From Geosiphon pyriformis uo1 (lineage: Eukaryota > Fungi > Glomeromycota), in NCBI GenBank assembly GCA_016748015.1, contig JAAOMT010000502.1, forward strand, positions 682,001 through 746,000: a DNA stretch of 64,000 bases, given 5' to 3'. The notes under the pieces are model-generated. The model was not told the origin of the DNA. It ran no database searches and saw only the letters and a program-made list of their open reading frames with translations. This document shows, piece by piece, positions 1 through 64,000 of this stretch (position 1 is the stretch's first letter; the number at the start of each line of letters is the position of its first letter). The position numbers and the translations under genes are program-made.

Positions 1-1189
1 TGTTTAATATTTTTTCTTGACTTTTAACAAAAACAAAAAAAATTTTTTACCTTTTTTTTTTCTTATTGACAAAAAATGACATCTTAAGAGAATTACAAAT
101 ATCTAAGCTCAACCAAATCTTTTCAAAATAATTAAATTCAAAGACATTACTTAACAAAAAAGCTTTTATAATGTTTGAAACCAAAACTTCTAACTAATAG
201 AATCTCAAAAATTGTTTGTTCTTGAAATTACCAGAATTTCTGAACCAAGTCTTGTAGAAAATTTTGTTTATTGATTCAATTATAATTAATCTTAAACCTT
301 TTTACATAGTATTCAAATTATTTTGTTCTTTTATAATATGAAAATTGCCAAGTACACAAAATATTTATTTTATTAAATGTTTCTTAAACTGAGTTTATTT
401 TGAATTATTAGCATTCTTAATACCAAAATTTTACCAATTTTTGTTAACTTGCTTATGAATTGCACTTAGGCATTTATTTAGAAGACCATTCAAGCCAATT
501 GAAATTACAATGGCCAAGTAATTAGTATTAAAGAAATTGTAAACACTATTAACTTTACATTTGACTATTACTAATAAAAAATAATTGCTAACCAAAATGT
601 AATTAATAGTCTTTTTTGAAACTCTTAAGTTATTTTATGTCAAAGGCTTGGCAACTAAATTATCTATTAGAGAATTGTACAAACTCAAATCAAAATATTT
701 TCTAAAATTCACACTATGTTTTATACTATCTTTATTAAAATTCTCATCTATAACAACATAAGAGCTTAAATTAACTGCCTTGACAACAAAAAAATTAATC
801 TCACAAGTTTGATTAAATTGTGCACTAGTTAAAAAATTAGCATATAAACCTAAAATTGTCATTGAAATTTTGTTGCTAAACAACAAACAAACTAAAATAA
901 GATGATTAAAGATTTTAAAGACTTTGTATACATATTAAACCAGAATATTGTTTATTACTATTGCTATGTCAATATCTATATAATTAGTGTTCAAACCAGA
1001 AACAAAAACTTTTACACTCTAAAATTTATTCTTAATTCAAAACTTAGTCTGTTTTTTTAACTTAGTCTTAATAATAATAGAAATCCAATTGCCAGATTTA
1101 TTGTGCCACCTAATTATATTTTTCTGCTTAGTTATATTGTTTATTTCTTTAATATTATATATAGCTATTTTTCAAATAAAATCATTTAT
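1..1189 (-). pseudogene. LINE ORF2 N-terminus (APE endonuclease), degenerate
   Basis: SMTILGLYA...SSYVVIDENFNKD matches SVSILGLYA...SSFVILGGDFNED of the LINE at 46060-46200. The start codon has decayed from ATG to ATA at 1189. Confidence 0.8.
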
Positions 1190-3225
1190 TGAAGAGAAAA
1201 ATCCACAAAAAAAGTCAAACCAGCATACAACTAATCTAATCTTATCAGAACTAAACCAACAAAAGCTTTAAAAACCACCAATTTTAATTTTAAATTACTT
1301 ACTTTGGTGGTTAAAACTTTTGAACTATTTGGATCCAAAATTGAAGCTTTAACAATGATTAAAGAAGAAAACAAAAATAGAATATTTAAATTATTCAATA
1401 TCATATCTGAATTTAAAACTAAATCAGAATCTATTAAGCTTGTTAAATCATAAAAAAGAGAATATGAAAGCAGAGACACTAAATCTACATTGCTAAGTTT
1501 GTACACAAAACTAGATATCTAATTAGTCAACAGTTCCAAAAAACATTCTAAAGAAGCCAAGCAAAAAACAATTAATGAGTTATTATTGAGGACCAAAAGA
1601 GTTTTGTTAACATATAAAAATCTTGAAATATATGACTCAGAACCAGAACCAGAACCAAGATAAAAGTTTTTAGCTAAGATAGCAAGTAAAACTATCTGAA
1701 TCCAAAATTTGCTACCAAAAGCAGCAGAACAAAAAATATGGACATTTTTCTTGGCATATAACTTGTCAAGCTAAAAATAATTCTTATCTAAAACAAACTT
1801 TTTAAATACTTTTACAAAAAAAGAAGCAAAGGCACCAGATATATTACATTCTAGAACAGAATGTTCAAAATAACCACATTTTTTATATTAAACCAAATTT
1901 ATCTTAGCTTATTAAAGTTTAACATTACCAAAAATTGGCTCTGTGCAAAAGACAGATTTTATTTTTTTATTTAATTTAAAACCAACCACAGTACAGCAAA
2001 TCTGATTGCCAGTATCAAGTAAACAAGTAATAATACAAGTTTTTTTACCAGTCTCTTTTAACAAATTACTAAGATTATGGGCCATTTTTTTTATAAATAA
2101 AGTAAACAAAAATGCTCTAAACCTATTTCTAAATATTCAAACATCTTGATTTTTTACAACTTTTGTCATATACACTAAATTTTTCCTGATCAGGAATAAT
2201 TATTTTACTGTCAACTGATCTGTTTAAGCTAATTTGGCAAATTTTACTATAGTTTTCTGTTATAGTTCAATGATTTGCAATTTGATTAACACAATCTAAT
2301 CATATTTAACAACTGTAATAATAATCATTTCTTTGGTGTATTTATGGAAATTTTCTTAATTATTACAGTCTGATATTACAGATGATTATTTAAGATATTA
2401 GAACAAATAATAAATCCATAATTTAATGCTTAATAGTTAGAAATATTGGTAATTTCTGAAGATTTTGGAGTTTGAAGATTTTGGTTAAGTTTTTTGTATA
2501 ATAGACAGAGATTCAATTAATAATTTTTTCTGTGAATTTTTTTTTAGCATAGTGGCCAGTGTTACTCATAAAATATAGAAAATATATATTAGCATAAATT
2601 GGCTAATCAAAAATAACCATAGTAAATGTGGAATTCCAGTATTTCTCTTAAGAGGAATTGCAGAATTCCAGAAATTTCAGGATTCTTATATAAAGAATTA
2701 CAGGATTTCAGAATTGCAGAATTCTTCTTAAGAGGAATTGCAGACTTTCAGGAATTTCAGAATTTTAGTGTAAGGAATTGAGGAATTGAAAAATCTCAAT
2801 TATGTATATATAGCAGTAGGATTAGAAGAAAAAAAAACAGAATCCTTTAGTTAGAGACCTCCCAGTTTAGATCTGATCTAAGCAACTTTCTATTCACAAA
2901 TATCAATAAATAATTATTCACTATCTCAATCCACTCTCTACTATCAACACTTTATGTTGATAGTAATTGATACTTAACTACATTGGAACAATAGCTCTTG
3001 ATTACAGCTATTAACAGATTATTAACTTGCAATTGCTTTTGTTTATTTCTTTATCTTCTTTTATTTTCTTTATTTCTTTTGTATTTCTTGTTGGTTGACT
3101 AATTGATTAAGGATTAAAGTGCTGAGTTACAGATGTCATAGGGACTGGTAAAAGACCTGTGAAACAAGAATAGAACACTTATAGATTTGAGAATAGTTTA
3201 CCAGGAAAATTACTGGCCATTATGC

Positions 3226-4480
3226 TGTTATCAGACGAAATTAGAGATATTGTTTAGCATGAAATTACCCTTATAAATCTTATCATTAATTAGCATATAT
3301 TATCATTTCAAATTATCACTTATTACATTAACAAAATATCTAAAATTATCATTTAATTAATAACCTAATTTGTACATAACACAAATGTAACCTAAGTGTG
3401 ATGATTAATCATGCAATACCCCGAAATATGTAACATTCAAAAGTTTGCCAAAATTTGTAGAAATTTGCCGAAATAATTGATAGTTCACCGAAATATCTAA
3501 TAGTTCGCAGAAATAACTTGTAGTTCACTGAAATATATCTTTAGTTCAGCAAAATTATAGAAAAGAGCAAAGTTCAAGTTCATAAAATAGTGTTATGACA
3601 AATTGTATAAAAGAAGAGCTTCTCTCTTCGAAAAAATGTATCTTACTTTAGATTTATTACTTAGAACNNNNNNNNNNNNNNNNNNNNATGCAATACCCCG
3701 AAATATGTAACATTCAAAAGTTTGCCAAAATTTGTAGAAATTTGCCGAAATAATTGATAGTTCACCGAAATATCTAATAGTTCGCAGAAATAACTTGTAG
3801 TTCACTGAAATATATCTTTAGTTCAGCAAAATTATAGAAAAGAGCAAAGTTCAAGTTCATAAAATAGTGTTATGACAAATTGTATAAAAGAAGAGCTTCT
3901 CTCTTCGAAAAAATGTATCTTACTTTAGATTTATTACTTAGAACTATTCCTATACACACAAAAAGAAATAAAATATCAAATAATTTGAAAAACCAATTTC
4001 TTTAAATATTGCACTTAGAAAATTCCCAAAACCCAACTAACGTTTAAAATTGATTAGCTACCAATTTTAGTAAACTGTTAGTGATTCCAGGCCTGAATAG
4101 AAAACGTTTTCCTTGATAAAATTCTATTTCTTTTATATTTATTTTATTTTTTTTTATTTTCTTATCATAATTATTAGAGTAACTTACAGATGAAATTTCT
4201 GTAGAAGAGTTGACTTTCACAGCAAAGTAACTACACATTTTTAGTGAGCTTCCAGATGAGCAATTCCTGAGAAAGAGTTGACATTTACTACAACGTAACT
4301 ACACAAAGCAACTGGCACAGAATTGGCCATTCCACTTATAAGCCCAGCAATTCAAATTATAAGAAATAATTTGAAGATAAATTCAGTTACTGGAGGTTCA
4401 ATTACATTCAGAAAACGTGAATTCACAGCAAACAGACATCAACAACATTTAGAAAAAGAGACCAAAAACCTCCGGTAACA
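3226..4480 (+). repeat. Element A 5' LTR (978 bp once the assembly duplication and gap are removed)
   Basis: Direct repeat of 12392-13367. Confidence 0.95.
3411..3944. other. Assembly artefact: 257-bp exact duplication either side of a 20-N gap
   Basis: 3411-3667 equals 3688-3944 with Ns at 3668-3687. The sister LTR has one copy. Confidence 0.9.
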
Positions 4481-4482
4481 TT

Positions 4483-4499
4483 TGGTGCTCTCCCACGGA
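4483..4499 (+). promoter_or_regulatory. Primer-binding site of element A
   Basis: TGGTGCTCTCCCACGGA 2 nt after the LTR, complementary to a tRNA 3' end (...GAGCACCA). The tRNA identity is not determined. Confidence 0.85.
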
Positions 4500-4525
4500 A
4501 ATAACACAGCAACAACAAATTCAAA

Positions 4526-7500
4526 GTGGCAACCACACCAAACACAGCAACTTTAAAGTATTACCAGTCAATTTATACATACTGCAAGCAAAGATTCAAC
4601 ATTCCAGACGAAATTGAAGTTGTCAAAAAATCAGTATACCAATACATTGAAAACCGCATCAACAATTATATTTTTGGAAACTACAACATTTCAAAAGTTA
4701 GAAGCAACCTCTACAATAATTTAGTGCACTATTTACAATTGAGAACAGAAGACCTGAATAGTAAAACACTTGCTACCTACTTCCAAGAACTTAATTTTAA
4801 CATTATTGAGTACTGTAAAGAAAAATACCCAGTACAGTCTAAATACTCTTTTGACTTTAAATTAGAGACAAAAACAAGCAACAAAGGCAAAAAAATATTG
4901 AGGCAATACTCAAAAACCATCTTAAATACTCCAATACTACCAAAAACAACTGCCAAACACTTACAAACACCTGAACAAGGAACCAGTTTAAAACTTCTAC
5001 TTACTATTACACCTTTTTCAGCTTTACTTGCACAAGCAGAAACTCCTAATTCACCTTTAAATCGATTTTCAAGACTAGAAGATTATACATCACCCAGAAG
5101 TCCCATCAGACAACAAAAAACCCTTCAGACTAGTACCAATCTTTTTGACTATTTAGCAGAAAACACAAGCGAATACTCTGAAACATTAGTCAAATGAAGA
5201 AAACATTTCTGAATCCATTGAAGAAGAAGTAGAATCTGAAGAAGAAAGTGAATTAACAGATAATAAAGAAGAAAACAAAATGACAGCTTATATTGCAAAA
5301 ATTCCCAAATTTAATAGAGAAGATATTGAGACCAGTCCCCAAGAATGGCTCAACCAAGTTACTAAAGCTGGAGATGCAAATAGATGGAATGCTGCCAGAA
5401 TGTTAAAAACAATTCCCTACTTTCTCAAAGGAACAGCAGATGAATGGTTCAAAAACTTGACCACCTCTTTTAATGACTGGACAGCTTTCAAAACTGCCTT
5501 CTTAAAACAATTCACCGATAACAACACCTTAATTACACTTCAAAATCATTTTCACAATATTAAACAAGAACCCTCCGAATCTGTTATGACTTATATTGAG
5601 AAATTCAACAAACTTCTCAGACGAATTCACCAACTTGAAACTAATAATTATTATTTTGATGCTCAAATCCTGGATCAATTTATTGCTGGTTTAAAGGATA
5701 AACTGATTAAAAAGGTTTGCTCACATGCCCCAAAAGATTTAAACTCTGCTATTCAGCATGTAAAGAGATGAAATGACCATGAAAGAAGCCAATTGTACAA
5801 AGCTCATGAACTTAGCCATTGGAGAGACTAGCTCAGCAGCTGAAGAGAAAATTGACCAACTCACAAAGAAAGTCAAAAACTATTTTACCAACCAACAACA
5901 ACAGCAACCCCAAAGATATCAACCACTCCAAAAATGGAATCAAAACAACTTCACATTATCCTCTAATAACCAGCCTCAGAGTTGCTATTACTGTAGAATT
6001 CCTGGCCACTGGAAAAGAGATTGCAGAAAGCTACAATGAGACCAACAAAATAGAAGTAATCAACATTACCCTCCACCACAGCAATCTTATTATCAACCAC
6101 CACCATCAGCTTACTATCCACCAAAACCCCAATATCAAAGTAACTATTATCAGCCTGCTCCACAGCCAATTCAACAGCAATACCAACAACCACCCACACA
6201 ACATTATCAAGTGCCTGCTCGAAGATTAATTCCACAAAATCAATTTACACCACAAAACCAATACCAAGTAAACAACAATAGAATCAATTTGAACAACCAA
6301 TTAGTTCTCCGAAATCCAGCTTAGCCAAGACTCACCCATTATCATACTCAACCTAGCTATCTTACAATACCTGAAGAACAGAATTTTCACTATACTGCAC
6401 TCTCAAAAGGTAAAACTGTAGCACAACAACAAAACTCTTCCTATACTCCTACCACAATCCCACCAGCCAGAATTACTGAAAACGCCAACCTTTCAGACAT
6501 ATTCCCTTTTGAGTTTGAAGCAAATGAGTCACCATTCCTGCTTAGCAATGCAGCTACCAATGAACAAAAAGCAATCACTGCTATATACACTGAAGCAGAA
6601 GTTGAAAGAAAGTCAATTTGCTTGATCCTAGACAGTGGATCTGCCAGAAGCATTATCACCTACCAGTTAATGCAACAGTTAAAGAGAAATGTTGACCGAC
6701 CAGCTCAAACAGTAATCATTACTGCCAATAGCATGAAAAAGACTCCAGTAGGAGAAATTGACAATTTTTTGTTCACTCTTGATGAAATCACCATTTTAGT
6801 CAAAGTTCTTGTAATGAATGTAACCCAGTATTAAGCTCTTGTCAGAAATGATTGGCTTCAAAAAGCCAATGCTAATTTGAATTGGAAAACACAAGAGTTA
6901 ATAATCTCCTACCAAGGACAACACACCTGGATATCTGCCACTTGTAGTACATTCAACAAATGCTCCGAAAAAGCCCTGGTTTTTGAATTCGAACTGGAAG
7001 AAGAAAAGCCCATTATTGAAACATTTATGGCACTTGGATCAACCTCCAATTGGGCCGATGAAACTAAACAACAGTACTTTTCAACAAATAATTCTTTTGA
7101 AACAAAAGAACTAGTGACAACCGGATGGAATGTCCCCTATTCAAAACCAGAACCATGAAAACAACGCCCCTATATTCCACTCAAATACAAGAACTGTCAC
7201 AAAAAACTCTCCTCAATAGAAGCCTGCATTTCACCTAAAGAAGAATATGAAAATCATACTTGTTATTACTGCAAGGCTTGCCACAGAGAATAATGGGGCC
7301 ATCTAATAAAAAGAAGCAGAAAATGGAACAACACTCCTTGTTTGACTTGTGGAGATATGCTACCAGAAGAATGCAATTGGGTTAATATAGCAATGAGAGA
7401 AGGAGTCTGTGATCAGACCTGCCAATATGCTTTATCAATTTCAGAAAAAGTAAAAAGAGAAACATCCTTTAATGCAGCATACAACAGTACTCTTAACAAA

Positions 7501-10155
7501 CTTTATCACTACCCCCATAATGCTGAAATGATTTTTAACCTAGCAATGGCATTAATTAATGGAGCTACCAAAGAAGATGTCCATCAAATGAAGGAAACAG
7601 AATACATTGAATACACCATGGAATTAGCTGGATTCGATTACAAAGATGAAGTAGAAGTCTACCACCAAATTGCAAGTTACATCTACCCAACCCAAGAAGC
7701 TCAAATTCAACAATTAGAGCAAATGAACATTAGGCTATGTGAAGAATACATTATGCCTTGTGATGAACAGTGGTGTCTTAAATGCTATGCTCTTAGCATT
7801 CCTCTGCCCAGTAAAAATGATGAAAACGAAATTGAATTTGGAGAACCCAAAGTAACAGAAGAAATTGAAGCAACACCCATCTATTTTATTGAAAACCAGC
7901 CTGCCTTACAACTCAAATACTTCAACAACAATGGACAAGGAATAAAACCTGAAAAAGCACATGAAATTGATGCTGAATATGACCTAAAATATTCAGACAA
8001 GGATACTCTCATTCTCAAACCCAAATCTCACAAAAATCAATCTCAAAATTGCTTTCAAAATTCCACCAGGAGCAATGATTCAAATCACCTTCTGGTTCTC
8101 TCTGGCAAGCAAAGGAATTAATGTCAGAGGAGGAATAATTGATGCTGGATATACTGGTGACATAACAGTAATACTTCAAAACAAAACTGACAAGCCATTT
8201 AAGATTGAACATGCTAAGAAAATTGCCCAAGCCATTTATTTACTCTTAATTAACATTTCGGGTTTACAATTAGTCAATCAAAGAGAACTATTGGGAAAAA
8301 GTGAAAAAGGAATTCAAGGTTTTGGTTCAACTGGATGATTCACAGTTCCAGTAAACATAGCTCTCAATAAACAGAAAGAATCTCACCAAATTTTACAACT
8401 TTCACAACCAATTACCATTTCACTCTTTGGAGAACACCCTGAAATTTATACTTGTGAAAAGCCAACAACCACACAACAAATTTTTGAGTCCAATGAACAA
8501 ATCTGCTTGGAATATAATATCTCGATTCCAAACATTTATATTCCAGAAAGAACAAAGAAAATCTGAGTTATTTTGTACAATCCCAACAATTTTCTCATAG
8601 TTTTATTAAATAACTTAGAAATTAGAGTTATTTACAGTAATATCTTTCAACAAGAATTACCCCAAACAGTCCCCAATTTTTCTGAAATTATTGGACATTT
8701 ACTACCAAAAATCAATCCAAACCCCAGCTCTGAAAACTACCATGTTGTCATAGAAAAACTATCTCGAATCAACATGGGACAACTTGAACCACAACAACAG
8801 AACCAGCTTAAAAAGCTAATTGCAAAATTTGCCAATATCTTTGCCGAAAACAACAATGACTTAGGAAGAACCAATTTGGTTCAACACCAAATCTATACAG
8901 GAGATGCCAAACCAAGACAACAACAAGCCTACTGAGTTGCTCCAGGAAATCACCAATTTATCTGTGAAAAAGTACAATGGATGTTCAACAATAGGCTTAT
9001 TCAATCATCAATGAGTCTATGGGCCTCATCTGTGATCTTAGTTAAAAAGAAAAATGGAAAAATACAATTTTGTGCTGATTATCGACAACTCAACAGTGTC
9101 ATTATTGGAGATGCCTATCCTCTTCCCCAAATTGATGATATGTTGGACACCCTTGGAAAATCCAAATACTTTTCGACATTAGATTTAGAAAGTGGATACT
9201 GACAAGTTGCCATGGATCCCAAAGATCATCCCAAAACAGCATTCAACATTCAAGGAGGAAATTACAAATTCAACGTAATGCCTTTCGGATTATGCAATGC
9301 ACCAGCAACATTCCAAAGACTCATAGATGTTGTTTACAAAGGCCTCCTTTGGAAATCAGTAGTTGTCTATCTCGATGATACTGATGTTTATTCACCATCT
9401 TTTGAATTACATTTAAAATACCTGCAAGAAGTTTTTTAATAATTACGGAAAGCAGGATTAAGACTGAACATTGAAAAATGCTACTTTGGAAAAACGAGTT
9501 TGGCCTTTCTTGACCACATTGTAAGCAAAGATGAAATTAAACCAGACCCCAGAAAAATCAGCACTGTCAAGAACTTCAAGACTTCACGAAATACCACAGA
9601 ATTAAGAGAATTTATTGGATTAGCTTCCTATTACCAAAAATTCATCAAAGGATTCTCAGAAATCACAAAACCTCTTAACCAGCTTACTACTAAAAATGGT
9701 GAATACAAATAGACAAAAGAACACCAAAAAGCTTTTGAAATTCTCAAGGAAAAGCTGACAACAGCTCCAATTCTCGCCTACTCAGACTTCAGTAACTGAT
9801 TTTGACTATCTTTGGTGCCATCTTATCACAATTAAATAACAATGGAAATGAGTGAGTAATCGCTTATGCTAGCAGAACATTAAAACCAGCCAAGAAAAAC
9901 TACCCTGCCACAGAACTAGAAACAACAGTCATAATCTGGGTCCTATACCACTTCAACTTTTATCTCAGGCCTAAAGAATTCGATATTATTACTGATAATA
10001 TTGGATTCAAATGGCTTCAGAACAAAAACACCCAACTGAATGCAAAACAAACCCGATGAACAGAATTTTTAGCCAACTACTGATACATTGTACACCACAA
10101 ACTAGGAAAACTTCACACCAACATTGATTGTCTCTCAAGAATGAGACAAGATTAA
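4526..10155 (+). pseudogene. Element A Gag-PR-Cys-rich-dUTPase-RT-RNase H polyprotein, disrupted
   Basis: Capsid-like 5280-5771, zinc knuckle CYYCRIPGHWKRDC 5983-6024, protease LILDSGSARS about 6620, RT MPFGLCNAPATFQ and YLDD 9368-9379, RNase H ending NIDCLSRMRQD-stop. Confidence 0.93.
7910..8335 (+). pseudogene. dUTPase domain of element A
   Basis: All five trimeric dUTPase motifs recognisable: DA(E/G)YDL, S-SLA, GGIIDAGYTGDI, KIAQAI, KGIQGFGSTG. One frameshift near 8030. Confidence 0.9.
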
Positions 10156-10195
10156 CCAACACCCATTTGAATTAACAACAACAAAACAACAAACA

Positions 10196-11581
10196 ATGAA
10201 CCCCAAAAACTACAACAATCTTAAACAATATTTGGAGACATTAACAATCCCAACAAATTGGTCCCCAGATAAAAAATGTCAGTTACAACAACAAACCAAA
10301 CAATACTTCTTACACAACAACATTATTTATTATCAAAACTTCAGAAACCCAGACAGTCCACTCAGATTAATACAAGAACATGAAAAAAAAATCATTTTAT
10401 ATAACATGCATTCAGACCCTTTATCAGCACATCTAGGAAAAGACAACACCATTCAGAGAACACTAAAATATTATTTTTGGCCTCAAATAAGAAAAAACAT
10501 TCATAAATATGTTAAGTCTTGTGATAATTGTCAAAGAAAAGGAGGAACTCACCCTACAGAACCTTTAAACCCAATCAAAGTTGGACAGCCTTTTGACCAA
10601 GTTGGTATTGATTTAGTTAGAACACTTCCTATCACAAACCAAGGAAACCATTATATTGCAGTAGCAGTAGACTATCTCACCAAATGGCCTGAAGCCAGAG
10701 CTATTCAACAAGTAGATGCAAAATCAGTAGCAAACTTCATCTATGAAGACATTATTTGTAGACATGAATGCCCAATAGAACTTTTATTTAATCAAGGAAC
10801 ACATTTTGTAAACAATTTAATCTAGGAAATTTGTGGATGATTTAATGTCAAGAGACCATTATCTTCACCCTACTATTCACAAACAAATGGACTTGTAGAA
10901 TGTTTCAACAGAACATTGTGTGAATCATTAGCCAAAGTCTCAACTGATTTTGAGTAAGAATAGAATCTCTTTATTCCATCAGTGTTACTAGCATATAGAA
11001 CACTAAAACAAGATACCACAAAACACACACCATTTGATTTAACTTATGGAAGGACAGCAACATTACCAATTAGTTTTACAGTGGAAACATATCCAGCACA
11101 ACCAATCGATAAAAACAATTTCCAGGAAACACTACAACAAAGAGCCTACACTCTGCTTAGCACATTGGAAAGAAAATGACAAATAGCAGCCACCCATATC
11201 AAACACTCCCAAGCTCAACAAAAAGAACAGCATAATGACAAATTGCCTCCAGTTACCAATGGATTTAAAATCAGAAACAAAGTTCTCTTACACAGAACTA
11301 AAACTGAAAAACAATGGAGTGGAAAATTTGAAAATAAATGGGATGGACTATTCTTTATTTATGAAGTCCTAGGCAACAGATCATATAAGCTAAGACTTGA
11401 TAACAAAATCTTAGCAAAAGTTGCATATGGAGATCATTTGAAACACTATAATTCCAGAAACAATTCTGAACCATTAATTCCACAAATTGGCACACATTCC
11501 CTTTTAATCAATTCCAAAGATATTCTCTGGAATTTAGAACCAATAGTTGTCATTGAACAACCTCCCAACTTGAATACTTAA
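10196..11581 (+). pseudogene. Element A integrase (own ATG)
   Basis: HSDPLSAH...CDNCQ HHCC motif, GIDLV, VDYLTKWPEA, QGTHF, QTNGLVE, C-terminal GPF-like KWDGLF. No chromodomain. Confidence 0.93.
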
Positions 11582-11703
11582 TTTAAATTTATTATTATAG
11601 TTATCTTCTTATAATTTAGAAACAATCTCACAAAAACAAAACAAAAATAACATAAAAACCCATACACCAAAAATAATTTTCTTTTATTTTCAAATCTCTT
11701 ATA

Positions 11704-12423
11704 ATGACTATTCCTCAAAACATTCAACAATTATCTTAAAAACTAATGTTAGCTTTAAAAACAATACCCAAATTATCTATTACTGTTACTGGAAACCACA
11801 TTAATTATACCTTAACAGAAGTAGTCCAAAATTTAGTCCCAAATTCACGAAAATATTATCCATATAAAAAGAACACAAGAAGTTATTCTGAAATTCACCT
11901 GCCAGAACTTTTAAAGCTTGCTTTAAGAGAAAACTTAATGCTCATTCCTATTAGTATTCTACTAAATGCTACTATTCAACAAAAACTTTAACTGTGTCTT
12001 AATGAAGAAAACTATGACTATACTCCAATATATAGATATTTCTACATTGGAAAAACACTTCACAAATGAAAATGAGAGCTTACAGCAGCAAATCTCACAA
12101 AAGAAGCTATTCGGAAACAACTCCACAATGAATTTAAGACAACAGCTGGACCTACAAACAGTTGTTATAAACTAAGAGCTGCTCTTAGACTTTATGACCT
12201 ATTCTACACCTGTGAAAACGTTCTATAAAACCCAATTTTTCAGCCTTTGAAGATTCAATACATTAGAAAGCTCACAGAACTGAAATTTTAACAATTTTCA
12301 GACCAAATTTCTTCAATAATTTTGGATTATTATCTGGAAATTACAGACAGTAGTTGGACTTTGATGGAGCTCAGTTTTGAAGAGGAGGTTATGTTACCAG
12401 ACAAAATTAGAGATATTGTTTAG
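11704..12423 (+). pseudogene. Element A accessory ORF3 (about 240 codons, unknown function), running through the PPT into the 3' LTR
   Basis: One reading frame from ATG 11704 interrupted only by TAA/TGA codons explicable as C>T. Homologous ORFs in elements C, D and E. Confidence 0.8.
12379..12388 (+). promoter_or_regulatory. Polypurine tract of element A
   Basis: GAAGAGGAGG 3 nt before the 3' LTR. Confidence 0.8.
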
Positions 12424-13367
12424 CATGAAATTACCCTTATAAATCTTATCATTAATTAGCATATATTATCGTTTCAAATTATCACATATTACATTAGCAA
12501 AATGTCCGAAATTATCATTTAATTAATAACCCAATTTGTACATAACACAAATGTAACCTAAGTGTAATGATCAATTATGCAATACCCCAAAATATGTAAT
12601 ATTCAAAAGTTTGCCAAAATTTGTAGAAATTTGCCGAAATAATTGATAGTTCACTGAAATATCTAATAGTTCGCAGAAATAACTTGTAGTTTGCTGAAAT
12701 GTATCTTTAGTTCAGCAAAATTGTAAAAAAGAGCAAAGTTCAAGTTCATAGAATAGTGTTATAACAAGTTATATAAAAGAAGAGCTTTTTTCTTCAAGAA
12801 AATGTATCTTACTTTAGATTTATTACTAGAACCATTCCTACACACACAAAAAGAAATAAATATCAAATAATTCAAAAAACCAAATTCTTTAATTATTGCA
12901 CTTGGAAAATCCCCAAAACCCAACTAATGTTTGAAATTGATTAGCTACCAATTTCAGTAAACTGTTAGTGACTCCAGGCCTGGATAGAAAACGTTTTCCT
13001 TGATAAAATTCTATTTCTTTTACATTTTTTTTATTTTCTTTTATTTTCTTATCATAATCATTAGGGTAACTTACAGATGAGATTTCTGTAGAAGAGTTGA
13101 CTTTCACAGCAAAGTAACTACACATTTTTAGTGAGCTTCCAGATAAGCAATTCCTGGGAAAGAGTTGACATTTACTATAATGTAACTACACAAAGCAACT
13201 GGTATGGAATTGGCCATTCCACTTATAAGCCCAGCAGTTCAAATTATAGGAAATAATTTGAAGATAAATTCAGTTACTGGAGGTTCAACCACATCCAGAA
13301 AACGTGAATTCACAGCAAACAAACATCAACAACATTTAGGAAAAGAGACCAAAAACCTCCGGTAACA
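12392..13367 (+). repeat. Element A 3' LTR (976 bp)
   Basis: TGTTACCAG...CCGGTAACA, direct repeat of the 5' LTR. Confidence 0.95.
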
Positions 13368-14998
13368 ATGCTGAAAAAAAAATTCAACAGAATTGTGATT
13401 CCAGAAGGCTATTCAAACAACTATTAAATTTCTGTCCATTATACAAAAAACTCTGCAACAAAATCTTCAGATTAATCAAACCTTCAGAGATCAACACCAG
13501 AATACCAATCAAGCACCAAGTTACGGATCTGTTATTTGCTTTGAGACTTCAAATAAACATCTGTAACATCAGTTTATTCTGATAGTTGTGTTCTTTTAGT
13601 AAACTATTTTTAAGTTTTCTATCTTTGTTTCTGGATTTTTTATTAGGCTATTCTTAATATCAAATATTCAGCACTTAATTTTTTTAATTAATTAATAAAC
13701 AACAAAGAAACAAAATAAAAAAAAATAAGAAATTAGTATTCTATTAATAGTTATAATCAAAAATTATTGTTTTAATGTAGTTAATTATTGGAGTTTATCA
13801 ACATAAATTGTTAATAATAAAAAAGTGATTAATATTTTTAATTAAGTAATGATAACATAGATTGAATAATAATTAAATATTTTATTAATATTGATATAAT
13901 TCTGTTTCAAGTTATAGAAAATTATCTTTTGAAGAAAAGATAGAAGGTAAATAGTTATTTCTAGCTACTGTTCTGTCTAAATTTCAAATACTTTTTTTGC
14001 TTCTAATACTTTTATTATATATACATAATTTGTGTTATACAAGATTTCTTGAAATTTTTTAATTTTTATAACAGGAATTCTGAAATTTTGGAATTCTGCA
14101 ATTTTGCAATTTCTTGAAAAAATTCTGTAATTCTTTTTTTTACTATGCTTATTTTTGATTGGCTATTTTATCTATTATTATAATTTTTAACTTCTATAAA
14201 TAACACCAATCTGATTTGATTTTTTGTCTTTTAAGATTGTTGTCTACTTTGATCTTTTTTTTTGGCCAATAATATGGTTTTTTTTATGCTTTCTTTTAAT
14301 TTAAATATAGTTTTAATAATTTCTTTAAATTTTAAGAAAGTAGTTATCTTTTCAAAATTATTGATTAATAAAAAATTTTTTTTAATGATTTGAGTTTTTG
14401 CTGTTACTAATTTGCTTTTTATTGTAAAGAGATTAATATCCAAAGCAATTAATTTTTTGACAGCAACTTCTACCTAAGTTTTAACAATTTTTGGGTCAAT
14501 TTACTTTTTGTTCAAAAAGAAAAATAGATAAAAAAGAAGAGAGATCTTATTTTTATTATCTATATTATAGACCAAAAAACTAATTAAAGAACCAACTACA
14601 GTACTAGTGTTGATTTGTTTAGCCTTGGGTGTATTTATTTTAGAATTTGACTAAGTTTTACTCTCATCACTAATATTATTATCTATATCTATTTTAGCAA
14701 ACTGGCTAACAACTTTTTCTGAATTTTTAAAACTTAAATCTATTTCATTATTAAAATATTTAATATTACCAAGTAATAACTTCTGTTTTTGTGTCAAGCT
14801 TTTATTAATAAAATCTGAAACTACAACTTTGGCTGACTTTTTTTTACTAGAACTATTTATAGCAATAGCCAGTTCAACAACAAAAGAGTCTAGTATTTGA
14901 AAAATAGTAAAATATACAATAATAAAACAAAAAAAACTTTTTTCAAAATTCTAAACTCTTTTTTGGGTATTGAAATGAAGAAAAAAAAAAGTTTTTTT

Positions 14999-15128
14999 AT
15001 TAACTTAATCAATAATTTGATTATTAATTTAATTATTAAATTAGTTATTGATTTAATTATTAACTTAATTATTAACTAAATTATTAATCTGATTATTAAT
15101 TATTTTTTAAAAATATATAAATAATATT
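14999..15128 (+). repeat. Heavily AT-shifted fragment of a family-D LTR (12-bp tandem array)
   Basis: 12-bp periodicity matching ATTGACCTGATT units followed by a TATATAA motif as at 37689-37815. Confidence 0.6.
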
Positions 15129-18100
15129 ATCTAAATAAAAAAATGGAGTGGTCATTTTAAAAGGTGGTTTTTGATTATCTGATTATAAATGATGATTTGA
15201 TTTATTTAATAAAGTTAAATTCATAATTAACATTATTATGAAAGGATAGATCACTAAGTGTGTAATCCCTAATGTTATGCCTACTTAATAGTTCAACCAA
15301 TATGCTCTTTTGGATTATGTTAATAATGATGCATTTTTGAACATTATGCAGAGTATCAAATCTGATATGTTTTTTTAGATGGTCAAGAGATTGTCTGATG
15401 AAAAAGCCACTGGCTTGTCTGATATTCTTAATGAGCTTTGAAAATATGACAATATACAAGTTCTGGGCAGTTTATTAAATATTTTTAATACATGCTTAGT
15501 AAGAAGTATGATATTTGTACAATAGAAATGTGCCTGGATTTCTATAATACTGAAGCCATATAACTAAAAGAGAACTTTTATTAATATCAGACTGATAGTA
15601 TTAATTGAAATACCCCAAAAAATCTTATTTAAGATTTTATCAAACAGAATTTTTTTAGTCTGTAGTAATGTTTTGTGTAATAACAATTTTTTAGTTTTAA
15701 AAGATACATCTATGCAGACTCCAATTTTTGCTATTGGTTCAATTATTAAGAATGTATTAAAGAAGAATAGAAAACTGTGGCTGATTCTTTAGAACATGAA
15801 AAAAGCATATGATTTTATTAAGTGGTTTTATCTGTGAAACAGTCTGACTAGGATTAAAATGTGTTCTTATTTTATTGAGTTTTTTAGGAGGATATACAAT
15901 AATCAAATCAATCTGGTAATAATAAATTTTGGATTTACAGATAGTTATGCTGTTCATGATAGTTTAAATAAGAAAAAAATGTTTTTGCTACTATTATGGA
16001 GAATCTTTTATAATCTTTTACTTTGCAAAGTTAAGAAGCATAATGGATTATATAAATACAGATTAGACTTGAAGTTTTTTACAAGGTCTGGCAAGCAGAA
16101 TTTTAAAGATGGCAAAATGTTTTTTCTGGCTGTTAAAGCTTTCATAAACAATACAATCTGAATTGGGAATAACATGTCTACTACTTAAAACATTTTAAAT
16201 ATAGCAAGCAAATTTTTTTAGGTCAATAATATCTTAATTAACATGGACAAAACAATTATTATACTCATTAATCAGAAAGTAATGAACTCTTAGCTGTTAG
16301 TTAGTAGATCTGGTATTTTAATAGCAAAAAAAAATGAATTTCACAAGTATTTAGACATCTTTTTGTCTATAGATAGTCTTTCCAAATCCAGTATTGCCAA
16401 AGCTCATTCAGATATTAAGTTTTTTATGAATCTGGTTTTGAGAAAGGTTGTATTGAACAAGCAATTTTTGTATCTGGTGTCTGTAGTGCTTCAACTTATT
16501 ATCAATTATAAGGTACAGTTTAGTTATATTTCTGCAAATGTGTATAAAAAATAGAACAAGTTGCTCAAAAAAGAGCTAAGACTCAAGACCAACTTATCTA
16601 AGAATTTTCTTAATGAAGTTATTTTTTATTCTGAATTGTATGGTTTTAAATTTTTTAGGCAGATACAAGCTAAATGTTTGCTGGCTAATTTGGTTAATTT
16701 TGTCAACTTGGAAGGCATTCTTAGTAACTTGTTCAAACACAAGACCATAGATTTGCAGGCCATTAACTGGATGTCCCAGCAGCTTTTAAGCTTTCCAATC
16801 AAGTTGTCAATTAATCTTATCAATTGTTTTCTGGCTGGCATAACTGTTATATTAGTGTCATGTAAGTCATCTTTAGTCAATGACATACCTAATGTTTTTC
16901 AAACTGGTAGTGGTGTTCTTGTTATGAATGTTTTGGGTGTGAATTAATACCTAAATGTAATAGGTTTGCTAAAAAAATTTGGTATTGTTTTTACAAATCA
17001 ACTTTTGAACCATTGTAGTGTATGTTTCATGTAGAGAACTTTTTGCAAATAGAAGAGATTGAATCCTAAAGGCCATGTTCTTAGTTGGTTCAGTTTATTA
17101 GTTTTGTTTATTGAAGGTGATGACTTGGTTAGTAATAGTACTTTGGTTTGTTATTTTACTCCCAGTGAGTACTCAAGTGATTTGGAATTTATTAATAAGC
17201 ATCTTATTAAAAATGAGTTTGGTAAAATAAGTATTTACATAGATGGATTGATTAAGAGTTTGGAATCTATAAGTGCCTATGGTAGTGCTGCTGCCTACTT
17301 CTTAGACATTAATTTAAGTATTGGAATTAGGGTCTATGGTTTGTTTTTTTTAACTCTGGCAAAACTGCAGGCCATTGTTTTTGTATTAGACTGTATTTCA
17401 ATTTTAAGCACAGTAGTACTGTTCTCAGATAGTTAGGCTTTCTTGAATATATGTATTTTAGTTGTTAATTGTGTTATTTCTGACTTTTACAAGAAATGCT
17501 AGATCAAAAAAAAACACATTTATTCTACTATTGCTTCTAAAAATCTGTTAATTTATTAGAAAAAGGTCAAGGGATATTCTGAAGTTGTTGGTAATAAATG
17601 TGTTGACTCTTTTGCTAGTGCTGCCACTGAATCTAAGTTTGTGTTGTCTGTTAGAATTCCATATTGTTTTCTTATTATTAAAAACAAGCCTGTTTTTAAA
17701 AATACTTGTTACTTCATTAGGCATTAGTTTAAGGCTGTTGGTTTTGTCAGCTGAAAATTCAGATGTGCAAATAACACTGTGGACATAAATTTTAGTAAAC
17801 TGTTGGATATGTATTAGACCTTTCACATTTGGCATCCTAATAGTAAAATTCACTCTGGTTTCTTGAGCTCTGTCTCTGTAGCATTAAGATTTTATTTTAT
17901 GAAGGCCTTATATCATTGATTGTCTATGGCTAAGAGAAAAAAACTATATAATTTGAACTATCTTAATATGTTGTGCATCTGGTGTAATTTGATTGAAGAT
18001 TCTAATCATATGTTTTTATATATACAAGATGCTAGTGCCAAGAAAAAGTTGATTTCTGTTACAATTAAGGTTTGAACTAACTTATTAAATGTTAATGATG

Positions 18101-18298
18101 CTGGCTGTACAGTGATTTGGTTATTGCATAAGATTGAATCTTTTGGTTGCCTGTATATAACTTTGGCCAAAGGTTTTTTAATGAAGAAGTAAGTAACTAA
18201 CACAGTAAATTTGTTGAGTTCTGGGTTTAATAAGAGTTTAATAGTTATTAATTTGGTCTGGAATTTTGCCAAAAACCATAGATCTGCTATCTGGGTGC

Positions 18299-19269
18299 TG
18301 TTATTAATAGAATTTTAGCTATTAATTAGCATGAAATTACTTTCATAATGTCTATTATTAATTAGCATATATTATTATCATTTTGATTATCATTTATTAT
18401 TTAATCAAATTATCAAATATTATTACTTAATCAATAATCTGATTTGTACCATAGAAATTAAAATAATCAAATTACACAATACTCTGAACTATTTAATATA
18501 GTCAAAATTCGCCGAAATTAATAAAAATTGACCAAAATAATCAATAGTTCAGTGAAATAACTTGTAATTTGCCAAAATATATTTTTAATTCACCCAAATT
18601 ATAGCAAAGAGAAAAGTACAAGTTCAAAGACTAGTACTATAACAAGTTGTATAAAAAAAGAGCTTTTCTTTTCAAGAAAATGTATTTTCTCATAGTATCT
18701 TAACATAGTATCTTACTCTAGATATCTTAATTAGAACAAATCACTTTTTACACATTCAAATAAAAATTAAATATTCAAAAACCAAATTCCTTGATTATTG
18801 TATCTGAAATTCTCTTAACATAACTAAAATTTTGAAATTGATTAGCTACAAATTTCAGTAATCTGTTAGTAATTCCAGGCCTGAATAGAAAACGTTTCCT
18901 TTGATAAAATCCTATTTTTTTTACATTTCTTTTATTTTTTCTTTCTTTTTTTATTATAATCATTAGGGTAATCTACAGACAAGATTTCTATAAAAGAGTT
19001 GACTTTTATAGCAAAGTAACTACACATCTTTAGTAAGCTTCCAGACGAGCAATTTCTAGAAAAGAATTGACATTTATTACAATGTCACTACACAAAACAA
19101 CTGACATAGAATTGGTTATTTCACTCATAAGCCCAACAGTTCAAATTATAAGAGATAATTTGAAGATAAATTCAGTTACTAAAGGTCCAACTACTTCCTG
19201 AAAATGTAAATACACAGCAAATTAACATTAACAACATTCAAAAAAAGAGACCAAAAACCTCCAGTAATA
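18299..19269 (+). repeat. Element C 5' LTR
   Basis: Direct repeat of 27184-28153 and 37890-38861. Confidence 0.93.
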
Positions 19270-19314
19270 TTTGGTGCTCTCTTACAGAAATAACACAACA
19301 ATAACAACTTCAAA

Positions 19315-22300
19315 GTAGTGACCATACTAGACACAACAACTTTAGAGTATTATCAGTCAATTTACACCCATTGCAAACAGAGATTCAACATTCCAGACAG
19401 AATTGAAATTGTTAAGAAGACACTTTACCAGTATATTGAAAACTGCATTAACAATTATCTTTTTGGAAATTACAACATTTCAGAAATTAGAAGCAATCTT
19501 TACAATAATTTAGTGCACTATTTACAGTTGGGAACTGAAAACCTTAACAATAAAACACTTGCCACCTACTTTCAAGAACTTAATTTTAACATTATCAAGT
19601 ATTGTGAAAAAACATATTCAGTACAGTCTAAATACTCTATTGACTTTGAATCAGAAACAAAAACAAGCAACAAAGACAAACAAAAACTAAAACAACACTC
19701 AAGTACCACTCCAAATACTCCAAAAACCCCAAAAACAACTGCCAAACACTTACAAACACCTGAACAAGGAACCAGTGTCAAATTACCACTTTTTATTACA
19801 CTATTTCCAATTTTATTTGTTTGATTACAAACACCAAATTTATTACTTAACCGTTTCTTCAGACCAAAAGATTTTTAGTTATCTAAAAATCTTACTTAAC
19901 AACAAGAACCAATATCAACCAGCACCAATCTTCTTGAATACTTACAGGAAAATGAAAGTAATTATTCAGAGAACTTAGAGAGTAAAAAAACTGAATTGGA
20001 ACCAGAAGAAATAGCAACTGCTTATATTGCAAAGATTCTAGAATTTACTGGTGAAGATAATAATACCAGCCCTCAAGAATGGCTTGACAAAGTTCAAAAA
20101 ACAGGAGATGCAAATGGTTGGAATGCAGCAAAAATGCTCAAAGCAATTCTATACTTTCTTCAAGGAACCACAAAAAAATGATTTGAAAACTTAGAAAACT
20201 TATTTAAAAACTGGCAAGCATTCAAAAATGCTTTTTTACAACAATTTACTGACAACAACAACACTTTTATCACTCTTCACAATCACTTTCAAAATATCAA
20301 ACAAGAAACATCTGAAACTGTTATAATCTATCTTAGAAGATTCAACAAACTTCTTCGACAAATTCGACAATTGGAGACCAATAAATACTATTCCAATACA
20401 CAGATTTTGGATCAGTTTATAGCAGTATTGAAAGACAAGTTAATCAAAAAAATTTACCCACATGTCCCAGAAGACTTAACCACAGCCATTAGACATGCAA
20501 AGAACTATAAAATGGCAATAGAAGAAGCAAACCATATCAAACTTGTGAATCTTGCTATTAGAGAAACCAGCTCAGTAGCTAAAGAAAAAATTGACCAACT
20601 TACAAAAAAGATTGAAAACTATTTTACTAATTAGCAACAACAGCAACAATTACAAAGATATCAATCACCACAACAATAAAACCAAACCAACTACCCATTA
20701 TTATCAAACAGTCAAAACCAAAGTTGTCATTATTGTGGGATTCTAGAACATTGGAAACAAGATTGCAGAAACCTACAAAGAGACTAACAAAACAAAAGTA
20801 ATCAACATTACTTTTTAACACAGCAATCTTATTATCAGCTACCACCACCAGCCTACTATTCCTTAAGATCTCAACAGCAAACCAATTACTATTAGCCTGC
20901 TTCACAGCAGCAATATTAACAACCTTTACCAATCCAATAGTATTAACAGCCACCTACACAACAATACCAAGTACCTGCCCAAAGATTGGTTTAACATAAC
21001 CAATTTATACCTCAAAATCAATTTCAGAACAATAACAACAACAGAATCAATTCAAACAACCAATTAGTTACCCAAAATCTTGGTCAGCAAAGACCCAATC
21101 ACTACTACACTCAACCCAGTTATCTCACAATGTTTGAAGAATTAGATTTTCAACAAATTGCACTTTCTGAAAATGAAGTTGCAGCACCAAGATCAAATCC
21201 TTCTAATAAAACTATTCCATCAGCCCAAATTGCTCAAAATACCAATCTTTCAGATATATTCCCATTTGAATTTGAAGCAAATAAATCACCATTCTTGTTT
21301 AGCAATGCAGCAGTTAATGAACAAAAAGCAATTACAGCTATGTATACTGAAGCTGAAATGGAAAAAAAACCCATTCAGTTAATTCTAAACAGTGGATCAG
21401 CTGAAAGTATCATTACCTACCAATTAATGCAACAACTCCAATAAACTATTAACAGACTTGTTCAAACAATCATTGTTATAGCAGATGATATAAAAAAGAC
21501 ACCAGTAGAAGAAATTAACAATTTCCCATTCACCATTGATGGAATTACTATTCCAGTCAAAGTTTTAGTCATGGATGTATCACAATACCAAGCTCTTGTC
21601 AGAAATAATTGGTTTCTCAAGACCAATTTAGATTGAGAAACTCAGGAATTGAAGATTTTATACTGAGGACAATATATCAGAGTATCTGCTATCTGTGGTA
21701 CTTTTAATAAAAAATCTGAGAAAGCTCTAGTATTCGAATTTGAAAAGGAGAAAGAACTACCAGTCATTGAAACTTTTATGGCTCTTAGATCAACATTTAA
21801 TTGGGCTAAAGAAACAGAACAAAAAATCTTTGAGGAGACCAGAGAATGAAATGTTGTTCAATACTCTACACCAGAACCAAGAAAACAATTACCCTATATT
21901 CTACTCAAATACAAAGATTATAAGAAAAAACTTTCATCAATGGGAGCATGTATTTTTCCAAAAAAGGAATATGAAACTTGCACCTGTTACTACTGTAAAG
22001 CATGCCATAGAGAACAATTTGGATACCCCAAAAGAAGTAGAAAATGGGACAACACTTCTTGTCTTACATGTGAAAATATGCTATCAGAAGAATACAACTG
22101 GATTGATGTTGCAATAAGAGGAAGAGTATGTAATCAAATCTGCTAATATGCTTTATCAATCTCGAAAAAAGTCAGAAAAAGAACATCATTTAATACAACA
22201 TATAACAGTGTTTTCAATAAACTCTATCACTACCCTTATAATGCTGAAATAATCTTTGATTTAGCAATGGCTTTAATTAATGGCACCACACAGAAAGATG

Positions 22301-24905
22301 TCTGACAAATGAAAGAAGCTAAGTATATTGAATACACAATAGAATTAGCTGGATTCAACTATGAAGATGAAATAGAGACATATCACCAAATTGCAAGCCA
22401 CACATACTCAATCTAAGAAGCTCAAATTCAACAATTAAAGCAAATGAATATTCAATTGTGTAAAGAATACATCATGCTTTGTGATGACAAATGGTGTCCA
22501 AAATGCTATGCTCTTAGTATTCCCTTGTCCAATGAAAATAACCAGAAAGAAATTGAATTTGGAAAACTGGAAACAAAAAAAGAAATCACAACAACACCAA
22601 TCTATCTTATTAAAAACCAGTCTGCTATACAACTCAAATACTTTGACAACAATAGACAAAAAATAAAACCAGAAAAAGCCCATGAAATTGATGCAGAATA
22701 TGACCTCAGATATTCTGGCAAAAACACTTTGGTTCTTCAACCAAAATTCTTAACCAAAATCAACCTCAGAATTGTTCTTGAAATACCACCAGGAACAATA
22801 GTACAAATTGCTTCCCAATCATCATTGGCAAGCAAAAAAATCAATGTTAGAGAAGAAGTTATAAATGCAGGATATACTGGAGACATTACTATTATGTTAC
22901 AGAATGAAACAGACAAATTATTCAAAATTGAACATGCTAAAAAGATTGCCCAAGCAATTTATCTACTCTTAATCAACATTTCGGGTTTACAATCAGTAAA
23001 CAACAGAGAACAATTGGAAAAAAGTGAAAGAGGAACTTAAAAGTTTGGTTCAACTGGACAATTTACAATTCCAGTAAACATAGCTCTTAATACACAAAAT
23101 GAATCTCACCAGATTTTTTAACTTTCTTAACCAATTACCATTTCACCTTTTGAAGAACATCACGAAATTTATATTTGCTCAAAACCTACTACTACCCAAC
23201 AAATCTTTGAATCCAATAAACAAATCTGTGTAAAGCATGAAATCTCAATCCTAAACGTTTATATTCTCAAAAGAATGAAAAAATTTTGAGTTACATTTTA
23301 CAACCTTAATAATTACCCCATTGTCCTATTGAATAAATTAGAGATTAGAATCATACACAGCAATATCTTCCAGAATAAAAACCCTCAAGTTGTCTCCAAT
23401 TTTATTGAAATTGTAAGGTATACTCTACTTCCAAATTCAAACATTATCTTTACTACTGAAAACTACCACCTTTTGGAAGAAAAACTCTTTTGAATCAACA
23501 TGGGTCCCTTAGAATCTTAACAACAAAGACAATTGAAACAGCTAATAGCTGAATTCGCTGACATATTTACAAAAGACAACAATGACCTTGAAAAAACTGA
23601 TATTGTTCAACACCAAATCCATACAGAAAATGCTCCACCAAAATAACAACAAGTCTATTGAGCTTTACCTACTAGCCACCAATTTATCAGAGAAAAGGTC
23701 CAAAGAATGCTCAATAATGGATTAATTCAACTATCAAGAAGTCCATAGGTCTTATTAATAGTTTTTGTCAAAAGAAAAACGAAAAAATTAGATTTTGTGT
23801 TAACTATCAACAATTGAATAGTGTTACAATTAGAGATGCCTACCCTCTTCCAAGAATTAATGACATGCTAGATGCTTTAGAAAAAGCCAAGTTCTTCTCA
23901 ACTTTAGACTTGGAAAGTGAATATTAGCAAGTTGAAATAGATTCAAAAGATCAACCCAAAACAGCATTTACCACCTAAGGAGGAAACTATGAATTCAATG
24001 TTATGTTTTTTGAACTCTGCAATGCACCAGCAACATTCTAGCAACTCATAGATGCTGTATATGAAGGACTTTTGTGGCAATCAGTAGTTGTTTATCTTGA
24101 TGACACTAATGTGTACTCACCAAGTTTTGAAGCTCATCTTATCTACCTGCGAGAAGTTTTTCAATGATTATGAAAAGCAGGATTAAAGTTAAACATTAAG
24201 AAATGTTACTTTGGAAAAACAAGTTTAATCTTTCTTGGACACATTGTTAGCAAAAATGGAATCAAACCAAATCCTGGAACAATTAGTGCTGTTAAAAATT
24301 TTTAAACACCCAGAAATACCATGGAGCTATGAGGATTTATAGAATTAGTCTTCTACTATTGAAAATTCATAAAAAGATTCTTAGAGATTGCCAAATCACT
24401 CAACTATCTCATCAACAAAAACGTGTCATATCAATGAACTGAAGAACAACAGAAAGTCTTTGACACTCTCAAAACAAAATTAACAACAGCTCCAGTTTTT
24501 GCTTACCCAAATTTCAACAAACAATTCCAACTAGCCACTGATGCCTTACACATAGCTTTTGGTGCCATTTTGTTACAATTGGATAAAAATGACCAGGAAT
24601 AAATTATTGCCTATGCCAGTAGAATATTCAAGCCAACAGAACTCAAATATGACTCAACTGAATTAGAAACTGTCACAGTTATTTGGGTTATTAAACATTT
24701 TTAACAATATTTAAAGAATAGAAAAAAATTTGACATCATAACTGACAATATTGGCCTCAAATGACTCAATAAAAAGAAAACCAAACAAAGTACCAAACAG
24801 TCTTGATGGAATAACTTTTTAGCAGACTACAAATATATTGTACATTACAAACCAGGAAAACTACACACCAATGTTGATAGCCTCTTAAAAATGAGACAAA
24901 ATTAA
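19315..24905 (+). pseudogene. Element C Gag-PR-Cys-rich-dUTPase-RT-RNase H polyprotein, disrupted
   Basis: ORF fragments at 19318, 19996, 20371, 21130, 21940 and 22444 are all in one frame. dUTPase about 22630-23058, YLDD about 24093, ends KMRQN-stop. Confidence 0.92.
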
Positions 24906-24962
24906 TACCAACAACAAATCTACTACAACTTACCAATCTACCAACAAAATAACCAAACAACA

Positions 24963-26347
24963 ATGGATCCCAGAAATTACAACAATATTAAAAACTATTT
25001 AGAGACTCTTATCATGCCAGAAAATTGGTCTCCAAGTAAAAAACATTGATTACAACACCAATCCAAACAATATTTCATACACCATAACAAAATCTATTAC
25101 AAAAATTGCAGAAACCCAAATCAACTACTCAAATTAATACAGAAAAATAAAAAAGAAACAATTCTATACAACATGTACACAGATCCTTCTTTAGCATACT
25201 TAAGAAGAGATAGAACAATTTAAAGAACTCTTGAACATTATTTTGGCCTCACATGCAAAAAAACATTCAACAATATGTAAAATTTTGTGATAATTGTCAA
25301 AAAAAAGGAGGAACTTGCCCCACAGAACCTTTAAATCCAATCAAAATTGAACAACTTTTTGACAAAGTTGGAATTGATTTAGTTGAATCATTACCTATTA
25401 CAACCCAAGGAAATTGTTATATTGCAGTTGTAGTAGATTATCTCACCAAATGGCCTGAAACTAGAGTCATCCAAAGAGCAGATGCAAAATCAGTAGCAAA
25501 TTTCATTTATGAAGACATTATTTGTAGACATGAATGCCCAATTGAACTTTTATCTGATCAAGGAACATATTTTGTGAACAACTTGATACAAGAAATTTGT
25601 GAATGATTCAATGTCTAAAGATCTTTATCATTACTTTATTACCCTTAAACAAATGGACTTGTAGAACGTTTTAACAGAACATTGTGTGAATCTTTAGCCA
25701 AAGTCTCAACAAATTTTGAGCAAGAATGAGATATCTTTATTCCATCAGTGTTACTAGTATACAGAACACTAAAACAAGATACTATAAAACACACACTATT
25801 TGATCTTACTTATGGAAGAACAGCAACATTACCAATTAATTTCACAGTGAAAACATACCCAGTGTAACCAATCAATAAAAAAAACTTTTAAGAAACACTC
25901 TAAAGAAGAGCTTATACTCTTCTTAGTATATTGGAAGGAAAGAAACACATAGCAGCTACTTATATTGAACACTCTCAAGCCTTACAAAAAAAAAGACATA
26001 ATAACAAACTGCTACCAATCACCAACAAATTTAAAGTTGAAAATAAAATTCTCTTATACAGAACTAAGGCTAAAAAACAATGGAATAGAAAATTTGAACA
26101 TAAATGGGATGGACTATTTTATATTCACAAAATTCTAGGCAACAGATTATACAAGTTAAGACTTGTTAACAAAGTATTAGCAAAAGTTGCATATTGAAAT
26201 CAACTGAAACACTATTATTCCAGAAACAATTCTGAACCATTAATTCCACAAATTGGTATATATTTCCTTTTAATTAATTCTAAAGATATTCCCCAAAATT
26301 TAGAACCAATAATTATAATAAAACAATAGCCAAATCTGAACACTTAA
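24963..26347 (+). pseudogene. Element C integrase (own ATG, MDPRNYNN...)
   Basis: CDNCQ, GIDLV, DYLTKWPE, LSDQGTYF motifs, collinear with 10196-11581. Confidence 0.9.
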
Positions 26348-26499
26348 TTTAACATTTTTACAATAATCCTTTTAAATACCCAAAACATAAAACAAAAATA
26401 GTAAATAATTACAAGAAATATTCAAATCCAAAAACAAATAAAAATCTATACCCAAAAATAATTTTCTTTATTCTTTTTTTTTAGTTAGTTATTTTTATC

Positions 26500-27203
26500 A
26501 TGATTATTCCTCGAAATATCCAACAAATATCTTAAAAATTAATGTTAGTCTTAAAAACACTTTTTGACTTATTTATAATAATTAATAGAAGTCAAATTAA
26601 TTACATTCAGAAAGAAACCATAGCCCCAGTAGTAAACAATTCTCGGAATTATCACTTCTATAGAAGAAAAACAAAAAGCCACTCTGAAAATCAATTACCA
26701 GAACTTTTGAAGCAAGCACTAAAAGAAAACCTTTTATTTGTCTCTATTGACATTCCACCAAATGCCACAATTTAACAAAAACTTCTACTATTTCTCAATA
26801 AACAGAACAATAAACATACTCTTATATATAGATATTTCCATATTGGAAAAACATTTTGTGAATAAAAACTGGAACTTGAAACAACTAACATTACTCCTGA
26901 GGCTATACAAAAACAAATTCACAATGAATTCAAGACAGCAGCTGGACCAACACTTGCTATAAACTTAGAGCAGCATTTAGACTCTATAATTTATTCAACA
27001 CTTGTAAAAACGTCTTACAAAATCCAATACTTCAGCCAATAAAGATTCAATACATTGGAAAGCTCACAAAACTGAAATTTCAACAATTTTCAGACCAGAT
27101 TACTTCAATTATCTTGGACTACTATCTTAACATCACAGATAGTGCTTGGACTTTAATGGAGCTTAGTCTTGAGGAGAAAATTATGTTACCAGTAGAATTT
27201 TAG
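26500..27203 (+). pseudogene. Element C accessory ORF3
   Basis: MIIPRNIQQIS...YRYFHIGKTF...RAAFRLYNLF homologous to ORF3 of A. One small frameshifting deletion near 26950. Confidence 0.78.
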
Positions 27204-28153
27204 CTATTAATTAGCATGAAATTACCTTCATAATGCCTATTATTAATTAGTATATATCATTATCATTTTGATTATCATTTATTATTTAATCAAATTATCA
27301 AATATTATTACTCAATCAATAATCCAATTTATACCATAGAAATTAAAATGATCAAATTACACAATACTCTGAACTATTTAATATAGTCAAAATTTGTCGA
27401 AATTAATGAAAATTCACCGAAATAATCAATAGTTCAGTGAAATAACTTGTAGTTTGCCAAAATATATCTTTAGTTTATCCAAATTATAGCAAAGAGAAAA
27501 GTGCAAGTTCAAAGACTAATACTACAACAAGTTGTATAAAAAAAAAGCTTCTCTCTTCAAGAAAATGTATCTTTTCATAGTATTTTAACATAGTATTTCA
27601 CTCTAAATATCTTAATTAAAACAAATCACCTTTTACACATTCAAATAAAAATTAAATATTCAAAAACCAAATCCCTTGATTATTGTATCTGAAATTTCCT
27701 TAACACAACTAACATTTTGAAATTGATTAGCTACCAATTTCAGTAATCTGTTAGTAACTCCAAGCCTGAATAGAAAACGTTTCCCTTGATAAAATTCTAT
27801 TTTTTTTACATTTCTTTTATTTTTTCTTTCTTTTCTTATTATAATCATTAGAATAGTCTACAGATGAGATTCCTGTAGAAGAGTTGACTTTCACAGCAAA
27901 GTAACTACACATTTTTAGTAAGCTTTCAGATGAGCAATTCTTGGGAAAGAGTTGAAATTTACTACAACATAATTACACAAAGCAACTGGCACAGAATTGG
28001 TCATTCCACTTATAAGCTCAGCAGTTCAAATTATAGGAGATAATTTGAAGATAAATTCAGTTACTGGAGGTCCAACTACTTCCAAAAAACATGAATATAC
28101 AGCAAATTAACATTAACAACATTCAAAAAAAAGACCAAAAACCTCTAGTAATA
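27184..28153 (+). repeat. Element C 3' LTR
   Basis: TGTTACCAG...CTAGTAATA, direct repeat of 18299-19269. Confidence 0.93.
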
Positions 28154-28540
28154 GTGTCAACTGTCAAATTAAGGATACATTACAAAAAACAGAGTTTTCT
28201 ATTAAAAAATGAATCCATAATTCCAGTTGTTTTTGGTTTAGCATCCTTGTGGTTCTGTAAAATAATTTGTGAATTTGGCTTAAAGTTGGACATTTATGTT
28301 TGTTTTGGTTTACATCTTGGTTTAGCAAGTATGCATTTCAGTTTTTTGCATGATTTTTTTGTAATGATTGGTTTAGATATATAGTATTGTCTTGATTAAT
28401 TCAAGTAGCTAGTCACATATAGAAAAAGCATAAGCCATATTTAATTTAGAATTTTATTTGATTTTATATACTTAAGTAGTAATTGAACTGCATTTATAAA
28501 ACTTTAATAAAAATAAAAATAAAAAAACAACAAAAATAAA

Positions 28541-29054
28541 ATAGTATAAATTAATCAATTAAATATTAATATTATAATATCAAAAATACCAAAAATATTA
28601 AAAATACCAAAAATACTAAGAATAATTAAAATTATTTTATATTATTAAATTTAGATATAAAAATTAAATAATTAAAAACTTAAAAACTATTTTTATTTTT
28701 AATTATTAATTAATACTAAAAACATAACTTTAATTTATTATTTTAAACAATAATTTTAATTATAATTATTAATATAATATTTATTTTTGTTTTTGTTTTT
28801 TTAAATAACTTATTAAAAAAATAATTAAATACCAAAATAATTTATTAAACAAAACAAAAAAATTAAATATAAAATTGTTAATAATAATATTTTTAACTTT
28901 TTGTTTTTATATTAGTATAATTAAAATTTATAGCTTTTATTAATTATTACATATATTAATTATTTAATATAATTAATTATTTTATTTTTAAATAAATTAT
29001 TAATATTAATTATTAATTTAATATTAAAATTTTTTAATAATTATAAAACAATAA
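28541..29054. other. Extremely AT-rich segment of unassigned origin
   Basis: Almost devoid of G and C. Contains a 9-bp tandem repeat at 28577-28621. Confidence 0.5.
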
Positions 29055-29247
29055 ATATTATATTTTAATAAATAAAATCTAAATAAAACTTAGTACAATA
29101 CATTAAATTAAGTAATTTAAACTAAGTATAAATTATATATTTTTTATATATAACTAATTATTTAGACTAATTAATATAATATTTATTTATTTTAACAAAA
29201 AATCATATTACTAATATTTGAAAAAAATAAACAAAATTTAAATATAC
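29055..29247 (-). mobile_element. 3' end of another LINE copy (hypermutated), interrupted by element D'
   Basis: 29088-29184 aligns without gaps to the reverse complement of the LINE 3' UTR 50424-50520. 29185-29247 resembles the ORF2 C-terminus (CLFFS). Confidence 0.8.
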
Positions 29248-30004
29248 TGTTATAGTTAAAACTTATACTTTTTATTAATTATTATATATATTAGCCACTG
29301 ATCTTATATTATTACGGTTGAAACCTATACTTTTTATTAATTATCATATGTATTAGCTACTGATGTTATATAATTAGCCACTCTATTTTTAGAAAATAAT
29401 TATTGATCTGATTATTGACTACTTTTAATAGCTATATAAGTGATGAATTTCTTAGCTGTAAAAAAGCATGTAAGAATTAAAGAAAAAAAATAAATAAAAT
29501 AACAATTTTCATCTCAATTATTCTATTATTACTAATTTTCTTTTCCCTACTTTTAAGTATCTGAATATTTTAGGATAAAAAATTACTTGTTGGTTATTTC
29601 TTACCCTTTTCCTGAAATGTGTAATTGTAGCATTTGAAGATTATTGAATAAAATGTGATTGAAGAGTATATCTAATATCTGATATTGAATTTTAAGAGCA
29701 CTAACATGAAGCATAAAATTATATTATTGTGTAATTATTTGTTAACAGTATAAACTATCCCTTTACTTTCAGATTCTCCAGTTATCTTTTGAAAAATATA
29801 GCAACTAAGATATTTTATGAAACTGATCTTGCACATTAAATTCATACTTATTCAATTTGCTCTTTGAAATTGAATTCTCTTTGATTCTTTTTATCATTCT
29901 ACAATTCTGTTCTTCCTTGCTATTTGTTAGCTTATTACTTCAACCCATAACATAAAAGTGGTGCTTCCTGTGAAGTTGTCAAAATCTACTTTGTTTTTTA
30001 TTGT

Positions 30005-31553
30005 ATGGATGATTATTTATATCTGTTACAACAATTAAAAAAACACTTTGAAACACACAACAAAAACAATCTAAACTTTATTGAACTCAATCCTTTGTTC
30101 TTCTGCTTAATTTGCTTCCTTATCAAAGAACAATCCAGTAAACAATTCCAAGACTTTTGGAACTGGTTCTTAAATAAGCATTCAGCTGAAATCTATACAG
30201 CCTATGCAACTTATTACTTTGACCAAGCTTATCTTGAAGACAACTTTAAAGAAAAAACAACAACATTAATTAACTTTTATATTTCACAACTTTTGAATAA
30301 CTGCTTTCTGATTTTGAATATCTAAATCACCAAATTCACATTTGGATTGCTGCCCATTAGCTAGCAGAGACTTCTTTTGAAATAGAAAAAAAAGCTATCA
30401 AACTGCTTCTGTTTTTGATCTCTTCTCAAGTGAATCAGAACATTCTACACAAACAGCTACTTCTGAACTAATGGCTAATAACCTCATACAACAAAACATT
30501 CTGATCACTCTCCAGAGAATACAAACTGCTTTAGAACAAAAAAATAACACACTATTACCTTTATTTAGAAGTAATATACAAGACTCAATTGAATAGTTAA
30601 ATGATTTTGAAAGAACAGTCACTACTAATTAATATAATAATAAGTACAAGTTCCAAATTATTGGTGGCTATCTCTAAGACTCTCCTGCTACTTGGTTCTC
30701 ACAAAAAACTGATGCTGGTGCTCACCAAAAAATTATTAGATAGACACCAACAAATGCTGAAGAAGAAAACACCTCTTTCACAACCTGGTTTGAAACTAAA
30801 TTTAGAACTCCTATTCTAATATCCAAATAGTACATAGAATTAGAAAAAAGAATCTAAGATTTTAGTAAAGTTGTAACTGAATATGCCAAAGCAATCAGAA
30901 AGTTAATCAAGCAAATAAACTCTGAAAAAAACTGGACAGAAAAGCAAAAGATTCATTTTTTTACAAAAGAATTGAGAACTGATCTTTCAAATGCTTTTTG
31001 GCCTCTCTTGGCTCTAAAAGACCATCCTACAATAAATATGGCCATTGAATTAGCCCAATGAATTGAAAACAATCAAAAAATGCACTTGGGATCCACACTT
31101 CCAGTTTTTGTTCCTGCTTCTGTTATGACTTCTGCTCCTTAAATAATTGCCACTTTTTTTGTTGTTCAAACTTCAAATCTCAATAAATAATTGATAGATA
31201 GACTTACAGCCAATTTTGCCCAGCTATTAGAACTCTTAGCCCAAGCAGTCAGAAAGAATCAACAACTTTAAAGACCCAGATATGAACCCTATTTTAATCA
31301 ACTCCAATAATTTCCTTATCAAAGACAACAAAATTGTGGTTCATCTGTGTGTTATTGCTGTAAATTAACTGAACATTTTTTCAGAGATTACAACAATCTT
31401 CCTTTGCCTTCTCCAGCTTCCAGAAACAATAATAATCAAAACAACAGAACCATCAACAACAATATTTCCAATCAAAGACCCAATCATGTCAACATCAATT
31501 TCTTTGGAGAGAATTCCTTAGTTAAAACCACTGTTTATTAGCTTTTAAACTAG
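30005..31553 (+). pseudogene. Element D gag, disrupted
   Basis: ATG at 30005, capsid-like region about 30550-31080, zinc knuckle remnant CYCCKLTEHFFRDY. Confidence 0.8.
31544..31550 (+). promoter_or_regulatory. Probable -1 ribosomal frameshift heptamer T TTA AAC (gag-pol)
   Basis: Correctly phased in the gag frame, followed by a stop. The -1 frame matches the downstream pol fragment. The same motif is at 40858-40864 in D'. Confidence 0.7.
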
Positions 31554-34206
31554 TAGGTGCATCTTCAAAGGGTAAGAGTACAAGCTAACCAGAAGAAAAC
31601 CTCTTTTATGCTTTTAATCTAACTGATAATGATCATAACATAGATGAATTAGCAATCAACACTTTTGAATCAACAAAAAAGAAAAAAAAAGCCAAGGTTA
31701 ATTTCGTTCTGGACCCAAACAAAATATTCACATTAACTGCTAATAACAATGAGTCACTAAAGACTAAAATTTTTAAAAATTCTCCAAAGTTGAAATCCTC
31801 AGAGATAGTACAAAAATCTGGTCCTTATTTTGTTGTTAAAAATCTAATAGAAACCTTAGCACATATTACTTTTGGCCAGCTAATAATCTATCTACAATTC
31901 AGAAAAAACCTTTGTAAATCTTTGATTCCAAAAAAAAAACACCAAAAATCAACAAGTGCTTTTGCCAAGCTGGATTTGCTGACAACAGCAATGTTACTTT
32001 TTTGATTTGCAAAGCCCAAATAACTGGCTATTTTATTGATCTAATCTTAGACAATAGATCATCTGTCAGTATTATTGCCAAACATTTCCTTAAAACAATT
32101 GGCAGAAAGATTGATGAACTCTCAACTAGACCAATAACCAATATACATAGTGACAAAAAGAAAGGGCTTGGTATAGCCAAAGCTGTTCTTGTCTGTATTA
32201 ATGACATCAGCATTGAAACTGATATAGAAGTATTCAAAGCAAAAGAGTACACCATAATTGTTGACAATAAGTGGCTCAAGAAAGCCAAAGCACTACTTAA
32301 CTATGAACTTTGTGAGCTAACCATCAGATGTGATGAGAAACTTATTATAATTAAGTGCTGTCATTAGATAACTCCTTCAATAACCAAGCAGAACCAAGAA
32401 GAAGAACAATCAGATAATAATAAGAGTAATAAAGAAGAAACTGCTGAACTCATCTATACAATCTTTATCAGCAATGACAAGCCACTGGACAATGTTAAAG
32501 CTGACAAAGAAAGAATCATGGTAAATGACAAGCTGATCTGCTGGTCTTATTATAATATTCTCAAAAAAACTTTTGATAAAAAATCTGGCAAAAAAGCCAA
32601 ATACAACTATTGGTAACATGGTCCTTGTATCAAATACTGGTGCAATAAACTTTTGTATTCTCCTAGTAATAAATGCAAGTTCTGCCTGATTTATTACAAA
32701 AATTAGGAGTTAATTAGTTTAATACCCAAAGAAAAACTAAAAGAAATACAGAAGTCCTTTGAGAATAAACCACTTGAAATCCAATCACTAGTTATAGAAC
32801 AAAAAAAACATTTCCCTAAAGAAAGAAAAATGGACATTGAAAACTTGTTGACTAGAAATAGCCCAGTTATCTTAAAAAAAAGTGACATCCTTGGATGAAC
32901 TCATGTGATACAACACACTATTACTACTAAAGAAACTTGTCCCATCTATTTGAAGTTTTATCAATTCAATTGATGCAATAATAAGTTTATCAAGAAAAAG
33001 ATAATTTGAATAAAAAATCTTGAATTCATATAAAAAACCAAGAATGAATGGGCTTTTCTAGTTGTAATGGTATTCAAAAAAGATAGAACTCTATGCTTTT
33101 GTATCAACTACTGCCAATTAAATGTCATCACTATAAGAGACATATACATATTCTCTAAAATTGATGCAATACTAGATAAATTCAAAGATGCTGCTTTATT
33201 CTCAACTATTGACCTAACTGCTAAATTTTGACAAGTAGAGATAAAACCAGAAAGCAGAAAAAAAACTGTTTTTATTACCAAGTATGACACCTATGAATTT
33301 ACAATTATGTTTTTTGGTCTCATTAATGCCTCTTTCACCTTTCAATGTTTAATAGACAAAGTGTTTGAATCAGTAAAAAAAAACTTTGTTTTAGTCTACT
33401 TAGATGACATAATAGTATACTCAAAAACCTGGAATGAACATCTTGAACACTTGCAAAAAGTCTTTAACCTGCTCAGAAATACTGGTCTCAAGATAAATCC
33501 AATTAAATCTTTTTTTGGATGTCAATCCACCCAGTTTTTTGGTCATTTTATTACAAAAGATGAAATTTTTCTTGATCTAACTAAGGTTAAAAAAGTTCAG
33601 AATATTAAACAATCAATAAATGTTTCTAAACTATGTTCTTTTCTTGGTTTGGCTTCTTACTATCACAAATTTATCAAGAATTTCTCCAAAATTGTCTTTC
33701 CTCTTAATCAGCTACTCAGAAAAAATGTCAATTATTACTGGAGCACTTATCAACAAAAAGCTTTTGAAATTCTAAAGGAAAAACTTATTACTAAACCAAT
33801 TCTTAAGCAACCTAATCTGGACCAATCTTTTATTCTCCACACTAATATATCTGATTATAGACTTGGTGCTATTCTCTTATAAAAAGATGAAAATAGCAGA
33901 GAACATGCTATAGCATATACCAGTAGATCTCTTACACCAGGAGAAAAAAATTATTTAATAACTGAACAAGAATGTTTAACAGTAGTTTGGACTACTAGTT
34001 ACTGGAATTAATATCTTCTTGGTTTGAAATTCTTAGTAATAACAGATTATCAAGTCTTGGTTTGACTGCACAATAAAAAGAAACTAGAACACAAACAAAT
34101 AACCCACTGGATACTCCACTTGGATGAATTTAACTATGATATTCAACACTGCAAAGAAGCAAATTATCAAAATGCTAACACTTTTTTTAGACTTATCATC
34201 CAATAA
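31550..34206 (+). pseudogene. Element D pol (PR-RT-RNase H), disrupted
   Basis: DLILDNRSSVS protease, MFFGLINASFTFQ and YLDD RT motifs, FILHTNISDYRLGAIL RNase H start. Confidence 0.9.
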
Positions 34207-34271
34207 TAGTACAAGCTTCTCAAACCAACTCATCTTAATTATTAATAAATCTTTTATAAACAAACACAATA

Positions 34272-35582
34272 ATAGACTTAGACAACTACTCTGCCTTAAT
34301 GAAATTTTTGGGTAAAGAACAATACCCACTAGAATACACTCAACAGCAAAGAGAACATTTGTGTAAATAATCAAATTTTTATTTGATTTGTCAGAACCAA
34401 TTATATAAAAAAAACAAAAAAAATTCTGACTGCTTCCAAAAAGTCATCAGATTTGAAGAAAGAGAAATTGTAATATACAACATATACACTGACCTATTAG
34501 CTAAACACTTTGGAAAAACAAAAACAATTTAGAAAACTTTAGCTTGCTATTATTAATCTACTTTAAGAAAGGACATTGCTAAATACATTAAAACCTATAA
34601 CATCTGCCAAAGAAGAGACAAACCCAATTGCAAAGAAGATATTCATCCAATTTCTGTAGATCAACCATTTGACAGAATTGGTATAGATGTTGTTGAATCT
34701 TTAATAATAACTCTTAATAGCAACAGATACATTATTAAAGCTACCAATTATCTTACAAAGTGAGTAGAAGCAAGAGCCATTTCAGATTAAACAGCAGTCT
34801 CAATAGCCAATTTCATTTATAAAGATATCATCTGTCATTATGGCTGTCCCAAAAAACTTTTATTTAATAGAAAAAGAGCTTTTTTCATTACACTGGTTAA
34901 AGAACTTTGTAGAAAAATAGGAATACATCATAAATTTTCTTCTTACCACCCTTAAACAAATGATTTATTAAAATATTTCAATAAAACACTATGTAAAATC
35001 CTAACCAAAACCAGTAAAGAAACAAACTTATAAGACAAAGTACTGCTCTTAGTTTTGTTTGCTTATAGAACTGTGAATTATGACATAACAAGTTATGAAT
35101 CTTTTTATTTGCTTTATGGATACATGACAACATTACCAATAGAGACTAACATTGAAACAATATCCTTTGAAGAAATTACAATAGGAAATTACAAAGACAT
35201 TTTGCAAAAAAAACTTGGTATTATTCTTGACTCCTTGGTAGAAACATAAATAATTGCTTTTGAAAAGATAAAACAGTTCCAAGAAAAGCTTAAGAAAAAG
35301 AAAATCTATAAAACACTTTCTTTAAGTATTGGTAACTTGATATTAAAATACTGTTTAGACAGAAACAATATCTATGATAATAAATTCTCTAGCTGATAAA
35401 AAAGACTTTTTATAGTTAACAAAGTTTTAAACAATAGTTCTTATATTCTTTAAAATCAATCTGAAACAATCTTTAATGATCATTCTGTTCATAGTACATA
35501 ATTCAAGAAATATTATAAATGACCTGATTGGTTGCCTGTTGTGATAATACTAATTCAGATGATTAGCAAAAATCAAGTATAA
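34272..35582 (+). pseudogene. Element D integrase (separate ORF, start decayed to ATA)
   Basis: DLDNYSALMKFL N-terminus, QPFDRIGIDVV, YHP-TN motifs. End approximate. Confidence 0.82.
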
Positions 35583-36279
35583 ATAAATGCATCATTTCCA
35601 AAACAAAGATATTTTCAATTAACATGAACAATTATTTTCTGAATTAAAACATTCAAAACATTTTCTATATTCTCCATGAATATTAGATCAAAAATTATTC
35701 AAATACTTCTCTAACTATTAGAAAACAAACCACCATAACTAATAACAGTGGAATACATACTGTTATTAGACCAAAAAAACCACTACTAGAAGAAAAAAAA
35801 TTGGTAGCAAAATGAATAAATATCTGTTAGAAAGTATAACAGCAGCTATACTCTTATTTTCTAGTACAATTGAAAAAACAATCCAGAAAATCTTGCCCAT
35901 AGACAAAAATTTGTTATATGAAAGGCAATTAGAACTCTATAATTGCTTTGGAGAAATCATAGAGAATATAAAACTTATGAAGAAAACAACTTCAAAGATA
36001 CAAGCAGAAATTTTGGGCATTATATGATTAAATGTCCCAAGAGTTTTAACTATTGCTAAAAGAGCCAAAACTCTAATACATAAATTTGGTCTCTTGAATA
36101 CAAAACTTATTTCACTTCAAGTATTATATATTTTATTCACAAAAGATTTCAACAAATTAGTTAACTTTGAGTTAGATAAAACTCTTCAAATAGATTACAT
36201 TATGAATAGCTTGATTTTACTGGAGTTCAATCTTTTTGGAAAAGATAATATTATGTTTGAAACTTATACTTCTTATTAA
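35583..36279 (+). pseudogene. Element D accessory ORF3 (distant homolog)
   Basis: Fragments 35812-36027 and 36094-36279 are in one frame between integrase and LTR. LELYNCFGEII and IAKRAKTLIHKF loosely match the ORF3 motifs of A and E. Confidence 0.6.
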
Positions 36280-36678
36280 TTATTACATGTATTAACCACT
36301 CTATTTTTAGAAAGTGATTATTAATCTGATCAATGATTTGACTATTAACCTAATTGTTAACCTGATTATTGACCATTTTTAATAGCTATATAAGCAATGA
36401 ATCTTTTAGCTGTAGAAAAGCATATAAGAATTAAAGAAAGAAAATAAATTAAATAACAACTTTTATCTCAATTATTTTCTTATTACTAATTTTTCTTTCC
36501 TTATCTTCAAGTATTTGAACATTTTGGGATAAAAGATTACTTGTTGGTTATTTCTTACTCTTTTTCTGAAATGTGTAATTGCAGTATTTAAAGATTATTA
36601 AATAAAATATGACTGAAAAGTACATCTGATATCTGATATTAAATTCTAAGAGTGCCAATATAAAGCATATAATTATAT

Positions 36679-37425
36679 TGTTATGGATTGGAGTAACAAG
36701 CTAATGGATAGCAAGGGAGAACAGGATTGTAAGGTGATGAAAATAATCAAAGAGAATTCAACTTCAAAGAGCAAATTAAATAAGTATGGATTTAATGTGT
36801 GAGATTAGTCTCATAAAATATCTCAGTTGCTATTCTTTTCAAAAGATAACTGAAGAATCTGAAGGTAGAAAAATAGTCTGTACTGTCAATAAATAATCAC
36901 TTGGTATAATTCTATGTCTTACATCAGTGCTCTTAGAATTCAATATCAAGTATCAGATGTGCTCTTCAGTCACGTTTTATTTAATAATCTTCAAATGCTA
37001 TACTTATATGTTTCAGGAAAAAGAGTAGATAAATGTCAACAAGTAATTTTTTATCCCAAGATGTTCGGATACTTAAAGGTAGGAAAAGAGAAATTAGCAA
37101 TAAGAGAATGATTAAGATAAAAGTTGTTATTTTATTTATTCTTGATTATTTTGAACATGCTTTTTTATAGCTAAGAGATTCATCACTTATATAGCTGTCA
37201 AAAGTGGTCAATGATCAAGTCAATGACTAAATCAATAATTAGGTCAATGGTCAGATTAATAATCAGATCATTGATCAAGTCAATAATTAGGTCAATAATC
37301 AGATCAACAGTTAGGTCATTGATTAGGTCAATGATCACTATTTAAAAATAGTATGGCTAATTTATATAACATCAGTGGTTAATACATGTAATAATTAATA
37401 AGAAGTATAAGTTTCAACCATAACA
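36679..37425 (-). repeat. Solo LTR, family D, inverted inside the 3' LTR of D
   Basis: TGTTA...TAACA termini, TSD ATAT (36675-36678, 37426-37429). Confidence 0.92.
37204..37335. repeat. 12-bp tandem array (AATCAGGTCAAT-like) in the family-D LTR
   Basis: About 10 degenerate units. Shorter versions at 29398-29420, 36318-36375, 37689-37795 and 43272-43345. Confidence 0.85.
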
Positions 37426-37889
37426 ATATCATTGTGTGATTATTTGTTGACAGTATAAATTATTTTTGTACTTTCAGATTTCCTGATTATCTTTTGAAAA
37501 ATATAGTGACTGAGATATTTTATAAGACTGATATTGCATATTAAATCTATACTTATTCAATTCACTCTTTGAAGTTGAATTCTCTTTGATTTTTTTCATC
37601 ACTCTACAATTCTGTTTTCCTTTGCTATCCATTAGCTTATTACTTCAACTCATAACAATATAATTAGCCACTCTATTTTTAAATAGTAATTATTGACCTG
37701 ATTAATGACTTAATTATTGACTTAATTATTGATCTAATTATTAATTTAATCAATAACCTGATTATTGACCTAATCATTAACTTAGTCATTAACCACTTTA
37801 AATAGATATATAAGCAATAAGTTTTTTAATTATAAAAAGACATGATTAAAGTAATAAAATAAAACCCATTATTAATTACTTCTTCTCAT

Positions 37890-38861
37890 TATTACCAGTA
37901 AAATTTTAGCTATTAATTAGCATGAAATTACCTTCACAATTCCTATTATTAATTAGCATATATTATTATTATTTCAATTATTACTTATTATTTAATCAAA
38001 TTATCAAATATTATTACTCAATTAATAACCCGATTTGTATTATAAAAATTAAGATGATCAAATTACACAATACCCTGAACCATTTAATATAGTCAAAATT
38101 CGTCGAAATTAATGAAAATTGGCCAAAATAATTAATAGTTTGTAGATATAACTTGTAGTCTACCAAAATGTATCTTTAATTTGCCGAAATTAAAGCAAAG
38201 AAAAAAGTGCAAGTTCAAAGACTAGTATTATAACAAGTTGTATAAAAGAAGAGCTTTTCTCTTCAAGAAAATATATCTTCTCAGAATATTTTACTATAGT
38301 ATCTTACTTTAGATATCTTAATTAGAACAAATTACTTTTTATATATTCAAATAAAAATTAAATATTCAAGAACCAAATCTTTTGATTATTACACTTAAAA
38401 TTCTCTCAAAACACAATTAACATTTTGAAATTAATTAACTACCAATTTCTGTAATCTGTTAGTAACTCCAGATCTAAATAGAAAACGTTTTCCTTAATAC
38501 AATTCTATTTTTTTTACATTTTTTTTATTTTCCTTTTTTTTCTTATTATAATTATTAAGGTAGTTTACAAACAAGATTTCTGTAGAAAAGTTGACTTTTA
38601 TAGCAAAATAACTACACATTTTTAGTAAGCTTCCAGATGAGCAATTCCTAGAAAAGAGTTGATGTTTACTACAATATAACTACACAAAGCAACTGGCATG
38701 AAATTAGCCATTCCATTTATAAACCCAGCAGTTCAAATTATAAAAAATAATTTGAAGATAAATTCAGTTATTGGAGATTCAACTACTTCTTTTAGTCATA
38801 AATTTACAACAAATAAACATTAATAACATTCAAAAAAAGAGACCAAAAACTTCTAGTAACA
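37890..38861 (+). repeat. Solo LTR, family A/C (C subtype), inside the 5' LTR of D'
   Basis: Collinear with 27184-28153, TSD TCAT. Confidence 0.93.
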
Positions 38862-41800
38862 TCATATTGCTTATTTCTTTTTCCCTATTTTCAAGTATTT
38901 AAACATCTTGGAATAAAAAATTACTTGTTAGTATTTACATATCTTATTTTTCTCTCTTCTTAATTGTATTGTTAGAATTAGCTTAAGAAACAATTATTTG
39001 CTCTTGTAATTCATTGAATAAAGAAACAATTAAAAAGCATAACAATATCTGTTATTGATTCTAAGAATTGCTGAATTGAGGCATAGAATAATAGCAGTGG
39101 TATTATTTTGTTGACAATTATGGACTATTCCTCTACTTTCAGATTTTCAGAAAATATTTACAACTGTGCTTTTTATGAGATTAATCATGCACATTGAATC
39201 TTTACTTATTCAATTCACTTTTATATTGTAATTCTCTTTTTGATTATTTCTATTACCTTATAATTCTGTTTTCTTTTGTTATTCATTAGCTTGTTATTTT
39301 AATCTGTAACATAAAAGTAATGCTTCTTGTAAAATTGTTAAAATTCACTTTGTTTTTTATTGTATAAATGATTATTCATATTTGTTACAACAATTAGAAG
39401 AATACTTTAAAGCACACAACAAAAAAAACCTAGACTTTATTAAACTTAATTTTTTGTCTTCCAGCTTGATTTGTTTTCTTATTAAAAAACAATCCAGTAG
39501 ACAATTCTAAGACTTCTAAAACTGGTTCCTAAACAAGCATTCAGCTGAAATCTACATAGTTTATACAACTTATTACTTTAACCAAGCTTATTTTAAAGAC
39601 AACTTTGAAAAAAAAACAACAGCATTAATCAGCTTTTATATTTCATAACTTTTGAACAACAGTTCCCTGATTTTGAATATCTGAATTATCAAATTCACAT
39701 CTGGATTGCTGCCCACTAGTTAGTTGAAATCATTTTTGAAACAAAAAAAAAGTTATCAAACCACTTCTGTTTTTGATTTCTTCTTAAGTAAATCAGAACA
39801 TTTTACATAAACAGCTACTTCTAAACCAATGATTAATAATTTCATGTAACAAAACATTTTGGCTGTTTTTCAAGATATACAAACTGCTTTAGAGTAAAGA
39901 AACAACATCTCATTATTATTATTTAGAAGTGATATACAAGATCCAATTAAATAGTTGAATGACTTTAAAAGAGCTGTTATAGTCAACTAATATAACAATG
40001 AATACAAGTTCCAAATCATTAATAAATATCTTCAAGATTCTTTTGCTATCTGGTTCTTACAAGAAACTAATGTCAATACTCAGCAAATATTAGAGAAAAC
40101 AACACCTCTTTTACTATTTGGTTTGAAAACAAATTCAGAATCTCAATATTAATATCCAAATAGTATATGGAATTAGAAAAAAGAATCCAAGACTCAGAAG
40201 AAGTAATAACTAAATATGCTAAAGTAATAAAAATGCTAATCAAATGAATAGACTCTGAAAAAAATTAGACAGAAGAACAAAAGATTCATTCCTTTACAAA
40301 AGAATTGAAAACTGATTTTTTTATGCTTTTTGGTTCCTCTTGGCTCTAAATAATAATTCCACAATGGATATGACTATTGAACTTGCTCAGAAAATAGAAG
40401 ACAATTAAAAAATGTACTTAGAATCTACACTTCCAGTTTTTGCTTCTGCTCTCCAAATGGCTGTTATTTCTTTTGCTGCCCAAATTTCAGACCCAAATAA
40501 ACAGTTAATAAATAGACTTACAGCTAATTTTGTTCAATTACTAAAACTCTTAACCCAAGCAGTCAAAGATAACTAGCAATTATAAAAATCCAGATTTAAA
40601 CCCTGTTTTAATTAGTCCTAGCAACTTTCTTATCAAGAATAACAAAATCATGGCCTATCTGTGTATTATTACTGTAGATTAACTGGACATTTCTCCAAAG
40701 ATTACAACAATCTTTTTCTGCCTTCTCTAACTCTTAGAAATAATAATAATCAGAACAACAAAACCAACAACAACTATGCCTTTAATCAAAGACCTAATCA
40801 TGTTAACATCAATTTTTTTGGAAAAGATTCTTTAGTTGAAACTACTGTTTATTAGTCTTTAAACTGGTAAGTGTATCTCCAAAAGATAAGAGTGCAAACC
40901 AACCAAAAAAAAACTCCTTTTACACTTTTAATCTAATTGATAATAACTATAACATAGATAAACTAGCAATCAACATCTCTGAATCAACAAGAAAAAAAAA
41001 AGCCAAGATTGATTTTATTCTAAACCCAAACAAAGTATTCACATCAACTGCCAATAACAATAAACTATCAAAGACTAAAGTTTTTAAGAATTCTCCAAAA
41101 TTAGAACCCTTAGAAATAGTACAAAAATCTGGTATTTATTTTATTGTCAAAAATCTCATAAAAACCTTAGCTTATATTATCTTTGGCCAATTAATAATCC
41201 ATTCACAATTCAAAAAAAACCTTTGCAAATCTCTAATTTTAAAGAAAAAAACACCAAAGACCAACAAGCATCTTTGTCAAGCTGGATTTGCTAACAACAG
41301 CAATGTTATTCCTTTCATTTACAAAGCCCAAGTGGCTGGTTATTTTATTGACTTGATTTTAAACAGTAGATTATATATAAGTATTATTGCCAAACATTTT
41401 CTGGAAGTCATTAGAAGAAAAATTGATGAACTTTCCATTCAGCTTATGACCAATATACATGATAACAAGAAGAAAGGCCTGGACATAGCCAAAGCTGTTT
41501 CTGTTTACATCAATGGCATTAGTATTGAAACTAATATAAAAGTATCTGAAGCCAAAGAGTACATTATAATTGTTAACAATAAATGGCTCAAAAAAACAAA
41601 AGTCTTGCTTGATTATGAACTTTGTGAACTAACCATCAGATGTGGTAAGAAACTTATTGTAATTAAATATTGTCATTGAACAACTCTCTTAGTACTCAAA
41701 CAAAATCAAGAAGATGAGCAATTGGATAAATTAGATGATAAAGAAAGTAATGAAAAAAAAGATTAAGAAAAAACTGCTAAACTTACTTATACTATTTTCA

Positions 41801-42752
41801 CCAGCAATGGCAAGCCACTAAATAATGTCAAAGTTGACAGAGAAAAAATCATTGTAAATGGCAAGCTAATTTGCTGACCTTACTATGACATACTTAGAAG
41901 AACTTTTAACAGAAAACCTAGTAAAAAAGCCAAATACAATTATTGATGGTATGATTCTTGTGCCAAATACTAGTGCAATAAACTTTTTGTATTTTTCTAG
42001 TAATAAATACAAGTCCTGTTTGATTTATTACAAAAATTAAAAGCCAATTAGTCTGATACTCAAAGAAAAAATAAAAAAAATACAGAAATTCTTTAAGAAT
42101 GAACTATCTAAGATCTAATTATTTGCAGTAAAACAAAAAGAACCCTTATTTGAAGAAAAAAAAGTAGACATTGAAAATCTGTTGACTAGAAATAGCCCAG
42201 TTATCTCAAAAAAAAGTAATACTTTTAGACAAACTTATGTAATACAACACACTATTACTACTAGAAAAACTTGCCCTATCTATTTGAAGTCTTATTAATC
42301 CAATTAGTATAATAATAAATTCATCAAGAAAGAGATAAACTAAATGAAAAATTTTGGATTCATACATGAAACCAAAAGTAAATAGACTTTTTCAATTTTA
42401 GTGATATCCAAAAAAGGTGGAATTCTATGCTTCTGTGTTGATTATTACTAATTAAATGTTATTACTATAAGAAACATATACCTACTTCTCAAAATTAATA
42501 AAATACTAAACAAATTCAATAGTGCTGCCTTCTTTTCAACCATTAACTTAACTATTGAATTTTGGCAAATAAAAATAGATCCAGAAAGAAAAAAAAAAAC
42601 TGTCTTTATTACCAAGTATGATACTTATAAATTTACAATCATGTTTTTTGGTCTTACTAATGCTCTTTTTATCTTTTAATATCTAATGAACAAAGTGTTT
42701 AAATCAATAAAAGAAAACTTTGTTTTGGTTTACTTAGACGACATAATAGTAT

Positions 42753-43430
42753 TGTTACAGGTTGGAGTAACAAGCTAACAGATAGCAAAAAAGAACAGTA
42801 TTGTATGGTGATGGAAATAAACAAAGAGGGAATTACAATAAAGGAGCGAATTGAATAAGTAAGGATTCAATGTGCATGATCAGTCTCATAAAAATCACAA
42901 TTGCTAATCTTTTCTTAAATCTGAAGGTAGAGGAATAGTCTGTAATTGTTAACAAGATAACACCGCTGCTATTATTCTATGCCTCAACTCAGCAATTCTT
43001 AGAATCAATAACAAGTATCATTGTGCTTTTCAATTGTTTTTTTATTCAATGAATTACAAGAGCAAGCCAATTGCTTCTCAGGCTAATTCTAACAAATACA
43101 AATCAAGAAGAGGAAAAGATAAGGTATGTGAATGCCAACAAGTAGATACTTGAAGGTAAGGAAAGGAGAATAAGCGATTATGAAAGGAAGTAATTGATAT
43201 TGTTTATTTCGTTACTTTTTTCATGTCTTTCTACAGTTAAGGGAATCATCACTTATATAGCTATCTAAAGTGGTCAACAACCAGATCAATAATCAGGTCA
43301 ATAATCAGGTCAATGGTCAGGTTATTGATCAGGTCAATGATCATTATCTAAAAATAGGGTGGCTAATTATATGACATCAGTGGCTAATACATGTGATAAT
43401 TAATAAAAACTATGTGTTTCAACCATAACA
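42753..43430 (-). repeat. Solo LTR, family D (D' subtype), inverted within the RT of D'
   Basis: TGTTA...TAACA termini, TSD GTAT. Confidence 0.93.
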
Positions 43431-43936
43431 GTATACTCAAAAACCTGAAATAAATACCTTGAACACTTGCAAAAGATTTTTGATCTCTTCAAAAATGCTG
43501 GTCTTAAGATAAACCCAATCAAATCTTTTTTTGGACAATAATCTACCCAGTTTTTTGGTTATTTTATTACAAAAGATAGAATTTTTCTTGATTTAGCCAA
43601 AATTAAAAAAGTCCAGAACATTAAACAACTGATAAATGTTCTTAAACTACACTTTTTCTTTGTATTGGCCTTTTATTATTGCAAATTTATCAAGAATTTC
43701 TCCAAAATCTTTTTTTTTTTAATTAACTACTCAGAAAAAATATCAATTACCATTAAAAAACACATTAACAAAGAGCAAAATTTGGGGATTCAAAAAAACT
43801 TCTTTCTCTCCTTCATTCAAAATTCCCAAAATAAAGAGTCAAAAAGTTTTATTGAAAGAAGTTTTTAGCCATTCAGTATAACAAATCCAAACTGTTTTTT
43901 GATTTCGAGACCACCATTGGCCTTACTATTACTGTC

Positions 43937-45741
43937 ATGAAGAAGGTTGCAAGAAATTCTGGTGCTGGTGGTGGTTTTAGACCTGTCTTGTCAAAAAAGA
44001 AAAGAAAGGGTGGTGTTTTGGTTGAGAGTGTTTTGGTGGGAAGGGGTGTTGTTGAAACAGCTAGTAATCATTTCCGTCATTCTGAGACTGGTGACACTAC
44101 CGAGTCTAAGAGCATTGATATGGAGGAAGAGTGCCTTGTTGAGAAGACCAGTATCGATTATGGCAAAAGTGTTGTCTTCGAAGGTGGGGATCCCAACCAA
44201 ACACTAAAGAGTTTGGGTATCAAAATCAAGACCAAGAAAGTATTGGACAAACCACTGGGCAAAATCAACTTTGAGGATGGCTTTGATGATGATGATTTTC
44301 TGGATGAGTCTGCCCTCTTTCTACTTTCTCTTCTACTCAAACCTTCCATTCATGTCTTTGTTTACAAATCCTTCGCTTTGGATATTGATTTGGTGGCCAT
44401 CACTGAGAAATCCTCTTAGGAAAAAGTCAATTTTGTCAGGAAAATTTTTTCTGGTGTGAATGGTTTGAGGGGGCCTCTACCCTCTCAAAATTTGGTGGAA
44501 TTATCCAGGCATTTTTTACTTCTGAACAGACAATAATGGTAGTGGTAAAAATGGCAAATGATCGTGGTGTTATGGTAAACACTGATCTCAAGCAACCAGT
44601 AAACAAACATACAGATCAGGCAATTGTGATTAAAGAGATTCCTGTTAGTACATCTATTGAGGCAGTGCACACAGTAGTTGCTAAATTTGGTGTAATCAAG
44701 TCGATTAAAATGCAACTAATGGGATTGTGACAGAAGACAATCATCGAGATAGAAGATCAAAATCAGGCTGATTTCTTGGTGGCTGAGTGGTCTATTTTTA
44801 TCAGAAAAGATGCAGTCTGAGTGGCCAGGGTTGATATGGACAAACAAACATGGGATTCCAGAGATGTATTCAGGGCTTTGCTCTATACTCTCCTTGTGGG
44901 AACCAATGCTCATAATCTTTGGAATTTTATTGGATCTGTAGATAGGAAGACTTGTGTCATTGACCACAATTCTATAAGCTACTTTCATGCACGCTGTGCC
45001 ACTGTGTGCTTTGATTCTGAAAACAGTCTAGTTTGGGCTATAGCCCAAATGCCAGTTATAAAGGGTGTTAGTTTTTGTTGATCCCACTTGGTGTCTGCTC
45101 AGTGCTCAGTTTGCAATGGTTTTGGCCATACTTCTTTAGCTTGTCATTTGACGGGCATGCCTGTGGTTTCTAAGAGCAAGAGAGCTCCTCTCTCAGCTCA
45201 GGACCAGTTGAGGTTGGCTAGAATCTATGAGAAGAAATCTGCTCCTGTTCCCTGTCCATTAGCTTTTGGTGGAAGAACTTGGACTTCTGTGGTTAATAAA
45301 CCACTCCTGCATGTGTCCTTTGGTGACTCTTTTCAGTCTGGTTCTGTCTTTGATGGTAAACCTGCTCCGCATTTGAGTATTGTCATGGAAAAGTGTTTGG
45401 TTGCTATTAAAAACAGTCTCACCAGCCTTGCGGAATGAATTGGTAAGTTGGCTCAGAAGTTAGATGCACTTGTACTAGTGGTTTCCCAGTCTAGTTCTGA
45501 AAGTCAGCCACTGGTGACCCCACCATTACAGGATCAGGTGGGCAATGTAGTGATGAGAGAGGATTCGAGTGCGGCCACTGGTGGTGAGACTGTGGCAATT
45601 CCTGGTTCGATTGTTTCTCTGGAAATCAAGAAATTGGAGTCTTTTTTGGCAGGTCTTTCTGCATCAGTTATGAGCCTGACAGCTTACTTTGATGATTTGG
45701 CCATGGCCAATAGTGTGCCCCCTATTTTGTCTTCTCAATGA
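43937..45741 (+). pseudogene. LINE ORF1 (RRM-like region and CCHC knuckle), disrupted
   Basis: IVIKEIPV...VAKFGVIKSIKM RRM-like segment, CSVCNGFGHTSLAC knuckle. One frameshift near 44470 plus nonsense codons. Confidence 0.85.
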
Positions 45742-48700
45742 GTAATTTCATTTGGAAAATTGCTACATGCAATGTTAAAAGGATAAATAATCTTGCTAAG
45801 CAAGCTGACATCATCTGTTGGCATAAGGATATGAACAATTTGGTTTCTATTGTTACTGAGACAAAGTTAAAGGATAGAGTGCAACCCTAGATTGCTAATA
45901 AGTTTGCCAGTGTTCATGTTTTTGTTTCTGGTTTGGGTGCTGGGTATCTTGGTTCTGGTGTGACTATTATTATAGACATTGCTTTAGCAAAACATGTATG
46001 TAAGATATCTGAGGTTTCAGGTCAGCTCCTTTTTGTCAAGATGCTTTTTAGGAATAAACTTTCTGTGTCCATTTTGGGGCTGTATGCGGGTGCTTTTTCA
46101 GCTGTTTGATTTTTTCAGACTGGTGGGATAAATTCTTTCATTGCTAAGACTGTGAACGAATCTTCTTTTGTCATTCTTGGTGGAGATTTCAACGAAGATG
46201 ACTCTTGTAGGTGTGCTAGCTTCAAGAAAAGTTTGGATTTGGGTCTGGTCAATTCTTTGAGTAGAAGTCCTTTTGCAAAAATGCCTACATGGTGCAATTT
46301 TCATGGTGCTTTTAAAACTATAGACTATGTTCTAGTTTCCTCTAACTTGATCAATGTAATTGTTTATCACAGTGTAGATGATGTTGGGAACTTTTTCAAT
46401 ACTGATCACAGTGTGGTTTCTATTTCAGTGGGTTTGGGTAGTTTGTTGAATATACAGCTTTCCTCATTATGTAAACAAGCCAACAAAGATTGTTGGAAGT
46501 TTGATGTTAATAATGCTGATAGGATAAAATGATGCAAATTTAGAGATACAATGGTTGCTAATGCTGCTATGCTTTCAAATAACTTTGCTGTGGCTAAGAG
46601 ATTCTCAGATATGGATTCAATGTGGGACATTGTTCACAAAATTTTGGTTCTGTTGGCTGGTAAGACATTCAGAAAGAAGTGGTTCAAGGGTTTTGATTGT
46701 GTTTTTACTAAGATGTTCTCTAAGTTCTATAAGCTAGAGCTTCTGGTTTCCAAGTTGGTGAAGGCTTCTCATGAGTCATCCAGTGACAATTTTGAGCTAT
46801 TATTGGAAATGTGAATCAAAATTGACCCTGATGGTACAGCAGTGATAAATTCTCTTTTTCTCTTGGGTTCTAATTTTGATGCCGTCCGTTCTTCATTGGC
46901 TAAGGCTAGAAAGTTTTACCACTCCTCCAAGCTACTGGAGTCCAGGCGTGCTAAGAAATCATGAATTAAACAAGCTATTGATAGAAGAATAGAGAGTTTT
47001 GAATTAGATAAAGGTCATACTATCAGAAGTGTTTTGGAGCGACCCTTTCAAAAAGTGGTTTTGGATCATCTGATGGTCGACAAAGAGTTGATCTTGGAGC
47101 CTGAGCCGGTTAGATCTAAAGTAGATGAAATTATAGAGGGTTGGACTAAGAAGCATGCAGTGGTTTCTGACATCTCTAATGATTGGGCTTAACAATATTT
47201 GCCTTTGAGTTATGTTTTTGATGAAGCCTTTTCTGATGTGATGGGTTTGATTAATTTTGATGAGATGTTCACTGTCATTTTGAATTTGCCTGATGGAAAA
47301 GCGGCTGGTCTTTCTGGCATCTCAAATGAGTTATGGAAGCATTGTGATAAATCGGTTTTGGATATGTTTTTGGTGCTCTTGAATTTCTGTTTGGCTCACA
47401 AATTAGTGTTTGGGCCTTAGAAAGAAGTGTGGGTCTCTATGATTCCCAAACCTTACAAATGGGAGGGTGTTCTTATGAATACTTGTCCTATTGCTTTGAT
47501 TGAAACAGCTTGCAAAGTTTTCTCCAAGATTCTTTCTGATAGGATTTCTCTAGCTTGCAGCAATTTTGATGTTCTTTGTGGTGACAATTTCTCAGTTTTA
47601 AGAGGTACTTCAACTCATTCCCCTATTTTCGCTGTGGGTTCGGTAGTTGAAGATGCTTTGAAAAAGAACCAGGAGCTTTGGTTGGTTTTGTAAGACATGC
47701 AAAAAGCATACAATTCTGTTGGTTGGGAGCATCTTAAAAAAAGTTTAGTTAGAATCAAGATGTGTAGCAAGTTTATTCATTTCTTTGGAAATATTTATAG
47801 AGATCGCACAAATCGGGTTATGACTGATTTTGGGCTGACTGATGGGTATCAGGTGCATGATGGTTTGAACCAAAGAGAGGTCTTCTCTCCCCTCCTTTGG
47901 CATATATTTTACAATCCTTTTCTGTATGAAGTCAAAAAACAAGAAAGTATGTGCAAATACAGATTGAACTCTTATTTCATCTTTAAAACTGGTCATGCTG
48001 AATTTCAGGCTGGACATTCTTCCTTTTTCACTGCCGGTGTTTTTATGGATGATACAATCTGGATTGGCAGCAGTCAGGTTGCCACTCAGCATATTCTTAA
48101 TATGGCCAGTAAGTTTTTTTGGATAAATAATATATCTATTAATAATGATAAGACAGTTGTCATTTCTATTAATTGCTGGGACGACATTCCATCTCTTTTT
48201 ATTAGTGGTTCTCTGATCTCTATTGCTAAAAAGGGTGAATCCCATCGTTATTTGAGTATCTTTCTGTCTACTGAAGGTCTTTCTAAACCAAGTTTGGCCA
48301 AAGCTCACTTAGATGTTAGATTTTTTACCAATTTTGTGCTAAGAAAAGCCATTTCGGATAAACAGTTTTCTTATTTGGTTTCTTCAGTTCTTTATCCTAT
48401 TGTTTGTTACAGGACTCAGTTTAGCTTTGTTTCCTTAAGTGTGTGTAACAAGTGAGATACTTTGATTTGTAAGGGTTTGAAATCAAAATCTGGCCTGTCT
48501 CTTGACTTTTCCAATGATGCACTTCATCATCCCTTCTTGTATAGTCTTAAAACTTTTAAACAAATTTAGGCTGAAAGCAAGCTAGCTTTGGTTGTGAGCT
48601 TTGCAAATTCTGTTGGTATCTTGGATCATTTATTCTCTCACAAGGCATATGATTTACAAGTTCTCAATTGGTGTTCATTTTATCCTTTGTGTTTTCCTGC

Positions 48701-50426
48701 TCATGTTAAAGTACCCTTTTTAAACAATTTCTTGGCTGGCATAGTCCGTATTTTTCTTGATTATAATTTGTCCTTTAGCAATTCTATGGCCAGTGCTTTT
48801 TGTTTCTGGAATGGAACTTTTTTGTCAAGTGTTCTTAGTGAATCATGTTTCGTCAGTTGTCAGGTGTCACTTCGTCACTATGGTATTGTTTTTGTGGAAC
48901 AGCTTTTTCATCGTGATGGTTCAATTTTTGATTGGCATACCTTCAAATGGTAGAAGAAATTAGATTCCCGTGGTCCCATTCCTTGCTGGTTTGATCTTGT
49001 TGTTGATTTTCTTAGGCACTTGGCTTTGTGTTTTTTGCCCTCTCATGTTGTGGACAATCTTGAACCTTTGAATATTTTGAAATTTAGTCAGTTTGACACA
49101 GTTCACAATAATCTGCTCAGTGTGGAAGCTAATAGTTTTTCTGTATACACGGATGGTTCTGTGGCTGGTTTGGGGACTACTGGCATGAGAGCTGGGACTG
49201 TGGCCTTTTTTGAGGATGTTGGTATGGGTCTGGAGATCGAAGTTTCTGATTTGGTTTCTTTAACTCTGGTGGAATTGCAAGCCATTGTCTTGGCTCTCGA
49301 GTGTGTTCCCCTTTCTAATTTGGTCATTTTATTTTCTGATAGTCAAGCTGCCTTGGATGCATACAAGTTGGAATTGGTTTTGGTGCATCCAGACTTTCGT
49401 AATTGTTGCTGGATTGAACATCATTACATAAAGAACATTGTTTGAACTAAAAACTTGAGTGTTGTTTGGTGTAAAGTGAAAGGTTATTCTGGTGTTTTAG
49501 ACAATGATGTTGCAGATATGCTTACCAACTTGGCTTCTTCTTCTGGATGCTTTCTTCCTTCTCATCTTGAAGAACATTTTATTTTGGCTAATGGCAATGT
49601 AGTTTCTAGTAATGCTAAGCATTTTGCTCGTGATATTTTTCAGTCCATTCATCGTGCACATTGGGAAGTGGGTTCTGGTTTAAGAATTATTGCAGATAAT
49701 TTGTTGGCTGATATAGATTGGTACAGATCTTCTCTTGTATGGCATTCTGACTTACACATGGCTGCTGGTTTTATAAGCAAATACACTGCTGGTGCTCACT
49801 CATATTTTATGAAGGCTCTACACCATCAGTTGCCAGTTGTCATTTGTAAACATCTTTATAACAAGTGTTACCTTAGTGTGGTGTGCCTTTTTTGTGGTAA
49901 TGTTAAGATTTCTGATCATGTGTTTACATGTGTTTCTAACACGGCTGTTCATGCCTGTTTATTGGATTCCCATGCAGCTATTTGGAAGTCTCTCTCTGGT
50001 CTTGTGTGGTCTTCTTTATGTGTTATGCAATTAATGTTACCTGGTGCTTCCAATGGGGTGGTGTTCACTGTTTTCTGTAAGAATGTCATTTTTAATGGTT
50101 GGTTCTAAGAAGCTGTTTCCATTTTTGGTGATTTTAAGATTGCAGGCTGTTTGGTGATCGAATTTGTGTGGGACTTTTGTCTGGCTTTTAGAGACAAAGT
50201 TTGGTTGGTTCATGCTAAGCATCGTGCTCTCATGAAGAAGAATGGATTGATTCCGAAGAATGGTTCCATTCTTGTTTCTGTGTCTGGACTTTTTACTACT
50301 TTTTCTACTGGTGTGGTTAAGTTATTAGGTATATCTGAAGCTTTTGGTGTTAGTTTTGGGTTGTGTAAGGCTTGTTTGTTTTTTTCTGGCATAGGGAATC
50401 TAGCTTCTGTTTATATAGGCGCTTAG
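45738..50426 (+). pseudogene. LINE ORF2 (APE endonuclease, RT, RNase H, C-terminal CCHC), about 1560 codons, nonsense mutations only
   Basis: IATCNV, GGDFN, IDYV, TDH (APE); KAAGLSGI, PIALIE, DMQKAYNSV, FMDD (RT); VYTDGS, ELQAI, SDSQAA, KVKGYSG (RNase H); CLFCG...H...C. All fragments are in one frame. Confidence 0.95.
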
Positions 50427-51071
50427 TATTGTCCTGATTGGCCTGAGTGGCTGGTCATGTGTAGAAAATACATGATTCACACCTAGTTTAGATCACTTAA
50501 TTTGATGTATTGTACTAGGTAGTGTTTGGACCTCACTCATTAAAACTTAATAAAAAAAAAAACAAAAAGCATTTAAAACTCTAGAAGAAAAACTGGTCAC
50601 TAAACCAATTCTTAAACAACCTGATTTAGATCAACTTTTCATCTTCTACACTAATATATTTGGCTATGAACTTGGTACTGTTCTTTTACAGAAAAATAAA
50701 GATGGCAGAAAACAGCTATAACATATGTCAATAGATCTCTTAAACCAACAAAAAAGAATTATTCAGTAACTAAACAAGAATGCTTAAAAGTAGTTTGGAC
50801 TACTAGTTACTAGAATCAATATTTTTTTGGTGTGAAATTTTTAGTAGTAACAGATTATTAAGTCTTGGTTTGGCTACACAAAGAAAAAAAGCTGAAACAT
50901 AAATGGATAATTTGCTAAATACTCCATTTGAATAAATTCAACTATAATATTCAACACTACAAAGGAGCTAATCATCAAAATGCTGACACTTTTTCTAGAC
51001 TTATTATCCAGTGATAGTACAACCTCTCAACTAAATCAACTTAATTATTAGTAAATCCTTTATAAACAAAC

Positions 51072-52287
51072 ATGATAATAGACTTGGACAACTACTCTGT
51101 TTTAATAAAATTTTTGGGTAAAGAACAATACTCATTAAAATACACTTAACAGCAAAGAAAACATTTATGCAAATAATCAAATTTCTATTTGATCTGTCAG
51201 AACCAATTATATAAAAGAAATAGAAAAGATTTTAACTGCTCCCATAAAGTCATTAGATTTAAAAAAAAAGAAATTGTGATCTACAACATATACACTGATC
51301 TATTAGCTAGACACTTTGGAAAAACAAAAACAATTCAAAAAACTTTAGCTCACTATTATTGGCCTATCTTAAAAAAAGATATTGCTAAGTACATGAAAAT
51401 CTGCAACATCTGTCAAAGAAAAAGAAAACCCAACCAGAAAAAAGATATCCATCCAATCTTTGTTGGTCAACCATTTGACAGAATTGGTATAGATGTTGTT
51501 AGACTCTTAACAATAACTCTTAATAGCAATAGATACATTATTACAGCTACTGACTATTTTACAAAGTGGGTAAAAGCAAGAGCTACTTCAGATTAAACAG
51601 CAGTCTCAATAGCCAACTTTATTTATGAAAATATTATCTGTTGTCATGGCTGTCCTAAAGAACTTTTATCTGATAGAAGAAGAGCTTTTCTCAATACACT
51701 GGTTGAATAACTTTGCAGAAAAATAGGAATACATCATAAACTTTCTTTTTCTTATCATCTCTAAACAAATAGCTTAGTGGAATATTTCAATAGAATACTA
51801 TATAAAATCTTAGCCAAAACCAGTGAAAAAACAAACTTATAAAACAAAGTACTGCCTTCAGTTTTGTTTGTTTATAGAACTGTGAATCATGACATAACAA
51901 ATTATGAACCTTTTTATCTGCTCTATGAACACATGACAATACTACTAATAGAAACTAACATTAAAACAATATCTTTTAAAAAAATCACATAGAAAATTAT
52001 AAAGACATTTTGCAAAAAAGACTTGGTACTATTCTTGACTTTTTGGTAGAAGCACAAATAATTGTTTTTGAAAAGATAAAACAGTTCCAAGAAAAGCTTA
52101 AGAAAAAAAAATTTATAAAATATTTTTTTTAAGTATTAGTGACTTAATATTAGAATACCATTCAAACAGAGACAATGTTTATGGTAATAAATTCTTTAGC
52201 TAGTAAAAAGAATCCTTTTTAGTCAACAAAGTTATAAACAATGGTTTTTATATTTTTCAAAATCAATCTGGAATAATCTTCAATGAT
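51072..52287 (+). pseudogene. Element D' integrase, truncated by an insertion
   Basis: HFGKTKT...CNICQ, QPFDRIGIDVV, TDYFTKWV, LSDRR motifs. Confidence 0.85.
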
Positions 52288-52560
52288 AAATACAAGAAAA
52301 ACTCTTTCTCTTCTTAATTTTATGACCATGACTAGTGCTAAGAGTAAAAAAGTTGCAAACATTACTTTTCCTATAGTAATTAATAAAGTTTCAACACGAA
52401 AGAGTCTCTCAGTTATTAAAGCAGCTAGGCAAAATGTTCTGGCTATATTTTTTTTAATAAATAGTAGTGAAAAGCTGCTTTTAATGACTTCTGATTCATT
52501 TTTTAACCTTTGGCTGGTAGTTCTTCTCCAGTCAAAGTTCTTTCCAAAAGACACATTCAG
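52288..52560 (+). mobile_element. Probable 5' end of a further LINE (5' UTR and ORF1 start MTMTSAKSKK), cut by element E
   Basis: Homology to D ends abruptly at 52287. The leader AAAAACTCTTTCTCTTCTT resembles the LINE 5' UTR at 43792-43812, and the strand is T-rich. No diagnostic domain visible. Confidence 0.5.
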
Positions 52561-53404
52561 TATTATAGATGATTATTTGGGGTCTCAAAGCAAATAACAA
52601 ATCTGTAACTTGGTGCTCAATTGATATAATGATGTTAATTTCAGAAGGTGTTTATGGATCTGAAAATTTTTGTTGAGTCTTTTGTATAATAAACAGAGAT
52701 TCAATTGTTGTCTTCCCAGTAGTCTCATAGAATTGCAATTCCATTGAATTTCTTTTTTAGTGTGGTGGCTGGTAATCTTGGCAAAAATGCCCTTCTGGTA
52801 AACTATCCTTAAATTCTCAATTCTTATACTTTTCCTTTGGGGTCTTTTACCAGACTATCCTTGACATTAATAACTTAGTGCTTAATTTTTAATTAATTAG
52901 TAAAACAAAGAAATAACAAAAATAAAAAAAAATAAGCCAAGACAATGAATGTTAGTATTCCATCAATAGCTGTAATCAAGAGCTATTGTTTCAGTCTAGT
53001 TTAAATATCAATTGTTATCAACATGAAGTGTTAATAGTAGAGAGTAGATTTGAGATATTGAATAATTATTTATTGCTATTTGTAATGTGGAAAGTTGCTT
53101 AAATTGAATCTAAACTGAAAGGTCTGTCTTTTTTATTTCTAATGCTACTGCTATATATACATAATTGAAATTTCTCAATTCTTCAATTTTTTACACCAGG
53201 AATCCTAAAATTCTTGGAATCCTGCAATTCCTTTGAGAGGAATCCTAAAATTCTGGAATCCTGCAATTCCTTATATGAAAATCTTGAAATTTCTGGAATT
53301 TTGCAATTCCTTTGAGAGGAATCCTGGAATTCCATATTTTATTATAATTATTTCTGATTGGCTAATTTATATATTAATTTACTTCCTATATTCTATGAGT
53401 AACA
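52561..53404 (-). repeat. Element E 3' LTR
   Basis: Reverse complement starts TGTTACTCATAG, collinear with 58822-59684. Confidence 0.9.
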
Positions 53405-53418
53405 TTATTTTCTTCTTT

Positions 53419-54047
53419 TTAATATTGAGTTCCATTGAGATCTCTTACTTCTAATTCTCCATCTTTGAGTATTTTTTGAACTTTTTTTTCAAGAATTACT
53501 TGTGCTATCTTGTTCTGTAAGTCTTCAAATTGCACATTTGTTATTTTTCTCATTTGGTTAATGGTAATGAAATTTATTTCTAGATTGAGTAAGATTTTTG
53601 GTCGATCTTGAAATCCAGTATGTAGCCTATAAATGGCTCTTGTTTGTGTGGTCAAATTGTTTTTCTCCACAAATTGTTCCAGTTGTTGTAGTATTGTTGT
53701 ATCAAATAATCGTTTTGTTTTATCCATATACAAGCCCTAAATATTCAAGTATTGTCCCAAATAAAAGTAACAAAAGTTTCTTGAAAATTGTTGTATCCAC
53801 CAATTCCAAGTTTCTATAGTTAACTCTTAATATTGGGTGACTTTTGGTTGCATTTCTATTGCCAATTTTATTTTTGTGATTATTTGTCAACAGTGTTTTC
53901 TGTTTTTCTCTGTATTTTATCTTGTTTTTCTTTTCTGGTGTTTGTGTATCTAATAGTTTGTTAGTTGATTGTAATTTCTATTTTCTGTTGTTGGATTAGT
54001 TGAAAAAGTTGTTGTGCTAGTAAGTAAATACTATCAGTAATTTTTAT
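53419..54047 (-). pseudogene. Element E accessory ORF3
   Basis: (M)KITDSIYLLAQQLFQLI...CYFYLGQYL...RAIYRLHTGF...INQMRKITNVQFEDL aligns along its length to ORF3 of A. Start decayed to ATA; one frameshift. Confidence 0.75.
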
Positions 54048-54106
54048 TTTCTGCTGTTTTTTGTTACATATAACATGTCTTTATATATTCTTTGGTTGTT
54101 CAATTT

Positions 54107-55483
54107 TTACGTGTTTGGTTCAATGATTATAATTGGTTCTAGATCTCATGGAATCTTCTCTGGTTTGACTAGTATTCTCTGTACTCCTAATTGTGGAATA
54201 TTACTGATAGATAATGAAGCTATATAGTGATATTGTTTTAGTCAATCACCATGTGCTGTTTTGGTTAAGATTTTGTTGTTCAACCTTAATTTATAAGCTC
54301 TATTTCCTAGAATTTCTTCTATGTAAAATAGTCCGTTTCATTTGAAGTCAAATTTTCCACTCCATTGTTTTTTCATTTTAGTACAATATAAAAGTACTTT
54401 GTCTCCAATCTTGAATTCAACTGGTTTCTTTAGTAGTTGGTTATTGTGTCTTTTTTTTTGTTTTTCTTGTGATTTTTGGATGTTGTCAGCTGCTCTTTGC
54501 CATGTGTTTTTTAATGTCTCTATTAAGTCATATGTTTTTTTCAACAATGTTCTTTGAAAATTTTTCTCTGTTATTGGTTTTGTTAGATATGTTTTGACTT
54601 CTATCTCAACTGGTAATGTTGCTGTTCTACTGTATACTAATTCGAATAGTATTACTTATGTAGTGTCTTGCTTCATTGTCCAATAAGCAAACAATACTGA
54701 TAGTATAATTAAATCCCATTCATTCTGGTTTTTTTGGCTGATTTTGGCAATGGCTTCACACAATATTCTGTTAAACTTTTTGACTAATCCATTTGTTTGT
54801 GGATGGTATGGTGATAATAATGGTCTTTTTATTCCAAATCTTTGACTTAATTCTGCCAATGTTCTATTTACAAAGTGAGTTCCTTGATCTAATAGTAGTT
54901 TTTTTATACATCTGTGTTGACAGATCAAATCTTGATGAATGAATTTGGTGATGAATTCTGCATCTGCTCTTTAAATGGCTTTTGCTTCTGGTCATTTTGT
55001 GAGATAATCTATGGCTATTGCAATATATTTGTTGTCTTTGCTAGTGATTGTTAATAATCTGATTAAGTCAATTCTGATATGATCAAATGATTGTCCTATT
55101 TTGATTGGTTTTAATGGTTTACTGGGTTTTGTTTCATCTCTTCTTTGACAAGCATAACAATTTTAAACATATTAGATGATGTCTGGATACATTGATGGCC
55201 AATAGTATCTTTTTCTGGTTCTTTCCATTGTTGCTTCTTTATGAAAATGTTCTGCTGTTGGATCTAAGTACATGTTGAACAATATTGTCTCTTTTTCTGA
55301 TTCTGTAATTACTCTGGTTGGTTGATCTGAATTCTTTTTGTTTTTTTGGTAAAGTATATTTTGGTAATTGATAAAATATTTTAATTGTTGTTTTATGTTG
55401 TTTTGTTCTTTTTGAGATAATTTCTTCTTGAACAATTGGGTATTTATATAATGTTGAAGTTGTTGATATTTTTGTATATTCAT
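54107..55483 (-). pseudogene. Element E integrase (own ATG, MNIQKYQQL...)
   Basis: RYYWPSMY, LLDQGTHF, SPYHPQTNGLV, KQWSGKF motifs. Confidence 0.9.
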
Positions 55484-55513
55484 GTTTTATTATATTTTTG
55501 GGTTGAAATGTTT

Positions 55514-58500
55514 TTAGATTTGTCTCATTTGTAATAATCCATCAGTATTTCCATTGTCTTTTCCCTTTTTATAATGTACTGTAAATGTATATGGTGATAG
55601 TACTATTTTCTATTTTGCATAGTGATCATCTCTAAATTCTTGATTTTAGATTAAAGTCAATCTTTTGTGATCTGTGTATATGTCAAATTTCTGGCTTAGG
55701 TATTCTTTTTATTTCATGACTGCCTAATAGATTTCTAAGTGTTTCAATACTGGTGTTCTATAGTTTTTTTCTGCTTTGGCTGATATATGCTACTGGATAT
55801 TCTCTTTTATCTAGTTTTCTCTGTGATAGTACTGCTCCTAATGCTTAATTTAATGCATCTGTAATGATAATAAATGGTTTACTGTAATCTGAATAGATCA
55901 GTACTGGAGCTTGAATAAGTTTTCTTCTTAGTGTGTCAAACACTTCTTGTTGAGCTTCTATCCATTTGTACTTCACATTTTTGGTTTATAAATGATGAAG
56001 TGGCTGAGCCAGTTTAAAAAAGTCTTTAATAAAATGACAATAATAGCCTGCAAATCCCAAAAATACTCTTAGTTCTGTTAAATTAATTAGTACTGGAAAG
56101 TTTTTTACTATTGCAATCTTATCCAGATTTGTTTTAATGCCATCTTTGCTCACCACATGTCCCAAGAACTTGAGTTCTGTTTTGCCAAAAAAGCATTTGT
56201 TTGCATTTAATTTCAATTTTGCTCATCTGACTCTTTCAAATACTTGTTGAAGATGATGTAAATGATCATCAAATATTTTGGAGAACACATTGGTGTCATC
56301 CAAGTATATAACTATTGATTTCCATAGTAGTCTGGTATAGACAATTTCTATCAGTCTTTGAAATGTGGCTGGAGCATTCATCAAGCCAAATGGCATGACT
56401 TTAAATTCAAAATTTCTTTCTTGAGTTGTGAATGCTGTTTTCTTCTTGTCTTTTGGTTTCATGGCTACTTGCCAGTAATCACTGTCTAAATCTAGAATTA
56501 AGAACCATTTCTTTTTTCTAAAAGTGTCAAACAATTCTTGGATCTTTGGAGTTGGGTAACTATTTCTTTTTGTTACTCTATTTAATTTCCAGTAATTCAC
56601 ACAAAAGCAAAATTTTCTATTTTTCTTATGGACTAGTACCACTGGTGATAACCATGGTTTCATTAATGGCTGAATTAGCCCATTGTCAAGCATTTAATTG
56701 ATTTCTTGACAAATAATCTCATGGCTGGCTGGTGGTACTCTGTATACTCTTTGTTTGATTGGCATTGCATCTCCAGTCTTGATTTGATGTTGGATGATAT
56801 TAGTTCTGCCAAATTTATTTTTGCTGGCAAAGATATCATTAAAGTTGTTGAGTAATATCTTGAGTTGTATTTGTTGAAATGAGTCCAAGTTTTCCAAGTT
56901 CATTTGTTCTAACTGTTCTGGCTGGAACAAATAACATTTTTCTCATCTGTATATTGTTTATGATGTAATATTCACATATCTACAAAGTTGTGGAAAGTCT
57001 GAAATGGTATTTGGCAGTTAATCTTCAATTTTGGTGGTTAAGTATCCAATGGTGGTTTCTTCTGGTATCTTGATAATGTTTCCTATATTGTTGTAAATGA
57101 GAATTTTGATGTAACTGTGGTTCTTGGCTGGTATGTGTAGATTGACTAATCCAATTTTTTCTGATTCACAAAGTATTGTTTCTGTCTCAAAAATCTGAAC
57201 TTGATCTTTTATTTTTTTCTCTATAACTATTATATACTGGTTATATGGTAAAATGGAGATTGATTGATGGGTGAAAATAATTTCTCTCTTGTCAATAACC
57301 TTTTTTTCTGTCATATTGACTGGTACATCTATTCTACCTATTGATCCAAATTCTTGTATTCTTTTAGCCATAATCCCTAATTCTTCTTTGTTTCTCATTG
57401 ACACTAACTGGGCTATTTTCACCAAAAATAGAAATATTGCCTGTGCTATCTTTTTGTTTGGCTCTATAATATAAGTCTTTTCAGAGTTATTCTGTAGCAT
57501 TGCAATGATGTTTTCTATATATTCTATATCAATTATTCTTCTTCTGATGTTAATTCTCTTTTTCACTAAACTGCTTCTAGATGCTAATTGAACTATTGTT
57601 GTTGCTGGAATTTCCATTGCTATTTTCAAATTAATACAAGTGCATGAATGTGGTTTCAATTTGATAACATATTGTTTCGAATATCTCAGATCAAACTCTG
57701 CATCAGTATTATGCATGTGTTCTGTCATAATATTTTTGTTATTATTACTGAACCATTTTAGTTCTTGCTCCTTGAAGAGATCAGAAAGTACAATGTATTG
57801 TTCAGAGTTTGAATCAGAGTCTGAATTGCTATTATTTTTCTTGCCATGTTGAGCAGAGCTGGAATCATTATTTTCATTATCGTTATTGTCAGAGTTGGAA
57901 TCAGGATTGAAAGTTGATTCCGATTTTAATATGCAACTGTTAATTGATTCTTCTTCTTCTAAGATTGTGTAGATCATATATAGTGGTAGATTGTAAATAA
58001 GGTCACACTCATTACAATATTGAAAGTTACATGAGATTAGACAATGGTCACACAGTCTTGTGTTTATTTCTTCCAAACATTGCTCTTGCTCTTTTCTGGT
58101 TGGTGCCAAGTTCTAATAGTGCTCATAAAACTTTTTTAGGCTTGTTTTCATGTCAAAAAAAGCATCTGGGTTTGGGATGAGGACAATGTCAACTGGTTCT
58201 GAGGGGTTATTTTTGATTTCTAATATTTTACTGGGCATGGTTTCTTCAACTTTGGCATTTGCCATCCACCAAATCTCATTCTTGTCATGTGAGTAACCAT
58301 CCAGACAAGTTATTGCTTGGTGCCAAGCTGTAGTAATGAGAGTGCCACAACTGACCCAATTGCTTATAAAGATCATATACTGGCATAAAGCATCACATGT
58401 TTCCTCTTGACCAGAAATGTCATTCCACATTCCTTTGTCAAGCAACTTTTCTTCACAAGTAAGACATGGTTTGTTGTTCTACTTGCCTTGTTATTTTGAA

Positions 58501-58821
58501 TAGCCATACTATTTTCAGTGGCATGGTTTACAGTAATAGTGGATTCGCATCCAATAATCTTTGTCTAGTGCAATCCAAACTCTTATGAAGAACAATTTCT
58601 TCTTGCAGTCTTTACACCTAAGTGGAATATAAGGTGGTTCTGGTCTAATATCAGTGGAGTATGAACTTTTTCAACTGCTAATTTCTGTGTTGTCTATGTT
58701 CTCTTTAGGTATGTCTTCTTTTTTTTCTTTCTTTTTTTCTTTGTCTTTTTCTTCTCAGTCTAGAATCAGTAGTAACTTGTTGTAGTTATTATTAGTCCAG
58801 AAGATTTGGTATGCTTCCCAG
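55514..58821 (-). pseudogene. Element E pol part: Cys-rich domain, dUTPase (about 57336-57760), RT, RNase H
   Basis: DAEFDLRY, ASRSSLV, KIAQAIF, RIQEFGSIG; MPFGLMNAPATFQ, YLDD; ends QMRQI-stop. Confidence 0.92.
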
Positions 58822-58890
58822 TATTACTCATAAAATATAGGAAGTATATTAGCATATAAATTAGCCAATCAGAAGTAGCTGTAGTAAATG

Positions 58891-59060
58891 TAGAATTCCA
58901 GAATTCCTCTCAAGAGGAATTGCAGGATTCCAGGAATTTCAGGATTCCTCTCAAGAGGAATTGCAGGATTTCAGGAATTTCAGAATTTTCATACAAGGAA
59001 TTGCAGAATTCCAGAAATTCCAGGATTCCTAATGTGAAGAATTGAGGAATTGAGGAATTT
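58891..59060 (+). repeat. 41-bp higher-order tandem array of 9-10-bp CAGGAATT-like units in U3 of the E/F LTR
   Basis: CAAGAGGAATTGCAGGATTCCAGGAATTTCAGGATTCCTCT repeated about 3 times upstream of TATATATA. Also at 2629-2795, 14040-14135 and 53166-53335. Confidence 0.85.
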
Positions 59061-59747
59061 TAATTATATATATATAGCAATAGTGTTAAAAATAGAAAAG
59101 ACAAACCTTTCTGTTAAGATTTAATCTAAACAATCGTCTACATTACAAATATAAATAAATAATTATTTACTATCTCTAATTTCATTCTTTATTATTAACA
59201 CTTTATGTTAATAACAATTGATACTTAACCACACTGAAACAATAGCTCTTGATTATAGCTATTAACAGAATATTAACTTGCATACTGCCTTGGCTTATTT
59301 CTTTATTTTTTTTTGTTTTCTTTCTTTTCTTTATTTTTTTTCTTTGATTTTATTGTTGTGTACTAATTAATTAAAGAGAATAACACGTGGAGTTACTGAT
59401 GTCAAAGTGACTGGTAAAAGACTCAGGAATAAGGGTAGAACACTCAATTGAAAATAGCTTACCAGGGGGAATACCAGCCATCACACTGAGAAAAAAATTG
59501 ATGAAACTGCAGTTTCAGGAAGCTATAAATAAACACTATTGAATCTCTGTTCATTATACAAAGAACTCAACTAAAACCTTCAGATACAAACAACCTTCAG
59601 ATAAAATTACCAACCAGAACATTAATCAAGCACCAAGTTACGAGTTTGTTATTTGCTTTGAGACCCAAATAATTACTTATAACATTTGGTGCTTCCTGTG
59701 AAGTATAATCTTACAGAAAACCAGCACCAACAACAACCATCCAAACA

Positions 59748-62700
59748 GTGGCAGAATCCGAAGAAATAAGAACAAATCACTTGGAATTTGCAAAATTTTT
59801 ATTCCAATATTATCACACCTATCTCGGATTAACAAATAATAGTTGGCCAATAGAATTAGCTTTCAATTGCTATGTTAACAAAAGAATAGTATATCACTTG
59901 GAAGGCCAAGAAGATCCAGAATCTGCCTTCAACAACTTCTTTAGTAAATTGCTTCAAAGCACCACCTTTCCACAAAATCACTTATTTGCACCCCTAATTA
60001 CAGAAATAAACAGAGAAATTAAAAAATACACCAAACAGAGATTCTTTATCACATTTGCCAACAAAAGAAAAGAAAAGTTACAAACACTGGCAGGAACACC
60101 AAAGCAAATTCAACTATCCATTTGGAAGAAACAAAGATTTGATTCACCTGCTAATCCATCATATTACTACACACCCAGAAGCATTATCAATATAATAAGC
60201 ACAGCTACAACAAGTGCGACAATGCCACTAAACAGAATTCCATTCCAAAGTAAACAAAAGAAAGCAGAGTTATTAGAAACATATGGCAATTATTTTAAAA
60301 GATTTAAATCATAATCCCCAATGCCATTAGAAATTTAATCACTACTACCACAACCAGATTTTGGAACTGTTAGTCCTTAAGAAATAACCAACTCCAAGGA
60401 AAAGAAAAGTAGTGATCAGGAAATTAACAAACAAAACTCAATCTTAGAAAATTCAGAAATTAAAACTCCAGTTAATTAAACTTTGGAAAATCAGAACAAT
60501 CAAAACCCCAATGTACTTAATCAACAAAACTTACCTCCAATAATTGAGATCAATCTATTACCCATTTCACCAATTGATAACAGCCACAACTGCTACTCCA
60601 ACAACAAATCCAGCAGCAACCACTACAACAACCAATGGCCTATGCTCCAATTGCCAAAATAGAAAAATTTACCGGCAAAAAAGATGATGCCCAAGTATGA
60701 CTCAATGATGTGGAAAAAGCCATCACAGCCAATAGATAGAACAACAACAGAGCCCTTTAAGTAATTCTTTATTTTCTACAAGATACCACTGACTCATGGT
60801 ATCAGAGTTTAGCCACTAAACCTCAAATGTTTTAGGAATTTAAAATTGCATTCTTGAAATATTTCAGTAATAACAACAGTATTAATTACCTAGTCAATGC
60901 TTTTACTACAATCAAACAGGGAGAAACTGAAGCAATTACCACTTATTTGGGATGCTTCTACAGAAACTTGTGCCAAATTCAAGCAATTCAAGCTGACTAT
61001 TTTACAGCATCACAGATCCTAAATCAGTTCATCTGTGGACTGCACAGTAGTTTTCTTTAACGCATATATCCAATGCACCCACAAACTTTTCAAAACACAG
61101 TTACCAATGTAAGAGATTTTGAATTGGCAGAACTTAAAACAAACCATGCCCAAGCTGTTAATCTAGTCATAAATGAATCATCTGACTTGAATTCCAAATT
61201 AAAACAACTTAATGATTCAATTAATCAGAAATTAAAAGGATACTTAGCTGACAATCACACAATTTATCAACCACCACAATAATGCAATAACTCAGGAAAA
61301 ATGAATCATTTCCAAAATCAGTCACATCTATCATTATCTTCAAATCAGCCATAACAACAAGAAACACATATCTGTCATAACTGTGGTAAACAAAACCATA
61401 TTAGAGCCAACTGCTGATTTTATAATAATAACTCATGATCAGGAAATCAATATCAAAACTCCAATTGCCAGTTTCAAGCTCCAAATTATTAATTCAATCT
61501 AGCACCATATCAATCAGATTACCTACCTATGACACAACAGCCAATCTATCAATCACCAATTTATCAGTCCTCAGTACTTGTTGTTTATCAACCACAGTCC
61601 CAATCCATCTATTAGCTGCAGCCTTAGGTAATTTATCAGCCCCAACAAATTCAAACACTGCCACAGAACTTACCTCAAAATGGAATCCAAAGGCCAAGAT
61701 TGACACAACAAAGCTGGAGATTGTTAATGATAGTTCATTAACTAATCTCCAATTTTTTCACACAACTATCAGGATCTCAACAACAGAATTTGGGTACTGG
61801 GTACACCCAAAACCCGAATTTCCAGAACTATTTAAGTCTCTTGATTACCCCAGAAGATGCCACATCCAACAAATCAGAAGCCAACCAAAAACCACCCACC
61901 AACAATATCTTACCAGCAACTATTACAGAAGATAAATCACTTACCACTATCTTTTTTTTTGAATTCAAGAAACCAGTTGAAACGCCACTATTTAGTAAAG
62001 CTGCCCTAAAATCAAAACCCATTACTGTGATATATACAGATGCTAAAGTTGATAAACAGCACATAAAACTGATTCTAGACAGTAGATTAGCTGGTAGCAT
62101 TATTACAAAACAACTTATAGACCAACTAGGTTGCCAAGTTAATTGAGCTGCCAGCGCATGAATCATTACTGCTAATAGAGTGACCAAAACTCTGATCGGC
62201 AAGATTGATAATTTCTCTATAGAAGTTAACAGCATCATTGTACCAATCAAGATATTAGTCATGGAAACCATTCAATACCAAGCACTCATTGGCAATAATT
62301 GGCTGTCCAAGACCAATACAACACTTGATTAGAACATGCAGGAGCTTCAACTTAGCCAGAACAGTCAACACATACACGTACCCATCACGTGTGGCCATTT
62401 CAAGACCACTAACACACCAGCACTCATTGAGTTCGAAGAAAAAGAGAAAAAACCTACCTGGGAAGCCTATCAAGTATCATGGGCTAAAGAAGACCACAAT
62501 AAGCTACTGCCAATACTCCTCTGGGACAACAATGGAAAAGAAAAACAAAAGGAAAAACTTACTTAAAATGCCAACCAAATCTGGAAAACTAACAATGACC
62601 TGAATGAGTCTTTAACTTAGAAATGGGAAGAGACTGGCAAAGGAAAGGGAAAAAAAAAGGAAGAAGAAACAACTTCTACCAGCACCACTTATAATTACTA

Positions 62701-64000
62701 CATCTATACTATTCCACAATAATCTACCTATTGTCGATCAAAGCTCATATGCATTAATTGTGGCAAGAAATTGTCATCAATGGGTGCATGCTGTGATAAC
62801 AATGAGAAATACCCAATGGCAACCAAGTTCTACTGTTGCTCATGCCTTGTTGAATGCTTTAGAAGGCCAAAATGAGTTGGAAAATGAGATAATAAGCCAT
62901 GCTTGGCTTGTGGAGAAACTCTTTTCAACAAAAAAATATGGAATGACATTCCTGAGAGAGGAGAAACATATGACAAATTGTGTTAGTATATGATTCTTAT
63001 AAGCGACTGAATAAGGAAAGGAACACTCATAAATGCTGCTTGAAGATGAACAGTCAAATGTCTGGATGGTTGTCCATACAATGACAATGAAATATGGTGA
63101 ATGGCACTTGCCAAAATTAAAAGAGTGTCACCAGAAAAAATAAAAACAATTAAAAATAACCCATCTGAACTCATAGAACTTGACTGGAACCCAGAACCAG
63201 TTATAAACCTTCTGAACTCAGAACAATTCCATGAACACTATTAAGAGCTAGCACCTATAAGAAAAGAGCAGAAACAACACTTGAAAGAAATCAACACTCA
63301 ATTATGTAACTACTATTTGATCCCATATGACTTCCAATATTGTAATGAGTGTGACCTCATTTACAATCCACCACCATGTATAATCTACATGATTGTGGAA
63401 GAAAAAGAACCAATCAGCAGCTGCACATCAGAATTGGAATCAATTTTCAATCCCAATTCAAACTCTGACAACGACAATAACAAAAACAACAGTTCTAGCT
63501 CCACCCAATATAGCAACAAAAATAACAATAATTCAGACTTTGATACAAATTCTGAAACATAAATTGCACTCCCTAATCTCACCAAGGACCAAGAGCTGAA
63601 ATAGTTCAGTGATAATAATGAAAAAATTATGCCAGAATATGTATATGATACTAATACAGGGTTTGATCTGAGATATCTAGAGAAGAATGTTATCAAATTG
63701 GAACCACATTTGCACACTTGCATTGATCTGAAAATAGCACTAGAAATTTCAGCAACAATAATGATTCAACTAGCCTTTAAAAGTAGTTTAGCAAAAAAGG
63801 GAATCAACATCAGAGGAGGAATAATTGATGCAGAATATGTAGAAAATATCATTGCAATGCTACAAAATTATTTAGAAAAAGCCTATATTATAGAGCCAAA
63901 CAAAAAGATAGCACAGGCAATATTCCTGCCTCTGGTGAAAATAGCTCAATTAGTATCAGTGGAAAACAAGGAAAAATTAGGAATTACAGCAAAAGGGATA
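59748..64000 (+). pseudogene. Element F Gag-PR-Cys-rich-dUTPase polyprotein, disrupted, incomplete
   Basis: MAYAPIAKIEKFTG capsid start about 60635, CHNCGKQNHIRANC knuckle, LILDSRLAGS protease, GFDLRY and RGGIIDAEY dUTPase motifs from about 63600. Confidence 0.9.

What the first reader, a model, noticed from the sequence alone, without database searches (positions are those of the whole stretch)
11704..12423. Conserved non-env accessory ORF3 in all three Gypsy families
Seen: each element whose 3' end is visible has a 210-240 codon ORF between integrase and the 3' LTR (A 11704-12423, C 26500-27203, D about 35583-36279, E 54047-53419). A and E have unrelated LTRs yet align throughout: MTIPQNIQQLS/MKITDSIYLLA, YRYFYIGKTL/FCYFYLGQYL, RAALRLYDLF...IQYIRKLTELKFQQF/RAIYRLHTGF...INQMRKITNVQFEDL. 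D is more distant. No signal peptide or transmembrane run is visible. Known: extra 3' ORFs in Gypsy elements are usually env-like (errantiviruses) or lineage-specific. Inference: a vertically inherited accessory protein, possibly nucleic-acid binding (transactivator, RNA export or anti-silencing factor), making these 'complex' retrotransposons.
Basis: partly seen in the sequence, partly recalled or inferred. Interest (0 to 1): 0.85.

Follow-up and report, generated by a model that had tools for sequence, protein, structure and literature searches.

The report
Conserved extra gene in fungal retrotransposons
Several jumping-gene (Ty3/Gypsy LTR retrotransposon) families of the fungus Geosiphon pyriformis carry a third, non-envelope gene kept under purifying selection, whose product likely binds nucleic acid and would help the element switch itself on or escape silencing.

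Summary
The extra 3' gene is real, but every copy in this window is broken. The window matches Geosiphon pyriformis (Glomeromycota) gene models. Elements A, C, D and E each carry a 210-240-codon ORF between integrase and the 3' LTR, with 3-6 stops and/or a frameshift; full-length relatives occur elsewhere in the genome. A-versus-C dN/dS is 0.22, like integrase (0.27), against a spectrum-matched null of 0.68 (0 of 2000 lower). A/C and E are homologous (HHalign E=1.5e-6). An independent metagenome element (L001) has the same RT-RH-IN-ORF3-PPT-LTR layout with an intact ORF3 30% identical to A. D's ORF3 sits in the same place and is multicopy, but homology to A/E was not shown. There is no transmembrane run and no env match. 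A confident AlphaFold model (pLDDT 80) gives a small N-terminal alpha/beta part and an all-helical core. Weak leads point to ParB/KorB-type helix-turn-helix relatives (DUF3102, DUF1016_N; Spo0J and KorB at Z 3.7-3.8), but none is significant and one decoy control did not discriminate. Best reading: a vertically inherited soluble accessory protein, likely a nucleic-acid binder acting on its own LTR. Expression and function are untested.

The parts
3226..13367 (+). Element A: complete Ty3/Gypsy element, TG..CA LTRs, 4-bp target duplication ATGC, inserted in an E-family solo LTR; gag, PR, Cys-rich segment, dUTPase, RT, RH, IN, ORF3
   Evidence: LTR-LTR identity 93.8%
11704..12423 (+). ORF3 of A (239 codons, 6 in-frame stops); its last codons run through the polypurine tract into the 3' LTR (starts 12392)
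   Evidence: 84% identical to database protein P0005 over 1-239
12636..12700 (+). 20-bp tandem repeat (3.2 copies) in the 5' part of A's 3' LTR; candidate binding sites (inferred)
18299..28153 (+). Element C, sister subfamily of A (about 75% DNA identity)
26500..27203 (+). ORF3 of C (3 stops, one frameshift near 26946-26952)
29306..36685 (+). Element D (short LTRs; no dUTPase or Cys-rich segment detected)
35624..36279 (+). ORF3 of D (218-aa family; 3 stops, frameshift near 35800-35812); crosses the PPT into the LTR; homology to A/E not shown
52563..58478 (-). Element E, 5'-truncated (Cys-rich segment, dUTPase, RT, IN, ORF3, 3' LTR 53404-52563)
53419..54050 (-). ORF3 of E (start codon read as ATA, 3 stops, frameshift near 53885); stop lies just before the PPT

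Best explanation
These Ty3/Gypsy elements carry a separate third gene, under purifying selection and placed between integrase and the 3' LTR, that encodes a soluble ~230-aa protein which likely binds the element's own DNA through a predicted helix-turn-helix-like core and would thereby promote its transcription or protect it from methylation silencing. Shown: position, multicopy full-length relatives, selection, A/C-E homology, same layout in a second genome, no transmembrane run. Predicted: N-terminal helix + beta-hairpin + helix, a basic low-confidence linker, and a helical core (residues ~80-205 of P0309). Inferred and untested: expression from its own (subgenomic or spliced) mRNA, since ORF3 follows pol after a non-coding gap (about 120 nt in A, 316 nt in L001); DNA binding; family-specific U3 tandem repeats as targets; the activating effect.
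For: dN/dS A-C 0.223 (95% CI 0.14-0.32), IN 0.27, gag 0.19, other sense frames 0.50 and 1.18; 0 of 2000 spectrum-matched nulls as low, LTR frames 0.51-0.78. Full-length relatives: 24 of 120 listed A-search hits are 238-239 aa and 20 of 108 D hits are 215/218 aa. At three of A's six stops most contig depth of DNA run X1 shows another letter. L001 has RT-RH-IN then an intact ORF3 crossing the PPT. IN identity A-C 80, A-L001 72, A-E 55, A-D 46; ORF3 66, 30, 23, not alignable. pI 8.9-9.9 in 6 of 7 representatives. Model pLDDT 79.9, core about 90. HTH leads: Atlas DUF1016_N 0.85; Pfam DUF1016_N in 3 of 28 members, best E=0.037; HHalign core vs DUF3102 E=0.013, 0 of 60 shuffles as high, and vs DUF1016_N E=0.029, 2 of 60; both of these families match the ParB HTH at E about 2-3e-5; Spo0J 1vz0 (Z 3.8, rmsd 5.0, 92 aligned), KorB 1r71 (Z 3.7, rmsd 4.2, 91 aligned) and ParB 6s6h (Z 3.2, rmsd 3.2, 59 aligned) are among the top 50 of 48,161 chains, the first two spanning the whole core. 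Each family has its own short tandem repeat in the LTR. CpG o/e is 0.13 and 38 of 44 copy-private changes in D are C>T or G>A type, which fits a methylating host. Precedent: VANC proteins (PMC6719617, passages).
Against: No structural match reaches Z 5; the best rows are unrelated helical bundles (Z 4.7) and the ParB-type rows are tied with them. Direct ORF3-ParB HHalign E=0.15. Against a merged DUF3102+DUF1016_N profile only 14 columns align. In a decoy ranking of 900 bacterial frames the ORF3 profile put 12 ParB-like frames in its top 20, but a block-shuffled profile put 11 and the reversed one 8. The repeat excess in LTRs is modest: A 7 vs null max 5, E 9 vs 6; C, D and L001 not above null. 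The profile search of 1.84 billion proteins gave 115 hits, of which 102 of the 103 new ones align to ORF3 references and 1 is a low-complexity repeat, so no outside family was reached at E<=0.001.
Confidence: 0.45

Rival explanations
1. ORF3 is an RNA-side accessory factor: it binds the element's RNA or particle (export, packaging, suppression of small-RNA silencing, or movement of particles through the coenocytic hypha) and does not bind LTR DNA.
For: Basic, soluble, helical protein; position like retroviral 3' accessory genes (recalled analogy to nef, bel and rev; no call); the fold evidence is too weak to fix the ligand.
Against: Such leads as exist point to DNA-binding HTH families; no RNA-binding Pfam family matched at curated cut-off.
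Confidence: 0.25
2. ORF3 is a protein-protein adaptor, for example an integration-targeting or host-defence-blocking factor, with a generic helical bundle and no nucleic-acid binding.
For: Top structural rows are generic helical bundles, including the CHD1 C-terminal domain and Orc6. No chromodomain was seen after the integrase core by eye, so targeting might be supplied separately (inference).
Against: Conserved basic and aromatic residues in the predicted third and fourth core helices; HTH-type leads above.
Confidence: 0.22
3. ORF3 is a degenerate env or other membrane protein.
For: Only the position 3' of pol.
Against: Maximum 19-residue hydropathy 0.41-1.32 and 0-2 cysteines in 7 of 7 representatives; all-helical soluble model; no viral fold match at E<=0.001.
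Confidence: 0.03
4. The ORF is an artefact of AT-rich sequence or of constraint from the PPT and LTR.
For: All four window copies are broken; the C-terminal residues are spelled by the PPT.
Against: Selection over the N-terminal part (0.26) and the core (0.19) alike; null test; intact ORF in L001.
Confidence: 0.02

Closest known systems
Ty3/Gypsy elements with non-env ORF3 (bdelloid rotifer LTR elements; PMC5408684, abstract seen)
   Same: gag-pol-ORF3 layout, dUTPase in pol of some lineages, ORF3 not an envelope
   Different: Rotifer ORF3s are GDSL esterase, DEDDy exonuclease or small transmembrane proteins; this ORF3 matched no Pfam family at curated cut-off and is fungal
dUTPase-bearing fungal Gypsy elements (Postia, Phanerochaete, Tuber Tmt1; PMC2864245, passages)
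   Same: dUTPase between PR and RT in A, C and E
   Different: The passages seen describe no conserved 3' ORF family (a figure legend lists an 'additional ORF with unknown function' without detail)
VANC anti-silencing proteins of Arabidopsis VANDAL transposons (PMC6719617, passages)
   Same: TE-encoded accessory protein; family-specific short tandem motifs in the element; methylating host
   Different: VANDALs are DNA transposons; no sequence or fold link was tested; analogy only
DUF3102 / DUF1016_N (YhcG N-terminal) / ParB-KorB HTH domains
   Same: Order of helices and a Y-x-x-IG-x-x-L motif followed by an R-x-Y-x-x-F helix; weak profile and structure similarity
   Different: Not significant (E 0.01-0.03, Z<4); decoy control did not discriminate; no nuclease or ParB CTPase domain is attached

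Membership tests
Ty3/Gypsy LTR retrotransposon | LTRs with TG..CA ends, target-site duplication, PBS and PPT | tested here: met
   A: 3226-4480 and 12392-13367, TSD ATGC, TGG-starting PBS, purine tract before the 3' LTR
Ty3/Gypsy LTR retrotransposon | Domain order gag-PR-RT-RH-IN | tested here: met
env-bearing Gypsy (errantivirus-like) | ORF3 with a C-terminal transmembrane anchor and hydrophobic signal peptide | tested here: not met
   maximum KD19 hydropathy 1.32 in 7 of 7 proteins; a dedicated signal-peptide predictor was not available
env-bearing Gypsy (errantivirus-like) | Match to an env or fusion-glycoprotein family or fold | tested here: inconclusive
   none listed in Pfam or BFVD; absence from lists does not exclude
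ParB/KorB-type HTH (incl. DUF3102, DUF1016_N) | Significant profile match to the family | tested here: inconclusive
   Pfam DUF1016_N 12.9 bits vs cut-off 32.8; HHalign E=0.013, 0.029, 0.15; decoy test not discriminating
ParB/KorB-type HTH (incl. DUF3102, DUF1016_N) | Same fold over the DNA-binding domain | tested here: inconclusive
   Spo0J Z 3.8 rmsd 5.0 92 aligned; KorB Z 3.7 rmsd 4.2 91 aligned; tied with unrelated rows
ParB/KorB-type HTH (incl. DUF3102, DUF1016_N) | DNA binding and dimerisation | not tested
   needs experiment; the dimer prediction did not run
A/C/E ORF3 family (membership of D's ORF3) | Significant profile-profile similarity | tested here: inconclusive
   E 0.16-0.35 in local mode; but A and the D core retrieve two Atlas clusters with identical descriptors (127 aa, 123 members; DUF6192, 128 aa, 52 members), and motif order is similar by eye
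VANC-like anti-silencing factor | Sequence-specific demethylation of cognate elements | not testable with these tools
   experiment required

The most novel reading that the evidence does not exclude
A lineage of glomeromycotan Ty3/Gypsy elements captured a bacterial or phage ParB/KorB-type helix-turn-helix domain and has kept it as a dedicated third gene in all its families, D included, where it binds family-specific tandem repeats in the LTR as a self-encoded transactivator or anti-silencer: a 'complex' fungal retrotransposon with a prokaryote-derived regulator.
Probability: 0.2. Interest if true: 0.85.

Novelty: new variant of a known kind. Interest (0 to 1): 0.6.

Why it matters
LTR sequences make up 41.2% of the G. 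pyriformis genome (PMC11952901, passage). A conserved non-env accessory gene in families that expanded so far, in a strongly CpG-depleted genome, is a direct candidate for how they got past host silencing. The family has no Pfam model and its copies are annotated as hundreds of 'hypothetical proteins', so it also inflates the species' gene count. An intact copy (L001) and candidate LTR repeats make the function testable with a simple binding and reporter assay.

Tried and rejected
No whole genome is held, so genome-wide consensus, genome-wide dN/dS and LTR linkage of every copy were not measured. As a proxy, 72 of 373 fetched proteins carry a gag/pol piece, including 32 of the 49 longer than 260 aa. 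Expression: no RNA holder listed; X2 and X3 are of guessed kind and show only a few contigs (18 and 4 on A; 2 on D), which is no evidence either way. Pattern scans with alignment A3 found no relative in metagenome contigs (593 stretches) or viral contigs (87). tblastn against phages gave only E>=3. Foldseek PDB and BFVD: 0 matches at E<=0.001; PDB sequence search 0; VIA on the first, poor model (pLDDT 49.5) best Z 6.0, generic; the second-look VIA list held no ParB entry. PHROG 23683 matched 11 of 25 rows, best E=1.4e-4, but no real member could be fetched (1 weak match in 301 genomes), so it stays a lead. DUF6192 profile vs ORF3 E=0.91. P0369 (low-complexity repeat) was dropped's list; P0277 is a gene model holding both an A/C-type and a D-type piece and was not taken as proof of homology. 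The homodimer prediction never ran, so dimerisation is open. Earlier findings of the scan: none. Literature searches that returned no description of this ORF: Geosiphon+Gypsy+retrotransposon (4 papers, 3 listed), arbuscular mycorrhizal+LTR retrotransposon+ORF3, ParB/helix-turn-helix/LTR retrotransposon/additional ORF (5 listed), LTR retrotransposon/additional ORF/downstream of pol/fungi (20 listed); seen as listings, apart from passages of PMC11952901. The library lacks most subscription papers, Repbase and GyDB were not searchable, and no supplements were read (those of PMC2864245 and PMC11952901 may list such ORFs).

Full report
Setting. The window is 18-41% GC in 2-kb bins with CpG o/e 0.13. 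All listed hits of three protein searches are named Geosiphon pyriformis: 120 listed of 180 for A, 42 of 42 for E, one of them 100% identical to the window, and 108 of 108 for D. No whole genome is held. Self-comparison and Pfam define a nest of Ty3/Gypsy elements: A 3226-13367, C 18299-28153, D 29306-36685, E 58478-52563 on the minus strand and 5'-truncated, plus partial D- and E-family copies whose 3' ends are missing. A has TG..CA LTRs, a 4-bp target duplication, a PBS and a PPT. A, C and E carry a Cys-rich segment and a dUTPase between protease and RT; neither was detected in D.

Observation. The breaks look private to these copies. Of the 120 listed A hits, 24 are 238-239 aa long and 23 end like C; 20 of 108 D hits are 215 or 218 aa. 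These are gene models whose intron structure I could not see, but P0005 aligns over 1-239 to 11704-12420. At three of A's six stops most contig depth of DNA run X1 shows a sense base (only 40 of 403 rows were shown). In A, C and D the ORF runs through the PPT into the LTR; in E it stops just before the PPT.

Selection. A versus C gives dN/dS 0.223 (bootstrap 0.14-0.32; N-terminal part 0.26, core 0.19), against 0.27 for integrase, 0.19 for gag, and 0.50 and 1.18 for the other two sense frames. Transition bias lowers this estimator, so I placed the same substitution spectrum at random positions: mean 0.68, minimum 0.35, 0 of 2000 at or below 0.225; LTR sequence read as codons gave 0.51-0.78. ORF3 was therefore constrained as protein about as strongly as pol. 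No such test was possible for D or E.

Homology and spread. A/C versus E: HHalign E=1.5e-6, 183 columns, score 47.5 versus at most 23.1 in 30 shuffles and 10.3 reversed. A profile of 25 A/C/E sequences against 1.84 billion representatives gave 115 hits; of the 103 new ones, 102 align to A, C or E references and 1 is a low-complexity repeat; 28 are under 50% identical to the references and show at least three further subfamilies. I looked up 10 of the 103: 7 are Geosiphon and 3 are unnamed metagenome proteins (P0303, P0309, P0376). The contig of P0309 (L001, 3713 bp) reads RT-RH-IN, a 316-nt gap, an intact 230-aa ORF3, then PPT and LTR start. Its integrase core is 72% identical to A's and its ORF3 30%; across A-C, A-L001 and A-E, integrase identity (80, 72, 55) and ORF3 identity (66, 30, 23) fall in the same order. 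That fits vertical inheritance, on few taxa and without a formal congruence test. The host of L001 is not known; its low GC and CpG o/e of 0.21 resemble the window. D's ORF3 is a multicopy family in the same position with similar motif order by eye, and its core retrieves two Atlas clusters with the same descriptors as A does, but no direct comparison was significant.

Nature of the protein. Seven representatives have no hydrophobic run (KD19 at most 1.32) and 0-2 cysteines, and six are basic. No Pfam family reaches its cut-off. With 28 diverse sequences AlphaFold gave pLDDT 79.9: helix, beta-hairpin, basic low-confidence linker, helix, then a core of four helices, two short helices and a long C-terminal helix at about 90. 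No solved or viral structure matches clearly. Several weak leads converge. The Atlas and Pfam suggest DUF1016_N. Profiles that I built from fetched bacterial loci show DUF3102, DUF1016_N and the ParB HTH to be related to each other (E 1.6e-5 to 1.7e-4), and the ORF3 core meets DUF3102 at E=0.013 and DUF1016_N at E=0.029 in the same register. Spo0J, KorB and ParB appear in the top 50 of 48,161 chains at Z 3.2-3.8, the first two over the whole core. Against this: the Z-scores are tied with unrelated bundles, the direct ParB comparison is E=0.15, a merged profile aligns only 14 columns, and block-shuffled and reversed profiles ranked ParB-like decoy frames nearly as well as the real one (11 and 8 versus 12 of 20). 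My first suspicion of DUF1016_N/DUF3102 came from recalled motifs, before these calls, so the choice of families to test was not blind. I put an HTH-type relationship at about 40%.

Mechanism. Most likely ORF3 is made from its own mRNA (inferred), binds the element's nucleic acid, most probably LTR DNA (inferred), and raises transcription or blocks silencing (inferred). Each family has a different short tandem repeat in its LTR: 20 bp in A, about 40 bp in E, 12 bp in D; only A and E exceed shuffles in my motif count. The decay pattern fits cytosine deamination in a methylating host (38 of 44 changes in D). VANC proteins provide the precedent of a TE-encoded, motif-dependent, family-specific anti-silencer (PMC6719617, passages), as an analogy only. 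RNA-side and adaptor roles remain open; env and artefact are all but excluded.

Novelty. Non-env third ORFs are known in Gypsy-like elements (PMC5408684, abstract), as are fungal elements with dUTPase (PMC2864245, passages). Four searches found no description of this ORF, within a library that lacks most subscription papers; no supplements were read. PMC1189080, PMC1913061 and PMC3424549 (passages) treat YhcG/DUF1016 as a predicted nuclease, the first noting a helical N-terminal domain of unknown structure. Verdict: a real, selected and apparently undescribed accessory gene family, shown for the A/C and E lineages and one outside element, positional only for D, with function inferred. New variant of a known kind; interest 0.6.

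Noticed in passing
window 7294-8010 (A), 22030-22746 (C), 58478-58005 (E), 62888-63376: A Cys-rich segment with several CxxC pairs lies between protease and dUTPase in the A/C and E families; no Pfam match at E<=0.01; not detected in D. Possibly a second uncharacterised captured domain; dN/dS 0.27 over 7294-8118.
   Followed up: partly
window 4505-5194 (A), 19294-19977 (C): About 230 codons upstream of the Pfam gag domain, in frame with gag in C, under selection (0.31), no Pfam match at cut-off: a long Gag N-terminal extension.
   Followed up: partly
window 3411-3944: Exact 257-nt duplication (period 277) inside A's 5' LTR, absent from the 3' LTR: recent duplication or assembly artefact.
   Followed up: no
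window 2556-3225 and 13368-13569: Element A sits inside an E-family solo LTR.
   Followed up: partly
window about 43750-50560: A higher-GC insertion with RT and RNase H matches, probably a non-LTR element, splits the second D-family copy; a related RT fragment lies at 15668-16550.
   Followed up: no
window 36245-37900 and 42744-43435: D-family LTR-like sequences with a 12-bp tandem unit occur in both orientations and form several inverted repeats.
   Followed up: no
L030-L117 (bacterial loci): DUF3102, DUF1016_N and the ParB HTH domain match each other by HHalign (E 1.6e-5 to 1.7e-4), which suggests that the two DUFs are ParB-type HTH domains.
   Followed up: partly
P0303 and P0376 (ENA metagenome proteins): P0303 lies on a 19-kb contig and ends in the same PPT-spelled motif as A; P0376 is the most distant hit (E=5.9e-4). 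Their contigs could not be fetched.
   Followed up: no
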